Part shown: positions 1-64,000 of the stretch, piece by piece | Position numbering within the stretch: the first letter of the stretch is position 1 | How the letters are laid out: every line of letters starts with the position of its first letter | IMG/VR virus record: IMGVR_UViG_3300031992_000029 | Coordinates: 73,482 to 137,481 of that record | Length of the DNA stretch: 64,000 bases | Direction: 5' to 3' (one strand) | Origin: a virus | Lineage: Duplodnaviria > Caudoviricetes | Program-made: the position numbers and the translations under genes | The notes under the pieces: generated by a model | Database searches by the model: none | The model's input: only the letters and a program-made list of their open reading frames with translations | What the model was told of the DNA's origin: nothing

Positions 1-2711
1 TTATAGTGGAGAATTGATCCGCCGTTGCAGTATCCGTCGAACTCTGCGGCGATTCTTACTCTCTCCTGACCAGTTGTTTGGATTCCGAGAGGAATGAACT
101 GATTGCCGTATAGAGGAAGATCATAAATGTTAGCTTCTGGATAGAAGAATTTATCTTTTTGCATTAACTTAGCAGCAGCGGATTCACCTGGGATTTGCTC
201 GGTGTTAATCATGTAGTCGCATCCGTATTTAGCAATGAATTCGTCTGCTGTTTGACGCATTGTCTTAAAGATCATATTGCCGAACCTTGACGCATCATCT
301 GTATAGAATGTGTTACCGAACTCGTCTAATTTTATATAACCAAATTTCTTCATTGTCTCGTATATTCCGATGAAGCCCACCGTGGAGTAGCAAGATTTGA
401 AGTCTATAAGATTATGATCAAAGTTGGGAAGTAGATGTTTGTCTACATTCCTACTGATGATATGTCTCACTCTATCGAGAGCGCACAGGTCAATCCACAC
501 TCTCTCTTTAAGAGCGTCCAGGTATTCTTCCTCACTAGATGTATCAAGCGCGATTCTTGCAAGGTTTACTGTAGACACCTTTATTGAGCCGACTTTTAAC
601 GCCGTCCCGCCAATTGAGTTAAAATACCCGAGGTCTTTGATATTCGATTTTAAACGACAGTTGTGTGTAATGATTCCATTTGGAAGTGTAAAGTACGGTT
701 CACTTTCAGGCATTTCAAAACAATAGCAGTATTCATCTGACGATTCAGATTCTTCTATTGATTTAATCTTGAAGTAAATCGAATTATTTCTTTTCACATA
801 CACATCAGATCTTGTTCTCTTGTTATGTGACTCGTACCATCTAATGCAGTAGACAGGATAGTTCCTACTAAAAGACTGTCCTCTAATAACTATGCTACCG
901 TCACCAGTTCTATCAGAGCGATCAATAATGCTTTGTAGGCCAAGGGAATTAAGAAGCACTTCAATATCTTCTACAAGTCCACTGGACGTTGTATAAATCC
1001 TGTTACTATTACCGCCGTCAGTCAGATAGTATCCATCTAAGATTCCTTTTCTGAATTCATAAGACTGAAGTAGGCAATCAAGATTTAACCTCTTCTCAAA
1101 ACAATACTTTCCAGAAACAAATTGCCTGATAAACATTGCAACCGTATTACTAGAAATCATTACGGGATAAACATTGTTGTAGGGAGTATAAAGTTTAAAA
1201 TCTTTAACCTCTCCGAGTTGATTTTTAGCAACATTAATTATCTCGCAAGACCTTTCGTACTTCTCTTGATTCAGCGACAATGAGACTCCGGTTGCGTATC
1301 CATCTTCGTCTTCATTACTCATTGAGCCGTCGCCAAGGTACATACCGATTAAATACCCCTGCTCGTATGTCAGACGATTATCTACCTCTTTAACGCTATT
1401 TAGCTCACAGTTATTGAAAAGCAAATAATCTTCCGTAGAGAGTTCTGTAGTAGGAATATCGCCTCTTAAAGTTGGATTTAAGTGATTATCTGTTACAATA
1501 ATTTCTTTATTATTTGCTGTTGTAATCTTATACATGGGTCTTTTAGGAAGCCTTATGGCCTTACCTTTTACCCATGATCCGTTATGATATACGGTGAAGT
1601 TTCTTTTCGTCTGGTTGTATGGGGCATCGTATAATTCTCTAAAGGTCATATAATTAACTCCGTTTGAGGACTTTGTTAAAACCTTTTGAGATCCATCAAA
1701 GCAACAGTTACTTAACGAACTAACGCTTGTGTCAACAAACAAGTTACTATCTGACCACTTCATATTGTGTGCAATTGCCCAGCGAGCAAATTCCTCGTCT
1801 ACGAACTTTCCGTCCTTTCTTAAAAGAGAAATTGTACTTACAGGGAATGTGAACATGTTTGTTGAGCGAATCTCAGACATGACTTCCATATACCATTTTT
1901 GGAACTCAATAATTTCTTCTTCGTAGTCAATCATGAATTCGCCGTTAGGAAATTCTGCGCCACCAAACAACGCTTCAAAGTACGGTCTGTCGAAGACTGA
2001 TGTATTAGTAAATGCTGACTGACTGCCGTCCCTTACGTATGGCTGGTTTACCGCATATATGAATCTTTGGCAGTTCTGTTTTGCGTAGTACTCTCCATTA
2101 TTACTTGACCTTATTCCGAGATAATCTTCGTCTAAATCCTTTTTCCAGAAATAGAACATGTAAGGAATAATGTTGGGCAGACCCACGGCGCCGCTAGTTC
2201 GATTACAAGCAAAACTAACAAATTCCTTAATAAAATCTACGAATGTGGTTAAATGATTGGCAGGGCATGCGTTCTGCCCATCAATAAAATATAGCCCTTT
2301 TTCTGCAAGATCTTTTAAATCGTAAGCGAAACAGTACGAGCGAAATGTTGAAGAACTCGCATCATGCATATAAAGCTGCCCGAGCCATTCAGCTTCAAGC
2401 CATCTATTCGCTGCTGCAAACCCAAACTTCTTCTTAATCTCGTAGTAAATCTTATTGAACGCAAGCAGTTTTTCATGCGGCTTAGGCATCTCCCTCTCAA
2501 GAGTAACAATGTCCTTATGGCTCACATTGCTATTTCCGTCGATACTAGCGTCCGCAACGGTATCTCTATCAACAAAGTTATCAATAAAGTCCGTGTAACT
2601 GATTTGCGCGTCGTCAAATCCGTTTAGCCTTGCAATATCTGTTCCGTATTTATCTTGTAACTGGTTATATTTTGCTGTAAAATTCTTATCTAAATTGATG
2701 TTAATTCTCAT
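1..2711 (-). CDS. nrdD: Anaerobic ribonucleoside-triphosphate reductase (class III), intein-containing; runs off the left window edge
   Basis: Manual translation from ATG at 2711: MRININLDKNF...LYMHDASSSTFRSYCFAYDL...CNRTSGAVGLPN...MFTFPVST...SLSNC[intein]CRLKSN...SIKVSTVNLARIA...PLYGNQFIPL. Absent from the ORF track because no stop codon lies in the window. Confidence 0.93.
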   Translation of the reverse strand, partial: MRININLDKNFTAKYNQLQDKYGTDIARLNGFDDAQISYTDFIDNFVDRDTVADASIDGNSNVSHKDIVTLEREMPKPHEKLLAFNKIYYEIKKKFGFAAANRWLEAEWLGQLYMHDASSSTFRSYCFAYDLKDLAEKGLYFIDGQNACPANHLTTFVDFIKEFVSFACNRTSGAVGLPNIIPYMFYFWKKDLDEDYLGIRSSNNGEYYAKQNCQRFIYAVNQPYVRDGSQSAFTNTSVFDRPYFEALFGGAEFPNGEFMIDYEEEIIEFQKWYMEVMSEIRSTNMFTFPVSTISLLRKDGKFVDEEFARWAIAHNMKWSDSNLFVDTSVSSLSNCCFDGSQKVLTKSSNGVNYMTFRELYDAPYNQTKRNFTVYHNGSWVKGKAIRLPKRPMYKITTANNKEIIVTDNHLNPTLRGDIPTTELSTEDYLLFNNCELNSVKEVDNRLTYEQGYLIGMYLGDGSMSNEDEDGYATGVSLSLNQEKYERSCEIINVAKNQLGEVKDFKLYTPYNNVYPVMISSNTVAMFIRQFVSGKYCFEKRLNLDCLLQSYEFRKGILDGYYLTDGGNSNRIYTTSSGLVEDIEVLLNSLGLQSIIDRSDRTGDGSIVIRGQSFSRNYPVYCIRWYESHNKRTRSDVYVKRNNSIYFKIKSIEESESSDEYCYCFEMPESEPYFTLPNGIITHNCRLKSNIKDLGYFNSIGGTALKVGSIKVSTVNLARIALDTSSEEEYLDALKERVWIDLCALDRVRHIISRNVDKHLLPNFDHNLIDFKSCYSTVGFIGIYETMKKFGYIKLDEFGNTFYTDDASRFGNMIFKTMRQTADEFIAKYGCDYMINTEQIPGESAAAKLMQKDKFFYPEANIYDLPLYGNQFIPLGIQTTGQERVRIAAEFDGYCNGGSILHY
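660..1703 (-). mobile_element. Intein with LAGLIDADG homing endonuclease (348 aa) in nrdD
   Basis: N-terminal CFDGSQKV, block B VTDNH, LAGLIDADG-like YLIGMYLGDG and GILDGYYLTDG, C-terminal IITHN followed by C; in frame, inserted in SNC|CRL. Confidence 0.93.
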
Positions 2712-2931
2712 GTTGACTTATCCATTTGTTTGCTTCGGAAAACTCCATGCATACGCCGTCAACCTCAAGAATCGGTGCTGTCATAAATCCCTTGGCAATC
2801 ATCAAATCTTCGTCATATACCTGAGAATATGTAATATGTTTTGCATCCATCTTCTTTTTAAGTACAGCGCATCTGGGGCATCCAGTGGTGTATAAAATTA
2901 TATTTTCCATTCCATTCATTCCTTTAGACAA
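2701..2931 (-). CDS. Glutaredoxin/NrdH-like redoxin
   Basis: LYTTGCPRC and TAPIL motifs; adjacent to nrdD. Confidence 0.85.
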   Translation of the reverse strand: MSKGMNGMENIILYTTGCPRCAVLKKKMDAKHITYSQVYDEDLMIAKGFMTAPILEVDGVCMEFSEANKWISQHEN

Positions 2932-3112
2932 CTACTACTCTTTCGAATTCACCAAGCGGATAAATACCTACCCACTGCTTTTTATTAATCACAACGAATA
3001 TTTTCCCGTCGTAATAATAATCTGTGTACTCGTCAGGGTCCCACGTATCTACATCACCGTTATTGTGATATACATATACGCTTCTTTTCTTTGCCTTTTT
3101 ATCCTTTTTCAT
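2924..3112 (-). CDS. Hypothetical protein
   Basis: Fills the gap between phoH and glutaredoxin, overlapping the latter. Confidence 0.6.
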   Translation of the reverse strand: MKKDKKAKKRSVYVYHNNGDVDTWDPDEYTDYYYDGKIFVVINKKQWVGIYPLGEFERVVVV

Positions 3113-3114
3113 TA

Positions 3115-3825
3115 TTACTCCTCAAGATTATCAGCGTGTTGACTAACCCAACCTCTATAATTAGTCGTAAGTTCACAAATCCGGGCTCTCTCCTGCCCCT
3201 CGAAATGTTTAATATACTTATCAAACCCACTGAGATTCTTATTTGCAAGGTCACACTGTAGTGTATGTCCTATAACTATTACTTTTGTGTTGTCTTTCAC
3301 CCTAGTAAGCACAGTTTTCAACTGTGAAACTGTAAAATTCTGAGCCTCGTCTATAATTACAACAGCGTCATCAAGATTTACACCTCTCATAAACGTATCT
3401 GTCATACATGTGATGTGTGCAGATCCGTTTTTACTCGAATCAATGCCGTCATAATCCTTAACTGCGACGTGTGGCATCACGTTACATGTTATTAAAGCCT
3501 CAAAAAACGGTGTAAAATACACAGAAGACTTCTGCGACATGTCACCAGGCAGATACCCTTGCTTTCTTTCGCCATATGGAGACACAATATATATGATTTC
3601 GTTGTATTTTCCGTGTTGGACAAGCAATTCAGCCACCCCCGTAGCTATTGTTGTCTTGCCAGTACCGGCTTTTGCATTACAAAACACTATATCGTTGTCA
3701 TCTTCCCATATAGAATTGGCAAAATATGCCTGATTCTCATCCAATCTCATTCCGTAGAAGAAATTTGTGTCAAATCTTTCTGGTTCTTTGTATTTTTCGA
3801 CCACACTTTTCTTTTTACTAGCCAA
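3115..3825 (-). CDS. phoH: PhoH-family ATPase
   Basis: AKAGTGKT, GYLPG, FMRG, IIDEAQN, LTRV, GHTLQCD motifs. Confidence 0.92.
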   Translation of the reverse strand: MASKKKSVVEKYKEPERFDTNFFYGMRLDENQAYFANSIWEDDNDIVFCNAKAGTGKTTIATGVAELLVQHGKYNEIIYIVSPYGERKQGYLPGDMSQKSSVYFTPFFEALITCNVMPHVAVKDYDGIDSSKNGSAHITCMTDTFMRGVNLDDAVVIIDEAQNFTVSQLKTVLTRVKDNTKVIVIGHTLQCDLANKNLSGFDKYIKHFEGQERARICELTTNYRGWVSQHADNLEE

Positions 3826-3840
3826 AATTGATCGCCCCCT

Positions 3841-4476
3841 TTATAAAATTTCATCAAGCGAGCAATCTTTGCCAATGATATAGTCGACTACGCCCTTTTC
3901 TTTGGCCTCATCGGCAAACATATACCATTCGACTCTCTTTTTTGACTCGTATTCCTCCTCTGTAATCGAAGTTCTTTCGAGAATATAGCCCTTTATCCTA
4001 TCATTTGCCTTTACCATGAACTCAACTTCGTCCTGTACCTTAAGTTGAGACCCCATAGACATACCGGACCCATCATGAATAAGAAACCTCGTATTCTCGA
4101 ATGCGTAGCGTTTATGGCCTGCCATATTAATAAGTGATCCCATGCTGTACGAGTATCCAGCGTTGATAATATACACAGGTGTTTTGCTCTGTAGGATCAA
4201 ATCAATAATCTGGAACCCTGTTTCTTCTTCGCCACCAGCCGTTGAAAGAAAAATCTTAATCGGAACCCTTTCTTCGACCGGAATGCCGGCATCATCCTTA
4301 TTAAATCTTAGAATATTTCTAATTGCCTCTTTCACAGATAAACTTTCGCTCATGATGTTCGAGTCAAGAAAGATAATTCTGTTTTTAATATCCTTAATTT
4401 CTAGTGAATCCCAGAAATCACAATTCTTCTTCGGAATTTTGTAATCGAAATATCCTTTTTCAGTAGTCTCTGCCAT
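3841..4476 (-). CDS. ClpP-like protease
   Basis: RIIFL, STAGG, YSMGS (catalytic Ser), FLIHD, EAKEKGVVD. Confidence 0.88.
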   Translation of the reverse strand: MAETTEKGYFDYKIPKKNCDFWDSLEIKDIKNRIIFLDSNIMSESLSVKEAIRNILRFNKDDAGIPVEERVPIKIFLSTAGGEEETGFQIIDLILQSKTPVYIINAGYSYSMGSLINMAGHKRYAFENTRFLIHDGSGMSMGSQLKVQDEVEFMVKANDRIKGYILERTSITEEEYESKKRVEWYMFADEAKEKGVVDYIIGKDCSLDEIL

Positions 4477-5020
4477 ATATAATGTTCTCCTCAACGAATT
4501 TAGTTATTTTTGCCCGTAAATCTTCAAGAGAACCATCGTTAATGATAGTGTAATCCGGCTCTACATCATCTAAAGCGGTCTCAGAGATATGGGCATTTTG
4601 TTTTTTAGTAAGCCCGTTATCAAAATCAGGTCTTACAACACGAAGATGTGTCGTAAAGAAGCCATTATTCCTGAGGCATTCAATCTCGTTTGGAAATCTG
4701 GTATCTGGTATAAGGACAAAGTCCCATTCGCTTCCAAAGAAGTTAAGCATATCAACTATGAAGTAACACCAGTAGTCAGTAACTTTGCTCCTTACTACAT
4801 CTGTACCTACATACTGTAGGAGAGCCCTTCCTTTATCATCTTTTCTGCCATCCCAGTCGAAAAAATTCTTACATACATATTTTACAAGGTCGCCGTAGTG
4901 GGTGATTAGCACCCTGTATCCATGATCTGTGAGGTATTCATTCAACATCTCTGCGCAGGTATCTTTTCCGTGCCTGGCCTTACCAGAAATGGGAATTACC
5001 CTCAATATAACCACCTCCAT
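4460..5020 (-). CDS. Deoxynucleoside monophosphate kinase-like P-loop protein
   Basis: ISGKARHGKDT, RALLQYVGTDVVR, DTRFPNE, HISE. Confidence 0.82.
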   Translation of the reverse strand: MEVVILRVIPISGKARHGKDTCAEMLNEYLTDHGYRVLITHYGDLVKYVCKNFFDWDGRKDDKGRALLQYVGTDVVRSKVTDYWCYFIVDMLNFFGSEWDFVLIPDTRFPNEIECLRNNGFFTTHLRVVRPDFDNGLTKKQNAHISETALDDVEPDYTIINDGSLEDLRAKITKFVEENIIYGRDY

Positions 5021-5163
5021 TTGATTTTTATTTGTGCGTAGCGAGCCGGATCTATATAACTTACGCTACGCACACACTCAGTTAACGCTTCTATATAAAT
5101 TAAACGTGGTGTCTTGTGAGAGGAGCCGAAACACCACACTCAATTTCATCGCTTCTTATATTT

Positions 5164-5670
5164 TTAAAACGAAATAGCAGTAGTTGTTTTTCTGCTTGTG
5201 CAATACGATACTTTATAGTCCGTTTCTGCAAACACGTTCTTGGCAATAGTCTGATATAGCGTAGAACAAATGCCGTTTGCGTCAAGTAAGCTATCATTAA
5301 AGTATTGAACTACTTCCTTTGCGAAAATTACATACGTAATTTTCCCCATAAACGGCGTATCAATTTCTCTAACCGAATCAACTACAGGATTTCCTCTAAA
5401 TGCAAGCCTGTATAGATTGTCATTCGGCATACCGAAGATTTCGTTAGACGGGATAACTGTGATTTTTAGAATAAGAGCACCAAAAACCTTTTCCTCTGGA
5501 AGAAGTTTTGAAAGCGCATATGCTTTTGCTGGATTGTCTACATATAATTTGATTTCTGGCGCTTCTTCATCGTAAACAATTGTAATTTCCCTGTCCCTTT
5601 CAAACAGACATGTAAGTTCTTTGTAATAAATATTCCATGGTGAACATAATTTAAGCGTTGCCATATACAA
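5164..5670 (-). CDS. Hypothetical phage protein
   Basis: 168-aa ORF in the operon with RBS. Confidence 0.7.
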   Translation of the reverse strand: MYMATLKLCSPWNIYYKELTCLFERDREITIVYDEEAPEIKLYVDNPAKAYALSKLLPEEKVFGALILKITVIPSNEIFGMPNDNLYRLAFRGNPVVDSVREIDTPFMGKITYVIFAKEVVQYFNDSLLDANGICSTLYQTIAKNVFAETDYKVSYCTSRKTTTAISF

Positions 5671-5684
5671 TCTCCATTGTTTTT

Positions 5685-5921
5685 TTAGTCGTAATATTCA
5701 ATTTTTATAATTGGTGTATCGCTCTCATAATATTCCAATATTCCAGGCCCGTAATAATCTATGAACGATAGTTGCTCACCAACAACTGCATTAATGGAAG
5801 ACTCGTCGATCTCATTTAGATTCCAATGATTTCCTTTATGCCTGGTACACCACGCTTCGTTATCACGGTAGTGAAAATAAAATCTTGTTCCATCTTTAAC
5901 ATACACTGTCATCGTTCTCAC
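5685..5921 (-). CDS. Hypothetical protein
   Basis: ORF in the operon. Confidence 0.6.
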   Translation of the reverse strand: MRTMTVYVKDGTRFYFHYRDNEAWCTRHKGNHWNLNEIDESSINAVVGEQLSFIDYYGPGILEYYESDTPIIKIEYYD

Positions 5922-5932
5922 TATAAAACCCT

Positions 5933-6306
5933 CTAATACATAATGACCATTAATGGATTATTATACTTTTTACTTAATTCGATATTGTATTGTGTCCCCT
6001 TAGATTTACCATCCCAGAAAAGCACATATCCTCTGTTCTTAAATCCAGATATAAACTGATGCATTTTTCATTTCTAATAAACCCGGCACTCTTCCCGTAC
6101 TTGTCCCATTCCGCTTTAAACTCTACGAACTCTAACCCATTATCTTTTGCATATCGCTCAGCTAATGTATCAGCTCCTCTCGCGCCGCCAGATACGATAC
6201 AAATATTGTCACCGTACCTGGCAGTTAACCGCCTTATTTCTTTGGAAAGGAGGTCGTAGTCGTAAAATGTTCGCGTTCCTGCAACTAAAAGGTAAAATTT
6301 CTCCAT
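5933..6306 (-). pseudogene. SLOG/YspA (DUF2493-like) protein with a frameshift near 6065 (probably a one-base sequencing error)
   Basis: VAGTR, VSGGARGAD, WDKYGKSAGFIRN, then MHQFIS...FWDGKSKGT continues in the -1 frame after GAAAAATG. Confidence 0.75.
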
Positions 6307-6322
6307 ATTTTCGTGAATAAAA

Positions 6323-6952
6323 TTAGTCTTTTGTATTGCTTGTAATCAGCTCAGAATGCGGAAGAAGTTCAATCCACTCACAAAATCTGCGCCATTCTGG
6401 TAATCTATGGTTCTTTCTTTGTGCATAAATCGTCTTTAACTGTCTATAATTCGTAGTCATCCTAGCGGTGAGTTCAAATCCTGCCGGGTTTGAATAAATG
6501 ATTTCAAGATACTTTTCAGTAATATCATTCTTGTTAGCCTTCGCCTCAACCATCTCGTTATATTCGTTTACTTTCTTCTGCATTATTTCAACGATATCTG
6601 GATCAACATACTGGTTATAAGAGTTTCGAAGATTGAACTTTGTAATTCTGTGCATTGTGCTTTGCGAACTTACAAAGTCAAAGAAGTGATATCTTTCAGC
6701 CTCTACCCACGCTTTATTACTGAACTTCAAATCAAACTGTACTACCACACCTGTAAGCCATTGGTCGTGCCCAGCTCCTCTCTCCGCCTGTGCGAGAGAT
6801 TTAATTCCGTTAGTGAGCTCAAAATTAATCGAGTCTATGTCAGTCGACATTGGGAACTTAGCACCTCTAATGCTGTTATTAAGCCCATATACCGCTGCAT
6901 TTGTCACCGGTCCATAACTAAGTACATCAATAACGTCTTGTTCTTTTACCAC
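6323..6952 (-). CDS. ThyX-like (FAD-dependent thymidylate synthase-like) phage protein
   Basis: ERYHFFDFVSSQSTMH...NYRQLKTIYAQRKNHRLPEW resembles divergent phage ThyX. Confidence 0.6.
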   Translation of the reverse strand: MVKEQDVIDVLSYGPVTNAAVYGLNNSIRGAKFPMSTDIDSINFELTNGIKSLAQAERGAGHDQWLTGVVVQFDLKFSNKAWVEAERYHFFDFVSSQSTMHRITKFNLRNSYNQYVDPDIVEIMQKKVNEYNEMVEAKANKNDITEKYLEIIYSNPAGFELTARMTTNYRQLKTIYAQRKNHRLPEWRRFCEWIELLPHSELITSNTKD

Positions 6953-7063
6953 ATAACCCCTCCTGTCAATTCTCGGCTGACCAAATGAAGAGCCAGCCGA
7001 TATATGTAATGTTTATTTTTATAGTGACTTAGTAAAAAAATAGAACTGTTGTTTTATATGTAT

Positions 7064-7092
7064 ATTATACCATATTTGTAGCAATTTGTCAA
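7064..7092 (-). promoter_or_regulatory. SigmaA-type promoter
   Basis: TTGACA-17-TATAAT on the minus strand. Confidence 0.85.
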
Positions 7093-7106
7093 CACAAATC
7101 TAATAT

Positions 7107-8078
7107 TTACAGATTAACCTTTACGTATCCGCCGCTGTTAGACCATCCTGACCATACCGGTGTATCTTTTGGGTTTGCACTTGCAGTCGGAATATGGTCG
7201 CACAAATCCATAAGATCTACCCATCTAGGCCCCTTACTTCCAGAATCGAGTAGAAATGCCTTACCATCATCTCTCATCTTGACAAGTAATGAATAATGGT
7301 TTGCTCTGGTATACCTCTTATCTTCTACGCCTGTTTTCTTTGACTTGCTGACGAGTGACACTATGACAGGCATTCCCTTTGCAAGATGTTCCTTAATATC
7401 ATTATACGAATACTGTGTGTTGAACTGGTTTACTCTTGTCGAATCGATGCCGACGCTCTTAAGCATCTTCTGACATGCACCAATACTGATTGGACATTTA
7501 GCTGTCCCTGTAACTGATGCAAGTTTATTCTTATAGTATGCAACAGGCATAATACTGTCATCAGCAAATGTAGCCATAACAGCCAACGCAGAACACATTC
7601 CGCAACCAGATCCAGATATGTTGGCAATACCCTGTGCGTGCTGGTCAAACCCAATATACTTTTTCATGCCACGGGCTGTACTTGTCTCATTAGTTACATA
7701 CCTCTTTCCGCCATTATCTTTCTTTACACTTGTAATATTTGTGTGCAGATCTTTTGTAGCGTTAACACGCCACATCACAATATCATAGTCATCGCCAAGT
7801 GCTTCTTTTCTTTCCTTATCATTTCCGTATTTTCCGGCCCACACATCTTCAGCTGTCTGAACTACCCAAGTAACCTTTTTCTGTACTTCATCATAATAAA
7901 TTCCGAGAAAGTTCTTTCTTTCGTCGCCTTTACCGGCGCGGTCTTCAAGTACGAACTGTGCTAGAATTCTAATAAGATTATCATGGTCGCTAAGTATCTC
8001 ATTTACAGCTTCTGATATCGTAGGCCAATTAGACTCTGTGATACCATTCGTTAAAATTAACTCAATAATACCCATCAA
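7107..8078 (-). CDS. Cell-wall hydrolase-like protein: CW_7 (Cpl-7) repeat plus C39-like peptidase
   Basis: AEDVWAGKYGNDKERKEALG (CW_7); SGCGMCS, NHYSLL, LLDSG catalytic residues. Confidence 0.7.
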   Translation of the reverse strand: MMGIIELILTNGITESNWPTISEAVNEILSDHDNLIRILAQFVLEDRAGKGDERKNFLGIYYDEVQKKVTWVVQTAEDVWAGKYGNDKERKEALGDDYDIVMWRVNATKDLHTNITSVKKDNGGKRYVTNETSTARGMKKYIGFDQHAQGIANISGSGCGMCSALAVMATFADDSIMPVAYYKNKLASVTGTAKCPISIGACQKMLKSVGIDSTRVNQFNTQYSYNDIKEHLAKGMPVIVSLVSKSKKTGVEDKRYTRANHYSLLVKMRDDGKAFLLDSGSKGPRWVDLMDLCDHIPTASANPKDTPVWSGWSNSGGYVKVNL

Positions 8079-8092
8079 TTTCCTCCAATATA

Positions 8093-8545
8093 TTAATCAT
8101 TTTGGTCAGGGCCGAATCCACTAATAAAATCGTACAAATCGTCGTTGCCAGATTCAACAACACTATATAACTCGTCGTCGAATGGAAGTTTAGATTCTAC
8201 TTGTGCTTTCATTTTTCTGCCATACGACCCGGCCCTGCCAGCGTTCTCATATAATATCTCGTCTACATCTCCTTGTTTTCCCTGTCTAACACCTCTAAAC
8301 ACGATAGAGCTGTTAGTATTTGGAAATGTAAGTTTACCGCCATGTACACCAGATACAGCGTAACCTACACGTATGTTATATCTGTGAATAAGATCAATGT
8401 TATCCCTTACAAAACGCTGCCTAACTGACATTGCGAGACCGGCCTTATCCGTAATAACTTCGATATTAAGCGGCTTCTCTGCGCAACGTTTTACAGCGTC
8501 GATTAATAAATCATTTGTAAAAATATCTACTGCTTCTATAGCCAT
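8093..8545 (-). CDS. Hypothetical protein
   Basis: ORF directly after dnaE; start reassigned to MAIEAV. Confidence 0.6.
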   Translation of the reverse strand: MAIEAVDIFTNDLLIDAVKRCAEKPLNIEVITDKAGLAMSVRQRFVRDNIDLIHRYNIRVGYAVSGVHGGKLTFPNTNSSIVFRGVRQGKQGDVDEILYENAGRAGSYGRKMKAQVESKLPFDDELYSVVESGNDDLYDFISGFGPDQND

Positions 8546-8549
8546 ATAT

Positions 8550-11500
8550 TTAAAAATCCTTATAGTATGAATTGAGTGTAAAGTATATACCATCCCTGGT
8601 AAACGATTTACAGAAAATAATATCTCCCTTTTTAATCGGATCTTTATTAAACACCCTATTAAATACTGTAAACCTACTTTCTTTACCACTGCCTATTGAC
8701 TTTGTTATAATCGAATACCCAAACTGTTTACCGTCTCTTTTTCTACAAAGAGGATAAATGTCCAAGACAAATAGTTTTTGCCTATCCTCATCTTTTCCTG
8801 TTGAATATCCGTAATACCCCATTAGTTCATAGAAATTCTGTATCTTAATTTTGACGTCAAGGTCGTCCATTCCTACAGACTTAACAGCATCTTCGTATTC
8901 TCTTAAAATCCCCATTGGGTCAAGGACAGTATATGATTTTGCCATATCTCCGTTCTTTGTCCTGTTAGTGGAATACTTTTTAATTATTCCCTCTATAATC
9001 AGGCCGTCAACCGTATCTATCTTTATCTTCTTTACAGCGCCTTTCTTCATAAGATTGCTATAAAAGAAGTCATATATTCTCAACAGCTCTCGCTGATTCC
9101 CAAACTCACTAAAGAAATCTATTTTAATAAGTATTCCAACTTGTCTTGAGTCTATACTCGACCCGGCGTCCATATGTGCTAATAGGTCTACAAATCTGTC
9201 ATATGTTCTCTCTTTCGACATATCATATAGCTCTTCCGCCAGGCCATCTCCCATATACTTTATAGAAGTTATTCCTTTAGCAATAATTTTTTTATCTTTA
9301 TCAAAGAAATAATGGCTCTTTGATAATCCCCATTTTGGCATTGTGATTTTAATACCGACTTTATTCGCGTATGCCGTTCCGTTCTTAATGTCATCTTCAT
9401 TGGCGGCATTATTTAAGAACGAGGTTATGAATTCGATCGGATAGTAGTGTCTGTAATACGCACATAAATATCCTAACAAGCAATATGCAATTGAGTGATT
9501 ATAACCAAACTGATAGCTTGCACTATCTTCAATAATCCGAAGAAACTCTTTCGCTTCTTCCTCTGCATCTGCTCTATCTTTTGAAGACTTACTACAGTAC
9601 CCCTCAAGTATTGACGGCATTGCCTTGTCTAATCTATCTTTTTGTTTACGACCGATAGCTCGCCTGACATTATCCGCCTCACTACCAGACAATCCACAGA
9701 TTTCCTGCAAAAATTTAATTGTGTCTTCTTGATAAATTAAGTACCCAAGGTTATCTTTAAGCAATCCGTCGATAATATCTGATGGGTTTTTATGTATCTT
9801 CCTTGCTAGTAGGTCATCTCTGTATGATGTGCCAGAAGGTCTTATACAGGCTGTCACAATCGACATATCGAAAATACTATGTGGCTCAAACCGTCTTAAA
9901 CACTCTGCCGCAAACGCACCTTCAAACTGAAATATACCAACCGGACTGCTTAACATATCGCTCCACACTGCTTGGTCATCCCAGTTTACTTCATGAGTTT
10001 TTGGATATGGAATTCCGATATACTCGCATGTATCTTTTATAACTTGCACCGTCTTTAATACTAAAAAATCATATTTTGCAAGACCGGTAAAATCATGTAC
10101 GTTCTCCATATCGAGCATCAGACATATATCGCCATCTTTATCAAAGCACCCAAAGTTATCGTCAAGCGTAATTGGACTAATAACCATACCTGCTGGATGC
10201 ACTGACTGAGAAACCTTTGTCCCAACAAGACCATCGAGATAATAAAATAGGTCTGGATACTTCTCCTTTGTCTTCTCTGGATTTGATGCGTATTCATCCT
10301 TGATCTCAGCTATATTCTTCAAAGACCACGGATTCCCTGCTTCCGAACCTGGATTTTCTTTTAGCCATTTCTTCGCCAGGTATCTTCCTACATCCTCGAT
10401 GACCTTTTTATCAAGGGCTGTGCCAAATGATGCTACCCTTGCTGTCTTTTCCTTACCAAACCTACCTACTATATATTCAAAGATTTTTGGTCTGTCCGGT
10501 TCGGTACAGTCTATGTCAATATCACCGATCTCCTTACGATCTTCATTAGCGAATCTTGAGAACACTGTATGCCACTGTTCCGGGTTAAGGTCTGTAATGT
10601 CTGTGACATATGCCGCTCTAGACCCTCCAACAGAACCTCTTGCTGGCCCGAGCGGTATTCCGTTATCCTTACACCAACAAGTAAGCTCACTCATTGAAAG
10701 CATGAATCCCATCATTTCAAGTTTCTTAAAAACCCTCATTTCTTCTGGAATTGCAGTCTCAAATCCAGCAACTTGTTCTTGCGTAATTATACCGCGCTCG
10801 ACCTTTTCCTTAAATTTTTCCTGCACAACCTGTTCGAACTTTTTCTCGTCTGCTTCACGGCTACCATATAGTATTGGATATTTTATAGATGTATCTAATT
10901 CGATATCCTCAACTAAGTCATACAACATATTAGTATTTTCGATAGCTGACATATACTCTTCGCTGCTTAGAGCGCCCTGAATCCTAAACATCTCGACTAA
11001 TTCGTCGTATGTTTTATATGTAAGGTCAAGAGAGTCTTCGTCGCCGTAAGATTTACCCTTTGACGCAATCAGTACTCTTCTGCATTCCTCTTTATATTTC
11101 GTAGAACTATGGGTGTCAGTCCCTGCTATAAGAGGCTTATTTAATTGCCTCGATAGCTTTGCGAGTTTCCTATTAAATGCAATCTGGTCAGGATGGTTAT
11201 GCCCTTGTACTTCAAGAAAATCGTACTTTTCGGCAAGTCTCATATACATAGGATGATCTTCTGGCAATCTGTTTAAAGGGGATGCTAAACAGGCGCTCGT
11301 AGATATTATGTTGTCAGAAATACCAAGAAATTCTTCGAACGTAATTCTATTGTTATAGTAGAAATGGTCTGGATCACATGATTTCGTAACGAGCATGTTA
11401 AGTTCTTTGACGCCGTCCATGTTTTTTGCCATCAAAACAGTATGATAATTATCTCTTACTTTTGGCTCAAGGTTTTCGGTCATGTAAATCTCTACAGAAT

Positions 11501-11695
11501 GTATATATTTAATACCAGCTTCTTTGCATGCCGCCCATTTCTCGGTCCAGTTTAACGGTTTTCCTAACCATGTTCGGATATCGATAATGCTCTTTGATTA
11601 TTCTCAACAGCCAGCTTTACATAATCCTGATATTTTGTACAGGAATCGAGTAAGCTATAATCAGAGTGGCAATGATACATGATATACGAACTCAA
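8550..11695 (-). CDS. dnaE: DNA polymerase III alpha subunit (family C); N-terminal 43 codons separated by a 5-nt interruption near 11562-11569
   Basis: PHP start YHCHSDYSLLDS...SEHG (11695-11567, RBS AAAGGAGG at 11703-11710); then GPARGSVGGS, GDIDID, SVHPAG, KYDFL, GIFQFE, YQED, YQFGYNHS. Confidence 0.93.
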
Positions 11696-11737
11696 CTAAG
11701 CACCTCCTTTCAAACTATGTAACAATAAATCAACACG

Positions 11738-12103
11738 TTATATAATCAACTTTCTTAAATCGCCAGCAATTATATCCTCTTCCTCTTCTTCCATATCAAT
11801 ACAATACGGCTCAAGCCAAGATTCTTTATACATATACAACCCATTGTCTTCGATCACTCTATAGTAAATGTTTACACCATCGGCGCCACGCATTGATATG
11901 GTAAGAACTTTATTGTCGAATTCATCCATATATTCAGACCAAAAGGGCCATTCTTCTGTGTCTAATGGTTTTCGCGCAACAACTTTATCGCCTATTGTAT
12001 ATTTGTACATCGACCAATAGCTTTCTGTTTCTACATCTTTCTTTGCCATATCTTTCTTTGATATCTTATTTTTTATAATATCTATTAGTTTCAAAAGTGC
12101 CAT
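11738..12103 (-). CDS. KOW/SH3-like small protein with acidic tail (dispersed member of the array family)
   Basis: KYTIGDKVV...W..YMDEFD...WLEPY...EEDIIAGDLRKLII. Confidence 0.75.
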   Translation of the reverse strand: MALLKLIDIIKNKISKKDMAKKDVETESYWSMYKYTIGDKVVARKPLDTEEWPFWSEYMDEFDNKVLTISMRGADGVNIYYRVIEDNGLYMYKESWLEPYCIDMEEEEEDIIAGDLRKLII

Positions 12104-12107
12104 AATA

Positions 12108-12422
12108 CTACCCGAATAAATCGCCTATATCTTCTGCGATTATATTTTCATCATCTAAATCTTTCGCGGCAACATTAGATGTATCGATAACATTTATAAG
12201 ATCCAAGACGCTACATACACCAGCCAAGGAGTCTCTCATACTACCATAATTTAATCTACAATTGGCGTTCATATCAGATGTATACCATGTGTTAAAATTC
12301 CACGTAGGCGGGCTTAATCTTATACGTGAATAATCATATGTGCCGTAAATATTCTGTGTCTGATTGGCAACCCCGTATGCAAACAAAGGATTCGCAGTAG
12401 TTGTATTATCAAAATCCATCAT
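12108..12422 (-). CDS. Hypothetical protein carrying the shared acidic C-terminal tail
   Basis: Ends DENIIAEDIGDLFG. Confidence 0.65.
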   Translation of the reverse strand: MMDFDNTTTANPLFAYGVANQTQNIYGTYDYSRIRLSPPTWNFNTWYTSDMNANCRLNYGSMRDSLAGVCSVLDLINVIDTSNVAAKDLDDENIIAEDIGDLFG

Positions 12423-13033
12423 AATAACTCCTTTAAATTCCCCGGTTCTATATCGTCTCTAATCCTATGCACATCATACCTCTTTCTAATTTTCTGTGCT
12501 CTATCTGAAATATCTCTTGAATAAATTTTGGCGCCATCTTCATCTTTAGAAAATATTCTCCAGCTTCTTGTGTCAGCCATTTTATTGGGAACTTCTGGGT
12601 CATTATTCACTTCATCCCAAAACTCTTTATTTTTATAACAATCTCTGCACCAAGGTTCCTCCCATCCATCATAAAGATGAGGTACATCTGGCTTTCCGCA
12701 TATCCAACAAACATTCCTTGACAAAGCACTATAATCATCTATGATTCTATCTACTTCTTCGGGACATTTACCATTATGATAAAAACGAAGTTCACCAAAT
12801 TTTTCTTTAGCTTGTTCAGCAAAAAAATCATAAAGCTGACCGCTTTCTTCAAGTAATGGTTTAATATCTTCAGCCATACAAAGAATTAAATCTTCCCAAC
12901 CCTCTGGGATTTCTATGTCTAAAATAGTTGCCTTATAATCCCATTTATAAGTTTGTGTGCTTCTATCCCACCACATATATCTCAAGAACGGATACTCATC
13001 TATAATCTTTTTATTTTCCTCTTCTGTCCTCAA
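12419..13033 (-). CDS. Hypothetical phage protein (KEKFGELR family, CxxC motifs) with the shared tail
   Basis: QAKEKFGELRFY, CWICG, CRDC; ends DDIEPGNLKELL. Confidence 0.7.
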   Translation of the reverse strand: MRTEEENKKIIDEYPFLRYMWWDRSTQTYKWDYKATILDIEIPEGWEDLILCMAEDIKPLLEESGQLYDFFAEQAKEKFGELRFYHNGKCPEEVDRIIDDYSALSRNVCWICGKPDVPHLYDGWEEPWCRDCYKNKEFWDEVNNDPEVPNKMADTRSWRIFSKDEDGAKIYSRDISDRAQKIRKRYDVHRIRDDIEPGNLKELL

Positions 13034-13053
13034 CTTGCTTTATACCTCCGTTG

Positions 13054-14040
13054 TTATTTTAGTTTGAACCTTCTGTCATACAACTTCATAAATACATCTT
13101 TCCCTTTATCAACTGGAGAATCTTTAGCGTCAAGCAAGTCTTCAAAGTCGTATAGATAATACACATTTACATACCTTTTAAGCCTTTGGATATTTTTGTC
13201 AGCTCTAATATTTACATCCTTGTCTAATGCAAACACGACATCGCATCCAAGTTTTGCAAGGATTTTCATCTGATTTTCACTAAGATGCGACGTAAGTATT
13301 GCTCCACAATTATCAATTCCCCATGTATCTGCAAGTAAAACACTCTTACACCCCTCGAATATGACTACTTCGTGCTTTTCTTTAATCTTATCCATGTTTT
13401 CAGGGACACCATAAATAGTATTTATTGTTCCCCATGAATAAAAATAACAGTATTTTCTTTGACCGTCTTCTTTCCATGTAGGACTGAGAGCTCTGCCGCC
13501 AATATTTACAATCCTGTTATTCATATCTCTTATTGGATACACAAGTCTGTCTGAAAATGCATCGTAGTACACTTGATATTTATCCAGAGACTCACGAGAA
13601 ATCCCTTCGTCTTCCCACACGACTAGCTTATCTTCTTTCTTCTCATATCTATCCATACAATCATCTGGAAGAACTGTCGCAGTTGATTGCTTATGTGTTT
13701 TCTCGTGTGTATTCGAATACTTTTTTGCAACTTTTACAGCATCTAACATAGACGATAGTCCGCCGACCTCGCCTTCATACCCGGCATACTTTTTCATTAT
13801 GTCTACTACCTGTATCGGTGTACAGTTATAGTACTCTTTTATAAATGTGTATAAATTTCCGCCCTTGCCAGAGCTATAATCGTAGAAAAATGGTGGGTCT
13901 TTTCTAATAGAAAACGACGGTGTCTTCTCGTCCTTAAACGGTGATAACCCCCACCATTCATCACCCTTTTGTTCCAGATCTACGAATTGTGATATGTATT
14001 CTACGATATCAATAGATCGAATTAAGTCCTTTATATCCAT
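13054..14040 (-). CDS. dnaG: DNA primase (degenerate CHC2 Zn-finger plus TOPRIM)
   Basis: GLSPFKDEKTPSF, IGGR, VIFEG, FALDKD. Confidence 0.88.
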   Translation of the reverse strand: MDIKDLIRSIDIVEYISQFVDLEQKGDEWWGLSPFKDEKTPSFSIRKDPPFFYDYSSGKGGNLYTFIKEYYNCTPIQVVDIMKKYAGYEGEVGGLSSMLDAVKVAKKYSNTHEKTHKQSTATVLPDDCMDRYEKKEDKLVVWEDEGISRESLDKYQVYYDAFSDRLVYPIRDMNNRIVNIGGRALSPTWKEDGQRKYCYFYSWGTINTIYGVPENMDKIKEKHEVVIFEGCKSVLLADTWGIDNCGAILTSHLSENQMKILAKLGCDVVFALDKDVNIRADKNIQRLKRYVNVYYLYDFEDLLDAKDSPVDKGKDVFMKLYDRRFKLK

Positions 14041-14071
14041 CCGTTCCCTTTATTGTCGAACTTACGCTACA

Positions 14072-15397
14072 TTAGTACGGCGTTTGTGGTATCGCCTGTT
14101 TAACAGCCTGTTCATAGGAGATAATATTTCCGTTAAAATCTAATGAAATATACTCACCCTCAGCGTGTTGCATGCCATTCCTATTAACCGTGACAATCAT
14201 TTTTTTATTACCGCACTCTTTTCCGTCGGCTTCGATTTCTTGTGGGGTTTTATCCTCAATCATTATAATCGTAGACGCATTTCTCGCTATCTTCGCTGAA
14301 TCCGCAAGCCTGTTATACTGTGTTGCCTGTGCCGCTCCGATTCCTGCTATATTCATCGAGCCGCAGATTTCATTTTTGATAACATCAACGCATTTTCCCA
14401 TTGACGCATATGTTTGAAACGCGTCTGTTTCGTTACCTGTCGATTTAAAGTAATCTACGATAAGAACATCAACAGGATAAATATGATTCATTTTTCTAAC
14501 AGCAGTATAAATACTCTCACTATCGAAGAACGGAAGATAAATGTGGTTGAAATGCTGATGTTTGATCCAGTCAAGCGCTCTTCTAATTCTTTGGTACTCT
14601 TCCTTGTTATAATTTCCTGATGTTATATTCCTGTACTCTATCTGTGTTAGATGTGATATCAACCTCGCTGTAAATAATCTACTCGACAGCTCAGAATCTA
14701 TGTATAATACTGAATACCCTTTCTTCATCAGATCAACGGCGCAATTAAGCAACATTATGCTCTTGCCAACCTTTTGTTGTGCACCAAAAATCACAAGCTC
14801 GCCGCGCTCTATTGTTACATAGTCGTTTAATGCTGGAAACTTGAACGGAATTCCGGCGTATCCTGTCTCTTGTCTAGATTGGATTTCCGCCCAATACGAA
14901 TCGACCTTTTCGGTGTACTGTTCTATACCATCATTGTACGAATACGACGTCATCACACCGTCTATGATGTTATATATCTTTTCCTTTACGCCTTCCTCGT
15001 CATCTTTCAGGCAAAGTTGCTTACACATTGCAAGGCTCTTCGACATCTCCCTACGAAACGCTGCATCCCAGACATTTGAAACGAGTACCTGGTATTCTTC
15101 AAGACTGCCTCTGGAAAGAACATCACTCATTGTTATTAGCTCTTGCAAACTTTCTAACTGAATGACATCCTTATTTGCCGGATCATTTATGGCAACCCAT
15201 TCTGTTATGTTAAACGCATCAATCGTTGTGATTCCTTCCTTTGCCATACCAGTTATGGCATTGTAAAGAATCCTATTGTCTCTATTTGTAAAATGTTCTT
15301 TCTGTAAATACTCAGAGTGGAACGAAAAATCAGGGTGGTGGATTAATGTGGCAATAATACCTGACTCACTCTCTATCCTGTTAATTTCCTCTGCCAT
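14072..15397 (-). CDS. dnaB: DnaB-like replicative helicase
   Basis: GAQQKVGKS Walker A, YIDSE, LIVDY, AAQ, NRNG. Confidence 0.88.
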   Translation of the reverse strand: MAEEINRIESESGIIATLIHHPDFSFHSEYLQKEHFTNRDNRILYNAITGMAKEGITTIDAFNITEWVAINDPANKDVIQLESLQELITMSDVLSRGSLEEYQVLVSNVWDAAFRREMSKSLAMCKQLCLKDDEEGVKEKIYNIIDGVMTSYSYNDGIEQYTEKVDSYWAEIQSRQETGYAGIPFKFPALNDYVTIERGELVIFGAQQKVGKSIMLLNCAVDLMKKGYSVLYIDSELSSRLFTARLISHLTQIEYRNITSGNYNKEEYQRIRRALDWIKHQHFNHIYLPFFDSESIYTAVRKMNHIYPVDVLIVDYFKSTGNETDAFQTYASMGKCVDVIKNEICGSMNIAGIGAAQATQYNRLADSAKIARNASTIIMIEDKTPQEIEADGKECGNKKMIVTVNRNGMQHAEGEYISLDFNGNIISYEQAVKQAIPQTPY

Positions 15398-15408
15398 CTA
15401 CCACACTC

Positions 15409-16185
15409 CTATCTGCATAACCAATAATCACACTCTTCATTAAACCCGCAAAGATAGTAGCACGGGAAGAAATCAACATACGGCGGAAATTTATCCTCGT
15501 CCATAGCCATATTGATTACACCTTTTACCCAACCAATTGTTTCGTTATATTTATCTATGTTAAATTCTTCCTTAATAAATACATTTTCTTTAAAACAGTT
15601 GAAACATAGGTACTTTGGATACTTCCCGTACTTCTGATAAACCCATGCAGAATAAACGTATAGTTGCTTAAGCATACTATCTAGTTCCATATCTTTTAGG
15701 GTTGGTTTTTTACGTGCGCTCCTTGGTTTTAAATCCCTCGATTTGTTATCGACTATGACGTACTCACCATCTACCTCGCCAAAGTAGTCTATAACTCCTA
15801 CGAATGGAATTCCGTCTATATTAAATTCTACTTTTTCCTCAACGGAAATCATATTAAATGGGAAAGGCTCCAGGGTGTCAAAGTAATTGCATCCTTTCTC
15901 AAGATAATCCCTTACAATTTTATCCGACGGCCTGAATCCTTTTACTTCTTTGGAAAAATCAAACAGGAATTTTATTTTTAGGTCTTCTCTCGAAGTTCCT
16001 TCCTTATAATATTCTTCAATCAGCTTATGCATAAACTTCCCGTAGCTCGCATAGAACATTTCCTGTTCTTCTTGACCGTAGATGTACTTCGTATAAAATT
16101 TATACGGGCACTGCTCAAAACATGACACCCTGGAATAGCTCCATACCATGTCCTCTATAAGAGGACGATAACTTACCTCACCCAT
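15409..16185 (-). CDS. PD-(D/E)XK exonuclease (RecB/Cas4-like)
   Basis: SYSRVSCFEQCP, G..MH, GVID, IVDNKS, QLYVY, C-terminal Cys cluster. Confidence 0.85.
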   Translation of the reverse strand: MGEVSYRPLIEDMVWSYSRVSCFEQCPYKFYTKYIYGQEEQEMFYASYGKFMHKLIEEYYKEGTSREDLKIKFLFDFSKEVKGFRPSDKIVRDYLEKGCNYFDTLEPFPFNMISVEEKVEFNIDGIPFVGVIDYFGEVDGEYVIVDNKSRDLKPRSARKKPTLKDMELDSMLKQLYVYSAWVYQKYGKYPKYLCFNCFKENVFIKEEFNIDKYNETIGWVKGVINMAMDEDKFPPYVDFFPCYYLCGFNEECDYWLCR

Positions 16186-16193
16186 ATATCAAA

Positions 16194-16610
16194 TTAGAAA
16201 GGAAGACCTTCGTCGTCGATCTCTCCGTCGCCAACGTTGTTGACATAGTCATCAATACTTCCGTGTGCTCCACCGCTAGTTTTGGGTGCCTGCTGAGCTC
16301 CTGTATTTCCGTCGAGTTCATCCTGTGTCTTGAAGCTAAACACTTTGAAGTCGGTATATGTAGTATTCTTTTCCTTGACGTATCTGTTACTTACATCGAC
16401 ATCGCCGAGCTGAATTCTATCTCTCTCCTTAAGCGACAGAGCCTTCCTTGCAGCAGCAGTTCCAACAAATGTGATGAATCCACTGAAGTCCTGAACATAC
16501 TCTCCTGTATCCCTGTTCTTCCTGCTAATAGATACTCTGCCTTTTGTCATCGTATCTGAGATAGGTGACACTTCCCATACTGTGCAAAACGCATCTTTTC
16601 TAAATCCCAA
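16194..16610 (-). CDS. ssb: Single-stranded DNA-binding protein
   Basis: OB-fold-sized ORF with acidic tail DDEGLPF; next to ERF. Confidence 0.8.
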   Translation of the reverse strand: MGFRKDAFCTVWEVSPISDTMTKGRVSISRKNRDTGEYVQDFSGFITFVGTAAARKALSLKERDRIQLGDVDVSNRYVKEKNTTYTDFKVFSFKTQDELDGNTGAQQAPKTSGGAHGSIDDYVNNVGDGEIDDEGLPF

Positions 16611-16627
16611 ATTGCTACCTCTCTTTC

Positions 16628-17329
16628 TTATGCTAAAAACTGTTTATTAAAATCTTCGAGAAGTTTTGCGGCAAGCTGAGGATCTTTAATCGTGTTATAA
16701 TTACCACTCTTTACAAACCTCGTTACCAGCTTCTTAACTTCGTCGGATTTATCCTGATGGTCGGAAAGGAACGCTCTGATTCTTCTATCGACTTCCGCAA
16801 TGATCTGTTCAGCGACATTCCTATCTTCCTTTACCTCTGCCTCTTTCTGCTTACTTCTATACGCATCAACATCGTTATCTGTCTGGGCGATCTGGAAGTA
16901 ATCAGTAAGGAAATACCTGGTTGTATATGTAAGTGCAGAGCCAAATGCCTGTGACGGATCAGCCTGTGAACCAACCGCAAACCACGGTACTACAATTCTG
17001 TCCTCAGGATTGTCATCGTCAACCCATGTAAATGTCATCTCCATACATACAAGCATTTCGCATGTTCTCTTCTCATACGCATCGCCAGTCTTATTAAACT
17101 TTGTCTCTACAATGATATTCTGCTGGACACTTGATGTTCCAGGCACAATGCTAGGAATAAGCGATACACGATACTTCTTCATACCAGCTGTAATGTTCGC
17201 TAGAATTGATGTGATATCGGCGTATGTGTAGTTGTAACCACGCTTATCTTTGGAAACTACATCAGAAATTTCTCGAATCTTAGCCAGCTTCTGAATAAGA
17301 TTCATTGTTGATACATCTTCTTTTGCCAA
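16628..17329 (-). CDS. ERF-family single-strand annealing protein
   Basis: GYNYTYAD, QAFGSALTYTTRYFL. Confidence 0.85.
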   Translation of the reverse strand: MAKEDVSTMNLIQKLAKIREISDVVSKDKRGYNYTYADITSILANITAGMKKYRVSLIPSIVPGTSSVQQNIIVETKFNKTGDAYEKRTCEMLVCMEMTFTWVDDDNPEDRIVVPWFAVGSQADPSQAFGSALTYTTRYFLTDYFQIAQTDNDVDAYRSKQKEAEVKEDRNVAEQIIAEVDRRIRAFLSDHQDKSDEVKKLVTRFVKSGNYNTIKDPQLAAKLLEDFNKQFLA

Positions 17330-17340
17330 TAGCTACCTCC

Positions 17341-17946
17341 TCATTCACTTTCTCTTAAAAATGTTGCTGCTTCGTCTGCTACATGCAGAGCCCATGCAAA
17401 TGGGAACTGTTCATATGAATTTCCTACATATTCATTATCGAAGGAACCCATATGGCAATTTACCGCTACGGCCTCTTCTGGCTTAAGCCTAATAAAAGAC
17501 TGTAACAAGTAAACCGACTTGCTTCCATGACCTCCGAACTTGAATTTTTCGTCGACCATAAATGCGTCATACGATTCCCATTTACCATTTTCGTTTTTTC
17601 TGTTGCGCTTCTCGCTTCCATAGAAATCAACCTTGCAAAGATCGTGCATCAGCGAACAGATAATAACACTCTCTTCGTCAACTTCTATTTCTTTGTACGC
17701 ATCAAGAATTTTCACCAGTTCGTGATACACGTTTAATGAATGTTGTAGGAGTCCACCTACATATGCGCCATGGTATCTAGTGCTAGCTGGTGCAGTATAA
17801 AAATCAGAAGCGTCGAGCCATTTAAGTAAGTTATCAAAACCTCTTCTTTCGACCTTAGCACAAATCTCAAGGAATTCCTCTTTATTCTTCTGGTTTATTT
17901 CGTATTGCGTAAGTCCTCTTTCCTCGTCCATATACACTCCCTTCAT
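17341..17946 (-). CDS. HD-domain phosphohydrolase
   Basis: APASTRYHG, GGLLQHSLNV, MHDLCK, GHG, HMG, AD. Confidence 0.88.
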   Translation of the reverse strand: MKGVYMDEERGLTQYEINQKNKEEFLEICAKVERRGFDNLLKWLDASDFYTAPASTRYHGAYVGGLLQHSLNVYHELVKILDAYKEIEVDEESVIICSLMHDLCKVDFYGSEKRNRKNENGKWESYDAFMVDEKFKFGGHGSKSVYLLQSFIRLKPEEAVAVNCHMGSFDNEYVGNSYEQFPFAWALHVADEAATFLRESE

Positions 17947-17971
17947 TCAATATGTATAAGAATGGTTAATT

Positions 17972-18334
17972 TTACTTAACAGTAATGACTTTTATCTCCC
18001 CAACAATCTTAAGAACGGCCTTTGCTGTAGGAGACGCTAACCACCCAGAAAGACTAACAAGTGAACAAGCTCCAATCGTAAAAGAGATGGCTATCATTAA
18101 AAATGGAATGATAGTAAATGCACTATTGTAAAAGAATTCATTCCCATCCTTATTGTCATATTTCCATGCCTTAGGCAAGAAGTACATTCCTGCACTAAAA
18201 ACCGCTGCAGATATAATGAAAATCATAAACCATTCTGTTGTTTCTGACTTTGCCAACTCTGGAATTAGGCGATCCATTGAGGTACCTAACTTTTCGCATA
18301 GATTATTAACGACATCATTAATTTCACTACCCAA
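17972..18334 (-). CDS. Two-TM membrane protein (paralog of 18369-18728)
   Basis: Shares N.CEKLGT, LIPELA, FLPKAWKYD, GW.ASPTA. Confidence 0.75.
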   Translation of the reverse strand: MGSEINDVVNNLCEKLGTSMDRLIPELAKSETTEWFMIFIISAAVFSAGMYFLPKAWKYDNKDGNEFFYNSAFTIIPFLMIAISFTIGACSLVSLSGWLASPTAKAVLKIVGEIKVITVK

Positions 18335-18368
18335 TTAACTAACCTCCTATTTACACTCTCTTAACACA

Positions 18369-18728
18369 TTAACTTGTTATTTTTTCTACCATTTTGACAA
18401 TCTCTATTACTGAACTTGCAGTTGGCGATGCGATCCAGCCAACCAGATCGACTACAGAAATAAAAAACAAGATACAATTCATAGATATTACTAGGAATGG
18501 AATGACTGTTATTGCACTGTCTCTATTGTTGCGGTCATATTTCCACGCCTTTGGTAAAAAATAGAGTGCAATGATAATAAATATAAGTGACATTAATAAT
18601 GTTGCTACATTAGTACAGATTTCCATCCTTGCTAACTCTGGAATTAAAAATTCTGTTGTCGTACCTAGCTTCTCGCAAATATTATCAATTACGGCGTTAA
18701 CTTCTGCGCCCATATTTCTCTCCTCCAA
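18369..18728 (-). CDS. Two-TM membrane protein (paralog of 17972-18334)
   Basis: Same shared motifs. Confidence 0.75.
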   Translation of the reverse strand: MEERNMGAEVNAVIDNICEKLGTTTEFLIPELARMEICTNVATLLMSLIFIIIALYFLPKAWKYDRNNRDSAITVIPFLVISMNCILFFISVVDLVGWIASPTASSVIEIVKMVEKITS

Positions 18729-18737
18729 TGTTTAGAT

Positions 18738-19238
18738 TTAGCATGACATGACAGCAGTTCCATCGCCGTAATACTGCCAGATAAGTTTTGCATTTTTCAC
18801 ACAAATCGCGAATCCAAACGGGTTCTTTTTAGACGATTTATATACCTTTCCTTTGGAATTCCTTGCATATCCATGAATTTCTACAGGATATTTGAGTTCA
18901 TGTTCGTAGCAATCAATACGCACACAATAGTCGTACCAGTTACTACCGTCTTTATATTTGCGCGTGTCTGTATCCTTGTTGCGAATCAAAAAGTAGTGCT
19001 TGTTCGGATCAAGATAGTCGCTACACACGCACCTGAAGCTATCCTTCAGCTTCTTATTCTTAAACAAATACATACGACCGCCTTGAATATCAATGATAAT
19101 GGCTCTGCCATTTTCATCGACTGCTTTATTTAAGGCCGTATATACTTTCTTCGGAACTGCTGTGGCTGCTGTTGCCTGATTCGGCACGATAAACGAGATG
19201 ATAAGAATTAGTGCGATGAGTTTTGTAAGTTTCTTCAT
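18738..19238 (-). CDS. Secreted L,D-transpeptidase-like (YkuD-like) protein
   Basis: Signal peptide MKKLTKLIALIL...ATA; IIIDIQGGRMYLF, EIHG, ICV. Confidence 0.5.
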   Translation of the reverse strand: MKKLTKLIALILIISFIVPNQATAATAVPKKVYTALNKAVDENGRAIIIDIQGGRMYLFKNKKLKDSFRCVCSDYLDPNKHYFLIRNKDTDTRKYKDGSNWYDYCVRIDCYEHELKYPVEIHGYARNSKGKVYKSSKKNPFGFAICVKNAKLIWQYYGDGTAVMSC

Positions 19239-19375
19239 GTAGCCTCCCATATTTGTATTTTGTTTTTTAGTAGCTGTGCATGTTGTCACCAGACACCTCA
19301 TGAGTCGAACATGTGGTGAACAGAATCGAACTGATCTTCATCACAGCGCAAGACCGTCCTTGCATGAATACTAAA

Positions 19376-19460
19376 TACCGGCGGTCGGATTTGAACCGAC
19401 ATTCCTTTTATCGGAACGGGATTTTAAGTCCCGCGTGTCTGCCTATTTCACCACGCCGGC
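19376..19460 (-). tRNA. tRNA-Leu(TAA)
   Basis: Cloverleaf with long variable arm, anticodon loop CT-TAA-AA. Confidence 0.9.
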
Positions 19461-19463
19461 ATA

Positions 19464-19538
19464 TCGGAATGGTGGGATTCGAACCCACGTAAACACGATT
19501 AAAAGTCGTGTGCAGAAAAACCACTTTGCTACATTCCG
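19464..19538 (-). tRNA. tRNA-Lys(TTT)
   Basis: Cloverleaf, CACGA-CTTTTAA-TCGTG. Confidence 0.88.
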
Positions 19539-19678
19539 TGGTGAGGGTGCTACTTTTGTGAGGACAGCTTCATCACTCGGAGATACCTCGTTCTTGCTTC
19601 ACTTATGTGCACGTAAGTACGGTAGCAATTCCGTATAGTCAATTCATCCCAGGCCGTTTTGGAAGACTCCATGACATA

Positions 19679-19752
19679 TGGGGCGTGAGGGAGTCGAACC
19701 CTCATCAGATGTGTATAAGACACCCGCACTCATACCGCTGTGCTAACGCCCT
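19679..19752 (-). tRNA. tRNA-Ile(TAT)
   Basis: Cloverleaf, GGTGT-CTTATAC-ACATC. Confidence 0.8.
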
Positions 19753-19772
19753 GTAATCCATAACGTTATCTC

Positions 19773-19967
19773 TTATCCATATATAATTTCAGAATTACAA
19801 TCTGGACATACTATTTTAATTGTTTCATATGGTTCCCTATTTTTAAGATAGATAGTGTTACCACAATTGCAATGGACTCCATCTTTATAGCTATCGCCTA
19901 TTTTTAATGAGCTGAAACTAGGGATACTATGGAAAATCATCATATCTTCTTTTGGGATTATACGCAT
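19773..19967 (-). CDS. Small Zn-ribbon protein
   Basis: CNCG and CPDC. Confidence 0.55.
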   Translation of the reverse strand: MRIIPKEDMMIFHSIPSFSSLKIGDSYKDGVHCNCGNTIYLKNREPYETIKIVCPDCNSEIIYG

Positions 19968-20168
19968 TATTATTACTCCTTTATCACGACCTCAAACTGA
20001 GCTACTTTCCAGTATGGCTATGACGCCTACGGCCTGCATCATAGCCAATTATTTTATAGTCTTGAGCCGTCGTGGACTTCTTGGCAATGTTTTCTGTCTC
20101 TTGCCCGACCTCCGACACCTACGTTCGGAAAACATATGTAGGTTATTTTATATCGCCTACCCGATATA

Positions 20169-20241
20169 CGGCCTGTGTAGGACTCGAACCTACGACATTT
20201 CGGTTAACGGCCGAACGCTCCTCCGACTGAGCTAACAGGCC
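20169..20241 (-). tRNA. tRNA-Asn(GTT)
   Basis: Cloverleaf, TTCGG-CCGTTAA-CCGAA. Confidence 0.88.
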
Positions 20242-20251
20242 ATTGTTCGTT

Positions 20252-20476
20252 TCAGTCAAAAATATTTTTTACAAATAAACGTGGAAGTTTTACATCTTTT
20301 GCTGGGTTATTTGATATAACCTCTTTACTATCTACCCAATCCTCTAATTCCATTTGACATCGATCACACATGCACATACAAAACATCTCATTTTCTTTAT
20401 AAATTTCATATTTTCGTTTCCTAGAATTTTCATAAGGCGATCCGCATCTATCGCATATATGTATAACTTTCTGCAT
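20252..20476 (-). CDS. Small Cys-rich hypothetical protein
   Basis: CDRCG...CDRC. Confidence 0.6.
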   Translation of the reverse strand: MQKVIHICDRCGSPYENSRKRKYEIYKENEMFCMCMCDRCQMELEDWVDSKEVISNNPAKDVKLPRLFVKNIFD

Positions 20477-20478
20477 AT

Positions 20479-20715
20479 CTATCTATATACCCCCGCCTCC
20501 CAGTCATGGATAAGAGCGTCAATCAGTCCGGCACCAAACATATATGCTTTTGTACCCTTCTCTCTGAAAGAATCTGCCCTATCCTGCAGCCACTTAATAG
20601 TTATCACGTCAAGAGTTGGAGCATTTCTAATTTCCTCTTCAAGCTCTCCCATTGCGTGGTATCCACCACGAGATACATCATTTACAGATAATACATCTGC
20701 GTCAATCGGTCTCAT
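20479..20715 (-). CDS. Hypothetical phage protein (MRPIDAD type)
   Basis: MRPIDAD...APTLD. Confidence 0.65.
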   Translation of the reverse strand: MRPIDADVLSVNDVSRGGYHAMGELEEEIRNAPTLDVITIKWLQDRADSFREKGTKAYMFGAGLIDALIHDWEAGVYR

Positions 20716-20909
20716 AATAACTCCTTTTTGCTTGCCTCATTATTTTCCGTATCAATAAAACACTCATCTGTATTATAAAAATGTGTCCACGTAAGCGGAA
20801 TTCCTATGAGATCTTTCCTCGATTTTAAGTCCTCAGTAAGCTGTGCTCTAAAACATTCCTTTGGACAATTTGGAAGATAATCCAGGCAATGAGAATGATC
20901 ATGATTCAT
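20712..20909 (-). CDS. Hypothetical protein
   Basis: Overlapping start/stop with neighbours. Confidence 0.6.
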   Translation of the reverse strand: MNHDHSHCLDYLPNCPKECFRAQLTEDLKSRKDLIGIPLTWTHFYNTDECFIDTENNEASKKELL

Positions 20910-21292
20910 TACTTTATCTCCTTCGCTTTTCTTTCCATTCTTAATAAATCCCCGTCCGTACCCCCTGTAAACTCGAACCCGTATTTCTTGTATAGAGAGA
21001 TTGCTACACTGTTGTCTCTGTCAACAGATAAATTATTCACGCCCATTTCTATACAGAACTTCATAATATCGTCACCGCATCCAGTCCCTCTAAGTTCTTC
21101 TGCAACTTCTAAATTACTACAGCTAATCCATCCGCTTTCGAATTCCTCGATAAGGACATGGGCTACATCGTGCTTCCAGTCAGTCCACCTATATAATATG
21201 CTGTATAAAAGCCCGGCTTTATTCTCTTCTTCGGTAATAGGACGACTCTCTCCAGCGATATAATAACCAGATAGCCCTCTTTTCCCCATCAT
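20909..21292 (-). CDS. GNAT acetyltransferase
   Basis: V..ELRGTGCG, LSVDRDNSVAISLYKKYGF. Confidence 0.8.
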   Translation of the reverse strand: MMGKRGLSGYYIAGESRPITEEENKAGLLYSILYRWTDWKHDVAHVLIEEFESGWISCSNLEVAEELRGTGCGDDIMKFCIEMGVNNLSVDRDNSVAISLYKKYGFEFTGGTDGDLLRMERKAKEIK

Positions 21293-21333
21293 TTACTCCA
21301 TCTCATTCATGCTATGCTAAAATACCCGTTTTA

Positions 21334-21525
21334 TCACATTCCAACCCACTTTACTACATTCATAAAATGAACCCCTTTAAATTCAGACTCTTTGTCAAAG
21401 CTGACAATCAAAAGATTACCGTCATGTCCTTGCACTGTTCCAACCCTATCCTTACAGTCGCCTACGAGCACCATAATTCTATCTCCAACACTGTAGTCCA
21501 TTGGTTTCTTATGTCTATTAATCAT
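21334..21525 (-). CDS. KOW-motif small protein (no acidic tail)
   Basis: SVGDRIMVLVGDCKDRVGTV. Confidence 0.6.
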   Translation of the reverse strand: MINRHKKPMDYSVGDRIMVLVGDCKDRVGTVQGHDGNLLIVSFDKESEFKGVHFMNVVKWVGM

Positions 21526-21831
21526 TCATATCTCCTTTTCTTGCCTCTTTTCTCCATTTGTTTAGCATCGCATCAATCTGTCCGGCAGTAAACGTTGCAA
21601 ACTCAAAATCCATATCTCTTAGTTTTTTAATTTCTGCTTCAATCCATGTGATGGGTATTGCTTCAACCGCAGACATTTTTTGCACTGCATTTTTACAACT
21701 TCAATAACAACGCTGTTAAATAAATCTTCTGTATCTTCTCCTGTGGCAACAAAATCAACAAGCACATCACCGTCAATTAATTTCACCGTATTATATTCTC
21801 CTTTTGGCACACCCGTTTTATACATATATCA

Positions 21832-22113
21832 CTAATCAAACAAACTCCCTAATTCGTCTGGTTGAATTTCTTCATCATCATCTTCTTTTTCTGGATATAA
21901 TCCAATATATCTTTCGTCTATGATGACTTCTTTATATGCACCATCCTCGATGTTATCGAACCTAACACGATAATCAGGCGGAAGGCCGGATGTTCTATAT
22001 TGCTGTACTTCAATAACTACACCACAAGAATCACCATATTGTCTCTCGATAAAACCAGTTCTCATTTCACGTCTGAACTGTACAATATCTCCGACATTAT
22101 ACAATGGGCTCAT
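21832..22113 (-). CDS. KOW/SH3-like protein with acidic tail (dispersed)
   Basis: YNVGDIVQ...DEEIQPDELGSLFD. Confidence 0.75.
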   Translation of the reverse strand: MSPLYNVGDIVQFRREMRTGFIERQYGDSCGVVIEVQQYRTSGLPPDYRVRFDNIEDGAYKEVIIDERYIGLYPEKEDDDEEIQPDELGSLFD

Positions 22114-22319
22114 CCTCTAACGCCCTCCATAAACTTATGTTTCCACTTATCATAATTCAATGAATAATGTAAATCCTCACACACATGATCGAACTCAGAC
22201 TCCAGGATTCTCTCAAGTTGATCATAAGGTACTTTTATGAGATCTCTGACTGTTTCATATCCATACATATCGAGTATGTCTTTGTAGCTCTCTTCTACTT
22301 CATAATGTAAATAACTCAT
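22110..22319 (-). CDS. Hypothetical protein
   Basis: ORF with RBS. Confidence 0.6.
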   Translation of the reverse strand: MSYLHYEVEESYKDILDMYGYETVRDLIKVPYDQLERILESEFDHVCEDLHYSLNYDKWKHKFMEGVRG

Positions 22320-22642
22320 ACGTCTCCTTATTACAGGTTAAAATATCCTAGTGTACTTTGCACAACTGCTTACCGTGTATGGTTCACCATCTAATGTCTT
22401 TTCATGTTTGGTTTCACATTTAGGCGGCGTGTGCTTCCACCATAGTGTATAGCTACCGTCATCAAATACAACTAATGCAAACCTCCAGAATTCATGCTTT
22501 CCCGGGCACAAATTATTTGCGATAGCGCAAATTATTAAAGGAAACACAAACAAACACACCAATATAAAAATAACAACTGCAAACAGAATCTCCAAAATTA
22601 TGCCCTCCATAATATCTATTACATATATTCTATGTATACGTA

Positions 22643-22714
22643 GGCCGCCAGCGGGAGTCGAACCCGCAACCATCTGCTTACAGGGCAGATGCTCTACCAT
22701 TGAGCTACAACGGC
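22643..22714 (-). tRNA. tRNA-Thr(TGT)
   Basis: Cloverleaf, TCTGC-CCTGTAA-GCAGA. Confidence 0.9.
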
Positions 22715-22768
22715 ATATCGGCCCAGCCACTGTATACGCATACAATACCGTGACTGGCACCGCGTCTG

Positions 22769-23272
22769 TTAAATTTTATCAATGGCAGGTTTGATCTTTT
22801 TCAAGACACCAATTCCTGCAATCATCACAGCAGAATCAACTCCAAACGCTACTGCATTCTTGACAATTTTTACGGCAAACGGAATATGATATAAGAAACA
22901 TTCAATTCCAGTCTTAAAGATCAGCATACCAATTCCAACATACATTAGCACGGACAGCACTCTCTTCTTTGTGTCCTCTGTAAGATAGAACACTGCGCCA
23001 CATCCACAACCGATGATAAGATTAGCAACGAACCAGCTAATGCTAAATCCGTATGGAGAAAATAGAATACTTTCAAATCCGCATCCAACAGCACCTACAA
23101 ATCCAGCCCACGGACCAACCGTCCCACAAGCAATAGCGAGTGCGATATATCCCAGGTCGAGCGAGATAGCACCGATAAACGGAATCTTCATCATAGCACT
23201 AAGAGCGCAATACAATGCAGTAAGCAGTGCGATAGTAGTAAGTTTCTTTGTGTCAATTTTTTCTTTTAACAT
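22769..23272 (-). CDS. ECF transporter S-component
   Basis: TKKLTTIALLTAL, ISLDLGY, GPWAGFVG; about 6 TM segments; start reassigned to MLKEK. Confidence 0.8.
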   Translation of the reverse strand: MLKEKIDTKKLTTIALLTALYCALSAMMKIPFIGAISLDLGYIALAIACGTVGPWAGFVGAVGCGFESILFSPYGFSISWFVANLIIGCGCGAVFYLTEDTKKRVLSVLMYVGIGMLIFKTGIECFLYHIPFAVKIVKNAVAFGVDSAVMIAGIGVLKKIKPAIDKI

Positions 23273-23296
23273 AATACCTCCATTATTTTTACTAAA

Positions 23297-23370
23297 TCGG
23301 GATGACAGGATTTGAACCTGCGGCCTCTCGGACCCAAACCGAGCGTTCTTCCAAGCTGAACTACATCCCG
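23297..23370 (-). tRNA. tRNA-Pro(TGG)
   Basis: Cloverleaf, CTCGG-TTTGGGT-CCGAG. Confidence 0.9.
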
Positions 23371-23429
23371 TTATTAATGCCCCATTCGATATGCAACACA
23401 TGTTGCATATCATATGCCTTAGCATTTAA

Positions 23430-23511
23430 ACCGAACGGCGGGATTCGAACCCACATAAGTGCTTCCGTTGCAACCATTTTCCTCGTTTTACCAATGTTAA
23501 ACTACGTTCGG
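23430..23511 (-). ncRNA. tRNA-like RNA with non-canonical anticodon arm
   Basis: Intact acceptor (CCGAACG/CGTTCGG), D and T arms; the middle cannot form a 5-bp stem with 7-nt loop. Confidence 0.6.
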
Positions 23512-23513
23512 AA

Positions 23514-23619
23514 CTCAGACGGTGGGGTTCGAACCCACATTTTTTGATATATCAACCCAATGGCGTTACGGGTCTGGCGTTGCCAGCGTCCGGTCTTTTC
23601 AGTTAGACGACGTCTGAGT
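23514..23619 (-). ncRNA. tRNA-like RNA with expanded multi-hairpin centre
   Basis: Acceptor CTCAGACG/CGTCTGAG, T arm GTGGG-TTCGAAC-CCCAC, centre holds 2-3 small hairpins. Confidence 0.6.
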
Positions 23620-23738
23620 TTGCGGACAGAACCAATAAACTCCGCTGTGTGATTAACGGTTTCGTAACTGTGCTATTACGACCTATCAATCCGCTTTTCC
23701 TAACCTAAGTACACGCACACCTCAGTTAGTTTTGGAAG

Positions 23739-23820
23739 TGCTCCCACCGGGACTTGAACCCGGACGAAATTAATCATTGGAACCTAAATCCAACGCGTCT
23801 GCCAATTCCGCCATGAGAGC
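23739..23820 (-). tRNA. tRNA-Leu(TAG)
   Basis: Cloverleaf, TTGGA-TTTAGGT-TCCAA. Confidence 0.9.
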
Positions 23821-23824
23821 AGAG

Positions 23825-23896
23825 CGGGGCTAGTCGGGATCGAACCGACGCATCTAGGAGTCAAAGTCCCATGCCTTACCTCTTGGCTATAGCCCT
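23825..23896 (-). tRNA. tRNA-Gln(TTG)
   Basis: Cloverleaf, loop CT-TTG-AC. Confidence 0.88.
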
Positions 23897-23957
23897 TTGT
23901 AATGTTTATTTTTATATTGATATGATTTATGAGATGCCCGCTCTCGCGGGCAGCCCA

Positions 23958-24908
23958 TCAATCAAATGTAAGTTTCCAGTTATCGTAATCCTTTAGGTAG
24001 TCTCTGGCAATCTGTCTTTGTTTCGCCGCTAAAGTATTTCTACCAGAACTGAGATTATATGTTTTGCCTTTCATAAACTCTTCGGCTAGCCACATAAAGT
24101 CTGGCTCTACACCTGACATTTCAAGTTGATATGTCCTGTAGAATACTCCAGAGAGCCACGCTCTGAAGTAACTTAGCTTTATATTAGTCTTCTTATCAGT
24201 AATTGCGTTACGGTTTCTTCTTGATAACTCGGGTCTTATTGATGTTATTGTGGGTACACTTTTAATTCCTCTTAAAAGTATATTTCCGTCGCATCTTAAT
24301 CTCTTTATGTCGTCAGAATAATTTGGATGCATATAGATGAAGTAATACATATCCACACAGATTTTAAAAGCCTTCACACCCTCTCTGTATATTGGATATT
24401 CTTTATCACCGTGTCTTACTACCATATCGACAAAGTCGACCTCATCAGATGTTATCTTAAAAATCTCATCTTCGCTACATCCACCATATGCAAGCCAGTA
24501 AAAACACCTATAGATATTATCTATCGTTTTTGCAGATTCCTTCTCATAAATACTATCGAGAAATTTCTGCATATGGACAGGACTCGTTATCATTTGGGTC
24601 CTTATTTTATCCACTATATCTGGTGTAACGTTTAGCACACCCTCTGCAGCGCCTTCAACCCCGTGATCCAAACACCAACGACCATAAGAATGCAATATAG
24701 ACAACCTCATTCTATGACCGCTCGAACGTATCCCGACCATTCTACTAACTATGGGTTTTAATTCATCGCTTGTTTTTGTACAAAGATCAGCACCCCACTC
24801 ATCTTCGTATGGAGAGAAAATTCTAAATACCTCCAGACATGCTTCTCTTGTGTTAATGCTGCTAGTAACGTCGTCAATAAACTTTTTCTTTAATTCTTCG
24901 TTATACAT
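23958..24908 (-). CDS. Integrase-fold protein resembling the SPbeta MrpR (YopR) repressor family
   Basis: MYNEELKKKFI start, E..WGADL, LAYGG, SGVFY, YDNWK end; no intact RHRY tetrad visible. Confidence 0.6.
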   Translation of the reverse strand: MYNEELKKKFIDDVTSSINTREACLEVFRIFSPYEDEWGADLCTKTSDELKPIVSRMVGIRSSGHRMRLSILHSYGRWCLDHGVEGAAEGVLNVTPDIVDKIRTQMITSPVHMQKFLDSIYEKESAKTIDNIYRCFYWLAYGGCSEDEIFKITSDEVDFVDMVVRHGDKEYPIYREGVKAFKICVDMYYFIYMHPNYSDDIKRLRCDGNILLRGIKSVPTITSIRPELSRRNRNAITDKKTNIKLSYFRAWLSGVFYRTYQLEMSGVEPDFMWLAEEFMKGKTYNLSSGRNTLAAKQRQIARDYLKDYDNWKLTFD

Positions 24909-24920
24909 ATTACTGACTCC

Positions 24921-25355
24921 TTACTTATTCAGAGAAACAGCTTTTTGCCATACTTCGAAAAGAGTTTGAAAGTCTATAAACGATATCGCTGATGTAGCTA
25001 ATAAACTTGCAACTGCTATCTTTGCCATGTACTCGTCTGGTATCGTAGTTAGATAGGCGCCAATCTTTTCTTTTGACATTCTCTCTGGGTTTTCGCACAA
25101 CACCATACTGTCTTTTCTAAGGCCGGTCTCACTGGCTGGTAAGAATACGTGTGTTGGCTGGCTGAATTTCTTCAATGACGATGTCAATGGAAGTGCTATA
25201 ATGTTAGGACTGTGAACATTCCCGACGTTATTTTGAAAAACTAAGCCAGGACGCCATCCGCGTTGCTCACTTCCAGTACCACCAAAGTTCATCAAAAAGA
25301 CGTCGCCTATCAGTGGCTGTTTAAACATGCCGCTCATAGTGTCACATCCTTTCAT
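24921..25355 (-). CDS. MazF/PemK-family endoribonuclease
   Basis: GSEQRGWRPGLVFQNNVGN, LPLTS, GLRKDSMVLCE. Confidence 0.88.
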   Translation of the reverse strand: MKGCDTMSGMFKQPLIGDVFLMNFGGTGSEQRGWRPGLVFQNNVGNVHSPNIIALPLTSSLKKFSQPTHVFLPASETGLRKDSMVLCENPERMSKEKIGAYLTTIPDEYMAKIAVASLLATSAISFIDFQTLFEVWQKAVSLNK

Positions 25356-25367
25356 TCAGTTATATGT

Positions 25368-25396
25368 ATTATACCACACCAGACAGAAAATGTCAA
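25368..25396 (-). promoter_or_regulatory. SigmaA-type promoter upstream of the mazF-like gene
   Basis: TTGACA-17-TATAAT. Confidence 0.85.
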
Positions 25397-25414
25397 GACA
25401 AATATATATTTTAC

Positions 25415-25723
25415 TTAGCAAGCAATAAAAATATACTCGTCGTCATAAGCATCGGTGTCACTTTTACCGCATACTATTCTGATAGTCGTATCGATACTTC
25501 CCTCATCTACAAATATATGCTTTACCATCGCAACTTTTAAATAACTTCTTCCATTCTGAAATACGACTGCATCTGGAGATAAGGAAGTGATTACAGATTT
25601 GTATATCGAAACAATAGAAATATAGCTTCTGTCGAATTTTTCCTGGTTCTGTGTGGCATACCTGTATGTAAGAAATTTTCTTTCATCACAATATTTCTTG
25701 AATTCAGTGATTGTACAATGCAA
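25415..25723 (-). CDS. Hypothetical protein
   Basis: ORF with RBS. Confidence 0.6.
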   Translation of the reverse strand: MHCTITEFKKYCDERKFLTYRYATQNQEKFDRSYISIVSIYKSVITSLSPDAVVFQNGRSYLKVAMVKHIFVDEGSIDTTIRIVCGKSDTDAYDDEYIFIAC

Positions 25724-25897
25724 AACTACATTCCTCCGTTGACTATTTAAGTAAGCGATGCTACAATACAGTCAGGTCTATATTGTGTTTCTAGACCTGA
25801 GCTGTACTGCAGCTCGAAACACGAACTGCTTTGTGTGTTGTGCAGTCGTGCTTTCATGTTCTTCGCGGGGGCTGAAATACGCCCCCGCTACTCTTTT

Positions 25898-25926
25898 ATA
25901 TTATCACGAACATAAGTTTGTGTCAA
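25898..25926 (-). promoter_or_regulatory. SigmaA promoter overlapped by a LexA (Cheo-type) box
   Basis: TTGACA-17-TAATAT with TG extension; CGAACATAAGTTTG (GAAC-N4-GTTT) at 25907-25920 in the spacer. Confidence 0.6.
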
Positions 25927-25929
25927 CAC

Positions 25930-26532
25930 TTATCGAACCTTAATACACGGGTGGATCATTCTTTCCCACTTAAACATTGCTCTATGCGGGGCATCCTTAT
26001 TATATTCTGTAAGGTATGTGGCCTCAGACCCTTTGCATATAACGACTCTGTCTGTAATACCATGTTTCTTCAGTTGCTCGCCAACCCACCACATTGTTTG
26101 AGAAAAAACAATATCGTCTACGATGCGATCACTTGAATATTTATAGTTTACAGTTATGATCCCCCTTTTCGCCACCATTTCAGGTAGCTTTCCGCTGTTA
26201 TACGACATAATAATCATGTAACATAATGTAGGAATATAAGAAGCTCCTGGAGGAGGATATTCACGTCCTCTATACCATGCAACAGACGGGCAAATAATAT
26301 CCCTCGCGTCGTTCCATAGTTGTTTATATCCTCCGTTTTGATTGTAATACTCCTTTAATTTCCTCTCGTATTTGACGTCCACGACGTCTCGAATCCACGT
26401 ATTAACATTATTACTGTATAAAGATGCATTAATTTTAATCTCTTGATCCCTATTCTTTACATCTCTATACTCACACATCATTCTTACAAGTATATAAGGA
26501 ACACCAATCAGAGCTATAAAAAACTCAAACAT
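25930..26532 (-). CDS. Hypothetical protein with N-terminal TM anchor
   Basis: MFEFFIALIGVPYILV. Confidence 0.65.
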   Translation of the reverse strand: MFEFFIALIGVPYILVRMMCEYRDVKNRDQEIKINASLYSNNVNTWIRDVVDVKYERKLKEYYNQNGGYKQLWNDARDIICPSVAWYRGREYPPPGASYIPTLCYMIIMSYNSGKLPEMVAKRGIITVNYKYSSDRIVDDIVFSQTMWWVGEQLKKHGITDRVVICKGSEATYLTEYNKDAPHRAMFKWERMIHPCIKVR

Positions 26533-26534
26533 GG

Positions 26535-26795
26535 TTACGTCCTCGTATTCTTAGCCTCAACGATATAATCTATTGCATTTTGAAGACTGCTAATTGCATC
26601 TTCTAACTCATTAACTGCACTGTCCATACTATCAATAGCATCTTCCATCGCCATCCCACGAACAGATTCCTGAATGGTAGGCGGATAATTATCAAAGCAG
26701 TCCTGCTCATCATCCATTACATCTTCAACAATATCTTTTGCCTGCTCTATTATTGGAATTGCTCTTTCTAGTCTTGCTCTCTTCTTCTGATTCAA
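26535..26795 (-). CDS. Small coiled-coil phage protein
   Basis: EQDCFDNYP..IQES.RG..MEDA. Confidence 0.7.
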   Translation of the reverse strand: MNQKKRARLERAIPIIEQAKDIVEDVMDDEQDCFDNYPPTIQESVRGMAMEDAIDSMDSAVNELEDAISSLQNAIDYIVEAKNTRT

Positions 26796-26801
26796 TAAAC
26801 C

Positions 26802-27170
26802 TCACTTCCTCTCCCATATACTGGGAAACGAGAACTCGATTTTAAGAGTGTCTCCTTTGTCGACATTCTTATATGATACTTTATTGGCTACCTTCATGAT
26901 AACAAGCATCTTATTATCTTTCCCGTACACATTAGCTTTCCTTGTGTCAATTTCAATTCCATCACACAGGAAAGACATCTTAATATCGAGTGTTGAACGG
27001 TCGACACTAACAGTTAGATCGCTAAGACAGAAGTCGTCGCATAACTTATCAAGTGTATCGCATACACGCATGAAATCATGTAACAAATCTTCTTTTACAA
27101 CGTAGTTATCTCCGACATCAAGTCTCTCTTTTGCAATATCAAAGCATCTTCCCATGTCAAATACCTCCAT
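26802..27170 (-). CDS. Hypothetical protein
   Basis: ORF in the operon. Confidence 0.65.
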   Translation of the reverse strand: MEVFDMGRCFDIAKERLDVGDNYVVKEDLLHDFMRVCDTLDKLCDDFCLSDLTVSVDRSTLDIKMSFLCDGIEIDTRKANVYGKDNKMLVIMKVANKVSYKNVDKGDTLKIEFSFPSIWERK

Positions 27171-27525
27171 CAGAAGCGGGTCTGGCGAACCCGTGATACG
27201 CTATATCTAACACAGTATTACCGTTTGTCTGAAGAGAAACCTCGATATTCGATGCCATCTTAATCAATTCTACAAACGCAACGGTGTCTACGATCTCAAT
27301 ATTTCTGCCGGTTAGCGTTATATATGCCATGCTTTTAAACGGTTTAAACATCCCGCTCGTTACCATAGCACCTCTTACACACTTACCAATGTTGTCTAAA
27401 GTGTAACGAAACACCGCCAACTTTTCAGGAACTGCAACATAGTTCGCGCTCTCTTCTTTCTTAAGCGCATCTTTATGCGCATTTATGAAAGATTCGAGCG
27501 ACTGGTCAATAGAATTAGTACACAT
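27157..27525 (-). CDS. Hypothetical protein
   Basis: ORF with RBS. Confidence 0.65.
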   Translation of the reverse strand: MCTNSIDQSLESFINAHKDALKKEESANYVAVPEKLAVFRYTLDNIGKCVRGAMVTSGMFKPFKSMAYITLTGRNIEIVDTVAFVELIKMASNIEVSLQTNGNTVLDIAYHGFARPASDGGI

Positions 27526-27571
27526 AACACCACTCCTTTCTGGATATTCAGTTGTATTTTAACACGAGTTA

Positions 27572-28750
27572 CTACATAATTCCATTTGACATTGAAATCA
27601 ATCGCAACGCGTTCTTAGCAATTATACTTGCACCATTTCGAATCTCCTCTACACTTGTATACTTAGATACAGATACTCTAATTGTATTTCTCGCCTGATC
27701 GTCAGTAAGCCCCATAGATGTCAATACATAACTAGGTTCTTGCTCTGAACTTCTGCACGCAGATCCAGCTGATATATATACACCGTCTATCGAGCTAAGA
27801 ATAACCATTGTCTCGGCGTCAACTCCGTCAATCCTGACGCTTAACGTTTTTCCAAACTGATCAAGATTATCGCAGTTAAGATGTAGTCTATCTAATAAAC
27901 CAACGTCAGCAAACTCCTTTTGAATTACAGCCCACATCAATCTCTTTCTTGATTTTATCTGACTAAATGTGTTTTCTTCGTTTGAGTTAATAATATCGCA
28001 CGCCTTACCTAGCCCAACAATTCCAGGAACATTTTCCGTTCCTCCTCTATATCCAAATTCCTGTGAATGACCGCCATATATCATCGGACTGAACGGGAAT
28101 CTGCTTAAATCTTTTACGTATAGCGCTCCGACACCCTTAGGGCCGTGAATCTTATGAGCCGAAATTGAAGCTGAATCACAAAACTCACTGACGTTTAACT
28201 TTAAACATCCAGCTGCCTGTACACAATCAGAATGTACCCATATTCCTTTATCTTTGCACAGATTATATATATCGCGAACCGGCTGTATCATTCCAGTTTC
28301 GTTGTTCATATACATCGCAGAAACAAAACCAAATGATCCAGTCTCAATATCTCTATAGAACTCGTCCATATCAATAACGCCAGCCTCGTTAACACCAAGC
28401 ATCTTTATTTTATCTGTTGATGTTGGACCCCAGTCAGGCGTTATTCCCGCTGATCTCAAAATAGAATCATGCTCTATACGTGAAATGAGCATTTTATTCT
28501 GTGTTTTAACGAACGATTTTACGATTGTATTGTTAGATTCGGTTCCTCCTGACGTAAAAATAATGTTTTCCGGGTTCGCTCCCATGAAATCAGCGACTCT
28601 TTTTCTCGCATTTTCAACCGCATCCTTAGCGTTTATGCCAAGTCCATACGTTGTTCCCGGATTACCATACTCATCTTTTAAATATGGCATCATTTCTTCT
28701 AAAACTTCTTCTGCCATCCTCGTTGTGGATGCGTTATCAAGATAAATCAT
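27572..28750 (-). CDS. iscS: Cysteine desulfurase (NifS/IscS family)
   Basis: IYLDNASTT, FTSGGTESNN, NNETG, SAHKIHGPKG, RGGTENV, SAGSAC. Confidence 0.93.
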   Translation of the reverse strand: MIYLDNASTTRMAEEVLEEMMPYLKDEYGNPGTTYGLGINAKDAVENARKRVADFMGANPENIIFTSGGTESNNTIVKSFVKTQNKMLISRIEHDSILRSAGITPDWGPTSTDKIKMLGVNEAGVIDMDEFYRDIETGSFGFVSAMYMNNETGMIQPVRDIYNLCKDKGIWVHSDCVQAAGCLKLNVSEFCDSASISAHKIHGPKGVGALYVKDLSRFPFSPMIYGGHSQEFGYRGGTENVPGIVGLGKACDIINSNEENTFSQIKSRKRLMWAVIQKEFADVGLLDRLHLNCDNLDQFGKTLSVRIDGVDAETMVILSSIDGVYISAGSACRSSEQEPSYVLTSMGLTDDQARNTIRVSVSKYTSVEEIRNGASIIAKNALRLISMSNGIM

Positions 28751-29610
28751 TTAAATTCCTTTTTCGCGTCGTACTTATCTTCGGTATTTTTATGAAACTC
28801 ATAAACTTCCCTTATATGAGCATCTCTACTGATAGATGACGCACTTGCGCCCTCAGTTATAAAAACCCAGTCAAAACCACAAGTACTGCACAGCCTTCTA
28901 ACCTGGTCTACTAATTCTCTTCCGGTCATATTCTTAAATCATTCCTCGCTTTACCATCTCTTTTAGTACAATTACAAAGAAAACGGATATAATGCCGCAG
29001 AGGTAACCAACATCATACTTACTTTTATTATCAAAATCCAGTAATGATATAAGTGCATATAGAGCAGCAAAAAATATTGCAAGAACCATTACAATAAAAG
29101 CAATTCTATTTATAATTACTTGCATTAATTACATCCAATGAGTTCAAAAAAGACATACATAAAAGCAACCGATGCCACACCAGACAGATACCCAACAGAA
29201 TAATCAATAGACCGTATGAATAATAATGCCACAGCAAACGACGTAGCGACAAAAATCAGCATTAAAATAGCAGTTACAACTTCACAAAATGTTTTCATTT
29301 CTTTCTCACTAAATCATATATGAATCGCATATTTTTCTTATCTTATTCGATAATTCATTACTAACAGTCGGCATCCATAAAAATACTTCCGTAAAACGCT
29401 CCAAGGTATCTGGCTATACACTTTCCAATCTCGTCAAGATTGTTTACCGGATACTCTCCGCCGCTACCATTCTCTCCGCATACCCAAAGGCATTTCTCGC
29501 CGTCATCATTAGTATATATCTCAAACTCAAATTCGTAATTTTTATCCATGTTTATTCTTATACCATCCCTCTACTAAACATTGTTGCAGTTATTACTTAT
29601 GCCCTCATAA

Positions 29611-29754
29611 AATGGCGGCAGGGATTTTCACCCTGCATAACCCGTGCACTGGTCAGCTTGTACGGACTCGAACCGCTTGGGCAGCGCAACCCTGAGTCTT
29701 TAACTTACTGCCCGTCTCTCACATCGCCGCGTCTACATATTCCGCCACACCATT
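29611..29754 (-). ncRNA. Long tRNA-like RNA (Leu-type D arm and T arm enclosing a ~90-nt insert)
   Basis: Acceptor AATGGTG/CGCCATT, GGCGGAATATGTAGACGC, GCAGGGTGAAAATCCCTGC; internal GGGCAG/CTGCCC stem and a second TTCGAG loop. Confidence 0.6.
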
Positions 29755-29759
29755 TATAA

Positions 29760-30230
29760 TCACTTACAAAGAAATGCGGCGAGTAAATCCTGTAAATTCT
29801 TGATGTCTTCTGGGCTGTCGATATCAACACTACCGATTTCAATTTTTACAGCGTCTTCACTGTCTTCATCTTCGCCGCACTCGCAACCTTCGCAGTCTGG
29901 ACGATCGACCATTTCTCCGTCGATATCACCGTTAAGTAAAGACATTTCTTTTGCAATAGCATCAAACGATTCCTTGCCGTTCTCAATAGCGTAATCCACG
30001 AATCCAACGTCGTCCTTATCAGAGTAAGGAATCACACCGTTCACCTCACCGAATGCAGCGATCGCAATGCAAATACCGTCAATAATTCCTGAGTGGTACA
30101 CATCTAACTCCTTAGCCTTATTCGTAGCCTCAAAGACAAACGCCTTCTCGATTGTAAGAAGCGCATCAATAAACTCACAGGCGCTCTCAGGGGTGTATGC
30201 ATTATGTGCATAATAATTCTTTTCTACCAT
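29760..30230 (-). CDS. Acidic hypothetical protein
   Basis: 156-aa ORF with RBS. Confidence 0.65.
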   Translation of the reverse strand: MVEKNYYAHNAYTPESACEFIDALLTIEKAFVFEATNKAKELDVYHSGIIDGICIAIAAFGEVNGVIPYSDKDDVGFVDYAIENGKESFDAIAKEMSLLNGDIDGEMVDRPDCEGCECGEDEDSEDAVKIEIGSVDIDSPEDIKNLQDLLAAFLCK

Positions 30231-30589
30231 ATTATCTCCTTTTATATATTAAATTATTAGTTACCTATTATTTAAGTAGATTTCAGCTTTATCAGTAAGA
30301 ATGTATACAGCATCGTAATCATCGCCGAACTCAACATTGTCCAAAAAATCCTGTCTCATGCTATCAATATCATCTTTATTGAATTGAGCAACACATTTTC
30401 TTTTAACACCATATTCGTCAACGAGATCTATCTCCATCCTCATCGACCCAGATCCTTCTGGAATCTTCATTATGATTCCCATATTAGCTTCGATTTGCAT
30501 ATTTATACATATTTCTCCTTATTCATCTGAATAAATATACCCAATAAACGAGATAGTTAAAATAATAATAACAAGCGATATTCCTATGG

Positions 30590-30655
30590 CATATGCCAAT
30601 GATGTCAGATCATTGTTCATCTCATACGCCAATGATGTCAGATCATTGTTCATCT
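30590..30655. repeat. 33-bp tandem duplication (in frame, MNNDLTSLAY x2, in a small membrane ORF ~30504-30653)
   Basis: CATAYGCCAATGATGTCAGATCATTGTTCATCT x2. Confidence 0.85.
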
Positions 30656-31014
30656 TCGCCCCCGGATACTTTTATCAGGTCGCCGCTCCAGAAAAGCCAG
30701 GTAGGTTCTTCCTCGAAGCTAACCATATTCTTTCCCTCTACCCTCGCCGTAAAGACCTTATCACCATTGTTTTCTACGAATTCCTTATACTTCTCATTCA
30801 TATCTGGATAACTTCTTCTTGACTTTACAAGAGACACATCCATCATGACCTTGTCTCCGCTGTTGATTTCCTGAGGATCAGAGTGATCCTTGATAACTTT
30901 CTTTGCAGCCGCTCTTAACTTAAGTTCACTAAGAATTCTTTTCGGATCATGTGGGTCAGGACTACGCTTCCTGAACTTTTCATTCCTTCTTTCTTCTCTG
31001 TTCATGCCGTTCAT
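30643..31014 (-). CDS. Hypothetical protein
   Basis: ORF track. Confidence 0.6.
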   Translation of the reverse strand: MNGMNREERRNEKFRKRSPDPHDPKRILSELKLRAAAKKVIKDHSDPQEINSGDKVMMDVSLVKSRRSYPDMNEKYKEFVENNGDKVFTARVEGKNMVSFEEEPTWLFWSGDLIKVSGGEDEQ

Positions 31015-31166
31015 ACTCCTTTGTATTATTTTTTGTATCTTGTTTGTTCATATTGGACAAACAAGTTTGAAAATTATCATCGCCGCATCCATCGCACACG
31101 GTGTGATAATACCAGCACATATCTTTATACTGCTCATTATTAATGTAGTACTCACACATATCTATG

Positions 31167-31547
31167 CTATTTAAGTTTTTCAATGTACATGACATTACTA
31201 AGTCCGGTTGTTATTCTATATACTCCGTCTGACGTTACAATACGCACGCATCCTTCGTAGAACGTAAACGACTTTGCATTAACGTTTATTATTTCACCGT
31301 CTAAATCCTTCACACGGACTAGATTAGAGAAGTGTTCATAGTACTCTCGCGGCTTATATGATATTCCTTGCTCGTTTTCTTTCTCATAATCAAGTAAATC
31401 ATATAGATCTATATGTTCTTTGTCGTCTGAGATACCGCTTTTATTTTCGCTCGTATTACTAGAAACTCCGCCGCATCCGGCTCCGTACATCACAGTTGCT
31501 ATAACTACGCACAACAGCAGAAACACGTTAAACCTTTTTGTCCCCAT
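31167..31547 (-). CDS. Putative lipoprotein
   Basis: Signal peptide with GAGC lipobox-like motif. Confidence 0.6.
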   Translation of the reverse strand: MGTKRFNVFLLLCVVIATVMYGAGCGGVSSNTSENKSGISDDKEHIDLYDLLDYEKENEQGISYKPREYYEHFSNLVRVKDLDGEIINVNAKSFTFYEGCVRIVTSDGVYRITTGLSNVMYIEKLK

Positions 31548-31556
31548 AAACCTCCG

Positions 31557-32066
31557 TCAAATATATGTAACCTTGACTCCATACTTCGCATCTTTAGGAT
31601 TAGAATCGTTGTACACACCTGCCAACAGAAGATGATATTGCTCACGATACCATTCCATCTTATCCTTGTATTCGTTTCTCTCCGAAATAATCTTATCGTA
31701 TTTGTGTTCAATTTCATCAGGTAAAGAGCTAGCTGGTTTTGACCACGACCACAAGTTGGGCCAGCCGCCACTCCTGTCAAAGCACTTGCGCTTCCACTCT
31801 CTCACCTTCCTGCCAAGCGAATCACACTCACCTGTAAGACGCTCTACTTCCTTCGTAAGCCTTTTATTTTCGCCCTCAAGACTAGAGACCATCTTATCAT
31901 ACATATCTTTTTGATTTGAGAGCTCAGATACGATCCTGTCAGAATACTCCTCGTCAACCTCATTCAGACATCTAAGAAGCGTCGTACAGAATTCACGCAC
32001 ACTTGCATCTCTGGAACTGCATGCAAGACCTGCAAGTTTTCTTCTCATTTCATCAGTTTTATTCAT
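31557..32066 (-). CDS. Coiled-coil hypothetical protein
   Basis: Heptad pattern. Confidence 0.65.
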   Translation of the reverse strand: MNKTDEMRRKLAGLACSSRDASVREFCTTLLRCLNEVDEEYSDRIVSELSNQKDMYDKMVSSLEGENKRLTKEVERLTGECDSLGRKVREWKRKCFDRSGGWPNLWSWSKPASSLPDEIEHKYDKIISERNEYKDKMEWYREQYHLLLAGVYNDSNPKDAKYGVKVTYI

Positions 32067-32338
32067 GTTAAACTCCCTCCTATTATATATCCAATATCGA
32101 CTAGCTCTATATCCTCATCATCGTCGCACGTCGTAATCCACTTCTCAGCAACCCATGTATTATCGTCATCAATTTCGTAATACCAATTCCTTGTCTGATC
32201 GTCGGACAAGAGACTAACAATTTCTGTAATACGATGTGTGATGGTGTTGTCAATGCGGTTATATAGATATTTACATTTAGGAGGTATACATACAGTGACT
32301 ATATCGCCGACATTAAATTTATTCATATTTACCACCAT
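32063..32338 (-). CDS. KOW/SH3-like protein with acidic tail (dispersed)
   Basis: KFNVGDIV...DEDIELVDIGYII. Confidence 0.75.
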   Translation of the reverse strand: MVVNMNKFNVGDIVTVCIPPKCKYLYNRIDNTITHRITEIVSLLSDDQTRNWYYEIDDDNTWVAEKWITTCDDDEDIELVDIGYIIGGSLT

Positions 32339-32343
32339 AAAAA

Positions 32344-32759
32344 ATCCGGCACATTAGTTTGGACAGAATAAATATCAAACAAAAATCTATGAATTAAAGT
32401 GTAGTATTTAATGGCTACTACTACCGCGAAAATCAAAAGAACATTCTTGTAGCGAAATGACTGATGAATTACGACATTAGTGTATTTGCGAATGATGTAG
32501 TATGTATTAATGTATCGTGATTTACGAAGCGATTTACGGTGAGCGCCCTATGTAGGTCTACGAAACCTAAAAATTTCAGATGGATTTTAAGTCCAACTTT
32601 TCTTGCAAAACTCACAAGCGTTTTGAGACCGCGAACAGCCGGTCTGTCCGGGCAGGAAACTGCCAGTTATGTAAATCAAATACAGATACATACGTATCGT
32701 ATTTTGTTAATTCATTGAAATTTATTTTCTATAAACTCTGTCCAAACCAATGTGCCGGA
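32344..32759 (-). ncRNA. Candidate ~415-nt structured RNA closed by a 23-bp inverted repeat
   Basis: TCCGGCACATT(A/G)GTTTGGACAGA at both ends (22/23), followed by a U-tract on the minus strand; no minus-strand ORF in the track. Confidence 0.6.
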
Positions 32760-32768
32760 CTATTTACA

Positions 32769-33389
32769 TTAAAGCGTCGGCATTCCGAGCTTGAATTCCT
32801 CAACTACATCGTCGAAGCTACTTCCAATATCGAATGGCGGATTATAATCAACAACGGTATTTACCATTGCACTGTCAATGTTTGTAGATACCATATCAGC
32901 TTCCCTCGACATCCTCTTATATGCATCCTTAGCAGCAACTACATCGTAATCGTAGTCGTACACGCATTCAGATTTATAGTAATACGGCGTCTGATTTCCC
33001 TCGTTGTTGATCTTAAACCCACTATCTCTTACCATGGATTTCCTGGGCTTAGCACTGAGCATAAGTCTCATAGCTGCAATAGCGGACTGCCTCGACTTAT
33101 TTACTGCAATAGCTCCATCAATATCGAACTCTGCCGTAGCTTTTGCTTTTGCGATCTTGTCAGACAGCTTAATCTTTTCATCAAGCACATAACAGATAAA
33201 CGAGATCATTGTGTTGTTATCATGGAAAATTCCCCTGTCTACGATCTCTGTCATGTCCTCTTCTACCGGTGCTCTGAGGTGTCTCTTTTCACATTTAAGG
33301 CAATGGTCAAACGTCTGGATGCTTGCGTTTGCTTCGCTTAAAAGTTTGTTGAGAAAGTTCTGGTATCTAAATGCCTCTTTAAGATTCAT
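32769..33389 (-). CDS. Helical protein resembling the DIP1984/DUF6847-like family
   Basis: MNLKEAFRYQN...YDVVAAKDAYKRMSREADMVSTNIDSAMVNTVV pattern; own promoter. Confidence 0.5.
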   Translation of the reverse strand: MNLKEAFRYQNFLNKLLSEANASIQTFDHCLKCEKRHLRAPVEEDMTEIVDRGIFHDNNTMISFICYVLDEKIKLSDKIAKAKATAEFDIDGAIAVNKSRQSAIAAMRLMLSAKPRKSMVRDSGFKINNEGNQTPYYYKSECVYDYDYDVVAAKDAYKRMSREADMVSTNIDSAMVNTVVDYNPPFDIGSSFDDVVEEFKLGMPTL

Positions 33390-33459
33390 TATTCCTCCCT
33401 GTAATGTTTATTATTGTATTGTAATCGTTAAATAAAGTTCCTCGTTTGAGGATAACTGT

Positions 33460-33488
33460 ATTATATCACACTTTGTTTATTTTGTCAA
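33460..33488 (-). promoter_or_regulatory. SigmaA-type promoter
   Basis: TTGACA-17-TATAAT. Confidence 0.85.
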
Positions 33489-33587
33489 CACAAATTTATC
33501 GTTTACGTCATTTATTTTCCCAATTTGTTGTTATGAAATTAAGTTTTTGTTGATATTGAATACCAAAATTACTACTTTTTTAGGATT

Positions 33588-33914
33588 GTATTAGCCGAAT
33601 TCTTTCATATGGTTTGTGTAGTGCAATGCCTGGAAACCGGTACCAGCTTGGAATTTGAGGTAGCTTGGTATGGTCTCTTGTGTGGGTTGATTTCTCTGTG
33701 GTTTTCCTTGTGGTTTACCTGTAGGTGAATCCCTTTTGTGTTTCATTGGGTGGGACCTTCCGTTGGGCTGAGGTGTTTAACTATGCTTTGACTTGCGTCG
33801 CATCAGTGACTGCAGCTCTGTGTGTCAGGTGTCGCCGTCCCCACAATGTGATACTCTTGTTTACAACTAAGAGCGTTGCTAACAAATAACAACAATACAA
33901 TTCAGCTAAAATAC
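33588..33914 (-). ncRNA. Retron-like msr-msd ncRNA copy 1
   Basis: Inverted repeat TTAGCTGAATT / AATTCGGCTAA, G, hairpin, GCTCTT-AGTTGTAAAC-AAGAGT, ATCACATTGTGG. Confidence 0.8.
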
Positions 33915-34168
33915 TTACCTATTCTTTGATTACTCTATATATTACCGCAAGTAGTAATATAAATAATGTCACCAAAACACTACTGTGTATCTGCGACATC
34001 GGAGCTCTTTTGCTTTGACGTTTTCTTGTCCTGCTTGGCTTTCTGTCTCTCTTCCCTCTCAACAGCAAGCTGATGCTCAAGGCGAGCCATAACTCTTCTC
34101 ATTCTTGCAAACTCTGTGTTTCTGCATTTGTGTTTACTCATAAAATCCTCCTATGAATTTGATATTAC

Positions 34169-34429
34169 ACAAGGTAATCCGTAAAGATATTTTGCGTTTG
34201 CACGGAAACGCAAAAGCTCTTTATGCGCAATGCCATGCTTTTGAGTGCATGTCCGTAGGCTGCTACTGCCGGTTCGGTACGCGGTAAGACCATCGGTCGT
34301 CCGCGTTACTCGAACGGGCGTAGCACCTAGGCATGTCACTCAATAAGCGATGAGACGTACCAATTTCGCACTTCTGTTTACAACTAAAAGTAGGTTCTAT
34401 TTATGTAGACCTAATATTCATTACCTTGT
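34169..34429 (-). ncRNA. Retron-like msr-msd ncRNA copy 2
   Basis: Perfect 10-bp inverted repeat ACAAGGTAAT, G, hairpin, ACTTTT-AGTTGTAAAC-AGAAGT, long bulged msd hairpin. Confidence 0.85.
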
Positions 34430-34432
34430 TAA

Positions 34433-34480
34433 TGGTGCGGTTGGGATTCGAACCCGTTAGAACCGCTCCATCGCCGCACC
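34433..34480 (-). ncRNA. Mini tRNA-like element (acceptor plus T arm, ends CCA) directly 5' of ncRNA copy 2
   Basis: GGTGCGG...GGG-TTCGAAT-CCC-AA-CCGCACC-A. Confidence 0.5.
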
Positions 34481-34530
34481 GCGCCACACTTTTAGACCCG
34501 GAATCTATGGTAGTGGCTACCAATATCGGA

Positions 34531-34926
34531 TCATGATATCACATTGGAAATCCTGCGGATAATACCCTTGTCTGGAATGAATTCATCGTATCCATTCTCA
34601 AACTTGAGATATTTTACTCCGACAGGAGAATACTCTTTTGTCCATCCTGTGTCTGCATAGAACTCAATGAAGTCCTGGATATCTTCAATATCGTCCCATG
34701 TTGCAGATCTCATATCTGGATATGAATCAAGATCGAGATTTGAACATGTGAAATGCACAATCCTCTTATCCTTGTAGTCGATCTCGGATTCCACATCTTC
34801 GAAATCAAATCCATATGTATCTCCGGCATTTGTAATAATTTCATATCCGCCTGGCCTGCAGTCGACCTCGTCGTCTTCGATTTTCCTGTCAAAGATTAAT
34901 CCGAACTTCATGCATAATCCGATCAT
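34531..34926 (-). CDS. Hypothetical protein
   Basis: Overlaps the ATPase stop codon. Confidence 0.7.
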   Translation of the reverse strand: MIGLCMKFGLIFDRKIEDDEVDCRPGGYEIITNAGDTYGFDFEDVESEIDYKDKRIVHFTCSNLDLDSYPDMRSATWDDIEDIQDFIEFYADTGWTKEYSPVGVKYLKFENGYDEFIPDKGIIRRISNVIS

Positions 34927-36086
34927 ACGATATACCTCCTCACCTCATCATCACTCCATCTCGGAATTTTCTTAACTGAGATATCAATAACGCTCAGGTC
35001 TTTCATGTCTTTGTCGTCGTCGTAACAGTCGCCTCTACGACCGCTGTTACCATACGAAGACTTGAGAAGAAGTGCGATGCGATCCTTATCCACAGTAAGC
35101 GAGCCATCATCAGAAACGGAAACCGATGTAGACGGTACGCAAATACGAATATAATCCCTTCCGCCCGCTTCATTCGGTTCAGGTGCGATTAATTCTGTGT
35201 TTGTATAATCTGTTTCATCGTAAATATCTACGTTAAACTCGCCGGAATAATTGCTTCCGTCAGAAAGAGTTACAGATGCCTTCAGTCTGATGTCATCTTC
35301 CCTTGTAATGTTCATATCTTCAAGGCATTCTTCAAGGCTATAACCCTGATTGAGCTCGAAGACGAGAGCTCTGAGGATATCATAGTTGATATCAGAGACG
35401 GCAGAGAGCCTGATTACCCCGTCAATCTGTGAATAAAATTCAGGTTTTAATTTATCGGTAAGATACTCTCTGATTTCCTCTACTGAAGGATTTCCAAGGC
35501 TAAAATGATAATGGAATCTGCCGGGCCTATTCTTGAAGTATGTAGAAATCTTGTAGAGTTCGTTACAGGTGATAACGAACATCTTTTTCCCGCTGTCAAT
35601 TCCGTCGAAGAGCGGAAGCAGTTCGTCCTGAATACTCGATCTCTCTCCGTCATCATCGTCTGACCTCCCGTTCGAGAATGTCTTATCGAACTCATCGAAG
35701 ATGACAACAGCCTCCTGGTCGATAGATGAAATAAATCCAGCGATACCGGAGATCGCTCTTGACACAACGATTACAGGATATCCTCTCTTCACGCTTTCAA
35801 CCGCCAACATCTTAGCGAAGAGGGACTTACCGATACCTTTCTTACCAGAAAGAATAATACCGAAGTTCCTATCTGTCGCCTCGAATGACCTGAGCGCCTT
35901 TTCAACCTTCTTGTATCTGTCACCATAGATCTTCTCTTCTTTAACCTCAAGGTCAGTCCTTGAAGAGAGCGAGAATCCTGACATAGGGTTGAATTCCACC
36001 TCGTACGAGCCAGCAGGTAGCTTGTCGTATGTACGAAGTTCGTCGCCGTAAATCTGGTACCTTCCACCAGAGCACACAATGTTCAT
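34923..36086 (-). CDS. AAA+ ATPase
   Basis: GKKGIGKS, VIFDEFDK, ITCN, NRPGRFHY. Confidence 0.9.
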   Translation of the reverse strand: MNIVCSGGRYQIYGDELRTYDKLPAGSYEVEFNPMSGFSLSSRTDLEVKEEKIYGDRYKKVEKALRSFEATDRNFGIILSGKKGIGKSLFAKMLAVESVKRGYPVIVVSRAISGIAGFISSIDQEAVVIFDEFDKTFSNGRSDDDDGERSSIQDELLPLFDGIDSGKKMFVITCNELYKISTYFKNRPGRFHYHFSLGNPSVEEIREYLTDKLKPEFYSQIDGVIRLSAVSDINYDILRALVFELNQGYSLEECLEDMNITREDDIRLKASVTLSDGSNYSGEFNVDIYDETDYTNTELIAPEPNEAGGRDYIRICVPSTSVSVSDDGSLTVDKDRIALLLKSSYGNSGRRGDCYDDDKDMKDLSVIDISVKKIPRWSDDEVRRYIV

Positions 36087-36124
36087 AAATTTCCTCCTAT
36101 AGTGTATTGTTTTTTTTGGGATAC

Positions 36125-36416
36125 AACAAGGTAATCCATAAAGTCGATAGTGTTTAAAGAGACTTTATGCGCCATGCCTCTGTGTCGTAATAAACCATCC
36201 TTACTGCATGTAAATAACTCGTCCTGGTCCGAGGAAATTTTTCTAGAGGTCGACCGGAGGGAGGCTTCGAGGAAAAATTTCTAAGGACTCGGACGGTTAT
36301 TTACTGCAAGTAAGTGTTGGTTATTACGATACGAAGGACGCATCACAATTTCATACTCCTGTTTACAACTAGAAGCGGGTGTAAATATGTATAACCCAAT
36401 TTACATTAGCCTTGTT
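36125..36416 (-). ncRNA. Retron-like msr-msd ncRNA copy 3
   Basis: Inverted repeat AACAAGG(C)TAAT, G, hairpin, GCTTCT-AGTTGTAAAC-AGGAGT, long bulged msd hairpin. Confidence 0.85.
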
Positions 36417-36436
36417 TTATATTTTGATTTTTACAG

Positions 36437-36679
36437 TTACCAACAATGATTGAAGCTGAGATTAAATGCTTCGTCTCCTGTTTTGAATGCTTGATTTATT
36501 TTACCTAACGTTATATTTGCGTCTTGCGTTGTTTTAAAACGTTTTATGGGCATCCCTTTGTATATTCCGTTGAAATACCCAAAAGCCACTATGTCATATC
36601 CAACGTCGCCTAGGTCTGGACATATCTTGAACTTATAATCTTCATACTCTAATGCTCCTTTATCATAATAAACTATCAT
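36437..36679 (-). CDS. Hypothetical protein
   Basis: RBS directly after ncRNA copy 4. Confidence 0.65.
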   Translation of the reverse strand: MIVYYDKGALEYEDYKFKICPDLGDVGYDIVAFGYFNGIYKGMPIKRFKTTQDANITLGKINQAFKTGDEAFNLSFNHCW

Positions 36680-36694
36680 TAATTACCTCCTAAG

Positions 36695-36970
36695 AAACAT
36701 AGCAATCCGTAAGGTCATGAGGTCCTCCACCGAATAACCTTATGCGCCATGCAGGTAGTGGAGCTCCTCCTGATCTGCTGCATCGCCCTGACGGGTTCGT
36801 CGTGATGAGAGTTCGGGTGATAGCCCGAATCTCTGAACGACGATCCGTCGTTGGCGTGCAGCAAATTCGGAGGCGGTCCGCTACGAAATTTGCATAAACA
36901 ATTTCATACTCCTGTTCACAACTAAGAGCAGGTTTAGATATGTATAAACCTAATATTCATTGCCATGTTT
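36695..36970 (-). ncRNA. Retron-like msr-msd ncRNA copy 4
   Basis: Inverted repeat AAACATRGCAAT, G, hairpin, GCTCTT-AGTTGTGAAC-AGGAGT, long bulged msd hairpin. Confidence 0.85.
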
Positions 36971-36979
36971 TGTAATCGA

Positions 36980-37396
36980 TTACATGTTGATAGCCGTCAT
37001 AACTTTGTCAGTCGCACGATCAATAATTCTTAAATAGTCACCACCCATTTCATCGATGATTTCAGTTACCAATGTTCTAGGATCGTCATCAGCAAATAGT
37101 TCTGTATCGTAGTTAGAATCGACATCGTCGTATGTAACGAAGTCAGACATGTTCATCTCTATTTCAACATCGACATCGTCTCTGATAAGTTCCCAGACGG
37201 AGTCTCTATCCATTTCCGGCACCGCCCTAGCTAACATTACATAACACTGCACATCTGAAAAATATTCCTCTAAATATCTTATAAAGCACGGAATATCAAC
37301 AGAAAAATATCTGTCGCCGTTATACTTGACTATCATTCTTTTTCTCCTTAAACACGAAATCAAAAGCCATTTTAGCTCCAATGAAAAGAGCAACAA
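36980..37396 (-). CDS. Acidic hypothetical protein (start probably MIVKY)
   Basis: ORF track. Confidence 0.6.
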   Translation of the reverse strand: MLLFSLELKWLLISCLRRKRMIVKYNGDRYFSVDIPCFIRYLEEYFSDVQCYVMLARAVPEMDRDSVWELIRDDVDVEIEMNMSDFVTYDDVDSNYDTELFADDDPRTLVTEIIDEMGGDYLRIIDRATDKVMTAINM

Positions 37397-37619
37397 TTAG
37401 TTCATAAACGAATACATAGAACGTAACGTATGCAAACACAATCGTTATTATTCGCGCTCCTGTCTTTGAGTAGCCCGTCTCCCTTGCATCGTTGTATACC
37501 TTCGTATATGGAAAGAAGAATACATTTATACTATTGTCTGTATTTATTCCCATAAGCGCCCATAAGATAGCTGAAAGGAAAATCCTTATTGTATTAATAG
37601 CTACGATATATCCAAACAT
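37320..37619 (-). CDS. Small membrane protein
   Basis: Two hydrophobic segments, RBS. Confidence 0.6.
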   Translation of the reverse strand: MFGYIVAINTIRIFLSAILWALMGINTDNSINVFFFPYTKVYNDARETGYSKTGARIITIVFAYVTFYVFVYELIVALFIGAKMAFDFVFKEKKNDSQV

Positions 37620-37691
37620 TATTACTACTCCTTGTATTGTTTATTTTTATATTGATATTATAATAAATAAATCCTCTTCAAGGATTAACGT

Positions 37692-37720
37692 ATTATAACA
37701 TACTTTACTTGTTTTGTCAA
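37692..37720 (-). promoter_or_regulatory. SigmaA-type promoter driving the region with ncRNA copies 1-4
   Basis: TTGACA-17-TATAAT. Confidence 0.85.
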
Positions 37721-37736
37721 CACAATTCTATACGCC

Positions 37737-38105
37737 CTATAGTTCCCAGAAATACTTGTTGAATAATTTCATAAACTCTTCTTTATGGAAATCTACAAGA
37801 CGTTGAACACGCAACCAATCACTCATAGTTAGAAGGCAATGATCTATATCTCCAAAAAGTTCCTTGCGTGCCGCGTCCTCGTCAATCATCCGAAGATGTT
37901 CAAGCATATCAATGAGTGCGTTTTCCCACTCTTCTTCTGTCATGCCGTCTGGATAATATCTAATATTCTTCAGCCGCCACCTTATCATCTTATCCATCGT
38001 TTCTTTAAACCAGAAACTGATGTTTAATACGTCAAGCTCGCCAAAGCCACGAAATGCCCTCTCTAAGGCATTTTTAATTTCACACAGGTGAATACTCATC
38101 TTCAT
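37737..38105 (-). CDS. Hypothetical phage protein
   Basis: YP..MTEEEW...LF.KYFWEL pattern. Confidence 0.65.
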   Translation of the reverse strand: MKMSIHLCEIKNALERAFRGFGELDVLNISFWFKETMDKMIRWRLKNIRYYPDGMTEEEWENALIDMLEHLRMIDEDAARKELFGDIDHCLLTMSDWLRVQRLVDFHKEEFMKLFNKYFWEL

Positions 38106-38158
38106 AATAAAAACCTCCTACAGCGCCAAAATGACGCCAAATTTGACCATCTGTGGTG

Positions 38159-38473
38159 TTACCACAAGCAATTAATATCGTCCGGTTTTATTTCGTCGTC
38201 TTCATGACTATACGGAACGAGCCATTCTCCGTGAAATACCCAGTCTCTATTGCTAGAGTCGTATGATTCACGGTTTTCAAACTTAACAAAATATACACGT
38301 ACACCATCAGCGTCGCTGCCAGTATCTTTGATAATCCCGCTCTTTTGAATGAGCACGTTCATACTCGGATTCCAGTATATCCCTTCTGTGTACTCTTGTC
38401 CGTTCGGGCCAACAACTAATACCTCGTCGCCGACCTTATAATTAATATTATAATCCACAATTGCTCCTCTCAT
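38159..38473 (-). CDS. KOW/SH3-like array protein
   Basis: YKVGDEV...DDEIKPDDINCLW. Confidence 0.8.
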   Translation of the reverse strand: MRGAIVDYNINYKVGDEVLVVGPNGQEYTEGIYWNPSMNVLIQKSGIIKDTGSDADGVRVYFVKFENRESYDSSNRDWVFHGEWLVPYSHEDDEIKPDDINCLW

Positions 38474-38492
38474 TGATTATAAAACTACACTT

Positions 38493-38774
38493 TTATAGTA
38501 GTTCAGACATATCGACTACATCTATGTCTTCATCCACGTCCAAATAGCCGCTTATAGACATCATATGTGGTTCAGGAACCCACGCAATCCTATCAGTAAA
38601 TTTACCATCAAGTACTCTAATAAGATAGTCAGTAATAAAATAGTTGTATTCCTGTACATCTTCGATTATCGCATCTGTAAAATCATCTAAAACCCCTGAA
38701 CCTAAACGGTTTTCAATATGAACACCTGGTTTTAGCGCTACTATTTCCCCGACTTTATATTTTGCTTTCATCAA
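38493..38774 (-). CDS. KOW/SH3-like array protein
   Basis: KYKVGEIV...EDIDVVDMSELL. Confidence 0.8.
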   Translation of the reverse strand: MMKAKYKVGEIVALKPGVHIENRLGSGVLDDFTDAIIEDVQEYNYFITDYLIRVLDGKFTDRIAWVPEPHMMSISGYLDVDEDIDVVDMSELL

Positions 38775-38789
38775 TCGGCTCCTTTCGTG

Positions 38790-39023
38790 TCATAAAAGAA
38801 GATCAATATCTTCAGGCGTTATATTTTCGTCTTCAAAGATATCTCTAAGTAGGTTTTCGTTACATAGCCAATTACCAGAATCGTCATCGAAAGAAATCCA
38901 ATAGATTGGATATATACTGTGCAGCGTGTCAATACTAACGATCGTACATCTCCTGCCATGAAACCTTGCATTGTCTCCGACGAAGACCGCACAATCGCCA
39001 GGTTTATACTTATTATTTGGCAT
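38790..39023 (-). CDS. KOW/SH3-like array protein
   Basis: KYKPGD...ENITPEDIDLLL. Confidence 0.8.
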   Translation of the reverse strand: MPNNKYKPGDCAVFVGDNARFHGRRCTIVSIDTLHSIYPIYWISFDDDSGNWLCNENLLRDIFEDENITPEDIDLLL

Positions 39024-39033
39024 GTAAAGTCTA

Positions 39034-39324
39034 TTATCCAAGTAAAACCTCAATTCCCTCAGCGCATATATCGTCTTCTTCGTAAAACTTATCTGCATAT
39101 CCTGCGATATAATTCTCATCATAACAGACATAGTATAAACCGTTATCTTTATCAAAGCCACTTAAAAACAGATCGATGAGATAATCAGGCGCGAATGCGT
39201 TAAACTCAATCACGTCTGTTATTATTCCGGTAGTGTTATCGTCAGCACGCCTTCCGTCTTCCCCGATGGTAGTACCTGGTTTTATTTTGATGATATCACC
39301 AACCTTATATTTTGCTTTTCTCAT
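39034..39324 (-). CDS. KOW/SH3-like array protein
   Basis: KYKVGDII...DDICAEGIEVLLG. Confidence 0.8.
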   Translation of the reverse strand: MRKAKYKVGDIIKIKPGTTIGEDGRRADDNTTGIITDVIEFNAFAPDYLIDLFLSGFDKDNGLYYVCYDENYIAGYADKFYEEDDICAEGIEVLLG

Positions 39325-39345
39325 ATTAACTAACACCCTCCACAT

Positions 39346-39642
39346 TCAAAGAAGAAAACAAATTTCCTCTGCATGTATATCCTCTTCTTTATAAAATTTA
39401 TCTGCATATCCAACGATATAGCGTTCGTCAAAGTATTGATAATACGAATCACAATCGACTTCGAGAGGACCATTTAGAGATAGATCAATGCCATAGTCAG
39501 GGTCAAGTGTAGAACAATTGTATTCAAATACATCTGTTATTACACCAAAAGTATTATCGTCAGACTTCTTTTTGTACTTGCTAATGGAAACACCTTGTCT
39601 TATTTGAACAACATCACCGACTTTATATTTTGCTTTTCCCAT
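39346..39642 (-). CDS. KOW/SH3-like array protein
   Basis: KYKVGDVV...EDIHAEEICFLL. Confidence 0.8.
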   Translation of the reverse strand: MGKAKYKVGDVVQIRQGVSISKYKKKSDDNTFGVITDVFEYNCSTLDPDYGIDLSLNGPLEVDCDSYYQYFDERYIVGYADKFYKEEDIHAEEICFLL

Positions 39643-39643
39643 A

Positions 39644-40033
39644 TTATCTGTGCCCCTCGCATTCAAAAAGAAAATTTATTTCCTCAGTGCAGATATCATC
39701 ATCGTTAAAAAACCTACCTCTACGCTCGGCAATATCATCCTGGTTGAAACGACGGTAATATAAAGATCTGTTATCTTCATCGCTAAGAAATAAATCAACA
39801 TAATATTCAGTGTAATTAAATTTACTGTATTCCTTTACTTCAACTACTACTCCTCTTGTATTACATCCGGCCTTCTTCCCGAGACGACCAATAGTCCTAC
39901 CTCGTTTTATTCTAACGATATCACCCACCTCGTATTTTATCATTTTACGCTTAGCCTTCCTTTCATACCGAGCGATATCACCGAATACACGTTTTGTTAT
40001 TGTTTCATAGTCCATTTCCCACCTCATCAGCAT
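39644..40033 (-). CDS. KOW/SH3-like array protein
   Basis: KYEVGDIV...DDICTEEINFLF. Confidence 0.8.
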   Translation of the reverse strand: MLMRWEMDYETITKRVFGDIARYERKAKRKMIKYEVGDIVRIKRGRTIGRLGKKAGCNTRGVVVEVKEYSKFNYTEYYVDLFLSDEDNRSLYYRRFNQDDIAERRGRFFNDDDICTEEINFLFECEGHR

Positions 40034-40284
40034 AAGATATAAGACATATCTTCTGTCTGGAAATCATCTTCCTCGAAAAACGGTTCTATATCTGTGTCAA
40101 CTCTAACATACCAGCCTTCTACCTTTCCATCAAAGTTAAACACTACATAGTCGTGATCATATAAGACACCAACAACAGTACGCCCATCTTTCATAGCTCT
40201 TTTTATATTGCTTGAAAAATCGGACAGGAACTCCATCCCGTCCTGCGTAAGAACAACCTTATCGTCATTTTTAAACACTGACAC
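40027..40284 (-). CDS. KOW/SH3-like array protein
   Basis: FKNDDKVV...DDFQTEDMSYILC. Confidence 0.8.
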   Translation of the reverse strand: MSVFKNDDKVVLTQDGMEFLSDFSSNIKRAMKDGRTVVGVLYDHDYVVFNFDGKVEGWYVRVDTDIEPFFEEDDFQTEDMSYILC

Positions 40285-40290
40285 CCCTTT

Positions 40291-40581
40291 CTATCCCGTT
40301 ATATCAAACAGAAATTCTATATTTTCAACATCAAAATCATCATGCTCATCCTCGAATCTAATCGGTGCCAACCACTCATCAACAAACCATAACGATTGCA
40401 AGTAGATATCGTCGTCTTCAAGTATGTATACAGTTCCCATGTAATATGGAACTGAGGTGCTAGCTATGACAGCTTCGTGTCCAATATATTCATCCATGAG
40501 ATCAGCAAGCCACGGCACTCCTCTTATAACTTCGTCACTCTTCTTAGGTCCAATAATCCGAACCTTTGTTCCAATCATCAT
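40291..40581 (-). CDS. KOW/SH3-like array protein
   Basis: IGTKVRI...DDFDVENIEFLF. Confidence 0.8.
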   Translation of the reverse strand: MMIGTKVRIIGPKKSDEVIRGVPWLADLMDEYIGHEAVIASTSVPYYMGTVYILEDDDIYLQSLWFVDEWLAPIRFEDEHDDFDVENIEFLFDITG

Positions 40582-40853
40582 AAAGCACCTCCAAGAAGCT
40601 CACTAATAATGGTGTCTGTTGAAACGCCTTCGTCATATTCTTCGTCTGTGCTACTGTTCATCACCGATAATTCTTCTTCGTAAAAATATAACGGCACTAG
40701 AAATTTCCTGTTATGAAACTTCACAGCATAAAGAGTATCAGCGTGTTCAAACTTATGTATCCCGCTTATAACCCCAGCCTCACCGATAAGTTGCCTTCTC
40801 GTGTTAGCACCGAAGACTCTTTCGTTAATAATCACTTCAGTTCCTACTTCCAT
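40578..40853 (-). CDS. KOW/SH3-like array protein
   Basis: EVGTEVII...acidic tail ISELLGGAL. Confidence 0.75.
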   Translation of the reverse strand: MEVGTEVIINERVFGANTRRQLIGEAGVISGIHKFEHADTLYAVKFHNRKFLVPLYFYEEELSVMNSSTDEEYDEGVSTDTIISELLGGAL

Positions 40854-40886
40854 TTTTATTACCTCCAACAATAAATATAACCGTAG

Positions 40887-40913
40887 AAAAGCACCCCGTT
40901 CCCACCGGGGTGC
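40887..40913 (-). terminator. Intrinsic terminator
   Basis: GCACCCCG-loop-CGGGGTGC followed by TTTT. Confidence 0.7.
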
Positions 40914-41060
40914 CTCTACGACGCCACTATTACACGAAAGGAGCAAAAAACAGAAAGGATATACAGCACTCTATACTAAGGCAAACACAGCGTGGCGAGA
41001 CTGTGTTAAAAGCAAAAAGTAGCCAAATCTTGCGGATTTGTCAAAGCAAAATCCAGCGAT

Positions 41061-41103
41061 TTTAGAACCTTTTAGAACCGTTTAGAACCATCAAGGTTCT
41101 AAA
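41061..41103. repeat. Three direct TTTAGAACC repeats plus one inverted copy
   Basis: TTTAGAACCT TTTAGAACCG TTTAGAACCA TCAA GGTTCTAAA. Confidence 0.75.
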
Positions 41104-41246
41104 TCAATTTTAAAATGGCTTATTTACGCCATTTTTCGGGCCTCTCCTTAAAGAACTATCAGAGGGAAACCCGGTTCCATTTCAATATAACAAGTATTGT
41201 TTCAATACTAGCCAAAAATTCAAAGTAGTCATAAAATTAATTTAAT

Positions 41247-41480
41247 TTCCAAAAGAAACAATAGAATCAGCATATGTTTTAAAGCTCAGAGATCCTGATT
41301 GTGATCAGCTGGAGGCAGCTCCTGGGATATCTGAATTGGTAGTGGCAGCTGGCTCTTGAGGGCCCAGATCCTGCTGAATTCATTCGGCGGGCGGGTCTTG
41401 CCGTTCCCACAAAGTGATACCGTCGTTTACAACTGGCGGCACAGATTAAAATCTGTAATACATTGCTATTGTTTTGGAAG
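41247..41480 (-). ncRNA. Retron-like msr-msd ncRNA copy 5
   Basis: Inverted repeat TTCCAAAA..AACAATAG.AAT, G, ACAGAT-TTTA-ATCTGT, GCCGCC-AGTTGTAAAC-GACGGT, ATCACTTTGTGG. Confidence 0.82.
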
Positions 41481-41495
41481 TTGAATAATTATTTA

Positions 41496-41732
41496 TTATA
41501 TAATACTGAATATATCTTCGATTTTTATATCCTCTTCTTCCTCTATATGACGAAGAAATTCCTCATGCAGATAAAGAGATCCAGTATCGGTTTGTATAAG
41601 ATATCTATTTCCATATTTGTTACTGTACTCCATCACGCTACCGACAATACCATTAAAATATCTATAATATACACTATCTTTTGGTACCGTGATGACAACG
41701 CATTCTCCTATATTAAATTCATGGCACATCAT
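41496..41732 (-). CDS. KOW/SH3-like array protein
   Basis: FNIGECV...EDIKIEDIFSII. Confidence 0.8.
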   Translation of the reverse strand: MMCHEFNIGECVVITVPKDSVYYRYFNGIVGSVMEYSNKYGNRYLIQTDTGSLYLHEEFLRHIEEEEDIKIEDIFSII

Positions 41733-41956
41733 ATAATACCTGACAGGTCAACAGCTTCTATATCTTCATCATCTTCTGCGAGTTCAAGATGCTTACCAGA
41801 CATTACTATTGCACAATTTTCATTTATACCTACATGAAACTGACCGAGAGCGTTAATGTAAACTACCGTTCCGACGTGACCGTTGAAACCAGCTCGCATA
41901 TCCTTGGAACCCTCTGGCATTTTTATTACAACTCTGTCACCAATTTGGAATTTCAT
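41729..41956 (-). CDS. KOW/SH3-like array protein
   Basis: KFQIGDRV...EDIEAVDLSGII. Confidence 0.8.
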   Translation of the reverse strand: MKFQIGDRVVIKMPEGSKDMRAGFNGHVGTVVYINALGQFHVGINENCAIVMSGKHLELAEDDEDIEAVDLSGII

Positions 41957-41968
41957 TTATCCCTCCAG

Positions 41969-42202
41969 TTACATAATGTTAAATAAATCTTCAGCATCTA
42001 TTTCCTCGTCAGGTTCAAGACGCTTAATACGCCTAACATATTTCACAGGCCACCAACCATTATCAGCTCCGTCAACTTTTACAAATTCACTGACCGCATC
42101 TTCTCCTGTATCTTTCACTGTGCAAATACAACCGTCGTACTTGTGGAATACACTGCGTTCTGGACATTCTATGATGACGGTATCACCTATATGAAATTTC
42201 AT
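41969..42202 (-). CDS. KOW/SH3-like array protein
   Basis: KFHIGDTV...EEIDAEDLFNIM. Confidence 0.8.
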   Translation of the reverse strand: MKFHIGDTVIIECPERSVFHKYDGCICTVKDTGEDAVSEFVKVDGADNGWWPVKYVRRIKRLEPDEEIDAEDLFNIM

Positions 42203-42212
42203 TTTTTAAACC

Positions 42213-42452
42213 TCATGACATAATGTCGCTTAAGTCAACAAGTTCTATCAGTTCATCTTGTTCTGGTTTGTAGTGTCTTACGTATCCAGGTGGCAAAAAT
42301 TTCCATTTAAACTCATCTTCCGATGAGATTTTTACCCACCCCATATTATCGATAGCTATAACTTCTTTGATAAGCCCGTTATATGATTCAACTATGCTTC
42401 CAGGTGGACATGTTATAATTACTGTATCTCCAACCTTAAAATCCCTGTCCAT
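42213..42452 (-). CDS. KOW/SH3-like array protein
   Basis: FKVGDTV...ELIELVDLSDIMS. Confidence 0.8.
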   Translation of the reverse strand: MDRDFKVGDTVIITCPPGSIVESYNGLIKEVIAIDNMGWVKISSEDEFKWKFLPPGYVRHYKPEQDELIELVDLSDIMS

Positions 42453-42462
42453 AAAACCAACC

Positions 42463-42696
42463 TCACATTATACTTGACAAATCCTGTAACTCTATCTCTT
42501 CATCTTTCTCCTCTTTTACGAGAAAGCTCGGAGGCCACCAATGTATTACTCTGCATTCGTTAAGTTTTACCCATCCCATATCGTCGATCTCAAGAACCTC
42601 GTGAGCACTACCTTCATATTCTTCTTTGAAGTCGTTATGAGATTCAAAGTTCAACGGGAATGTTATTATTACAATATCTCCTTTTTTAAATTCCAT
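42463..42696 (-). CDS. KOW/SH3-like array protein
   Basis: FKKGDIV...EEIELQDLSSIM. Confidence 0.8.
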   Translation of the reverse strand: MEFKKGDIVIITFPLNFESHNDFKEEYEGSAHEVLEIDDMGWVKLNECRVIHWWPPSFLVKEEKDEEIELQDLSSIM

Positions 42697-42726
42697 GATA
42701 TCACCGCATGCTGAATTCGATTTCCA

Positions 42727-42972
42727 TTAGATTCCTCCGATCAGCATATTCATATCAGCCTGTTCTATGTTTTCGTCTACATTATCGCCACCGAAGTGTT
42801 CTAACCACTCGATGGGCCAAAGGCCATCATCTGTATTTGATAACGCTACGAAAGTCTCGTTAAACTTTTCAGATATTGTTGTAACTACACCATTGAATTT
42901 TTTGTAATACAGTGTGTCTTTTCTATCATCTGGTATTTTCAGTACAACCACATCGTCTTTGTTAAATACCAT
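42727..42972 (-). CDS. KOW/SH3-like array protein
   Basis: FNKDDVV...ENIEQADMNMLI. Confidence 0.8.
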   Translation of the reverse strand: MVFNKDDVVVLKIPDDRKDTLYYKKFNGVVTTISEKFNETFVALSNTDDGLWPIEWLEHFGGDNVDENIEQADMNMLIGGI

Positions 42973-42987
42973 ATACGCCTCCTAATA

Positions 42988-43245
42988 TCAGAACAGGAAT
43001 GATATATCTTGTGGATGAATATTCTCTTCGACATCGTCTCCTGTTCGTACTGGTTCGAGCCAATCCTGGTTGAATAACCAGCCTTTATACCTGACATAAC
43101 CGGTGTCGTCATTGACAAAATCAATTTTAAATGTGCATCCGTCCAAACTATCCATTGAAGAAACCCAGCGAGGCATATCGTATATATGATCACCGCTTGG
43201 TTTCCTAATGGTAACTTTGTCTCCTACATTAAACTTAAAACGCAT
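42988..43245 (-). CDS. KOW/SH3-like array protein
   Basis: FNVGDKV...ENIHPQDISFLF. Confidence 0.8.
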   Translation of the reverse strand: MRFKFNVGDKVTIRKPSGDHIYDMPRWVSSMDSLDGCTFKIDFVNDDTGYVRYKGWLFNQDWLEPVRTGDDVEENIHPQDISFLF

Positions 43246-43258
43246 TACAACCTCTTTC

Positions 43259-43549
43259 TTAAGCATAAAGCATATCCAGTTCTGTTGCTGCTATACTTTC
43301 CTCCACCTCATCCTCGTATTGCCTGGAGATAAGAGTAAGCCAGTCCTCGGCAAACCAATATCCATGATACCAGATATCATGACCGTCGATATTGGAGTAT
43401 AATTCTTCGGTGATCTCGAATATTTCACCATCGAAATCATCCATGTCTTCGTACCATCCAGGTCCGACATTTTCTATTTCGTCACGGTCGCCATCAGGCA
43501 TATTAATCCTGACGATATCGCCAACCTGAAATTGAAATTTCCGTTTCAT
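43259..43549 (-). CDS. KOW/SH3-like array protein
   Basis: FQVGDIV...ESIAATELDMLYA. Confidence 0.8.
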   Translation of the reverse strand: MKRKFQFQVGDIVRINMPDGDRDEIENVGPGWYEDMDDFDGEIFEITEELYSNIDGHDIWYHGYWFAEDWLTLISRQYEDEVEESIAATELDMLYA

Positions 43550-43558
43550 AATCCTCCT

Positions 43559-43768
43559 TTACAACATTGCCAGGATATCTTCCGGTGAGATATCATCGTC
43601 TGCATCATTCATTTCATCTGGAATAATAGCAACGATCGGAGACTCGATAATAAATTCTTCAGCTGTGCACATACCAACAAACCAATCATCCCCATCATGA
43701 TAGTATTTCGGTTCGTTTGTAGCCTGTCGTATTCTGCAAAGTAATTCATCGACATCTATAAGTCTCAT
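43559..43768 (-). CDS. Unrelated (MRLID-type) protein carrying the array's acidic tail
   Basis: MRLIDVDEL...DDISPEDILAML. Confidence 0.75.
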   Translation of the reverse strand: MRLIDVDELLCRIRQATNEPKYYHDGDDWFVGMCTAEEFIIESPIVAIIPDEMNDADDDISPEDILAML

Positions 43769-43776
43769 AATTCACC

Positions 43777-44010
43777 TCAAAATAAAATGGATAAATCCTG
43801 AACGTTGATTTCTTCCTCATTTCCATCGCTGTAAAAATCGATCCATTCTAAGTACGTTCTGAATGTCTCACTGGCCCATTTTCCTCTATCTTTGGTTTCT
43901 AAATCAACCGTATCCCCGTCTATTTTGGTTATATATCCAACGAAGCCAGGTCTATAGGATGTTTCATTAACTACTACTACAACGTCTCCTACGTGAAATT
44001 TACATTTCAT
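43777..44010 (-). CDS. KOW/SH3-like array protein
   Basis: KFHVGDVV...EEINVQDLSILF. Confidence 0.8.
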   Translation of the reverse strand: MKCKFHVGDVVVVVNETSYRPGFVGYITKIDGDTVDLETKDRGKWASETFRTYLEWIDFYSDGNEEEINVQDLSILF

Positions 44011-44018
44011 AATGCCTC

Positions 44019-44258
44019 CTACTCGAAAAGAGCCTGCAGGTCTTCGCTCTCGAAGTTATCTTCGTCGTAAACCTGTTCTAACCACACCTTACTAAAATAA
44101 AGGTCTCCGAACCCGTCAATCTTTACATCATAATCGTCGGCATAGATGATCTTACCGCTCTTGCCGAGATACTTTTTCATGCCGCTTAACCACATCAGAC
44201 TAGATCTCAAATGAGGTTTGGGCCCTACAAGTTTAACTACATCGCCAACGTCAAACAT
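44019..44258 (-). CDS. KOW/SH3-like array protein
   Basis: FDVGDVV...DNFESEDLQALFE. Confidence 0.8.
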   Translation of the reverse strand: MFDVGDVVKLVGPKPHLRSSLMWLSGMKKYLGKSGKIIYADDYDVKIDGFGDLYFSKVWLEQVYDEDNFESEDLQALFE

Positions 44259-44267
44259 ATTCCCTCC

Positions 44268-44498
44268 TTAATACAGGATTGATAAATCCTGTGCTTCAAA
44301 ACTGTCATCGGTATGGAACGGTTTAAGCCACGATACATGTGCGAGGCACTGTTTATGTCTTGCATTGCAATTTTCTAATCTTACGAAATTTCCGCCAGAT
44401 GACTTCCTGGTTATCACCCCAACGTACCCGTTACTTTTGAAACTGAAATCGTTTGGTTTATTAATTATTACAACATCGCCTATGCAAAACTTCCCCAT
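44268..44498 (-). CDS. KOW/SH3-like array protein
   Basis: FCIGDVV...DSFEAQDLSILY. Confidence 0.8.
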   Translation of the reverse strand: MGKFCIGDVVIINKPNDFSFKSNGYVGVITRKSSGGNFVRLENCNARHKQCLAHVSWLKPFHTDDSFEAQDLSILY

Positions 44499-44519
44499 AC
44501 CACACCTCGCCTTCTTATT

Positions 44520-44825
44520 TTAAACACTAAATAACTCGGAGATATCTTCTACATCTATCGACTCATCTTCTTCATATTTTTCGAACCATTTAACTGGTAA
44601 AAATGCATCAGCCATGAATTCCTCAGACCATATTGCGTCGTCTAGTCCGTATCCTCTTTTTCTTACTTCTGAGACAGTCATGATACTTCCGGCATGAATA
44701 TCATCACTTACAAATTTCATGTCATGTAATAGATCTATGACATGTTGTGGTGCTACAAGTACTACCTTATCTCCTGGTGCGACAAGTGCTACCTCTCCTG
44801 CGTGAAATTTATGTTTTGTTTCCAT
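44520..44825 (-). CDS. KOW/SH3-like array protein
   Basis: PGDKVV...ESIDVEDISELFSV. Confidence 0.8.
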   Translation of the reverse strand: METKHKFHAGEVALVAPGDKVVLVAPQHVIDLLHDMKFVSDDIHAGSIMTVSEVRKRGYGLDDAIWSEEFMADAFLPVKWFEKYEEDESIDVEDISELFSV

Positions 44826-44829
44826 TTTG

Positions 44830-45081
44830 TTACCATATACATGAGATGTCCGTTTTATCAAATACCTCTTCTGTCTCTTCTTTTACGAGCTGAAGCCAAT
44901 TGATATTGAAGAAAGAAAACGAATCATCGTTACTAAGCAAGGCGGTGTTATCGCCAAAGACATCAAATACAATAAAAATTTTCCCATCGTACTTATCCAT
45001 ATCTGCAACCCATATTGGATGTTCCCAAACATCTAGTGGTTTATGAACTACAACAACATCGCCTTTAGATATCTTACTCAT
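44830..45081 (-). CDS. KOW/SH3-like array protein
   Basis: SKGDVV...EVFDKTDISCIW. Confidence 0.8.
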   Translation of the reverse strand: MSKISKGDVVVVHKPLDVWEHPIWVADMDKYDGKIFIVFDVFGDNTALLSNDDSFSFFNINWLQLVKEETEEVFDKTDISCIW

Positions 45082-45337
45082 ACAAATCTCCGATTTCTGT
45101 ATCAAATTCGTCATCATGATGTGTTGCTGATGTAGCGAGTGACAGCCATGTCCGATGGAACGCGAGGTGCTCGTTTATGTCAAGCACATAGAATCCATGT
45201 TTTAGACTGAATATCTTTGTAACAAATGTAACGGCGTTATCATACGATTCATATTCCTTTCTGGCTGCACTGCTTACTTCGTCAGGGATTTTAATTACCA
45301 CCTCATCCCCAACCATTAATTCATCTTTTCCGTCCAT
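45074..45337 (-). CDS. KOW/SH3-like array protein
   Basis: MVGDEVV...DEFDTEIGDLYE. Confidence 0.8.
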   Translation of the reverse strand: MDGKDELMVGDEVVIKIPDEVSSAARKEYESYDNAVTFVTKIFSLKHGFYVLDINEHLAFHRTWLSLATSATHHDDEFDTEIGDLYE

Positions 45338-45346
45338 GTTGCCTCC

Positions 45347-45577
45347 CTAAAGAGCCAAGAAATCCTCTGGTTTTATATCTTCATCCTCTTCGTATGGTTC
45401 AAGCCACTCCTCATCCAGAAAGTTGGCACATTTGTCAAGTAAATACCAGTTTTTTATGCAGCCAACATATTCGACTCTACCAACGATACCGAAATAACTT
45501 TCCTTGCTTCCCATTTTTTCCTTTGGACCACACACATGGACTATGTCGCCTTTCTTGTATTTATGATGCATTACCAC
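45347..45577 (-). CDS. KOW/SH3-like array protein
   Basis: YKKGDIV...EDIKPEDFLAL. Confidence 0.8.
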   Translation of the reverse strand: MVMHHKYKKGDIVHVCGPKEKMGSKESYFGIVGRVEYVGCIKNWYLLDKCANFLDEEWLEPYEEDEDIKPEDFLAL

Positions 45578-45873
45578 AAACCTCCGATATCGCAGGCCGT
45601 GATTTCCTCGTCACCGAAGGCGTCTGTATATGGGACAAGCCACTGCTCATCGAATGACCACATGATACACTCGATTCTTGACTCAGCTATTTTTCCGTCT
45701 ACCAAGAGCCGGCATGTGAAGCATGAATCGTTGAATTCAGATTCACTATTTACAATACCATGCTTTCCGATATATTCATCCATTTGTGGATTCCAGTACA
45801 AAGGCGACGTTACACCGTTCGGACCGACAATAATAACCTCGTCGCCCTTTCTAAATCTTCTCTCTCTGTCCAT
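45571..45873 (-). CDS. KOW/SH3-like array protein
   Basis: FRKGDEV...EEITACDIGGLW. Confidence 0.8.
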   Translation of the reverse strand: MDRERRFRKGDEVIIVGPNGVTSPLYWNPQMDEYIGKHGIVNSESEFNDSCFTCRLLVDGKIAESRIECIMWSFDEQWLVPYTDAFGDEEITACDIGGLW

Positions 45874-45874
45874 G

Positions 45875-46144
45875 TTAGCCCCCTATGATCGAAGATAAAT
45901 CTTCGATTTCAAACTCATCATCTACGCATTCACTGACATGTCTGACCCATCTTTTGTCGTAGTAGAAATCGACATACGCGGGTATATATTTATTGGGTTT
46001 AATCTTGACCGTTAATTCTGACACACTCGATATAGTTCCTACCATATCGACATAAGGTTCCATGCTAGGCAACCAACTGACTCCAATTGACTGCTCACCT
46101 TCGGTCGGGCCAACTAGTATAACATTGTCTCCTATACTAAACAT
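45875..46144 (-). CDS. KOW/SH3-like array protein
   Basis: FSIGDNV...DEFEIEDLSSII. Confidence 0.8.
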   Translation of the reverse strand: MFSIGDNVILVGPTEGEQSIGVSWLPSMEPYVDMVGTISSVSELTVKIKPNKYIPAYVDFYYDKRWVRHVSECVDDEFEIEDLSSIIGG

Positions 46145-46353
46145 GTTAAATCCTCCACGATTATCTCGCACTCTTCAATAGGTTTAAGCCATGTGTCTAG
46201 GAATATGAATTTAGATTCCTCTAAGCGTACTCCTATTCCTGATACGGAAGATACGATCATTGTCTTTCCGACGAACCTGTTCATGGATTTTACCCATCCA
46301 TTTGTTTCTGATTGTGGCCCGATGACTTTTACCATATCTCCTACATTAAGCAT
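46132..46353 (-). CDS. KOW/SH3-like array protein
   Basis: LNVGDMV...EIIVEDLTCLV. Confidence 0.8.
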   Translation of the reverse strand: MLNVGDMVKVIGPQSETNGWVKSMNRFVGKTMIVSSVSGIGVRLEESKFIFLDTWLKPIEECEIIVEDLTCLV

Positions 46354-46586
46354 CTCAGATCCTCTGCCTCAAAATCGTCTTCAGCTATAGGGGATAGCCA
46401 ACTTTCACCATATGACCAAACCTGACCAACCATTTCATATGCCTTTCCTTTACGATAAACCCTCGATATACACTGTATAGTTCTATCGTACCTATCCATA
46501 TTCGAAACCCACGTCGGTTCGTCTGGGAAGTTTTTAACACCATTTTCAGGCTTATGAATGATTACCATATCTCCTACATTAAACAT
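46341..46586 (-). CDS. KOW/SH3-like array protein
   Basis: FNVGDMV...DDFEAEDLRCLM. Confidence 0.8.
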   Translation of the reverse strand: MFNVGDMVIIHKPENGVKNFPDEPTWVSNMDRYDRTIQCISRVYRKGKAYEMVGQVWSYGESWLSPIAEDDFEAEDLRCLM

Positions 46587-46828
46587 GATATATCCTCCGT
46601 CTCAAATTCTTCCTCGGGTTCGGGTACGTGGGATAACCAGCTTGAGCCATAAGTCCATATCTGATTAGCCAGCTCTATCCATTTCCCATCGTTGTAGATA
46701 TACGAGATGCGCTGTTCTGTTCCGTCGTATTTATCCATACTTGAAACCCACATCGGTTCGTCTGGGAAATTTCTAAAACCATGCTCGGGTTTATGAACGA
46801 TTACTCTATCTCCTACATTAAATTCCAT
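46574..46828 (-). CDS. KOW/SH3-like array protein
   Basis: FNVGDRV...EEFETEDISCLM. Confidence 0.8.
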   Translation of the reverse strand: MEFNVGDRVIVHKPEHGFRNFPDEPMWVSSMDKYDGTEQRISYIYNDGKWIELANQIWTYGSSWLSHVPEPEEEFETEDISCLM

Positions 46829-47049
46829 ATATCCTCCGTTGAGAATTCTTCATCCTCTTCGACATGAGATATCCAATCTGTAACAAAAAGTACTCCGTCG
46901 CATTCGTCGAGAGACACTATGCCGGAGCTGTTAATGTCCTTGATCGTTGTGATCATTCCCAAATATTTATCCCTGGTTGACCACAAGTAATCATATGCTC
47001 CACTTCCATCAGGTCCAGTTATTTCAACGACGTCACCTACATCAAACAT
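46813..47049 (-). CDS. KOW/SH3-like array protein
   Basis: FDVGDVV...EEFSTEDIWNLM. Confidence 0.8.
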   Translation of the reverse strand: MFDVGDVVEITGPDGSGAYDYLWSTRDKYLGMITTIKDINSSGIVSLDECDGVLFVTDWISHVEEDEEFSTEDIWNLM

Positions 47050-47285
47050 AATATATCCTCCGTGTCGAAATATTCCTCCTCCTCTTCGTGAAGGAGTTCG
47101 ATCCATCTTACGCTGAAGTACCACGGGATACCTTCAAGATGGACAGTTTTCCCGCTTCCGCTTACGCTTGATATTTTGAATGTTTTGTTATCATACCTAT
47201 CCATCGGGTTGACCCATCCTGGTTCATCATGTCTTATTGCCGAAGGCTTGTGCACAATAACAGTGTCTCCAGCTTTGTATTTCAC
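47037..47285 (-). CDS. KOW/SH3-like array protein (first of the array, GTGA overlap with the RT stop)
   Basis: KYKAGDTV...EYFDTEDILCLM. Confidence 0.8.
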   Translation of the reverse strand: MKYKAGDTVIVHKPSAIRHDEPGWVNPMDRYDNKTFKISSVSGSGKTVHLEGIPWYFSVRWIELLHEEEEEYFDTEDILCLM

Positions 47286-48463
47286 GACACAGACACACCA
47301 CCTCTCAGATCGTTTTTGATCTCAGATACGATATCCATGTTGAACTTCTTACTGAGATGTTCAACAAGTGCGCTGATAGACTCTCTCTCTATCATCATGT
47401 AGTAGCTACGATGACCTTCGAGAACCTGGACATCGTGGAAATCCCACTGGATTCCATTCCTTTTGTCCATTGCGTAGTTCGACAGCATTGCCGTGAACTG
47501 CTTTCTTCTCTTGTGTCCGATAGTGATCTCGTTGTTTGCGTTAAGCATAACGCCGAGATTCCAATTAGAACCTGCGGAAGAACCGTAGCGTGTTTTCTTC
47601 GACTTGATCGTGAACGGTGCGTCGAAGCTGGAGAGTGTATCTACGATGAACGCCTCGGCTTCCTTGTAGTTGAAATCGTATCTACACGATACAAGAAAGT
47701 CGTCTGCGTACCTTGTGTATACACAGTAATTTTCCACTTCGTTCCCATCTTTATCATGATATTTGAAGTTTCTGAACCCGTTGTAGAGTTTGAAGTCAAC
47801 GGGTATCATAATAATGTTAGTGATAATGGGGCTGATTGGGGTTCCCTGAGGGAGTCCACCGTCAAGGAATGCCAGCTCAAGAGCCTTTTCAAGCTCCGCT
47901 CGCCCAACATCATCGAGACAAACCTGACTGAATGGGAAAATCCACTGAAGCATATCCATAACGTACTTCAGTGTTGTGCTGCCAAAGAAGTTAGATAAAT
48001 CAAACTTGGCAAACCATTTCGATCCATTCCTCTGGTGTCTTTTGATCGAGTCAATGGTTGACCTTTTCTTGATGTACGCAAATGCAGAAGTGTGATACAG
48101 GGCATGACAATCTTCCTCAAAGATTGCCTTCAGATTCCTGAGTGCCGCCTTAAGCTCCTCATTAGGAGCGTCGATCTTTCTGAGGCCACCTGACTTCTTA
48201 GGAATGTAGAACTCTGAATACAGTTCTTTTCTCGGAACCTTCCTGAGCTCCTCTGTCTGCTCATTGAACTGTTTCAGCTTATTTATGATGTTGTCGATAT
48301 CGACGAGGCCCTGAAATTTTTCGCCGATATATTCCACTTCGTATGTTCTTGTGTTTGTCTCGTTCGAGACATACAGCGGAACCTTTGAATCATTTCCAAA
48401 AAGAAATTCCTCAAGTGTCATCTGGTGGTATGCAGGTGACTGCGGTACAGTTACATAAAACAT
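47282..48463 (-). CDS. Retron-type reverse transcriptase
   Basis: IPKKSGGLRKIDAP, AFAYIKKRS..SIKRH (region X-like), KFDLSNFF, LPQGTPISP, YTRYADD, NLGV (VTG-like); no maturase or endonuclease domain; ncRNA directly upstream. Confidence 0.92.
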   Translation of the reverse strand: MFYVTVPQSPAYHQMTLEEFLFGNDSKVPLYVSNETNTRTYEVEYIGEKFQGLVDIDNIINKLKQFNEQTEELRKVPRKELYSEFYIPKKSGGLRKIDAPNEELKAALRNLKAIFEEDCHALYHTSAFAYIKKRSTIDSIKRHQRNGSKWFAKFDLSNFFGSTTLKYVMDMLQWIFPFSQVCLDDVGRAELEKALELAFLDGGLPQGTPISPIITNIIMIPVDFKLYNGFRNFKYHDKDGNEVENYCVYTRYADDFLVSCRYDFNYKEAEAFIVDTLSSFDAPFTIKSKKTRYGSSAGSNWNLGVMLNANNEITIGHKRRKQFTAMLSNYAMDKRNGIQWDFHDVQVLEGHRSYYMMIERESISALVEHLSKKFNMDIVSEIKNDLRGGVSVS

Positions 48464-48473
48464 CTTTTCGTCC

Positions 48474-48768
48474 TTTCGTATTCAACATACAGTTTCTGGG
48501 AGGCGCAGATCCTGGCGCCGGCCGTAACTTAAGCTCGCTGTGCTGGATGTAGTCGTCGATTGGATGTCCATCAAATATAGGAATGGTAGATATATTTGAT
48601 ATTTTCGTGGTTTGGAATTTATGGATGACGACTTCCCGAGGGCCGGCCATCCGGCGGAATCACTGGAGAGATGCATTGCCGCGTGGAGGTGGGTTCCTCT
48701 TTCCACACAAGGTGATACCGTCGTTTACAACTGACGGCACAGACAAATGTCTGTAATACAATACGATT
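48474..48768 (-). ncRNA. Retron-like msr-msd ncRNA copy 6 (cis to the RT)
   Basis: Inverted repeat TCGTATT/AATACGA, G, ACAGAC-ATTT-GTCTGT, GCCGTC-AGTTGTAAAC-GACGGT, msd hairpin GCCGGCC..GTCGTC..ATCAAATATA/TATATTTGAT..GACGAC..GGCCGGC. Confidence 0.88.
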
Positions 48769-48769
48769 C

Positions 48770-48798
48770 AAAAAGCCGGGCTAAATTAATAGCCCGGC
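48770..48798 (-). terminator. Intrinsic terminator after the E1 region
   Basis: GCCGGGCTA-loop-TAGCCCGGC-TTTTT. Confidence 0.8.
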
Positions 48799-49041
48799 AA
48801 CATCTGACCGTACCTGGTACGCAGTGAGATTCAATCTTCCTCGAAAGACTGGAAAGAACAGGTATGACGCAAGCGCCATTCCCGCTGAAACCTGGTTTCT
48901 AACTCCTTATGCGTGTACGGTGCTGATATATATACCACGCCTGGTACGCAACCATAGGATATGCGTGTGTGGTCATAAACAAAAGTCGGTCTTCCCCTCA
49001 AGGAATACCTATAAAAACCAAATGAGGTTTTTGTTCAAACA

Positions 49042-49725
49042 TTAGAAACACATCAGATCGCCAGCGAACCCGTCGATCTGGAGGAACTTCCAGAGCTTCT
49101 GACCCTTAACCCAGTTGATGTAGTTGTTCACGCCGAGTGCAGAGATAAGCCGAACTGTTGTGGCTACACCGAGTGTAATTCCGCAGGCGCTCACAGGAGT
49201 TTCAGCCGCCGCTTCCTCGTGTGTGAAAGCCATGGAAGCCTTGAGCGCTTCTTTCTGTTTCAGATCACTCCAATCAGCCGCATAGTGCTGGGCGGATGTG
49301 AGCAGGGTTCTGAAATCGAGCACCAGCTTTACGAACGGTGAGTTCCAGTGCTTGTCGACGATTTCATTTCTGAGCTCGATACTGTCTACTGCGAGTACGA
49401 TGATGCCGGACATCATCTTTCCCTGCCATCCTTCGGGATGGAGCTTGATCTTATCTGCGATTGCGGGATTGATTGATACAAGGATGTCGCGAAGCGCTTC
49501 GACCTTGGGCATCCCGACCTGCTCCTGCGTGAACATCTGATTGACAATGTTATGTGCTTCAACATCGTCAAAGTCCCACAGCTGGAAGTTTTCCACGCCG
49601 CACCGTGCGAGGTTCTCTGCTACGGTTGATCCTACAGAACCACATCCTACGATGTGGATTGTAGACTTTTCTTCGTCAGGGTTGAAGAATTCATATGACT
49701 TTGACAGGTCCATTACGTTGCTCAT
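49042..49725 (-). CDS. E1-like ThiF/MoeB activating enzyme
   Basis: IVGCGSVGS, WDFDDVEAHNIVNQ, GMPKV, AVDS..R, SACG (candidate catalytic Cys). Confidence 0.9.
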   Translation of the reverse strand: MSNVMDLSKSYEFFNPDEEKSTIHIVGCGSVGSTVAENLARCGVENFQLWDFDDVEAHNIVNQMFTQEQVGMPKVEALRDILVSINPAIADKIKLHPEGWQGKMMSGIIVLAVDSIELRNEIVDKHWNSPFVKLVLDFRTLLTSAQHYAADWSDLKQKEALKASMAFTHEEAAAETPVSACGITLGVATTVRLISALGVNNYINWVKGQKLWKFLQIDGFAGDLMCF

Positions 49726-49753
49726 TTTAAAGTTCCTCCTTATTATTTTTTAT

Positions 49754-50149
49754 TTATAATTTCTGTACGGCTAAAACAGACTTTCTCATATTGCCAATCA
49801 TGTCTGCATGAAAAGACCTATTAAACCCGAAATTATCTTCGATGAAGTCTTTTAACTCGTTTTTAAGCTCATAGAGAAGGTCAGAATCGTCTTCAAGTAC
49901 GAAGATTTCACCTGACGGATCACGATAGTAGTAGTCGAATCCGTCGTATTCCTCCCAATCGAGGAGGGTGAATTTAATAGTGCGCCAGTTGGAACACCCT
50001 TTCACAATATCGGAAAGGGTTTCCATAAGAATCTCATCTCTTGCGTCTCCGTCTAAGATGTAATCAGCAATGCTGTAACAGTCGTACATTTTTGCAACTT
50101 TGAGAAGTTCATCGACCGTATAGATGCTATCAAATTCTTCTTTTGTCAT
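49754..50149 (-). CDS. Acidic hypothetical protein (paralog of 50160-50615)
   Basis: MTKEEF...TVDEL...DARDEIL...W.....YY. Confidence 0.7.
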   Translation of the reverse strand: MTKEEFDSIYTVDELLKVAKMYDCYSIADYILDGDARDEILMETLSDIVKGCSNWRTIKFTLLDWEEYDGFDYYYRDPSGEIFVLEDDSDLLYELKNELKDFIEDNFGFNRSFHADMIGNMRKSVLAVQKL

Positions 50150-50159
50150 GTGATTTTCC

Positions 50160-50615
50160 TCAGATTACCTGGAACTCAGACACGAATTCTTTGAATTCGT
50201 CGTCCGTCCACTCATCCATGGCCTCTTCGATCTCGACCTCTTCTACAAATTCTTCATCGAACTCTTCATCGTTCTCGAAGCATTCGTTTTCATCCATGAA
50301 GTCGTAGAGATCTTCCTTGAGGCTCTCGAACTCGTCATCTCCGTCTGTAATAGGACGGAAGTCACCCCAGTCGTCATAGACATACCAGTCGTATCCCCCG
50401 TCGTCTTCCCAGCCGTTCAGTATGCCGAGCATTTCTCTCCATGAGTAATCGCCCACACTGTCGACCATTCTTTCGTTAAGGATGTCATCTCTTGCGTCGG
50501 ATGAGTAGATTTTTTCTTGTACATCATCACAACCCACGTCTATTGCCGTGTCTACCAGCTCTTCGACAGTTGTGATGTCATTAAATTCCTCTCTTGTCAT
50601 TTGGTCTCCTTTCAA
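50160..50615 (-). CDS. Very acidic hypothetical protein (paralog of 49754-50149)
   Basis: MTREEF...TVEEL...DARDDIL. Confidence 0.7.
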   Translation of the reverse strand: MKGDQMTREEFNDITTVEELVDTAIDVGCDDVQEKIYSSDARDDILNERMVDSVGDYSWREMLGILNGWEDDGGYDWYVYDDWGDFRPITDGDDEFESLKEDLYDFMDENECFENDEEFDEEFVEEVEIEEAMDEWTDDEFKEFVSEFQVI

Positions 50616-51664
50616 TAATCAAGGCCATATCTCATGAGGAGTTCATCGTTAGCATTCTCTTGTTCTGCGAGAACGCTATCGATGTACTCCTCCCAAGTTT
50701 CATAAGTATCGGCGTCGTTTGTTCCAACGACTGTTGTTTTTCCTTCGCTTATTTTTTTTTTATATCCGAATCTCTGACCCTGATCACCCTTTCCTGCCGG
50801 TGTAACACTTCCGGGTGCCGGTTTTCCGCCGTTTCCGCCGGTCGTCACTACTGCGGGAGTTGTGGTTACTTTACTGGTATTTGCGGGTGCACCGCCTCTC
50901 TGCTGATTTCCGCCGGAATATCCGCCCTGATATCCTGTGTACCCGGACGTTCCGCCGTAATCGTAGTAGCCATATCCGCCACTGTATCCGCTGTAAGCAT
51001 ATCCAGAACCGGTAGAGCCAGTATTCGTATAGACATGCTTTTTTACCTGATCGTCTGCCTTTGCGACGAAACCCTCAAGACCCTCGACTACAACGTCGAT
51101 ATCCTTGTTGTCAAAAGAAAGATTATCACGGAGGTCATAGATGATCCTCGTCATATCTCCTTTTTTATTGTGGATCGTGAAAATATAGAAGTCGTCCTGC
51201 GGAAGCTGCCCAAGGATGCGCCTGTATAACGTCTCGTCTGTTGTGCTGGGGCTTACACCCATATTGACGTGGGAATGGCACTGGGCGCGGATGGAATTGA
51301 ATTCCTCATCCGTGTGTGCATACAGCCATTTCGTGTATTCCTCCTGATCCGTGGTCACGGTTGCGCCGGTGACTTCCTGGGGATATACTTCCAGATCTTC
51401 GATCTTATATGTGTTTTCCTCACCATCAACACGGTGTGCGAATCCGTGCCATGCTACTTCGGAACTGAAGTGGTCTACAAGGACCTTCGTCTTCAGCCAT
51501 GCCTTTGTGCTGTACACCAGCGTGGCCTTCTTATTTACAGTCCCGAAGTCGTGTGTGAACGTAAACTTACCATTGGCAAGTTTACTCGTTGTAAGTGCCT
51601 TCTTGAACTCCTCGATAATGGAGTCCATCTGTGATCCGATGTCAACTTTGATGACTTTTGCCAT
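50612..51664 (-). CDS. JAB/JAMM metalloprotease with low-complexity G/Y-rich tail
   Basis: SEVAWHG ... HSHVNMGVSPSTTD (E-HxH-x7-S-x2-D). Confidence 0.88.
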   Translation of the reverse strand: MAKVIKVDIGSQMDSIIEEFKKALTTSKLANGKFTFTHDFGTVNKKATLVYSTKAWLKTKVLVDHFSSEVAWHGFAHRVDGEENTYKIEDLEVYPQEVTGATVTTDQEEYTKWLYAHTDEEFNSIRAQCHSHVNMGVSPSTTDETLYRRILGQLPQDDFYIFTIHNKKGDMTRIIYDLRDNLSFDNKDIDVVVEGLEGFVAKADDQVKKHVYTNTGSTGSGYAYSGYSGGYGYYDYGGTSGYTGYQGGYSGGNQQRGGAPANTSKVTTTPAVVTTGGNGGKPAPGSVTPAGKGDQGQRFGYKKKISEGKTTVVGTNDADTYETWEEYIDSVLAEQENANDELLMRYGLDY

Positions 51665-53130
51665 TACTTATTTTCCTCCTTTTTAAGCCACTCGATTGCA
51701 CCGTTGGGGTCAACGACCGTTCCGTCAGGCAGCTCGAAAGCTCTGACGTTAACATCACGTCTTCCCGCGATACAGCTCATGAAATACTCCATTACTGTTC
51801 CGTCGGAGAAGTTGAGCGATCCGCAGGATGCGATGCACTGTGTGATTGCCCCTACGTTATCGCCTCTCGACATGTAATCTGTCATGATGCGTTCGTAGCT
51901 GCCAATACAGTTATACTGATTTATATGCGGGTTAGGCATGTACGTCTCTTTGATTCCCTCAAGGAACGACGCTCCGCCACGCGGCCTGACACGGCTGTTA
52001 AGATCAATCTGATACTCAGCGCAGAATCTTAACCGGATCTTCCTGTCGATGAATACGGCTCTCATAAGAGCTTCAATATCCTCAGCAGAAATCCAGTCCT
52101 CTGTGCTCCTGTATACAAATGATCTCTTGTTTTCGATTACCTTTTCTGCGAGATCTTCGTCGAATAAATCGCAGTACGCCGTAACCTGAACGGAGATGCT
52201 GTTTCCGTCCACCCTGTTAAGGTGAAGGGCGTTCTTATTCGCAAGGAAGAAGTCCATGATGCCACTTCCCGTCTCGCCAGATGCGATCTTAACCTGAAGA
52301 CCTTCATACTGGATTTCCATCTTTCTGATGTCGTTCAGGATCTGGGCGATAGATTCCTGATACCGCTGGATATCGTTCCTTTTACTCTGGATGGAGTTTC
52401 TCACATTCTCAACAGTCTCTCTGTCGAGGCGTGTCTCGATGTCGCCGAGCAGTTTCTTGACTCTTGCTGTTTCAAGGTCGAGCTTTGCGGCGAACTTTCT
52501 GCAGGACTCAAGGTAGGCTGCGGGATCTTTCACACGAAGTCCTTCGATCATCTCCATCTCTTCAGGAGAGATTCCATCCTCTTTGTTGAAATACCACGGC
52601 AGATAGGCAAGGATGCCACACTGCATATAGTGGTATCGCTGCATCGTGAGGTTCTTTACATACAGCATTACGTTGTGGTTCTCGGTATCACAGATGCAGA
52701 TGCATTTGAAGCCTGTGATCTTCTGGAAGAACGCCGTTACCCTGGGCAGCTTTTCCCACTTGTCGTACTCAGGAAGAAGTTTCTCTTCCACCCATGCAAG
52801 CCATGCATCGTTGTCCTCCTCATTGGAGGCGTCGAATACATGCAGGCCGATGTGTGTTACGCTGGGGCCGCCCCAGTATGTAGGGTAAAATTCTGCTGTC
52901 TCTGCCAGAGTGCTGAGATCGTACCTCTCAAGATAACTCTTCCTCTCGTTGGAAGAAGTGATATTGAGGACGACCCTTTCTCCTTCCTTCATTCTGGGGT
53001 AAACAATTCCTCTCAACGTAGAGAGGAATGTCAGGTCTCCGAGGTACGCGTTACCTTCAACAACTCCGTTGAAGAAGTCATTTGCGCCCTCCGACACTAA
53101 CGCTGTATTTCTGATACTGTTTCTAAACAT
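51664..53130 (-). CDS. Coiled-coil protein with C-terminal prokaryotic E2-like domain
   Basis: PNPHINQYNCIG motif (PH-x5-C); between Ubl genes and JAB. Confidence 0.6.
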   Translation of the reverse strand: MFRNSIRNTALVSEGANDFFNGVVEGNAYLGDLTFLSTLRGIVYPRMKEGERVVLNITSSNERKSYLERYDLSTLAETAEFYPTYWGGPSVTHIGLHVFDASNEEDNDAWLAWVEEKLLPEYDKWEKLPRVTAFFQKITGFKCICICDTENHNVMLYVKNLTMQRYHYMQCGILAYLPWYFNKEDGISPEEMEMIEGLRVKDPAAYLESCRKFAAKLDLETARVKKLLGDIETRLDRETVENVRNSIQSKRNDIQRYQESIAQILNDIRKMEIQYEGLQVKIASGETGSGIMDFFLANKNALHLNRVDGNSISVQVTAYCDLFDEDLAEKVIENKRSFVYRSTEDWISAEDIEALMRAVFIDRKIRLRFCAEYQIDLNSRVRPRGGASFLEGIKETYMPNPHINQYNCIGSYERIMTDYMSRGDNVGAITQCIASCGSLNFSDGTVMEYFMSCIAGRRDVNVRAFELPDGTVVDPNGAIEWLKKEENK

Positions 53131-53160
53131 TTTCCCACTCCTTTCATTTTTTTTGTGGAT

Positions 53161-53231
53161 TCAAGACGGCAGGAGTCGAACCCGCTACATACACGGTTTG
53201 ACCGGTTGCTCTGCCGTTGAGCTACGTCTTG
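53161..53231 (-). ncRNA. tRNA-like RNA with defective anticodon arm
   Basis: Acceptor CAAGACG/CGTCTTG, canonical D and T arms; anticodon arm CGG-TCAAA-CCG. Confidence 0.6.
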
Positions 53232-53233
53232 AT

Positions 53234-53269
53234 AAAAACGCCCCGCGAGGATAATTCCTGACGGGGCGT
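53234..53269 (-). terminator. Intrinsic terminator after the Ubl genes
   Basis: ACGCCCCG...CGGGGCGT-TTTT. Confidence 0.75.
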
Positions 53270-53319
53270 ATGTATTCTCATTATTCAGTTTTTATTTGCC
53301 CTTTATTGGGCGATCATTT

Positions 53320-53553
53320 TCAGGCCGCTGCGTTGTCTGCCTTCTGCACGGACAGAAGGTAGCAAGACTCTGCGATGCCGAATTCCGCGAAAGTCTTGTC
53401 AAGAGCGCCGGGCTGAAGGGTGACGCCATCCAGCATCATGGCACCATGAGCATAATCGATACCATTGGTTTCAAGCGCCTGGCGGAGTGTAGTGCTGCTG
53501 TCAACGATAACATTTTTTCTTGTGGTGTTGTTTCCGAGGGTAACTCTGATCAT
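53320..53553 (-). CDS. Stand-alone ubiquitin-like (beta-grasp) protein ending KADNAAA
   Basis: MIRVTLGNNTTRKNVIVDSSTTLRQAL...LDGVTL...LDKTFAEFGI...LLSVQK. Confidence 0.8.
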   Translation of the reverse strand: MIRVTLGNNTTRKNVIVDSSTTLRQALETNGIDYAHGAMMLDGVTLQPGALDKTFAEFGIAESCYLLSVQKADNAAA

Positions 53554-53650
53554 ACTTTTACTTCCTTTCATTCAAAAGGAGCGGGTATTCCCCGCTCCAC
53601 AACTGTATCTATATCGGAGCGAGCTATAAACTAACTCCGGTATTTACTTC

Positions 53651-54268
53651 TTAAGCGAGGGTAATCGCACCCTCGATCTCAGCCTTCTCTTTGCGTACCT
53701 CTTCAAGAACAGCCGGGAAGGTCGCCTCGATCTTATTGATGTTCAGAACGAGCCTGCCGTATGTGTCGGACAGATATGCCTTGATATCATCAACGTCGCT
53801 GGGAATGGAGACGGTAATGGTCGCCTTGCCGGAGCCGTCATGAGCCTCAGCGCCGAACTCAGCGCCTACCTTGTTGATGCTTCCCATTCCTGTTCCGAGC
53901 CCGATTGCGTAGACGAATTCCTTGCCGTCTTCACCGCCGAAGAGCTGCAGGGCATCGGGGCGATACTTTTTGATCATTTCGATGTCGGCCTTCTTTACGC
54001 CGGAGACGATTACTGCGGCCTGGCCTGCCGTCTTGATCTCCGCGGCGTTGTCTGCCTTCTGAACACTCAGAAGGTAGCAAGATTCCGCGATACCGAACTC
54101 AGCGAAGGTCTTATCGAGAGCGCCCGCCTGCAGGGTCACACCATCCAGCATCATGGCACCATGTGTGTAGTCCACACCGTTGGCCTCAAGTGCCTGACGA
54201 AGTGTGGTAGCGCTGTCGACGATGACGTTTTTCCTCATTGTGTTGTTTCCGATAGTAACCTTAATCAT
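53651..54268 (-). CDS. Ubl-domain fusion protein (Ubl + domain X)
   Basis: Near-identical Ubl followed after KADNA by a ~130-aa domain. Confidence 0.8.
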   Translation of the reverse strand: MIKVTIGNNTMRKNVIVDSATTLRQALEANGVDYTHGAMMLDGVTLQAGALDKTFAEFGIAESCYLLSVQKADNAAEIKTAGQAAVIVSGVKKADIEMIKKYRPDALQLFGGEDGKEFVYAIGLGTGMGSINKVGAEFGAEAHDGSGKATITVSIPSDVDDIKAYLSDTYGRLVLNINKIEATFPAVLEEVRKEKAEIEGAITLA

Positions 54269-54394
54269 TTTTACTCCTTTCATTCAAAGGAGCGGGGTAT
54301 TTCCCCGCTCCAAAAACATTGTTATATCAACTGAGTGCCATAAGCCTTGGGCTACCGATTAAGCCGGGGTTCTCTGTGGACTCGTGTTGATCTC

Positions 54395-55012
54395 TTATGC
54401 GAGGGTGATTGCGCCCTCGATCTCGGCCTTCTCCTTGCGGACTTCCTCAAGTACTGCCGGGAAGGTAGCCTCGATCTTGTTGACGTTCAGGACAGACCTG
54501 CCGTACTGGTCAGCGAGATAAGCCTTCACATCCTTCACGCCATCGGGGATGATGACGGTGATGGTTGCCTTGCCGGAGCCGTCATGAGCTTCTGCACCGA
54601 ATTCAGCACCGTATCTGTTGATCTCACCGATTCCGCTACCCAGGCCGATAGCGTAGACAACTTCCTTGCCGTTTTCACCGCCGAAGAGCTGGAGTGCTTC
54701 AGGGCGATACTTCTTTACCATTTCAATGTCGGCGCGCTTCACGCCGGAGACGATCACTGCTGCCTGACCGGTGGTCTTGATCTCTGCTGCGTTGTCTGCC
54801 TTCTGCACGGACAGCAGATAGCAAGACTCGTTGATGCCGAATTCCGCGAAGGTCTTGTCGAGAGCACCTGCCTGCAGGGTGACGCCGTCAAGCATCATGG
54901 CACCATGCGCATAATCGATGCCGTTGGCCTCCAGTGCCTGGCGGAGCGTGGTAGCGCTGTCAACAATAACGTTCTTCCTGGTTGTGTTGTTACCCATAGT
55001 AACTCTGATCAT
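54395..55012 (-). CDS. Ubl-domain fusion protein (Ubl + domain X), second copy
   Basis: Highly similar to 53651-54268. Confidence 0.8.
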   Translation of the reverse strand: MIRVTMGNNTTRKNVIVDSATTLRQALEANGIDYAHGAMMLDGVTLQAGALDKTFAEFGINESCYLLSVQKADNAAEIKTTGQAAVIVSGVKRADIEMVKKYRPEALQLFGGENGKEVVYAIGLGSGIGEINRYGAEFGAEAHDGSGKATITVIIPDGVKDVKAYLADQYGRSVLNVNKIEATFPAVLEEVRKEKAEIEGAITLA

Positions 55013-55288
55013 ACTTTTTACTTCCTTTCATTCCTCCGGTTTCCCGGGTGCTATGTTAATTCGGCTTGCGACGCCGTAACGATTTCTGCACGTATGTACA
55101 TCTTGAGAGTTACTCCGTCAACATACGTTATTCTATTTTTGTTTCCTGTTAATTCTGTTAATGAGGATTGCCATTCCCGGCTTCTTATTGCCATGGTCTT
55201 ATTGGCGTCGCCGTGGTCTTACAGCCTAGGTCTTACAGGCGGCTCGTAAAGAACCGCCTTGCCCGTTTTGTTAGCCGTCGCTGACCGA

Positions 55289-55687
55289 TTAGCCTGCAAT
55301 CACGATGGCATCCATGATGGTCGCCATCTTGGAATCGATGTCAGCCACAGCCGCCGGAATCTTAGCTTCCAGCTCGTTGGCGAGAACGATGTAGGGGCCG
55401 ATCTTGTCAGCTACATACTGCTTGATGTCGTCAGCCTGAACATCTTCCCCGATCATCAGGGTGATTGTGGCCTTGCCATCTCTGCCGGGAGTAGCGGAAA
55501 ACTCAGCGCCGAACTTACCGATCCTGCCGGGACCCTCTGCGATGCCGAAGCCGAAGATAGGTTCCTTGCCGTCTTCGCCGCCCATAAGGACGAGCTTTTC
55601 AGGAGCATACTTCTTGATCTTCTCCAGGTCTGCGAGCTTAACATTACCGGAAACTACGATTGCCTGTCCTGCGATTACTGCCTTCAT
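55289..55687 (-). CDS. Stand-alone domain X paralog (no Ubl)
   Basis: AGQAIVVSG.VK.AD.E.IKKY.P..L.L.GGEDGKE...GAEF...GKATIT; RBS AAAGGAGG before MKAV. Confidence 0.8.
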   Translation of the reverse strand: MKAVIAGQAIVVSGNVKLADLEKIKKYAPEKLVLMGGEDGKEPIFGFGIAEGPGRIGKFGAEFSATPGRDGKATITLMIGEDVQADDIKQYVADKIGPYIVLANELEAKIPAAVADIDSKMATIMDAIVIAG

Positions 55688-55981
55688 ATTGTTGGCCTCC
55701 TTTATTTCTGCGCTTTTTGTTGAGTGTCGCAACTATTGCGAAAGGAACACTCCTCACCTTGCGCTTAGTGAGCATATTAGTTACTTTTCCCCGCTTTAAA
55801 TCACCGCATTTGGCGCCAGGGAAAGGGGGAAGAAACCTGACGCCAGCGGCTTTGTTGATTTTTCTGATGCCGTACCATCCTTCGGGCCCTCATGTCCCGC
55901 ATAGATAAGAGCTATTAGCCCAGCTCAAGGGAGAAGTACGGTTTTTATACGGTGTCAACTCACCGGATTTGATTTGGGTGT

Positions 55982-56695
55982 TTACTCACCCGTGACCTGG
56001 TCACTCATTTTGTATATAAGACTGGGATAGGGGTGGTCCTTATAAAACTCCCCCTGCTCGTCTTCAAGGATCATGGGTCGATACGGGCTTACCCCGTATT
56101 TCTCATACAGAAGCCTCATCACATCATCAAGGAATTCCTCAGTGTCGACATAGTCGACGGTATCAGCTCTGTACAGTGCAACTGCGAGGAACTCAGAAGC
56201 CGCGTCTGACAGTTCCTCCTCGCGTTCCTTGATGTTTTCTTTCTGTTCCTCTTCTTCCTCGTCAAGGTCTACATAATCGATAAAATCCTCGATAAGGTTG
56301 GACATGACCTCTTCGGTCTCGTCCTTTAAAGATCTCCCTCTGAGAGGAGTCACATATTCGGTCTGGATACATTCGAATCCGTAAAGACCCGTGTCTTTAT
56401 CGTCTTCATCATCAAGCTCGTTTTTGTCACTAGAGGTCTTCTGATATACATAAAACACGGGAGATCCGTATTCCGTCGCAATGTATAATCTTAAATCTCC
56501 AGCGTCGGATTCGGCGACGCGGTACATTACGTCTTCCTCCTCCATAATTCCTTGATGTTCATTGTAGAACTCAAAGATTCTGCATGTAGGTGTGATTATT
56601 TTCGCCACACCAAATCCTCCTTTCGTAATGTTTATTTTTATGTTGACATTTCCAAAAAAAGGAGCCTTTCGGTTTATATGTGTATTATACCACAC
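55982..56695 (-). CDS. Acidic hypothetical protein (real start probably GTG near 56608)
   Basis: RBS AAAGGAGG upstream of VAKII; upstream promoter. Confidence 0.65.
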   Translation of the reverse strand: MWYNTHINRKAPFFGNVNIKINITKGGFGVAKIITPTCRIFEFYNEHQGIMEEEDVMYRVAESDAGDLRLYIATEYGSPVFYVYQKTSSDKNELDDEDDKDTGLYGFECIQTEYVTPLRGRSLKDETEEVMSNLIEDFIDYVDLDEEEEEQKENIKEREEELSDAASEFLAVALYRADTVDYVDTEEFLDDVMRLLYEKYGVSPYRPMILEDEQGEFYKDHPYPSLIYKMSDQVTGE

Positions 56696-56712
56696 TTGTT
56701 TGGATTTGTCAA
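56684..56712 (-). promoter_or_regulatory. SigmaA-type promoter upstream of the Ubl module
   Basis: TTGACA-17-TATAAT. Confidence 0.85.
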
Positions 56713-57466
56713 CATAATTTTATAATTTACCACCACTCATTAATACACACGAATCTTCCGTCCTGGAGTTCCCACACTTCAAAATCGTAGTCCATTACGT
56801 GTGATCTTACGTACTCTTCCCAGTCGTTTGCCAATGTAATTGGCGTTCTGCGGGCGTCTGTTTCATACTGGTCATAGAGAGCCTCGCATTTTACAATAAG
56901 ATACATGTTTCCTCCTATATCTGGTCGAAGTTCTACGCCTTACATACCATACAGTTGTATTCTGGAACATCGCACAGAAGATATCTTCTGTAATATCCTT
57001 TTGAACTGTTAAAGAACATCTTCTCCCTTTTTCTAATGATTGCCCGGAGGACAATATCTGCTGAGGTCTCCTCTGCTTCTTCGACCTCGTCAAGGGTTAC
57101 AAAAATGTTTTTGTCATTCTTGTGTTTCATGATTTCCTCCGCAGTTTCAAACTAAAATTTCATTTATATCATTGGGTACGATATGACTTTGACGTTCTTT
57201 CCTTGCTTACATTTCATTACGAACTTCCTGGCAAGAAACGGAGAATCAAAGTGTCTGATAAGTTTTACCCCATCTTTATTGATGAAAACCACATCGTTAC
57301 TTCCTATGATTGTGGTCTCATCCACGTATTCAGTAGCGCCCACGGAGGAGCACCACATACGTTAAACGGTCGAGAAGATCGTCGATTGCCGGGAACTTCT
57401 TTGATGCCCAGCAGATCACTCCGCCTATTCCGAAAAATCCTACTACTACCATTGCCGCTACCATGC

Positions 57467-57697
57467 TTATTTACCTCCTTTGTAAACGTGATATGTTTTT
57501 GTCCCACGCTCATATTCTACTGTGATAGCGGCAAACTCCTCGACGGCTTCTTCCTCGCTATCATAGTCACTGATGAGATATCTCTCGCCGGCAACGGTTG
57601 CTATAAGCTGCCATGTATCGTCATCGAAGATACATTGTTCTACTTCGATAACTGCAACGTCGTACGGGATACTTACTGTTCCGACAAGAATTCTCAC
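57467..57697 (-). CDS. Hypothetical protein
   Basis: ORF with RBS. Confidence 0.6.
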   Translation of the reverse strand: MRILVGTVSIPYDVAVIEVEQCIFDDDTWQLIATVAGERYLISDYDSEEEAVEEFAAITVEYERGTKTYHVYKGGK

Positions 57698-57836
57698 TCT
57701 TCATTCCTCCTGTACCACCATTCAGCGTCCTGCTGAGCCTTTTTATAACCGTCTTTCCTGCCTCTGAGATACCATTTATCTCTCGATTCGCAGTAGCCGA
57801 AGAAAAAGCCGACCGCGAATCCGATCATGACCCACA

Positions 57837-58433
57837 TCATTCCCATTCTTTATCCTCTCTGAGTCTGAGGGTGCAGCCATCTACAACCCCGAGCTCGCAG
57901 AACGACTTGTTCATTGTCTCGTCTGTGAGCAAAAATCCTCTTTTGCCCATCAGAATGTTACACTTGAGCCCGTCCATTACAATCCCTGCGTAGTCAAGTA
58001 CCTCTTTCACCGTCTTATTCCTGTCAGTTTCTAACTTCACGCTAAGACCGTCGAAAGCGATTGTCACGTTGACGGGCCCGTTTCCGAGCATGAACACTTT
58101 CATGGAGTTCTCGAGCCACCTTTCGAGCGTCTCGTATGGTGTCCATGTGTTGCTGTCGCCGATACCGAAAATGTACTTTCCGGTATCACCGATCCCTTCT
58201 ACAGGAGTATTTCCCTCACTGGAGAGAGCAAAGAACACTCTCATTGCGTCTGCAGTTCTTATATCCGCATACCTCGCGAGGACCGGCAGATATACCCTTC
58301 TTCCCGCATCGTCATACATAAAGAGTTCCTTATAGAAAACCTCTCTGTCCTTCGTGATACTCTTCTCGTATTCCTCACACTTGCTTTTGCTACTGAATCG
58401 GCTGCCGTCTTCGGCAACATATAAAACTTTCAT
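57837..58433 (-). CDS. Protein with C-terminal Ubl-like domain
   Basis: C-terminal VNVTIAFDG...KTVKEVLDYAGI...MNKSFCELGVVDGCTLRL; N-terminal half resembles 58695-58940 and 58937-59269. Confidence 0.6.
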   Translation of the reverse strand: MKVLYVAEDGSRFSSKSKCEEYEKSITKDREVFYKELFMYDDAGRRVYLPVLARYADIRTADAMRVFFALSSEGNTPVEGIGDTGKYIFGIGDSNTWTPYETLERWLENSMKVFMLGNGPVNVTIAFDGLSVKLETDRNKTVKEVLDYAGIVMDGLKCNILMGKRGFLLTDETMNKSFCELGVVDGCTLRLREDKEWE

Positions 58434-58684
58434 TTGAATTCCTCCAATAATTCACAGAGCCCTGTAGGTTCTATGTTCTCATCTTCCTCTTCATGATCAA
58501 ATGGGACAATCCATTCAATGGGCCAAAGTAATCCGCCGGTCCCTAGGATTTTTGCAATGCATTTTTCATGTCCATCAAACCCGACTAAATCTACTATCTT
58601 TCCAACTTCGTAGTTAAACTTATAGTAATCAGCATTTTTCCATCTCTCAGGAATGCGGATCTGTACGATATCTCCGATTTCCAT
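58430..58684 (-). CDS. KOW/SH3-like protein with acidic tail (dispersed)
   Basis: MEIGDIVQI...LWPIEWI...ENIEPTGLCELL. Confidence 0.78.
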   Translation of the reverse strand: MEIGDIVQIRIPERWKNADYYKFNYEVGKIVDLVGFDGHEKCIAKILGTGGLLWPIEWIVPFDHEEEDENIEPTGLCELLEEFK

Positions 58685-58694
58685 AACGCACCTC

Positions 58695-58940
58695 TCAAAA
58701 GATGGAAAGCGCAGTCGAGTACAACTGTGTGAGCTCGTCAAACGTGCTCCATTCGTCATACCTTCCTACATCCAGAACGTATTTCCCGGGGCCATATATT
58801 CCCTCGCAGGGAACCCCGGCTATATATGCCGCGTCGATAAATTCTTTTGCTGCGGCTTCTGTTTCGATATTTACAAAAGCCGCATTTTGTACGTCGTGCG
58901 TCTGGATTCCCGCACGATTGTACATGATGACGCCGGTCAT
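58695..58940 (-). CDS. Hypothetical protein
   Basis: PCEGIYGPGKY resembles PVEGIGDTGKY in 57837-58433. Confidence 0.6.
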   Translation of the reverse strand: MTGVIMYNRAGIQTHDVQNAAFVNIETEAAAKEFIDAAYIAGVPCEGIYGPGKYVLDVGRYDEWSTFDELTQLYSTALSIF

Positions 58941-59269
58941 GATCCTTCTTCCTCACGAAGCGCCTTTTCAACAAAGGACATCGCATATTTGAAGCCATTG
59001 CGGAAGTATTCATCGACACGGATTTCCTGGTACTCTTTTTTCATCTCTTCGTAGAGCAGAGCGATCGGGCTTGCCTCTGATCCCGCCTTTGGAGTGGATT
59101 CCTTTGAGAGGATTTTTTTGTAGAGCAGAGCAAGCGTTCTTGTTTCTGATTCTGATTTCGGAATAGATGCCTTTGAGAGGAATGCTTCGTGATCTTCACA
59201 TTCGCTCTGATAATCGAACATACTTCCGTCCGATGCCTGCCATGCCTTTACGTCGCTTAAATACTTCAT
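58937..59269 (-). CDS. Hypothetical protein
   Basis: ASDGSMF..QSECEDHE motif. Confidence 0.65.
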   Translation of the reverse strand: MKYLSDVKAWQASDGSMFDYQSECEDHEAFLSKASIPKSESETRTLALLYKKILSKESTPKAGSEASPIALLYEEMKKEYQEIRVDEYFRNGFKYAMSFVEKALREEEGS

Positions 59270-59505
59270 GTTCCCTCTTTTCCGTGCGTTATATACGCAC
59301 TACATAGTACTGCCTGCTAGTTGTTTTTACGGCGATTGCCGTCGTACCGGGTCTACCGGTTATAAAAAGACCGCCTACCTTTGCGGTGAAGCGGCCTATT
59401 TCCTGATCATTATGAAATTTTACTTTGGTATCGAGCCTTGCGGCTTTCAGGTACCCGTTGACATACCCCTTAAATTCTCCAAAGGTCATTTCGTATTCCC
59501 CCTTC

Positions 59506-59829
59506 TTAGATGACCTTTATTTCCCCCGCAGCCATGAGCTCCATTTTCATGAGCTCATACCGGAATTCCTGATCTGCAATGCGGATCAGACGAAGAGCCT
59601 CGCGGTATTCCTCGCCGGTACACTGACCGAATTTCACCGCCGCCCTCATTGTTGTAACGATATCCTGACTATCGGTATCGTTATACTCAAACATTGCGTT
59701 GATGCCGGACTTCCCGGATGCAATGAGGCGACCGTTTTCCTGCCTTACGTCCTCGACCCATTTCCAGTAGTCGAGTACTGCTTTACGGACAAATGCCCAG
59801 AACTGTGTGTTATTGTAAGCCATCACCAT
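59506..59829 (-). CDS. Hypothetical protein
   Basis: ORF in a contiguous operon. Confidence 0.6.
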   Translation of the reverse strand: MVMAYNNTQFWAFVRKAVLDYWKWVEDVRQENGRLIASGKSGINAMFEYNDTDSQDIVTTMRAAVKFGQCTGEEYREALRLIRIADQEFRYELMKMELMAAGEIKVI

Positions 59830-60678
59830 TCCTCCTCATCATCATTGTCATCGTCGTCTTCGTATTCTTCCTCTTCCATGGGGTCTGTTACCGGATAGTC
59901 GACAGTCCAGCTGTCTTCATATTCCGTTCTCCAGCACCCCGGGAAGTCGTCCCAGTATTCCCGGCCAGTCGCATGTACAAGGCCGAATCCAGAGCTGTCA
60001 GCTCTATCGAACGGCATGGGGCCGTTCATATACCTGATTCTGACTAATGGCTCCATATAGTTTTCCCTCCTTTTTTGGAACCTTTGTTGATAACTACATA
60101 CCAAAGCACCCCGACTGATTCCGTGCCCAGCCGGGATGCCTTAATCCGTATTTATGCGTAAACCATTTCGAGGATGTCGCCTCTGATCATTTCGGCTACA
60201 TCCAGAAATTCCCCGAATTCCTCAAGCGTCAACACATGTGCTGTGCAGAGGAATTCTGCAAGAATTTTTATCTTCTCAGGCAGAAATGTCAGGTATAATG
60301 ACGGGTCTTCCGACCTCATTACGCAACCCGATTCAAACTGGATTTCCTGTAACATCAGTTTTCTTAAATCCATATTTATCCCTCCTGCACCTCACGGATT
60401 ACCGCGAGGATTTTATCTGTAGCATGTCCGAGCCCGATTTCCTCGCAGACAGAGGAAAATTCCCGGTCTGTACGGGCGTCGGATGCCCAGTCATTAAAGT
60501 CTTTCTGCTTCATTTTGAAGCAGGCTGCGACCGTAAGGTCAAAGTTGTAGTAGTTGCCATTCCCAGATTCGATGAAAAATCGAGGATAACCGTAGCTGAT
60601 CTTCGAAAACTGGATGTTGATGATATACCGGAGGCCATTTTCCCGGGTAAAAAGGTATACTTTATCCATATTCCCTCC

Positions 60679-61101
60679 TTACCTGTTCAACATCTTATAG
60701 ATGTTTTCCGGGGAAAATTCCACCGGCTCCTCGAACCAGTCAAATCCCCAGTCCGTACCGATGCTCGGATCGTCTGGATCACGGTCAAGGACCTCACAGT
60801 GGTTATAGCTGTATGGCGGGATATTCCCGTTTGTGATGTATGTTGCAAATTCGATTACGTCTCTTTTCCACGATTCCCTGTCGTACATAATGCGGGTAAA
60901 TTCCCCGCCGTCAGCCTCAAAGCTGAGACTGAGCATTATGGCTGCCACATTGACAGATGTGTAACCTTCCTGTTCCATGAACTCGATTGCTTTTTCCCGG
61001 ATTTCCTTGCCATCGGGCATAGGGATTGTCGTGTAGTCTTCAAGAAAGCGTTCCACCTGCTCGAAGACGTTTTCCAGAATCTCATTGATAATTTTTTCCA
61101 T
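60679..61101 (-). CDS. Hypothetical protein
   Basis: ORF with RBS. Confidence 0.6.
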   Translation of the reverse strand: MEKIINEILENVFEQVERFLEDYTTIPMPDGKEIREKAIEFMEQEGYTSVNVAAIMLSLSFEADGGEFTRIMYDRESWKRDVIEFATYITNGNIPPYSYNHCEVLDRDPDDPSIGTDWGFDWFEEPVEFSPENIYKMLNR

Positions 61102-61119
61102 GTTTCCCTCTCTTTCTCG

Positions 61120-62645
61120 TTTTCCCGCATATTCGCCAAAACCCCGGGGAAATGACCCCGGGGCTGGCTATAAAAGAGGGAAAACAAAACCGATTTATAA
61201 TTCCGCACAATTAGCATACGCAAAAGCGTAAGTTCCCGACACCGCCACGGGGAGGCTTGTGCATGGTGTCATGTGGCTGGTACTGTCCGAGATTCCTAGG
61301 AGCACAGTTGGTCTTCCCAAATTCCTGCTATTAACGGGGAGCGCTATCCTACTTTGCGCATTCCGGTTGCGCTTTCGGAGACCCCAGCAGCTGTGCATCT
61401 CGGAGTATTCCCAGCCATAATTTGTCGTTTCATGGCTGATTCTCCTTCCTATAATAAAATTCCCCGATACACGACCGTCCTAGACGGCTCCTGCATCCGC
61501 TGATGGGTCGGGTAGCTAATCCGACCCAAAACCACCACCTCTCGGGGATACCCGATTTCGAGAATCGACTTGATCAGAGTCAAATTCCCGCATGTCAGGA
61601 TTTTGCACACGCAGATACTTCCTTTTCGGTCCGCGACGTCTCGCGCCTACTTCGTGCCACCCTTTCCTCCTCTCTGCGTTGCATGTTTCAAATTCCTCAC
61701 ACCATCAGCTTTCGAACACAGGCGCCCGTCCGCATGAGCTCGGAACATTAGACGATTAGTTTCGGCATAAGCCTACTTATAACACCGCCACGTAAAGGCT
61801 CGTCTGTGGTGTCGTGAGCGGGAAATTCCCGCATAGCCTGTTTATTGCACGGGGACACCGGCTAGCGTGAGATCGTCGACTATCTCAAATTCCTCGGGAG
61901 CGCCCATGGTCGCATTGTTTTCCCGGGATTGCTAGATGCAGTGTCGGTTGATTAAATTCCCCGGTTGCCACACCGGGATCAGGCTATTTCGCTGATTGGC
62001 AGTCAGCGAGTGGTTTTACTTCCGACACGAAATTCCCGCATGAGGAAATTCCGCTTTATATTTAGATGGCGTCGGAAGATAGCGCCATGCGTGTGTATTT
62101 AGTTGGCCCACACGCTAGCACATTGGGGTTGCGATATTCCCCTATATCCGGGGACGGGCTTAAATTCCCGCATGAAACCATGAGTGTTCATGGGCTCATA
62201 CCGGAGCTTAGGCTCCGAATGTTTTGAGATCGTCAATGTTGATGATTTCAAAACTGCAATGGAATGAGTTTTCTTCGAAGTAATACTCAATACAATTTCC
62301 GTCATCCGTGATTTCAGGATTACCATTAAGGCACTCCTCTTCACGAATTTCGGGAATATGCACATCGTTAATGTAATTCCTGACCGCATCAGCGGTCTCG
62401 AATTTCATCATGATGAGCTTTGAGTAGTCAGTCGATTCAGCATCCCATCCCCATTGTGAATAATACACAATGTACATAATGCTCTCCTCCAAACTGAAAT
62501 TCCCGCATATGCGAAAAATGAAATTCCCGCATAGCATGTTAACAGGAACTGAAATTCCCGCATGAGCCCAGGACGTTGAATATTCCTGGGCTCAGGTCGA
62601 AACTTAAATTCCCGGATAGCAGGCGGGAGCTGGAATTCCCGCCTG
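61120..62645. repeat. Dense cluster of co-oriented AAATTCCCGCAT-like motifs
   Basis: Exact or near copies at about 61582, 61823, 62030, 62162, 62497, 62521, 62552, plus more degenerate ones. Confidence 0.75.
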
Positions 62646-62680
62646 CTTTGTGGTTGATGCAATATCGGATCAGGGCCAGG

Positions 62681-63547
62681 TCACTTCTTGACGACCTTGA
62701 ACTCGACGTCATAGCTCTTGCCGGTGATAAGTCTGTGGCAAATCTCCTGGAGATACCGGCGCATCAGATTGTGATTTGCGCAGGATACCTTTAATGCGCC
62801 CTTGCCCTTTTTGGTATAGATCATGTGGAGGTACTTAAGGTCGTGACTTACGGGCTTGTAGGCATCGCCGATCATCATCTGGATAACACCGGCCAGGGAC
62901 TTAAGCTCCTGTGTATTGGAAATGATGTTCTTTCCCTCATCCCACTGCTTTGCCATATCACGGATGGCGTAAGAATCATTGATCTCCTTGATTCTTTCCG
63001 GGGACACCCCGAGCTGTACAGCTCTGTCGAGTGTCATGAGCATGTTGAATTTTTCAACTGCAAGAGGCCAGCTTGTGTCATGACCAATTGTCTTGGAGCG
63101 CTTCTTGGCGTATTCCGCAAACTTCTTGAGATCAACCGGCTTTTTGCAGTCGTCGATTGTCATTGTCCTGGTACCGGCATCATTGTCCTCCGTGATGGAG
63201 GACTTGATAGCGTCAAAATCCAGGAGCTCGCATGCCTTGACCATGGGATCTTCTGCCTCAAGGCAGATGTCGAAGCAAATCATCCTGGCATACTTGAGAT
63301 GATCCTTGATAGCCTCATCTACTGCGGTCTCGATAGCCTTGATGTCATCGACGGGCTTATTCTCAAGGTTCGCCTCATTCCACTCGGACGCCTTTGTCTC
63401 AGCCTTATCCCTGGCTTCAGCCATTTTTGCATTCATTTCTTCTCTTGTCATGATTATCTCTCCTTTCTTGACAATAGACTTGTAGATAGTTGGTGCTAAC
63501 GGCACCCCTATGCTCAAAATGTTGCCATTATGGGCATAAGGCTGCAT
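62681..63547 (-). CDS. Hypothetical protein (start probably MTREEM)
   Basis: Long ORF, RBS AAAGGAG before MTREE. Confidence 0.7.
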   Translation of the reverse strand: MQPYAHNGNILSIGVPLAPTIYKSIVKKGEIIMTREEMNAKMAEARDKAETKASEWNEANLENKPVDDIKAIETAVDEAIKDHLKYARMICFDICLEAEDPMVKACELLDFDAIKSSITEDNDAGTRTMTIDDCKKPVDLKKFAEYAKKRSKTIGHDTSWPLAVEKFNMLMTLDRAVQLGVSPERIKEINDSYAIRDMAKQWDEGKNIISNTQELKSLAGVIQMMIGDAYKPVSHDLKYLHMIYTKKGKGALKVSCANHNLMRRYLQEICHRLITGKSYDVEFKVVKK

Positions 63548-63893
63548 ATAGCAGACGTGGCCTGGCTTCCATCAGGCCACGTTCATACCCCATATAGGAG
63601 GCTTTCAGCACGATGACCGCATTAGCTCCTGGGAGCCTCCGCAATGTGTGGATCATCCTTGGATAATTTCACACTGGTCAATCGAACGTCCGGCCTTTGG
63701 TCCTATATGGATATATAGCCATATCTCACCCTGCGCGGGTTATGATCGTTCGTGCATTCCGAGGTATACCACCCAAGCCGGGGTTAGGACTACACCATGT
63801 CCTGTCAGCATTTTCACTATCTGCTTGACCGACGCCTTACCATTTATACTCATGGTAGGTAGAGTCGCATAAGCCAGGAGAGTGGCTTACGCT

Positions 63894-64000
63894 TGGAGCT
63901 TTCGCTCCCAGGGGAGACCGTTGGGAGTACACCCTGGCCTCCTGGTGGAGCTTTCGCTCCCAGGGGAGACCGTTGGGAGTACACCCTGGCCTCCTGGTGG
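63894..64000. repeat. 52-bp perfect tandem repeat (2 copies plus the start of a possible third, cut by the window edge)
   Basis: TGGAGCTTTCGCTCCCAGGGGAGACCGTTGGGAGTACACCCTGGCCTCCTGG x2. Confidence 0.9.

Follow-up and report, generated by a model that had tools for sequence, protein, structure and literature searches.

A putative subfamily of retron-style RNAs with long, imperfect hairpin templates in a gut phage genome

The 137-kb genome of a gut phage contains six retron-style template RNAs (copies 1 to 6) and one retron-type reverse transcriptase (RT). They lie within the window, the 64-kb stretch of DNA that we analysed, and all of the ncRNA features are on the minus strand (Table 1). The number of ncRNA copies is exactly six in the whole genome; copies 1, 5, and 6 are of one type (A-type) and copies 2, 3, and 4 of another (B-type). 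Only copy 6 is contiguous with the RT gene; copies 1-5 are 6-15 kb downstream of it, and the distance from copies 2-4 is 10-14 kb. As the loop of hairpin 2 (AGTTGTRAAC) was not conserved beyond this phage lineage, a covariance model (R1) was used instead to find the ncRNAs. In Rfam searches, only tRNAs scored above the gathering threshold in the window and no RNA family fitted the ncRNAs; for 33400-37100, nothing meaningful was matched at E ≤ 5. Our literature search did not find a natural multi-ncRNA phage retron described, and viral retron-like RT clades have been noted without RNAs (PMC13681634).

Table 1. RNA elements and genes of the locus (CM R1, score with covariance model R1)
Feature	Coordinates	Strand	Remarks
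ncRNA copy 1 (A-type)	33575..33905	-	Fast-evolving template; CM R1 49.9 bits
53-aa basic ORF	33980..34141	-	Downstream of copy 2; conserved in close relatives
ncRNA copy 2 (B-type)	34160..34432	-	Long hairpin 34234-34352; CM R1 42.8 bits
tRNA-like element	34433..34530	-	Acceptor and T-arm minihelix ending in CCA; abuts copy 2 a1
AAA+ ATPase, 387 aa	34923..36086	-	Directly downstream of copy 3; Pfam AAA 6.1e-13; phrog_2376 9e-102
ncRNA copy 3 (B-type)	36118..36418	-	Long hairpin 36170-36347; CM R1 51.9 bits
80-aa ORF	36437..36679	-	Between copies 4 and 3; present 0, 1, or 2 times in close relatives
ncRNA copy 4 (B-type)	36695..36972	-	Long hairpin 36755-36884; CM R1 52.6 bits
Copy 4, 5' module	36885-36972	-	
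Copy 4, GCATGGCGCATAA block, terminal hairpin, and a2	36695-36754	-	
ncRNA copy 5 (A-type)	41258..41476	-	CM R1 55.5 bits
Retron-type RT, 393 aa	47282..48463	-	Pfam RVT_1 3.5e-19; sole RT in the 137-kb genome
ncRNA copy 6 (A-type)	48470..48768	-	Adjoins RT on the upstream side; CM R1 54.7 bits

All six copies have the anatomy of a retron RNA, with two msr hairpins, an invariant G, and covarying arms (a1/a2), whose inverted repeats close each copy. In the B-type RNAs, the a1 arm ending in the invariant G is followed by hairpin 1 (with an ACATA loop), hairpin 2, a TGAAATTG block, the long imperfect hairpin, an ATGC...GCGCATAA block, a short terminal hairpin, and the a2 arm. The 5' module of copies 2-4 ends, 3' of hairpin 2, with ...AGT(A/G)(T/C)GAAATTG, and the sequence (A/T)(C/T)GGATT(A/G)C on the 3' side of the terminal hairpin is the a2 arm, which pairs with a1. 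Copy 6 has the a1/a2 arms, the G, hairpins 1 and 2, and a GTATCACCTTG block. The templates of the A-type copies are branched and weakly structured; the long msd hairpins are found in copies 2-4. Many covarying pair types were observed in a1/a2 across about 100 relatives, and the arms are 100% paired in the orthologues of copies 2-4. In an alignment of 19 sequences, all 19 have the G after a1, and seven of the nine pairs in hairpin 2 show compensatory changes. The covariation of the arms and of hairpin 2, the invariant G, and the retron type of the sole RT bear out the first-pass annotation, which had proposed retron-type ncRNAs in two subfamilies. The shared motifs that it had listed were also all present on the minus strand, namely GAAATTG, the GCAT(G/T)GCGCATAA block, and the terminal hairpin in copies 2-4, and ATCAC-TTGTG, as GTATCAC(A/T/C)TTGTG, in copies 1, 5, and 6.

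The best HMM matches of the RT are all to retron RTs, with the group II intron (4e-24) and Drt2 (2e-8) profiles far behind. It matched RT_II-A (3.6e-42) and RT_I-A (3.5e-34) of PADLOC, the Ec83 RT in PDB (5e-17), and, at 161.7 bits, under the cut-off of 235, the retron St85 RT of NCBIfam. The YADD motif is intact. The canonical retron motifs VTG and NAxxH are absent: NLG aligns to VTG, and SIKRH aligns to NAKIH of Ec83. Region X reads AVKRH in relatives, with KRH kept, and NLG is invariant across 10 family members. The protein also carries a conserved 75-aa N-terminal extension. A second RT that would serve the second RNA subfamily was considered and rejected, as the genome has none besides that at 47282-48463.

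Bacterial retrons are known for their part in defence, and each enzyme in them works with a single RNA. Like the classical retrons (Ec86/Eco1, Ec83, and Ec78 of type I-A; St85/Sen2 of type II-A; Mx162/Sa163), the phage RNAs have a1/a2 closing repeats, a G that ends a1, and msr stem-loops followed by an msd stem-loop with an imperfect stem, and one of them (copy 6) is directly upstream of a retron-type RT. Unlike them, the phage has six ncRNAs in two subfamilies for its single RT, and five of the six are distant from the RT gene; the RT has NLG/SIKRH for VTG/NAxxH and the N-terminal extension. The phage system also differs in being carried by a large phage in the early/accessory gene region, in having no recognisable effector, and in the interleaving of its ncRNAs with tRNA genes.

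The long hairpins consist of 51 bp in 119 nt with 12 interruptions (copy 2), 67 bp in 178 nt with 16 interruptions (copy 3), and 49 bp in 130 nt with 9 interruptions (copy 4). The first-pass annotation had described hairpins of about 60-75 bp in these copies; the long hairpins are there, but this range is slightly high for two of the three. When the predicted cDNAs were folded as DNA, the check that it had recommended, all three hairpins were more stable than chance would give, with z-scores of -8.6, -7.3, and -9.3 for copies 2, 3, and 4, respectively, and 0 of 200 shuffled sequences folded as well. The centres of the hairpins are unrelated in sequence, as had been claimed: their pairwise local alignment scores (8-11) are at the level of shuffled sequences (mean about 9), whereas the 5' modules of copies 2-4 scored 35-46 (about 9 in shuffles). 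That the hairpins are 'regularly' bulged was true in part. Copy 2 has its interruptions at more even intervals than random placement would give (P=0.004), copy 4 does so marginally (P=0.035), and copy 3 does not (P=0.35).

The base pairs and the bulges of these hairpins are both biased. Two of 163 pairs in the msd hairpins are G-U, compared with 11 of 140 in the msr and a1/a2 helices (Fisher P=0.008); when the hairpins of relatives were added, the counts were 10/508 and 11/140 (Fisher P=0.0016). Of the 36 single-base bulges, 26 are A, and the ratio of A to T is 26:2 in the RNA sense (P=3e-6). As far as sequence can tell, the scarcity of G-U pairs and the strand asymmetry of the bulges fit a hairpin that must fold as DNA as well as RNA. 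Pairing that is nearly all Watson-Crick could partly come from an origin as a DNA inverted repeat, and the bulged A could reflect a role at the level of RNA instead of DNA.

Several ncRNAs per RT are likewise found in about 100 related contigs from gut phages. The RT is present throughout this sample, which was chosen for having the RT. Model R1 gave 158 + 68 matches, all on the RT strand; every RT has a match upstream of it, and there are further ones downstream. The long-hairpin subfamily was found again in some of these contigs, including B-type RNAs with unrelated hairpins (L038, L048, and L003/6/7). In close relatives, 93-96% of cells in the hairpins of copies 2-4 are paired, versus about 40% when the partners were slid, in controls that used 6-7 closely related sequences. 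Double (compensatory) changes affect eight, five, and six pairs in the three B-type hairpins, and the hairpin covariation score exceeded those of all 500 shuffles. In the L023/24/26/52 group, the hairpins have compensatory changes while the msr is 100% identical. The shape of the long hairpins is under selection, which bears out the first-pass annotation's claim that shape is conserved.

The accompanying claim that their sequence is free did not stand, because orthologous hairpins are more conserved than the neighbouring genes. Where the genes are 82-92% identical, the inner 87 nt of the copy 2 hairpin (34250-34336) is 98-100% identical and the inner hairpin of copy 3 is 92-99% identical, compared with 66-69% between copy 1 and its orthologues. 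The positions of the bulges are invariant in the orthologues despite the 8-18% divergence of the genes. Every hairpin is a conserved cassette with a specific sequence, swapped occasionally, as in L121, where the identity of the copy 4 hairpin is 71%. What is new here is the almost pure Watson-Crick pairing of the hairpins, their strand-biased bulges, and the compensatory changes that keep the pairing in close relatives.

The reading that we favour, at a probability of roughly 0.6 as a whole, is that copies 2-4 are a distinct subfamily of retron-style msr-msd RNAs whose templates are long, imperfect hairpins. The context agrees with it: copies 2-4 have no promoter of their own, and tRNA genes or a tRNA-like element flank the ncRNAs. 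Against it stand the missing VTG and NAxxH motifs of the RT, its score under the NCBIfam cut-off, and the want of a recognisable effector. By analogy with retrons, these templates are probably copied into small hairpin DNAs. The single RT of the phage would bind the common msr hairpins in trans (we assume that it uses copies 2-4 in this way from 10-14 kb away) and would start synthesis at the 2'-OH of the G after a1. Copying would then proceed through the terminal hairpin, next the conserved block, and finally the long hairpin, to yield a branched msDNA of about 170-200 nt. This predicted length is near that of the long msDNAs of retrons Mx162 and Sa163. The DNA part may refold to the same long hairpin, with a bulged T now in place. 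The frequent interruptions, which hold perfect helices to 10 bp or less, may make copying by the RT easier and may avoid nucleases that cut dsRNA or palindromes. Since each hairpin is specific and conserved, and different cassettes are neighbours in the genome, the products (DNAs or RNA-DNA hybrids) would most likely serve during infection as ligands that particular proteins recognise by sequence and shape, and may act as decoys, sponges, or scaffolds.

A further step, with the odds clearly against it, is a one-enzyme, many-template retron that makes a panel of small hairpin DNAs, every one conserved and directed by its own sequence at a different host protein, which it would neutralise. The cassettes would be swapped between phages as hosts change, and the whole would amount to DNA-based counter-defence by way of reverse transcription. 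The proteins so disarmed could be defence sensors, nucleases, or repair proteins, or a host retron's effector, for which the msDNA of that retron is normally the antidote. A search for host mimicry, in which the copy 2 hairpin was compared with 401 sampled Clostridia genomes, gave only chance-level matches of 15-31 nt. Phage tRNAs are known to rescue infection from retron Eco7 or PARIS (PMC11555353, PMC11464382). Like phage tRNA arrays, the ncRNAs are non-coding RNA genes clustered in the early/accessory region, and those of relatives lie among tRNA genes; unlike the functional tRNAs of those arrays and of RNA counter-defence, they are retron-style templates. 

Across a large family of gut phages, a retron-type enzyme is kept together with several template RNAs and no recognisable toxin, and the long hairpins of one RNA subfamily are individually conserved, almost purely Watson-Crick paired, and bulged mainly on one strand. 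This points to small DNAs that the virus may make for its own use, which would be a new role of reverse transcription in the conflict between phage and host. The three hairpins, of 119-178 nt and with predicted start and stop points, are concrete objects for tests, and natural RTs that would take many templates with long, structured inserts in trans have practical appeal for making DNA with retrons.

We consider it unlikely that copies 2-4 are RNA-only elements, namely structured leaders or processing sites that govern how stable or how well translated the downstream genes' transcripts are, with hairpins that work as RNA and with only copy 6 or none of the copies reverse-transcribed. Copies 2-4 sit in a long, early transcription unit of the minus strand without promoters of their own, which agrees with such a role; no promoter was found before them, and the sole strong promoter found is after copy 1. 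The end of the a2 arm is 3-40 nt ahead of a strong ribosome-binding site in copies 2-4 (in copy 3, about 40 nt ahead of the start codon of the AAA ATPase gene), and a bulged A is a common protein-binding motif of RNA. However, a plain leader does not need the full retron anatomy that every copy has, G-U pairs are nearly missing from the hairpins yet tolerated in the msr helices, and the ribosome-binding sites are unsequestered in the minimum-free-energy folds of the ncRNAs. In many relatives, the feature that comes after an ncRNA is a tRNA gene or another ncRNA instead of a protein gene. In a variant of this explanation, the RT would act on a hybrid RNA and thereby turn on translation of the downstream ORF, as in type VI retrons; in Retron-Vpa2, a hybrid RNA bears the template and a repressed ORF (bioRxiv 10.1101/2025.10.22.683967). 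The phage resembles this system in having a template and a downstream small ORF on one transcript, but its ribosome-binding sites are not visibly sequestered, an HTH partner is absent, and it has several templates, many of which, among relatives, are located before tRNAs or ncRNA.

A phage-borne defence for superinfection exclusion appears slightly more doubtful still. In that case, an ncRNA and its msDNA would restrain a downstream protein, and several retron toxin-antitoxin pairs would share one RT; the candidate proteins are the AAA ATPase with a 131-aa protein, the 80-aa protein, and the 53-aa protein. The nearest relatives of the RT are defence retrons, an ncRNA directly precedes the ATPase gene in the window and its homologues in L002/3/5/6/7/8 and L080, and the ATPase weakly matches nSTAND3, PDC-S73, and IetA. 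Against this, the ATPase has a classical, protein-remodelling AAA+ fold of the Bcs1/YjoB/proteasomal type, it belongs to no known class of retron effector, and its family, phrog_2376, is very broad (>3800 homologues, mostly phage). We thus rejected it as a retron effector and regard it as a weak rival only. Profile searches matched no family to the small ORFs near the ncRNAs, the 80-aa ORF varies from 0 to 2 in close relatives, and no known effector or toxin family was found among the neighbours tested. The ncRNAs of many relatives precede no protein gene, and the RT is kept in about 100 related contigs, though these were picked for its presence.

Titration of MutS, in which the bulged hairpin DNAs would soak up the mismatch-repair protein of the host and make mutation or recombination more frequent, is very improbable. 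Each predicted cDNA hairpin has 9-16 mismatches or single-base loops, and the single-base loops would mostly be unpaired T, a classic ligand of MutS. Maas et al. reportedly found, in 1994 and 1996, that mismatched msDNAs titrate MutS in E. coli; the effect is said to have been seen on over-expression and is not established as a natural function. Those msDNAs are likewise hairpin DNAs with mismatches or loops (predicted here), made by a retron RT in many copies, but the phage has three specific, conserved hairpins. A generic sponge needs neither three individually conserved sequences nor conserved flanking blocks, and the benefit to a lytic phage is not evident.

It is equally hard to accept that the interruptions are functionless and only prevent cruciforms or SbcCD-type cutting of a genomic inverted repeat, or that they reflect the decay of an old palindrome. 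Long perfect palindromes are unstable in bacteria, and the longest perfect run is 10 bp or less in the hairpins of copies 2-4 and 15 bp at most (mostly 8-12) in those of relatives. Such an origin predicts symmetry between the strands; the first-pass annotation's alternative, that the bulges only shield a genomic palindrome, is weakened because the 26:2 excess of A over T on one strand is not its expected product. The invariant bulge positions and the even spacing in copy 2 also argue against it. A diversity-generating retroelement was rejected, as the 137-kb genome contains no template copy resembling a variable repeat, only chance matches of 13-32 nt, and the RT scores as retron-type.

The tRNA-like element upstream of copy 2 was not called as a tRNA by ARAGORN, and its fold energy is not unusual. 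It is possibly a processing signal. Its mean column identity in close relatives is 93%, and genuine tRNA genes flank the ncRNAs in relatives.

Six intergenic elements on the minus strand (copies 1 to 6) are built on one common plan, which reads, from 5' to 3', an a1 arm ending in G, hairpin 1, hairpin 2 (loop AGTTGTRAAC in the six copies), a TTG block (GT(A/G)nn(A/G)nnTTG), a variable stretch of 130-250 nt, and an a2 arm complementary to a1. A whole-genome motif scan found these six copies and no more. The virus record, whose right-hand 64 kb form the window, is rated complete at 137,481 bp and encodes a single reverse transcriptase (RT), directly downstream of copy 6. All genes around the ncRNAs are on the same minus strand; small ORFs number in the dozens, alongside tRNA genes and a small number of larger genes.

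The RT matched Pfam RVT_1 (3.5e-19), PADLOC RT_II-A (3.6e-42) and RT_I-A (3.5e-34), the solved Ec83 RT (5e-17), and the NCBIfam retron St85 family with 161.7 bits, under the model cut-off of 235. It carries NLG at the position of the retron VTG and S/A-(I/V)-KRH at the position of NAxxH. Its N-terminal extension (residues 1-75, YHQMTLEE ... NTRTYE) is conserved across the RT family and matched no family. Because these motifs and the 75-residue extension deviate, we call the enzyme, as judged from its sequence, a retron-type RT outside any described retron type.

We studied 51 viral loci with an RT 53-63% identical to that of the window and a further 49 taken from metagenome-assembled genomes (gut Clostridia and others). 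Every RT has an RNA of this architecture upstream of it. Across 19 aligned sequences, the G that follows a1 never varies, and compensatory changes were found in 7 of the 9 pairs of hairpin 2. R1, a covariance model that we built from the 5' module of the ncRNAs, matched 158 times in the viral and 68 times in the genome loci, and whole records contain two to five matches. Every match is on the strand of the RT; typically there is one upstream of the RT gene, and there are one to four downstream of it. For most matches, an a2 complementary to a1 was found 200-350 nt downstream, and the arm sequences are diverse (e.g., CATGTAAT/ATTACATG, CTATGCAAT/ATTGCATAG, and ATTTGCAGT/ACTGCAGAT). The predicted anatomy of these ncRNAs is that which defines the RNA of retrons. 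Viral retron-like RT clades were noted in a survey (PMC13681634); in the literature searched, we found no description of a natural phage retron with several ncRNAs per RT.

Features on the minus strand around the long-hairpin ncRNAs, and the RT
Feature	Position	Strand	Remarks
Promoter before the 206-aa gene	33460-33488	-	perfect extended sigma-70, TTGACA-17-TG-TATAAT
ncRNA copy 1 (A-type)	33575-33905	-	
ncRNA copy 2 (B-type)	34160-34432	-	shared blocks
Copy 2 hairpin	34234-34352	-	51 bp, 119 nt span, 12 interruptions
tRNA-like non-coding element	34433-34530	-	~100 nt; between the 131-aa ORF and copy 2, abutting copy 2
131-aa protein	34531-34926	-	
AAA+ ATPase	34923-36086	-	Bcs1/YjoB/proteasomal-ATPase-like fold
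ncRNA copy 3 (B-type)	36118-36418	-	shared blocks
Copy 3 hairpin	36170-36347	-	67 bp, 178 nt span, 16 interruptions
80-aa ORF	36437-36679	-	between copies 4 and 3
ncRNA copy 4 (B-type)	36695-36972	-	shared blocks
Copy 4 hairpin	36755-36884	-	49 bp, 130 nt span, 9 interruptions
138-aa protein	36980-37396	-	
GGTTCTAAA repeats	~41060-41100	-	three direct repeats within 300 nt free of ORFs, after copy 5
Retron-type RT	47282-48463	-	top matches all retron RTs

The first-pass annotation had divided the copies into two subfamilies, and both sets of motifs were found in the sequence. Copies 2, 3, and 4 (B-type) share GAAATTG 3' of hairpin 2, a GCAT(G/T)GCGCATAA block, a short terminal hairpin, and an a2 reading (A/T)(C/T)GGATT(A/G)C; copies 1, 5, and 6 (A-type) all contain GTATCACnTTGTG. 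The centres of copies 2-4 each fold as one long hairpin, in which the longest perfect run is at most 10 bp. When the predicted-cDNA sense is folded as DNA, the z-scores of these hairpins are -8.6, -7.3, and -9.3, respectively. The centres are indeed unrelated in sequence, with pairwise local scores at the shuffle level and no detectable similarity, and the 5' modules of the same copies align with scores above the shuffle mean by a factor of four to five. The description of the hairpins as regularly bulged holds for copy 2, whose interruptions are spaced more evenly than at random (P=0.004), is marginal for copy 4, and fails for copy 3.

In B-type RNAs, the loop of hairpin 1 is ACATA, and hairpin 2 is followed by TGAAA(T/A)TG. 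Then come the long hairpin, a block containing ATGC, the terminal hairpin, and an a2 that reads ...GGAT(T/C)(A/G)C. Among the related contigs and loci (L numbers), such RNAs were found again in L038 and L048, each with a tRNA-Ile gene directly 3', and in L003, L006, and L007, immediately upstream of AAA ATPase homologues; in the latter three, hairpin 1 has a large insertion and the RNAs were hence missed by R1. Long hairpins of unrelated sequence (27-47 bp) are present in L052 and its group, L039, L080, and L095. As in copies 1, 5, and 6, the template is branched and weakly structured in most RNAs of the family. The A-type templates are C-rich and T-poor in the RNA sense (C about 0.28-0.30 versus 0.17 for the strand).

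Close-relative contigs were reached via AAA ATPase homologues, the protein being 87-89% identical in L121, L122, and L126-L129 and 98% in L123-L125. All of them have orthologues of copies 4, 3, 2, and 1 in unchanged order. In alignments of six or seven orthologues, which are small and closely related sets and make the counts supportive rather than decisive, the structure predicted for the window was paired in 93-96% of cells versus 35-46% with the partners slid, and eight, five, and six pairs were changed on both sides in the respective B-type alignments. The covariation score exceeded all 500 shuffles. These comparisons show that the predicted hairpin pairing is under selection.

The sequence of the hairpins, which had been supposed to be free, is on the contrary more alike among orthologues than that of the neighbouring genes. 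DNA identity to the window is 82-92% for these genes, 98-100% for the inner 87 nt of the copy 2 hairpin, 92-99% for the inner part of that of copy 3, and 91-98% for the copy 4 hairpin in four relatives. The copy 4 hairpin of L121 is only 71% identical; there the inner hairpin was replaced and both flanking modules are nearly identical. The outer stem of copy 3 has two alleles with several linked compensatory changes, and their distribution is at odds with ATPase similarity, which suggests recombination. It follows from the identities, the L121 replacement, and the copy 3 alleles that every one of the long hairpins, its bulges included, is a specific and conserved cassette that is exchanged now and then. 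The A-type template of copy 1 behaves in the opposite way and evolves much faster than the flanking genes (66-69% identity to the orthologues in L121 and L126-L129). The 80-aa ORF is missing in L121 (9361-10001), where copies 4 and 3 are in tandem, and duplicated in L128 (3157-3663). L126 carries an inserted IS605-family OrfB/TnpB gene (1445-2536), about 0.8 kb upstream of its copy 4 orthologue.

The hairpins of copies 2-4 contain 2 G-U pairs in 163, and ten long hairpins of relatives contain 8 in 345. Among the 140 pairs of the msr hairpins and a1/a2 arms in the six window copies, 11 are G-U, so that the long hairpins are poorer in G-U than these helices (Fisher P=0.008, or 0.0016 with the relatives included). 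As a G-U pair in the RNA becomes a C-A mismatch in the cDNA, such avoidance is expected of a hairpin that has to fold as DNA as well. The single-base bulges are A in the RNA sense in 12 of 17 cases in the window and 14 of 19 in relatives; bulged A outnumbers bulged T by 26 to 2 overall (P=3e-6). A property of the DNA duplex would show no preference between the strands, and selection therefore acts on a single strand, either RNA with a bulged A or cDNA with a bulged T; the bias is compatible with a function of RNA or DNA alike and does not decide between them. The near absence of G-U and the A bulges, together signatures of Watson-Crick-only pairing with A bulges, are added here, as are the orthologue comparison and a long-hairpin subfamily defined across several genomes.

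By analogy with retron biology, the RT would bind the common msr hairpins in trans and prime at the G after a1. Copying would begin at the base preceding a2 and run across the terminal hairpin, then the conserved block, and then the long hairpin. A stop near GAAATTG would give branched msDNAs of about 170-200 nt. More speculatively, these msDNAs may serve during infection as protein ligands that are specific in sequence and in shape. A generic sponge for MutS fits only in part: the bulged T of the predicted cDNA would suit it, but it has no need for three different, individually conserved sequences. The proposal that the bulges only protect the genomic palindrome is weakened, as the excess of A over T bulges is asymmetric between strands.

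No promoter-like sites were found before copies 2-4, which are therefore parts of a longer transcript. There is a precedent in type VI retrons, in which a single RNA carries a template together with an ORF (10.1101/2025.10.22.683967). The only strong promoter follows copy 1 and precedes the 206-aa gene, whose homologues also follow an ncRNA in L037, L038, and L048. The tRNA-like element ends in an acceptor and T-arm minihelix (GGGTTCGAATCCC...CCGCACCA), gave no ARAGORN call, and has a mean column identity of 93% in six close relatives, which exceeds that of the genes nearby; it possibly acts as a processing signal of the tRNA type. Real tRNA genes are interleaved with the ncRNAs in relatives (L038, 13256-13331; L048, 14117-14193; L080, 11491-13567; L095, 11321-13070), and one tRNA-Ser ends 4 nt before an ncRNA. 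It seems reasonable that the ncRNAs are released by tRNA-processing enzymes.

No second copy of any template was found in the genome, and a search of the copy 2 hairpin against 401 Clostridia genomes gave chance matches only. In the window and seven relatives, the AAA ATPase starts 22-40 nt after an ncRNA end. It has an N-terminal beta domain and a beta-rich, acidic C-terminal domain; we do not regard it as a retron effector, on account of its classical AAA+ fold and its very large, mostly phage-borne family. The 131-aa and 138-aa proteins that flank the RNAs matched no family and are strongly acidic, a composition known from DNA-mimic anti-restriction proteins. The GGTTCTAAA repeats are followed by a promoter-like TTGACA, and the region may be an operator or origin-like region.

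Follow-up and report, generated by a model that had tools for sequence, protein, structure and literature searches.

The SH3_15 repeats (PF18346) of Mind bomb are the closest known relatives of the proteins described here. Mind bomb recognises peptides of its substrates through the REP domain, and PDB entry 4xi7 reportedly holds the MZM-REP portion of Mind bomb with a Jagged1 peptide. The proteins that we compare with it are encoded by a tandem array within a 64,000-nucleotide stretch (the window) of a ruminant-gut phage of about 137 kb, which probably has a Clostridia host. Like Mind bomb REP/SH3_15, they have a GDxV first strand, a W-containing last strand and, in some members, a W...M..Y.G helix insert. 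Unlike the SH3_15 repeats, which are internal to enzymes, they are the products of separate genes (70-100 aa) with their own start codon and Shine-Dalgarno (SD) sequence, and they continue beyond the barrel into an acidic linker that ends in a conserved peptide.

Small barrels are also found in phages. GoF, MotB.1 and Frd.2 of T4 are small early LSm-like proteins with a proposed RNA-related role (Kim et al. 2025, PMC12152347). They share with the array a small SH3/LSm-type barrel and the presence of several paralogues in one phage, whereas the three T4 members are dissimilar and are not known to form a tandem array or to have a C-terminal tag in common, and the array proteins, set against the RNA-related role proposed there, are strongly acidic. 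YorP of the SPbeta prophage of Bacillus subtilis (PDB 2heq) is another stand-alone small SH3-like protein from a Firmicute, and aligns with array member 22 at Z 7.5 over 72 residues (rmsd 4.2 A, 10% identity). YorP is encoded by one gene and is not known to belong to an array or to share a tail with other proteins.

The combination of a variable binding module, a linker and a C-terminal element by which many different proteins dock onto one machine occurs in SspB, which serves ClpX, and in the poxvirus ankyrin/PRANC proteins, a virus-encoded multigene family; SspB in particular is a precedent for a small barrel joined by a flexible linker to a docking peptide at its C-terminus. The array proteins appear to have the same architecture, as a functional analogy only and without sequence relationship. 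We found no published description of such an array in the literature.

A multigene family of small acidic proteins

The array comprises 32 consecutive genes, all on the minus strand, running from 47285 to 38159 by ORF calls and refined starts, which confirms the number of about 32 small ORFs given in an earlier note on this DNA. After start refinement the products measure 69-104 aa, and an SD-like sequence precedes 26 of the genes. Ten junctions are overlaps. Of the gaps, 20 do not exceed 30 nt and the other two measure 83 and 642 nt; 8253 of the 9127 bases are coding. Block 1 (41496-47285), defined by ORFs, alignment, models of members 1 and 22 and orthologues in a sister phage contig, holds members 1-5 (47037-47285, 46813-47049, 46574-46828, 46341-46586 and 46132-46353), 6-10 (45875-46144, 45571-45873, 45347-45571, 45074-45337 and 44830-45081), 11-15 (44520-44825, 44268-44498, 44019-44258, 43777-44010 and 43559-43768), 16-20 (43259-43549, 42988-43245, 42727-42972, 42463-42696 and 42213-42452) and 21-23 (41969-42202, 41729-41956 and 41496-41732). 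Block 2 (38159-40853), defined by ORFs, starts and alignment, holds members 24-28 (40578-40853, 40291-40581, 40027-40284, 39644-39943 and 39346-39642) and 29-32 (39034-39324, 38790-39023, 38493-38771 and 38159-38473); the DNA repeat families D7-D9 fall inside it, at 38724-39736.

A profile built from the 32 members recovers all of them plus four dispersed members at E values of about 1e-8 to 1e-14. The dispersed genes, also on the minus strand and all with the C-terminal tail discussed below, lie at 11738-12103 (121 aa, directly upstream of dnaE, aligned to profile positions 1-83; E 7e-13), 21832-22113 (93 aa, E 7e-8), 32063-32338 (91 aa, E 4e-11) and 58430-58759 (109 aa, E 3e-8). The array proteins are strongly acidic, with a median pI of 4.4 and a net charge of -9. 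Together the 36 paralogues take up about 7% of the 137-kb genome and are confined to its last 64 kb, which upholds the view that such an expansion is very unusual for a phage.

The sister phage contig (L055/L056) has the same synteny and the same array, with about 42 copies, 11 of them lacking an orthologue here. Its 26 collinear orthologues are 52-85% identical to ours, whereas the neighbouring RT and E1 are 94 and 96% identical. By pairwise Nei-Gojobori estimates, which are crude, pooled dN/dS for the 26 pairs is 0.29 against 0.03-0.10 for neighbouring enzymes, and the array proteins evolve about five times faster than those enzymes at non-synonymous sites. The profile E values and the purifying selection on the orthologue pairs rule out chance similarity, and the array is a genuine multigene family maintained by selection. 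Every orthologue pair that was tested shows purifying selection, with no sign of positive selection. An arms-race repertoire of binders might be expected to show positive selection.

Paralogues are on average 24% identical, with neighbours more alike than distant pairs (31 versus 23%; permutation p 0.002). Duplication is old even for the most similar pairs, given dS values of at least 1.4: members 3 and 4 (46341-46828) share 62% identity at dS 1.4, and members 28 and 29 share 56% at dS 1.46. The earlier description of local subgroups as recent tandem duplications therefore does not hold. The idea of an expanding, diversifying repertoire was overstated, in that most duplications are ancient and selection is purifying, although there is turnover in copy number (32 here, about 42 in the sister contig); copy number also differs among ruminant-gut metagenomes, with extra-copy joints in two independent studies. 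The middle of the protein, called hypervariable in that note, is divergent among paralogues but conserved among orthologues, where it is the least constrained segment at dN/dS 0.37, unlike the product of a diversity-generating retroelement (DGR).

Another possibility is that each protein acts on its own as a stoichiometric inhibitor or decoy, as in anti-defence, with one host factor blocked per barrel. Small size, marked acidity and an accessory location controlled by a strong promoter system would suit such a role, as would fast non-synonymous evolution, copy-number turnover and the limitation of arrays to particular lineages. A PADLOC scan, which covers defence families and not anti-defence, gave no match for the array proteins. 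The tail would then be a charge or solubility aid, a source of DNA-mimic-like acidity or a timed degron. However, its low dN/dS, its specific hydrophobic pattern as opposed to mere acidity and its presence on unrelated bodies argue against this, and we consider independent inhibitors unlikely.

A common barrel scaffold

The alignment of the 32 members bears out the motifs reported earlier: the (F/Y)x(V/I)GDxV start, with G and V in at least 90% of members, the Trp-containing WL-type strand and the acidic tail. The W...M..Y.G helix insert is present in about a third. When the fold was checked with AlphaFold, two members only 19% identical to each other (1 and 22) were both modelled as SH3-like barrels, with pLDDT 84 and 87 overall and above 89 in the core. 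The best PDB match of member 1 in Foldseek is the Mind bomb 1 REP domain (probability 1.0, TM 0.60-0.64). Member 22 matches Ssl0352/NdhS best (Z 8.7), and Mind bomb 1 REP scores Z 8.5 and 8.0, less than one Z unit below. The family profile also has Mind bomb 1 REP as its top sequence match (E 2.9e-5). These results support one common scaffold, as had been proposed.

A search with the family profile returned 2754 relatives, of which the best-scoring are mostly multi-repeat proteins; most of those scanned contain PF18346, in some cases alongside ART or RING domains. No single member reaches the SH3_15 (PF18346) threshold in a Pfam scan. None matched the Pfam KOW family either, and the "KOW" part of the original label is accurate at the level of fold only. 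On the models and the profile match, the family is predicted to encode stand-alone SH3_15-type (Mind bomb REP-like) small β-barrels.

The shared C-terminal tail

Each protein consists of a barrel with paralogue-specific loops, a flexible acidic linker and, at the C-terminus, a conserved peptide of approximate form (F/I)xxED(I/L)xx(L/I)(M/F/L), the last part being (E/D)D(I/L)xx(L/I)(M/F/L). This peptide is the most constrained segment of the protein (dN/dS 0.15 over the 26 orthologue pairs with the sister contig). Its pLDDT of 54-64 in the models of members 1 and 22 suggests that it is flexible in isolation; because AlphaFold gives it no structure, its reading as an amphipathic helix derives from the sequence pattern.

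At least three proteins of this phage that are not of SH3 type also carry the tail, all encoded on the minus strand. Member 15 (43559-43768, 69 aa) lacks the GD motif and the N-terminal SH3 strand in the alignment and still ends in a full tail, DDDISPEDILAML, which shows that the tail is able to sit on a different body; its orthologue in the sister contig is 80% identical. A 104-aa protein outside the SH3 profile (12108-12422) has the C-terminus DDENIIAEDIGDLFG, found at E 0.0041 with a tail-only HMM searched against all genome ORFs of at least 40 aa. A 204-aa replication-module protein (12419-13033), which has no Pfam or PHROG family match, has the tail-like C-terminus DDIEPGNLKELL, matched by eye and not by the HMM.

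At five or more junctions the GAGGA codons of the tail double as the SD sequence of the next, overlapping gene, and this second job could explain part of the DNA-level conservation of the acidic tail. Conservation of the tail is, however, just as high in genes without an overlap and in the dispersed members. Its status as the most constrained segment, its specific hydrophobic pattern and its recurrence on unrelated bodies point to a specific shared interaction, and the earlier proposal of a large set of binder-like proteins with a tail in common is supported.

Docking to a sliding clamp or replisome, by which the family would modulate host or phage replication, could be that interaction. T4 gp43, gp33 and gp55 carry acidic-hydrophobic C-terminal clamp-binding peptides, and the tails ELDMLYA, QDISFLF and EEINFLFE resemble these T4 peptides; moreover, the tail-bearing genes 12419-13033, 12108-12422 and 11738-12103 form the stretch immediately upstream of dnaE. 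The spacing of the hydrophobic residues (positions 2, 5 and 6), however, misfits the bacterial QL(S/D)LF motif, DnaE is without such a tail, and the phage SSB has an ordinary DDEGLPF end. No phage clamp was found among the proteins scanned, and as many as 36 clamp binders would be hard to account for. Clamp docking is thus quite improbable.

A conserved, flexible C-terminus might also suggest alternative modifiers whose C-termini the E1-like enzyme adenylates, or else virion or internal proteins that the tail directs into the particle. GG occurs at or just before the C-terminus in a few members (6, 18 and 24), and one member has a weak PHROG "head decoration" match (E 3.9e-4). Yet the fold is SH3 and not beta-grasp, the final residue varies, as does the number of residues after the motif (0-7), and the true phage Ubl has its own conserved KADNA end. 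The location of the array in the non-structural half of the genome, with all 36 members in the last 64 kb, likewise counts against such roles. Of the roles considered, we regard these as the least likely.

Relation to the reverse transcriptase and the Ubl operon

The array follows a retron-type reverse transcriptase of 393 aa (47282-48463, minus strand; Pfam RVT_1 3.5e-19, PADLOC RT_II-A 3.6e-42), which scores 161.7 bits against the NCBIfam retron St85 RT, under the cut-off of 235. The RT stop overlaps the start of member 1 as GTGA, and the overlap, noted earlier, is real: it is kept as GTGA in the sister contig and as an ATG over the TGA stop in a second relative (L054). Translational coupling to the RT, and likewise cotranscription with it, is supported. 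A strong intrinsic-terminator-like hairpin (48775-48798, minus strand; 9-bp stem with 7 GC pairs, then a T run) separates the Ubl/E1 operon from the RT-array unit, and a perfect sigma70-type promoter (37692-37720, minus strand; 12/12 consensus plus TG, repeat family D4) marks the next transcription unit, downstream of the array.

The copy of a non-coding RNA said to be embedded in the array is also borne out. The 642-nt gap (40854-41495, minus strand) holds a conserved hairpin element at 41408-41470 that is 86% identical to the element between the E1 gene and the RT (48706-48768, minus strand, loop AGTTGTAAAC; both in repeat family D11). The RNA fold z-score here is -2.76, and the gap is 88% identical in the sister contig over about 549-554 nt.

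Might the proteins then be retron accessory or effector proteins working with the RT and msDNA? The conserved coupling of member 1 to the RT in three phages and the RT-associated element within the array would fit, as would the arrays that directly follow the RT in two diverged lineages. In the second of these (RT only about 39% identical), 5-12 SH3-like proteins occupy the same position and carry a uniform tail of their own, ECxCxSLL. However, most RT homologues have no array: related RTs (53-63% identity) occur at 51 viral and 8 MAG loci with only 0-4 family members each. The array-RT link is positional, not obligatory. In addition, the tail-only proteins and four family members are encoded away from the array, the strongly negative charge makes binding to nucleic acids less plausible, and the retron effectors known so far are single genes. 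The RT/msDNA partnership raised in the earlier note is therefore unlikely, though slightly less so than the modifier or virion roles above.

The Ubl operon offers another partner. About 1.8 kb upstream of the array lies an operon for Ubl, E2-like, JAB and E1 proteins, the last gene of which encodes a ThiF/E1-like enzyme (49042-49725, minus strand; Pfam ThiF 2e-23, PADLOC E1-E2 7e-19). The family could supply substrate receptors for Ubl conjugation, the tail recruiting E2-like, E1 or Ubl and the barrel selecting the target, much as SH3_15 binds the substrates in the E3 ligase Mind bomb. An acidic paralogue within the operon (50160-50615) has a tail-like C-terminus, and its homologue in another locus (L037) ends in DTDLSELIPLF. 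Among AAA-anchored loci the family accompanies the RT, which adjoins E1 (both RT and family in 26, RT only in 11, family only in 2, neither in 41), although the counted loci are phylogenetically related, so this association may be inherited synteny. Against such receptors stand the strong terminator and the approximately 59 RT loci, nearly all with E1 beside the RT and most also with E2-like and JAB genes, that keep 0-4 family members. Ubl receptors seem improbable, if less so than clamp binders.

The best explanation, which we hold tentatively, is that the proteins may be a set of modular adaptors or baits, each with a variable barrel and a common docking tail. The family grew through tandem duplication of neighbouring genes in the accessory stretch that separates the RT from a classic-clade AAA ATPase (387 aa, 34923-36086, minus strand; Pfam AAA 6e-13, phrog_2376 9e-102), which bounds the variable region both here and in the second array-bearing lineage, and the array is expressed within the RT transcription unit. 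Each barrel could bind a different protein or peptide target, and the shared tail would dock all of the array proteins onto a single partner, which would also receive the few unrelated phage proteins that bear the tail. The phage Ubl-conjugation enzymes, the phage AAA ATPase and a host hub, for instance the sliding clamp or an AAA+ protease, are candidates for this partner.

Organization of the array and its neighborhood

ORF calling gives 32 small genes in succession on the minus strand, from 47285 to 38159, which encode proteins of 69–104 amino acids when each start is placed at the codon that fits the alignment of the 32 proteins. An SD-like sequence lies upstream of 26 of the 32 genes. Ten junctions overlap, 20 have gaps of at most 30 nt, and the two longer spacers measure 83 nt and 642 nt, the latter being noncoding and separating members 23 and 24 (numbered from the reverse transcriptase (RT) end). 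Member 1 starts at the GTG within a GTGA, the TGA of which terminates the upstream RT. This overlap, claimed in the earlier note, is confirmed and is kept in two related contigs, as GTGA in the sister phage (L055) and as an ATG over the TGA stop in L054.

The proteins begin with a (F/Y)x(V/I)GDxVxI strand, have a G...I strand at the center and a W(L/I) strand late in the barrel, and continue into an acidic stretch followed by (F/I)xxED(I/L)xx(L/I)(M/F/L) and 0–7 further residues. When all 137,481 bp of the contig were searched with a profile built from the alignment, four dispersed members were also picked up, at 11738–12103, 21832–22113, 32063–32338, and 58430–58759, and the first 73 kb held no family member. 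The family thus comprises 36 paralogues in this phage, about 7% of its genome, all of them separate single-domain ORFs with their own starts and in different frames. The array of the sister phage has about 42 members, which gives 32–42 tandem copies in the two phages.

The 642-nt gap, 88% identical over its whole length in L055, contains a copy of a hairpin element (41408–41470), and another copy lies upstream of the RT. Rfam searches of this gap returned chance-level matches only. Altogether, the element is found at five places on the minus strand (48706–48768, 41408–41470, 36898–36974, 36345–36421, and 34360–34436), each followed by 200–550 nt of noncoding sequence, and these elements are conserved in L055. 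The loop, AGTTGT(A/G)AAC, is conserved; the stems vary between copies yet still pair. Just upstream of one copy is a tRNA-like minihelix (~34433–34486, minus strand) with a 7-bp acceptor stem, the T arm GGGTTCGAATCCC, and a 3′ CCA, which is called by neither ARAGORN nor Rfam.

The RT scores as retron-type with PADLOC (RT_II-A, 3.6e-42); against the NCBIfam retron St85 RT it reaches 161.7 bits, short of the 235 set as cut-off. Further upstream is a strong terminator (48798–48775), and beyond it lies a Ubl-conjugation operon with Ubl and Ubl-fusion genes, a 488-residue E2-like protein, a JAB-like protein, two acidic paralogues, and ThiF/E1. The free Ubl gene and the two Ubl-fusion genes correspond to the three copies of a 715–744-nt repeat at 53320–55732 (minus strand). 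The C terminus of the Ubl is a conserved KADNA, unlike the tails of the SH3-like proteins; because 13 of 14 relatives end in KADNA and one in KADGG, this Ubl usually lacks a terminal Gly. A lone tRNA-Leu(CAA) gene (53160–53232) sits within the operon between the Ubl and E2-like genes, and another 8 or 9 tRNA genes are clustered at 19375–23896.

On the downstream side, the array is followed by four small genes, a perfect sigma70 promoter (37720–37692), and an AAA ATPase gene (34923–36086, minus strand). The ATPase is of the classic clade (phrog_2376), carries an RPGRF motif, has at least 245 relatives in IMG/VR phage contigs, and is translationally coupled to a 131-residue protein of unknown family (34531–34926, minus strand). 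The promoter belongs to a repeat of ~50 nt with five copies on the minus strand (7053–7103, 25357–25407, 33449–33499, 37681–37731, and 56673–56723). Both copies that were scanned contain a perfect extended sigma70 promoter (TTGACA, 17 nt, TG-TATAAT; 37720–37692 and 56712–56684), and the repeats probably mark early transcription units of the phage.

A probable stand-alone relative of the SH3_15 barrel

AlphaFold2 models of members 1 and 22, which are 19% identical to each other, have mean pLDDT values of 84 and 87, with cores above 89. Both are confident predictions of a five-stranded SH3-like barrel, as expected for SH3_15. The tail, consisting of the acidic linker and the conserved C-terminal peptide, has a pLDDT of 54–64 in both models, suggesting that it is flexible in isolation. 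Foldseek places member 1 closest to the Mind bomb 1 repeat domain (4tse; probability 1.0, TM 0.60–0.64). For member 22, VIA-align gives Z scores of 8.5 for 4tse and 8.0 for 4xi6/4xi7, tied with those of other small barrels (NdhS, KOW, Tudor, and the SPbeta protein YorP). By sequence, the best match of the array profile in the PDB is the MIB1 REP domain (E 2.9e-5), and both repeats are matched.

A search of 1.8 billion representative proteins with the same profile yields 2754 relatives at E ≤0.001. The top-scoring relatives are mostly multi-repeat proteins, and those retrieved score up to 2.7e-73 for SH3_15. Pfam finds SH3_15 on 8 of 10 relatives scanned, three of which also have ART, RING, or PDZ domains. 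No single member of the family reaches the Pfam cut-off for SH3_15 (PF18346); the best single-member matches are Tudor_5 (0.008) and SH3_2 (0.028), and all SH3, Tudor, and NifZ matches are below threshold. SH3_15 domains are found as tandem repeats in one polypeptide, usually with an enzymatic or E3 domain, whereas here all 36 copies are single-domain ORFs. Because the predicted folds and the profile point to MIB1 and SH3_15 while no single member passes the Pfam threshold, the family is best described, on models and profile searches, as an SH3_15-type barrel that has diverged and is encoded on its own.

The earlier description of these proteins as KOW/SH3-like therefore holds for the SH3-like barrel. 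The likeness to KOW is at the level of fold only: the NusG and Spt5 KOW domains are lower-ranked fold matches, and at E values up to 0.1 the Pfam matches of the members include no KOW family. PHROGs searches with single members hit four families, all unnamed or weak, and the ESM Atlas gave only unnamed viral clusters, one of which has SH3_15 on 12% of its members.

We also considered that the array proteins could be Ubl modifiers and thus substrates of the E1. Such a modifier would have a beta-grasp fold and would end in one fixed residue, in most cases Gly; the array proteins are predicted SH3 barrels, their C-terminal residue and length vary, and the operon already has a Ubl with a conserved end. 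A "head decoration" family is among the PHROG matches, from one member only (E 3.9e-4). That the array encodes alternative modifiers or packaged proteins is, in our judgment, scarcely probable.

The SH3_15 domain itself is already known. Small SH3/LSm-like early phage proteins are on record for the T4 GoF family (PMC12152347), and YorP of SPbeta is also a known small phage protein of this kind. Our literature search found no paper on tandem arrays of small SH3-like proteins that share a docking-type tail. The array is distinctive by its size, by its coupling to a retron-type RT, and by having a phage Ubl-conjugation operon as a neighbor.

Age, selection, and distribution of the array

Gene order is the same in the sister contig (ENA k119_553312; L055/L056). 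Its flanking genes are much better conserved than the array in global alignment (RT 94%, E1 96%, E2-like 88%, and AAA 89% identical). In the array, 26 members are collinear reciprocal best hits with 52–85% amino acid identity, and 11 members of L055 have no orthologue in the window. The pooled dN/dS of the array is 0.29, lower in the N-terminal strand (0.22) and in the tail (0.15) and higher in the middle (0.37), indicating that every copy is a maintained gene; values for the RT, E1, E2-like, and AAA genes are 0.03–0.10. Array genes thus change about five times faster at nonsynonymous sites than their neighbors, and the tail is their most constrained part.

Diversification of the array as the target of a diversity-generating retroelement (DGR), which would call for a DGR-type RT and paired template and variable repeats, was rejected. 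The repeat search turned up nothing that links the noncoding element with the variable regions of the array genes, the scores of the RT are those of a retron-type enzyme, and the middle is conserved between orthologues (dN/dS 0.37).

Paralogues that lie side by side share more identity (31%) than those farther apart (23%; permutation p 0.002), which indicates that the array grew by local tandem duplication. The mean identity among paralogues is only 24%, and the closest pairs are already saturated (dS ≥1.4, with dN/dS near 0.2), so the duplications within local subgroups are not recent, contrary to the earlier note. Copy number still varies: independent metagenome contigs contain back-joints for extra copies at 46822/46593 and 45115/44967, each in two studies, and one metagenome run has a replaced segment at 40330–40591. 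These data describe an old, stable array that gains and loses copies slowly, rather than an expanding, rapidly diversifying cassette.

The phage is found in gut metagenomes of sheep, cattle, and goats from several studies, and megablast found no match to the locus in deposited phage genomes. Related RT loci in metagenome-assembled genomes (MAGs) are mostly binned as Clostridia (Oscillospiraceae and Acutalibacteraceae), with one binned as Prevotella; the Clostridia binning fits the strong SD sites and sigma70-type promoters.

The earlier note had also associated the array with the RT. This association does not extend to the related loci. Among 51 IMG/VR loci with RTs 53–63% identical, E1 is present in all and E2-like and JAB proteins in nearly all, with only 0–4 family members; 8 MAG loci (RT 58–62% identical) have none. 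(A search of related loci with member 1 alone gave a single, spurious match of 18 residues.) A second lineage, with an RT about 39% identical (MT835544 and 30 IMG/VR loci), has arrays of 5–12 small SH3-like proteins between the RT and AAA genes, with a uniform tail of its own, W(T/S)DEMFE..ECxCxSLL. All array proteins of this lineage, which includes L001 (MT835544.1, 9511–15506) and IMG/VR loci such as L062, L067, and L103, end in ECxCxSLL with two conserved cysteines; the L001 array has an integrase-like gene inside. Small arrays also occur with other tail-bearing relatives on the short contigs L057–L060, which carry little flanking sequence. When 80 loci were anchored on the AAA gene instead, family hits tended to accompany the RT: 26 loci had the two together and 41 had neither, while the RT occurred alone in 11 and the family alone in 2; because these loci are related, the association among them may be inherited synteny.

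Since the RT core occurs with few or no family members in 51 viral and 8 MAG loci, and since the second lineage also has an array, the array, on these comparisons, occupies a conserved accessory position downstream of the RT in two lineages, and the RT and Ubl core do not need it. That the array proteins are retron accessory proteins is highly improbable: despite the overlap with the RT stop codon, such proteins would be expected to co-occur across RT homologues, and arrays stand behind the RT only in the lineage of the window and the L001-like lineage.

The shared tail and its possible hub

The tail is not confined to the barrel. Member 15 lacks the N-terminal SH3 motif and keeps the tail, a 104-residue protein at 12108–12422 is detected by a tail-only HMM (E 0.004), and a 204-residue protein at 12419–13033 has the C terminus DDIEPGNLKELL. 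In the Ubl operon, one acidic paralogue has a looser form of the tail at its end, its homologue in the related locus L037 ends in DTDLSELIPLF, and similar acidic-hydrophobic C-terminal peptides occur on other non-SH3 proteins of relatives. By sequence comparison, the tail is thus portable between protein bodies. In at least 5 junctions, the GAGGA codons of the tail serve as the SD of the next, overlapping gene. Because the motif is equally conserved in nonoverlapping genes and in dispersed members, it is a protein-level feature.

Two internal segments of the E2-like protein (51664–53130, minus strand), EDGISPEEMEMIEGL and EDWISAEDIEALM, also resemble the array tail (tail HMM E 0.0024). We do not use them as evidence: the L001 homologue resembles the first but not the second, and both are probably just ordinary capped helices. 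A 138-residue protein at 16194–16610 (minus strand) ends in DDEGLPF, which is distinct from the array tail; we take this end to be an SSB C-terminal tip and the protein to be the phage SSB.

We tentatively favor, at a little short of an even chance, a model in which the array proteins are adaptors. Each variable barrel would recognize its own target, with the shared tail docking all the proteins onto one hub. We infer this mechanism from the anatomy of the proteins, the pattern of selection, the portability of the tail, and the homology to a substrate-recognition domain. If the tail were generic, the proteins could instead be free-standing inhibitors or decoys; with the tail under the strongest constraint and present on several protein bodies, we consider this unlikely. 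Docking on the replisome or a clamp is, in our estimate, very unlikely. With a median pI of 4.4, the array proteins are very acidic, an argument against their binding nucleic acids.

As a special case of the adaptor model, the array proteins could be substrate receptors of the phage Ubl system. The array would then be a viral library of E3-like receptors for the phage's own Ubl conjugation, in which barrels choose host or rival proteins and the tail recruits the charged E2-like protein or Ubl. In a bacterial virus, such a library, expressed as a unit with a retron-type RT, would parallel the ankyrin/PRANC or F-box families of poxviruses. The operon stands next to the array. A single complex prediction with the E2-like protein, E1, Ubl, and member 1 gave scores of 0.26, 0.37, and 0.01, with a median below the mark, and is evidence neither way on binding. 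We regard this special case as distinctly unlikely.

Large phages have many small early genes of unknown role, and 36 paralogues with one barrel and a portable C-terminal peptide offer an unusually clear handle on them. A modular adaptor strategy is known from eukaryotic viruses; we found no description of modular adaptor libraries in phages in the literature searched. If the hub of the adaptor model is the neighboring Ubl machinery or an AAA+ machine, phages would redirect protein modification or unfolding by way of such libraries.

Follow-up and report, generated by a model that had tools for sequence, protein, structure and literature searches.

Does a phage carry its own ubiquitin-like (Ubl) conjugation system and, if so, through which residue would a tag without a C-terminal Gly-Gly be joined to its target? 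The question is raised by a 64,000-nucleotide stretch (the window) of a 137-kb uncultured phage from gut or rumen. Between 49042 and 55687, its minus strand carries, in this order, a stand-alone domain X, two Ubl-X fusions, a free Ubl, a tRNA gene, a 488-residue protein (P488), a JAB peptidase, two acidic paralogs and a ThiF-type E1. A preliminary description had proposed a phage-borne conjugation module here, and every ORF that it named was found on the minus strand in the same order. The best explanation, which we hold with moderate confidence from sequence comparisons and structural models, is that the phage encodes at this locus a cassette for ubiquitin-like activation and conjugation.

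Conservation and punctuation of the cassette

This arrangement of genes is shared by 80 IMG/VR phage loci and by GenBank record MT835544.1, where it is maintained even at 22% P488 identity. The block of X/Ubl, P488, JAB and ThiF was present in all 35 diverse loci compared, whereas the best-conserved flanking family was found in only 27 of them; the arrangement is not due to chance. The number of Ubl domains equalled the number of X domains in each of these 35 genomes. A retron-type reverse transcriptase (RT; 47282..48463, minus strand), a conserved downstream neighbour outside the span first described, follows ThiF in 76 of the 80 loci and in 34 of the 35 diverse ones, and in the apparent exception it lies 5.8 kb further on. 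Both the 1:1 Ubl:X dosage and the 35-of-35 block with an RT downstream in 34 are new in this analysis. We found no paper that describes the cassette, and the PADLOC models matched nothing in it outside the E1 domain.

A promoter-like site with a perfect sigma-70 consensus (TTGACA-17-TATAAT with TG, 12 of 12 matches; 56684..56712, minus strand) heads the block and is the sole such site on the minus strand from 48400 to 57000. Because it overlaps the GTG codon listed as the start of an acidic protein upstream of X (55982..56695, minus strand; pI 4.24), the true start of that gene probably lies downstream; the protein is a frequent, not a constant, neighbour (27 of the 35 diverse loci). On the same strand, GC-rich hairpins with U-runs lie between the two Ubl-X genes (54289..54311, attenuator-like; -20.1 kcal/mol, z -5.2) and between the second fusion and the free Ubl (53578..53598; -18.2 kcal/mol, z -4.7), a strong terminator-like hairpin with a U-run follows the free Ubl (53239..53269; -23.4 kcal/mol, z -5.6), and another terminator-like hairpin with a U-run stands after ThiF and before the RT (48775..48798; -19.5 kcal/mol, z -5.3). 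The tRNA gene (53160..53232, minus strand; Rfam tRNA, 43 bits) sits between the free Ubl and P488. ARAGORN called it as Leu with anticodon CAA, and at 73 nt it is too short to have a long variable arm; a tRNA occupies the same slot in 17 of 32 relatives scanned, as Leu-UAA in 15. The tRNA and the attenuator punctuation, like the 1:1 dosage and the tight linkage to the RT, had been overlooked in the preliminary description.

The predicted tag, its partner X and the candidate processing and activating enzymes

Stand-alone X (132 aa) is encoded at 55289..55687 on the minus strand, from ATG 55687. Also on that strand, the first fusion (54395..55012) joins a Ubl ending in KADNA (54788-55012) to an X domain whose first residue is Ala (54398-54787), the second (53651..54268) joins a Ubl at 54044-54268 to an X at 53654-54043, and the free Ubl precursor of 77 aa (53320..53553) consists of 75 residues to KADNA plus two Ala (codons 53323-53328). 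Since the upstream ATGs fall within the ribosome-binding site AAAGGAG, the most likely start codons are ATG 54268 for the second fusion and ATG 53553 for the free Ubl, which corrects the first reading of both genes.

Identity among the three Ubl domains is 89-93% and, as previously reported, they lack Gly-Gly, all reading SVQKADNA and then Ala. To our knowledge, an Asn-Ala tail is without precedent in a folded Ubl. Weak signals suggest that the fold is probably a beta-grasp: the Ubl profile gave an in-register match to a ubiquitin variant (E 0.11), hhalign against ThiS/MoaD gave a P of 7.6e-4 (0.39-0.44 for two controls), weak Pfam matches were to TUG-UBL1 and DUF2604, and the nearest Atlas clusters that have a Pfam family belong to ThiS or TmoB.

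Most stand-alone Ubl genes in relatives stop exactly after K-x-D-N-A, a minority encode 1-3 extra residues after D-N-A (A, GQ, R or LAA), and one tail reads D-G-G-I-H, with G-G replacing N-A. These tails argue that the mature Ubl most likely ends in Ala, exposed by cleavage after DNA; of the two conjugating residues first suggested, they favour C-terminal Ala and speak against Asn. Stand-alone X proteins start M-A-K, matching exactly the point at which the fusions run on past DNA. The Ubl with its two added Ala and the two Ubl-X fusions support the earlier proposal that the precursors require trimming. Domain X had no match in Pfam, PHROG or PDB; because Ubl and X domains are equal in number in every genome examined, X is our leading candidate for a partner or substrate of the tag.

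On sequence grounds, the JAB assignment is real. Residues 1-200 of the protein at 50612..51664 (minus strand) form a predicted JAB/MPN+ metalloprotease, whose profile aligns with Rpn11 across the whole MPN domain (E 0.007) with the catalytic Glu, HxH, Ser and Asp in alignment; the JAMM motif, described from the outset as intact, is present (E69...H130-S-H132-x7-S140-x2-D143; 51236-51277) and invariant in 27 relatives. The C-terminal tail is Gly/Tyr/Ser-rich and not conserved. Assignment of the E1 (49042..49725, minus strand), predicted to be a minimal ThiF-type protein of 227 aa with an adenylation domain only, is firm and agrees with the original claim, as the Pfam ThiF model scored 83.2 bits against a cut-off of 28.1 (E-value 2e-23). 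The best matches of its family profile were Uba1 and UBA5 (~5e-17), followed by MoeB (2e-14), MccB and Cap2, and NCBIfam and PADLOC E1-E2 models matched its domain at 1e-17 to 7e-19. The GCGSVG nucleotide loop and Cys181 (codon 49183-49185) are invariant in 26 relatives. Together, the ThiF match, the intact JAMM and the Ubl tails support a phage-borne module of E1, JAB and Ubl. Between JAB and ThiF lie two acidic proteins on the minus strand (50160..50615, 36% Asp+Glu, pI 4.05; 49754..50149, pI 4.22), which are paralogs as had been stated (E about 1e-16, 35% identity); about half of relatives have a homologue of the first in this position.

P488 as an E2-like candidate and the competing readings

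P488 (51664..53130, minus strand) is predicted to consist of three parts, namely an alpha/beta domain at the N-terminus (about residues 22-196), a long helix (residues 231-284) and a C-terminal UBC/RWD-like domain (residues 287-488; 51667-52272, minus strand). The AF2 pLDDT is 92.5 overall and 95.4 over the C-domain. The P-H402-x5-C408 motif, from which an E2-like role had been proposed, is present, and Asn400, His402 and Cys408 (51907-51933, minus strand) show no variation across 53 homologues which, apart from one at 69%, are only about 30-40% identical. A Foldseek search with the C-domain model gave no match, and P488 had no sequence similarity to any E2 in Pfam or PDB. In an exhaustive structural scan, 121 of 48,161 chains reached Z 2 and nearly all of the top 50 (Z 3-5.2) were E2, UEV or RWD folds, the best being RWD domains (Z 4.7-5.2), with true E2s at Z 3-4.3, among them the bacterial Bil E2 8tyz_C (Z 3.7); a second structural look agreed. 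RWD and UEV proteins are non-catalytic. The invariant residues sit in the beta4-alpha2 connector, where E2s have HPN...Cys, in the order N-P-H rather than H-P-N. A structural zinc site is unlikely, since both of the cysteines nearby vary (2 of 37 rows have another residue in place of Cys370, and several in place of Cys432). The motif and the UBC/RWD/UEV-type matches thus uphold an E2-like candidate, at low structural Z, and leave its membership of the E2 family unsupported.

From gene anatomy and homology we infer four steps. The strong promoter would drive the X and Ubl genes, and the hairpin attenuators and tRNA gene would part these from the enzyme genes, so that synthesis of tag and partner probably exceeds that of the enzymes. 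The Rpn11-like JAB would then cut the Ubl with its two Ala and both fusions directly after KADNA, yielding a 75-residue Ubl with an Ala end and an X with an Ala start. The minimal, UBA5-like E1 would adenylate the C-terminal Ala of the Ubl and may accept the tag as a thioester on Cys181. Finally, the tag would move to Cys408 in the diverged C-domain of P488, assisted by Asn400 and His402, and the N-terminal domain and long helix would probably select the substrate, as in an E2/E3 hybrid. Conjugation itself, its targets and any role against host defences such as Bil or CBASS we likewise infer. The preliminary interpretation is kept as to the module, the E2-like candidate and precursor trimming, and refined in that the conjugating residue would be Ala, not Asn.

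It is unlikely, in our judgement, that the Ubl is instead a sulfur carrier, activated by ThiF, given a C-terminal thiocarboxylate by a phage or host cysteine desulfurase and delivering sulfur in a 1:1 complex with X in the manner of MoaD and MoaE, with the JAB freeing the tail of the fused precursors and P488 acting as an accessory ligand-binding or persulfide-relay protein. The equal Ubl and X counts in 35 of 35 genomes and the fusions that must be cleaved do recall MPT synthase and MoaX, a MoaD-MoaE fusion that is cleaved. Over 115-134 aligned residues, the P488 N-domain gave consistent structural matches to MoaB/MogA/gephyrin-G (Z 4.5-5.2); the E1 has MoeB among its best matches, and a class-V aminotransferase gene (IscS/NifS-like; 27572-28750) is present in the phage. 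However, the Ubl family ends in Asn-Ala, and all characterised sulfur carriers of which we know end in Gly-Gly. No similarity between X and MoaE was detected. Pfam models for MoaE, MoCF_biosynth and ThiS found nothing in the phage genome even at E 10, and it has no radical-SAM match above the Pfam cut-off, the sole weak one (E 0.009, 12.7 bits) lying directly upstream of NrdD in the window. This reading also leaves the invariant Asn, His and Cys of the UBC/RWD-like domain unexplained, and, although raised at the outset, it is weakened by the position of the IscS gene, which lies 20 kb off and is missing from a 100%-complete relative that retains the module.

Just as improbable is attachment by the E1 alone, with P488 a non-catalytic RWD/UEV-type adaptor or scaffold for tag or target. 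An E2 is not strictly required, since archaeal SAMP/UbaA conjugate by E1 alone, and Thermus TtuB/TtuC is a further precedent; the E1 has its own invariant Cys, P488 lacks E2 sequence similarity, and its C-domain scores slightly higher against RWD domains than against true E2s. Yet invariance of Asn400, His402 and Cys408 across diverged homologues suits chemistry better than binding, and variation of Cys370 and Cys432 argues against a structural zinc site. Slightly less probable again is that cassette and RT form one machine, in which the product of reverse transcription (DNA or RNA), or else the RT, would receive the activated Ubl in place of ordinary protein targets. The RT is retained nearly throughout the loci, including MT835544.1, and other flanking genes are far less conserved, but a strong terminator separates it from ThiF in this window, the proteins have no sign of nucleic-acid binding, no RT was seen in relative L076 (a record only 72% complete), and all cases may share one phage lineage, so that common inheritance of gene order could explain the linkage. 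We consider it very improbable that the JAB just frees X from a Ubl 'leader', much as deubiquitinases free ribosomal proteins from ubiquitin fusions, with ThiF and P488 unrelated in role: Ubl-X fusions are frequent (>100 clusters of ~205 aa), but in most relatives X and Ubl are separate genes and JAB, ThiF and P488 are still kept, and conservation of the Ubl tail extends to genes whose product requires no cleavage.

Comparison with known systems

The proposed conjugation cassette shares a small beta-grasp protein and a minimal E1 with ThiS/MoaD and ThiF/MoeB and with TtuB/TtuC/TtuD. A JAMM protease accompanies some sulfur-carrier systems, and sulfur carriers have 1:1 partner proteins (MoaE, ThiG), comparable with X here. 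In contrast, those carriers end in Gly-Gly and have no UBC-like component, and their biosynthetic partner enzymes were not detected in this phage. Eukaryotic ubiquitin genes encode ubiquitin-ribosomal protein fusions and polyubiquitin with a capping residue; here too the tag has both a capped precursor and fusions in which it stands at the N-terminus, all of which would be resolved by a protease. UBA5, of the UBA5-UFM1 pair, ranks with the best matches of the E1 and is its closest minimal homodimeric counterpart, but the tag is related to ubiquitin and UFM1 by marginal scores only, its tail differs, and the setting is viral and prokaryotic.

In type II CBASS, Cap2 (E2-E1) and Cap3 (JAB) act on the C-terminus of the CD-NTase, and conjugation through a C-terminal Ala is documented with this E1/E2 (PMC10097602), which makes a non-Gly Ubl end chemically feasible. 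The E1 domains are similar by NCBIfam and PADLOC E1-E2 models, and a further likeness is the JAB, which as Cap3 both trims and deconjugates (PMC10097602). However, the tag in CBASS is the cGAS enzyme itself rather than a small beta-grasp protein, its E2 and E1 are fused, and both cyclase and effector are absent here.

In the Bub system (formerly 6E), a JAB-E1 fusion (BubCD) cleaves a Ubl-E2 fusion (BubAB) (PMC11601596). Both systems have a Ubl fused N-terminally to another cassette protein (~130 aa), a JAB cut needed to expose the Ubl C-terminus and, as a relative of UBA5 and ThiF, a minimal E1 of the homodimer type. Bub, however, cuts after a conserved Gly and uses Ser/Tyr oxyesters without a catalytic Cys (PMC11601596), whereas the phage cassette has an invariant Cys181 in the E1 and an invariant Cys408 in P488. 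Its JAB and E1 are encoded separately, no DUF6527 (BubE) was found, and X has neither a conserved Ser-His pair nor a sequence that hints at a UBC fold.

Bil (BilABCD, types I and II; operon class 6d of Iyer et al. 2006) conjugates a Ubl in bacteria as a defence against phages (PMC10557695, PMC11601596, PMC1779556). As in Bil, one operon holds a Ubl, an E2-type protein with a catalytic Cys (here a candidate), a JAB peptidase and an E1, with no separate E3, and structural matches to the P488 C-domain include a Bil E2. Unlike Bil, which resides in bacterial defence islands and has an IAD-AAD-CYS E1, this cassette is carried by a phage, and its E1 is a 227-aa single adenylation domain; its E2 candidate is a 488-aa, three-part protein without sequence similarity to BilB, its Ubl ends in Asn-Ala, and it comes with an obligatory partner X and a linked RT.

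Organization and conservation of the cassette

The co-oriented gene block spans positions 49042-55732 on the minus strand of the window and is the only such cassette in the 137,481-bp virus record, whose right-hand 64 kb make up the window. Its first gene encodes X, the partner domain of the ubiquitin-like (Ubl) tag (55289-55687; 132 aa counted from the ATG at 55687), and is preceded by a gene for a 237-aa acidic protein and by a perfect sigma-70-type promoter on the same strand (56712-56684). X is followed, all on the minus strand, by two Ubl-X fusions (54395-55012 and 53651-54268), a free Ubl (53320-53553), a tRNA (53160-53232), P488, the 488-aa E2-like candidate (51664-53130), the JAB protein (50612-51664; 350 aa), two acidic paralogs (50160-50615 and 49754-50149) and the ThiF protein (49042-49725; 227 aa). 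A gene for a retron-type reverse transcriptase (RT) lies beyond the end of the cassette (47282-48463, minus strand). Because the upstream ATGs listed for the second Ubl-X fusion and the free Ubl sit within the ribosome-binding site AAAGGAG, their products most likely start with MIKV and MIRV, respectively. GC-rich hairpins followed by U-runs were found 3′ of both Ubl-X genes, the free Ubl gene and the ThiF gene (z of −4.7 to −5.6 relative to shuffled sequences); they thus separate the genes for tag and partner from those for the enzymes and mark the end of the cassette ahead of RT.

The arrangement is widely conserved. When IMG/VR was scanned with a pattern, 105 relatives of P488 came up, and 80 loci, mostly on contigs of 50-150 kb, were retained; ThiF and JAB were present at 79 of these loci and RT at 76. 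After dereplication, X/Ubl, P488, JAB and ThiF each occurred at all 35 loci and RT at 34, the lone exception having RT 5.8 kb further downstream, and the best-conserved flanking family was found at 27 of the 35. Metagenomes from gut and rumen contain the cassette in abundance. A plasmid collection gave no match to it, and the sole match among GenBank phage records, an uncultured contig from human faeces (MT835544.1), keeps the order X-Ubl(...DNA+LAA)-P488-JAB-ThiF-RT at 22% P488 identity.

The tRNA between the free Ubl and P488 was called Leu(CAA) by ARAGORN, yet at 73 nt it is too short to carry the long variable arm typical of bacterial tRNA-Leu. Of 32 relatives, 17 also have a tRNA in this position ahead of P488, usually Leu-UAA of ∼85 nt, with tRNA-Met (locus L001) and tRNA-Lys (locus L052) also seen. 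The other genes of the window are of replication type, encoding the anaerobic ribonucleotide reductase NrdD, split by a LAGLIDADG-containing intein (3-2711, minus strand), Pol III alpha, DnaB, DnaG and an IscS/NifS-like class-V aminotransferase (27572-28750, minus strand; Pfam 2e-67). The aminotransferase gene is present in three of four near-complete relatives and absent from a complete 147-kb relative; its product may serve the anaerobic ribonucleotide reductase rather than Ubl, and its closest bacterial relatives are mostly from Clostridia. A Gram-positive host is hinted at by a likely lysin (7107-8078, minus strand), which combines CW_7 repeats with a C39-like peptidase domain.

The Ubl tag, its C-terminal tail and X

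The three Ubl copies of the window are 89-93% identical. A Ubl profile aligned weakly, but in register, with a ubiquitin variant (E of 0.11), and hhalign comparison with a ThiS/MoaD alignment assembled from bacterial genomes gave a P of 7.6e-4, compared with 0.39-0.44 for reversed-sequence and X-domain controls. Pfam matches to TUG-UBL1 and DUF2604 were marginal, and Atlas neighbours of Ubl carry ThiS or TmoB. This set of weak but concordant sequence signals points to a probable beta-grasp fold.

The preliminary description held that the Ubl domains end without glycine and that conjugation proceeds through a terminal Ala or Asn. The first part stands, in that the family ends in K-x-D-N-A and not in the Gly or Gly-Gly used for activation; the sole Gly-Gly relative, at locus L049, reads D-G-G and then I-H. 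As for the conjugating residue, Ala is more likely than Asn because the stand-alone Ubl genes of related phages usually stop exactly at K-x-D-N-A, with A, R, GQ or LAA added past DNA in some copies and AA in the window. In the Ubl-X fusions X starts with Ala directly after DNA, and stand-alone X starts with Met-Ala-Lys at the same position; therefore, both routes would leave Ala at the C-terminus of Ubl and at the start of X. Judged from these sequences, Asn-Ala most likely replaces Gly-Gly, with the cut predicted after Ala. Such an end is unusual but not impossible, since a CBASS E1/E2 uses a C-terminal Ala (PMC10097602). MccB-like chemistry on a C-terminal Asn, in the style of microcin C7, was considered and dropped because the Ubl genes end in Ala, not Asn.

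Tail and protease changes coincide at two loci. The JAB substitution Y94F is confined to L049 and L054 (tail D-S-A-A), the only two relatives without the tail Asn, and the L049 protease has five unique changes at near-invariant positions (V93L, Y94F, P95K, V103F and Y160Q), mostly within the otherwise conserved segment 93-103, of which L054 shares Y94F; the L049 tail and protease features lie at L049:6910-7146 and L049:8702-9328. Although these changes may reflect co-adaptation of tail and protease, the two loci are sisters in a quick tree (SH-aLRT 92), which allows a single origin, and the covariation therefore carries little weight.

The number of Ubl domains equalled the number of X domains in all 35 genomes, 33 of them having one of each, one (L055) two of each and the window three of each. 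We conclude that X is a core component and stoichiometric partner of the tag. One of its residues, Lys26 in the numbering of stand-alone X, is nearly invariant. X had no match in Pfam (including a per-member scan), PHROG, NCBIfam, PADLOC or the PDB; an Atlas search with the Ubl-X fusion gave nothing useful for X, and no fused forms of X longer than Ubl-X were found. The X / Ubl-X / Ubl-X / Ubl stretch (53651-55732) resembles three X-Ubl units whose two inner Ubl/X junctions are fused in frame. However, the two fused X domains are 85% alike, whereas stand-alone X shares just 43-47% identity with them, and the layout is therefore not a simple recent triplication. Upstream of the cassette, a gene at 57837-58433 (minus strand) encodes a 198-aa protein whose C-terminal ∼55 residues (137-190, with ...TLRLREDKEWE at their end) match the Ubl profile (hhalign E of 2.2e-5, probability 76%); this would be a fourth Ubl-like domain, inside a larger protein and without the DNA tail.

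The predicted enzymes ThiF, JAB and P488

Two of the enzyme assignments in the preliminary description, an E1/ThiF and a JAB protease with an intact JAMM motif, were borne out. ThiF scored 83.2 bits against Pfam PF00899 (gathering cut-off 28.1), which places it in the superfamily, and its nucleotide loop GCGSVG is invariant in 26 relatives. A profile of these relatives matched the Uba1 active adenylation domain and UBA5 in the PDB at ∼5e-17, ranking them above MoeB, MccB, Cap2 and ThiF. Cys181, also invariant in the 26 relatives, lies just after the crossover region and 8 residues before a T-T motif that aligns weakly with S-L-P-T-T of UBA5. Since conjugating E1s have their catalytic Cys in or shortly past the crossover loop, Cys181 may be the counterpart of UBA5 Cys250.

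In JAB, residues E69, H130, H132, S140 and D143 are invariant in 27 relatives and form the JAMM motif E...H-x-H-x7-S-x2-D. The profile of these relatives aligned to Rpn11 residues 18-133, the whole MPN domain, at an E of 0.007, and all catalytic residues (Glu, His-x-His, Ser and Asp) fell in register; the Pfam Prok-JAB score was 14.5 bits, under the cut-off of 25. The C-terminal 150 residues form a Gly/Tyr/Ser-rich tail without conservation. Residues ∼205-350 (50612-51049, minus strand) comprise a low-complexity stretch rich in Gly, Tyr, Ser and Thr (26 Gly and 11 Tyr in 96 residues) and then an acidic end, and vary in sequence among relatives.

P488 belongs to a family of 1,626 cluster representatives (E≤1e-3), nearly all of 470-500 aa and without annotation; BFVD held one unannotated siphovirus homologue, and no stand-alone C-terminal domain was found. 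The E2-like reading of this gene stood in part. No sequence similarity to E2 enzymes was detected, either as UQ_con or Prok-E2 Pfam matches at E up to 1 or as an E2 in a P488 profile search of the PDB at E up to 10. AlphaFold gave confident models (pLDDT 92.5 for the whole protein and 95.4 for residues 287-488, the C-domain), and Foldseek returned nothing from the PDB at E≤0.001 for the full-length protein or the C-domain. Because full-length P488 in an exhaustive structural scan gave coiled-coil matches only, all to the 54-residue helix that joins its N- and C-terminal halves, the C-domain was modelled alone. When it was compared with 48,161 chains by VIA-align, 121 reached Z≥2, and the top 50 consisted almost entirely of UBC-superfamily folds (Z of 3-5.2), a result with which a repeat look agreed. 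These matches comprised RWD domains (SEA complex, Knl1, RNF25, GCN2 and listerin), E2s (UBC12, Ubc9, UbcH7, UbcH10, Ubc13, Ube2K and UFC1), UEVs and one bacterial Bil E2, with RWD domains scoring slightly higher than E2s.

The modelled order of elements, alpha1-beta1-beta2-(helical insert)-beta3-beta4-connector-alpha2-alpha3-alpha4, fits that of UBC, and the beta4-alpha2 connector holds the motif P-N400-P-H402-x5-C408, in which N400, H402 and C408 are invariant. Relative to the HPN motif of E2s, Asn and His have swapped places and Cys follows at a shorter distance than the usual ∼8-10 residues. We read the C-domain as a putative, strongly diverged relative of UBC/RWD domains that has a plausible catalytic centre; at these low Z values its membership of the superfamily is tentative. 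A zinc site formed by C370, H402, C408 and C432 was dropped, since C432 is not conserved and C370 is lost in two relatives. The N-terminal domain gave consistent but weak matches to MoaB/MogA/gephyrin-G (Z of 4.5-5.2), and hhalign detected no similarity between the N- and C-domains that would indicate an internal duplication.

Proposed pathway and relation to known systems

The best-supported reading of these sequences is that JAB would trim the Ubl precursors, ThiF would adenylate the exposed tail, and the tag would then move to Cys408 of P488 and be conjugated to a target, for which X is the leading candidate. It is also possible that the system is E1-only and that P488 acts as an adaptor, as the slightly higher scores of RWD domains over E2s would suggest. 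A further alternative is that ThiF and Ubl, with the 1:1 partner X, deliver sulfur. The 1:1 partner, the Ubl-X fusions, the MogA-like hint in the N-terminal domain of P488 and the phage-encoded IscS would all fit such a carrier. However, the tail is Asn-Ala instead of Gly-Gly, the genome had no match to MoaE, MoCF_biosynth or ThiS even at an E of 10 and no radical-SAM match above the Pfam cut-off, IscS is lost in a complete relative that retains the module, and the Asn, His and Cys of P488 are invariant, so that we regard sulfur delivery as unlikely.

It is their linkage that suggests functional coupling of RT and the cassette, although a terminator separates the two in the window and the loci may all stem from one lineage. 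A more far-reaching proposal, to which we give a small chance, is that cassette and RT work together as a single phage machine, in which an Ala-activated tag would be joined via P488 either to X (as a dedicated 1:1 conjugate, as in Atg12-Atg5) or directly to the DNA/RNA that the retron reverse-transcribes or to RT; if true, a bacterial virus would couple ubiquitin-like modification to reverse transcription. The strict 1:1 ratio with X and the near-constant RT linkage point to a directly testable function and, because all parts of the cassette are small and soluble-looking, reconstitution in E. coli should be straightforward.

Full-text literature searches turned up no paper on a comparable phage cassette or on a retron linked to ThiF; Iyer et al. 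2006 described Ubl/JAB pairs of lambda-type tails and E1/E2/JAB operons of bacteria, not this cassette (PMC1779556). Among the ten proteins from X to RT, PADLOC matched no model beyond the E1 domain and Pfam gave no match to DUF6527. Of the PRTRC cassette models (NCBIfam TIGR03735-03742), only PRTRC_ThiF was matched, and its score of 23.2 bits lies below the cut-off of 144.75. Unlike the Bil E1, ThiF here is 227 aa long with one adenylation domain, and the hallmarks of ThiS/MoaD systems were not seen, neither Gly-Gly at the tail nor, in the genome, matches to a partner synthase or biosynthetic gene. Bub (6E) is marked by a serine protease (BubE, DUF6527), by fusion of JAB to E1 and by the lack of Cys in E1/E2, whereas in the cassette JAB and E1 are encoded by separate genes and Cys181 and Cys408 are invariant. 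The gene layout is a prokaryotic-virus parallel, a convergent one, to ubiquitin-fusion genes, and the cassette, if active, would widen the chemistry tolerated at the Ubl tail from Gly-Gly to Asn-Ala. To our knowledge, the characterised bacterial ubiquitin-like conjugation systems (Bil, Bub and CBASS Cap2/Cap3) serve anti-phage defence only; here it is the phage side that carries a complete-looking kit, drawn from families without annotation.
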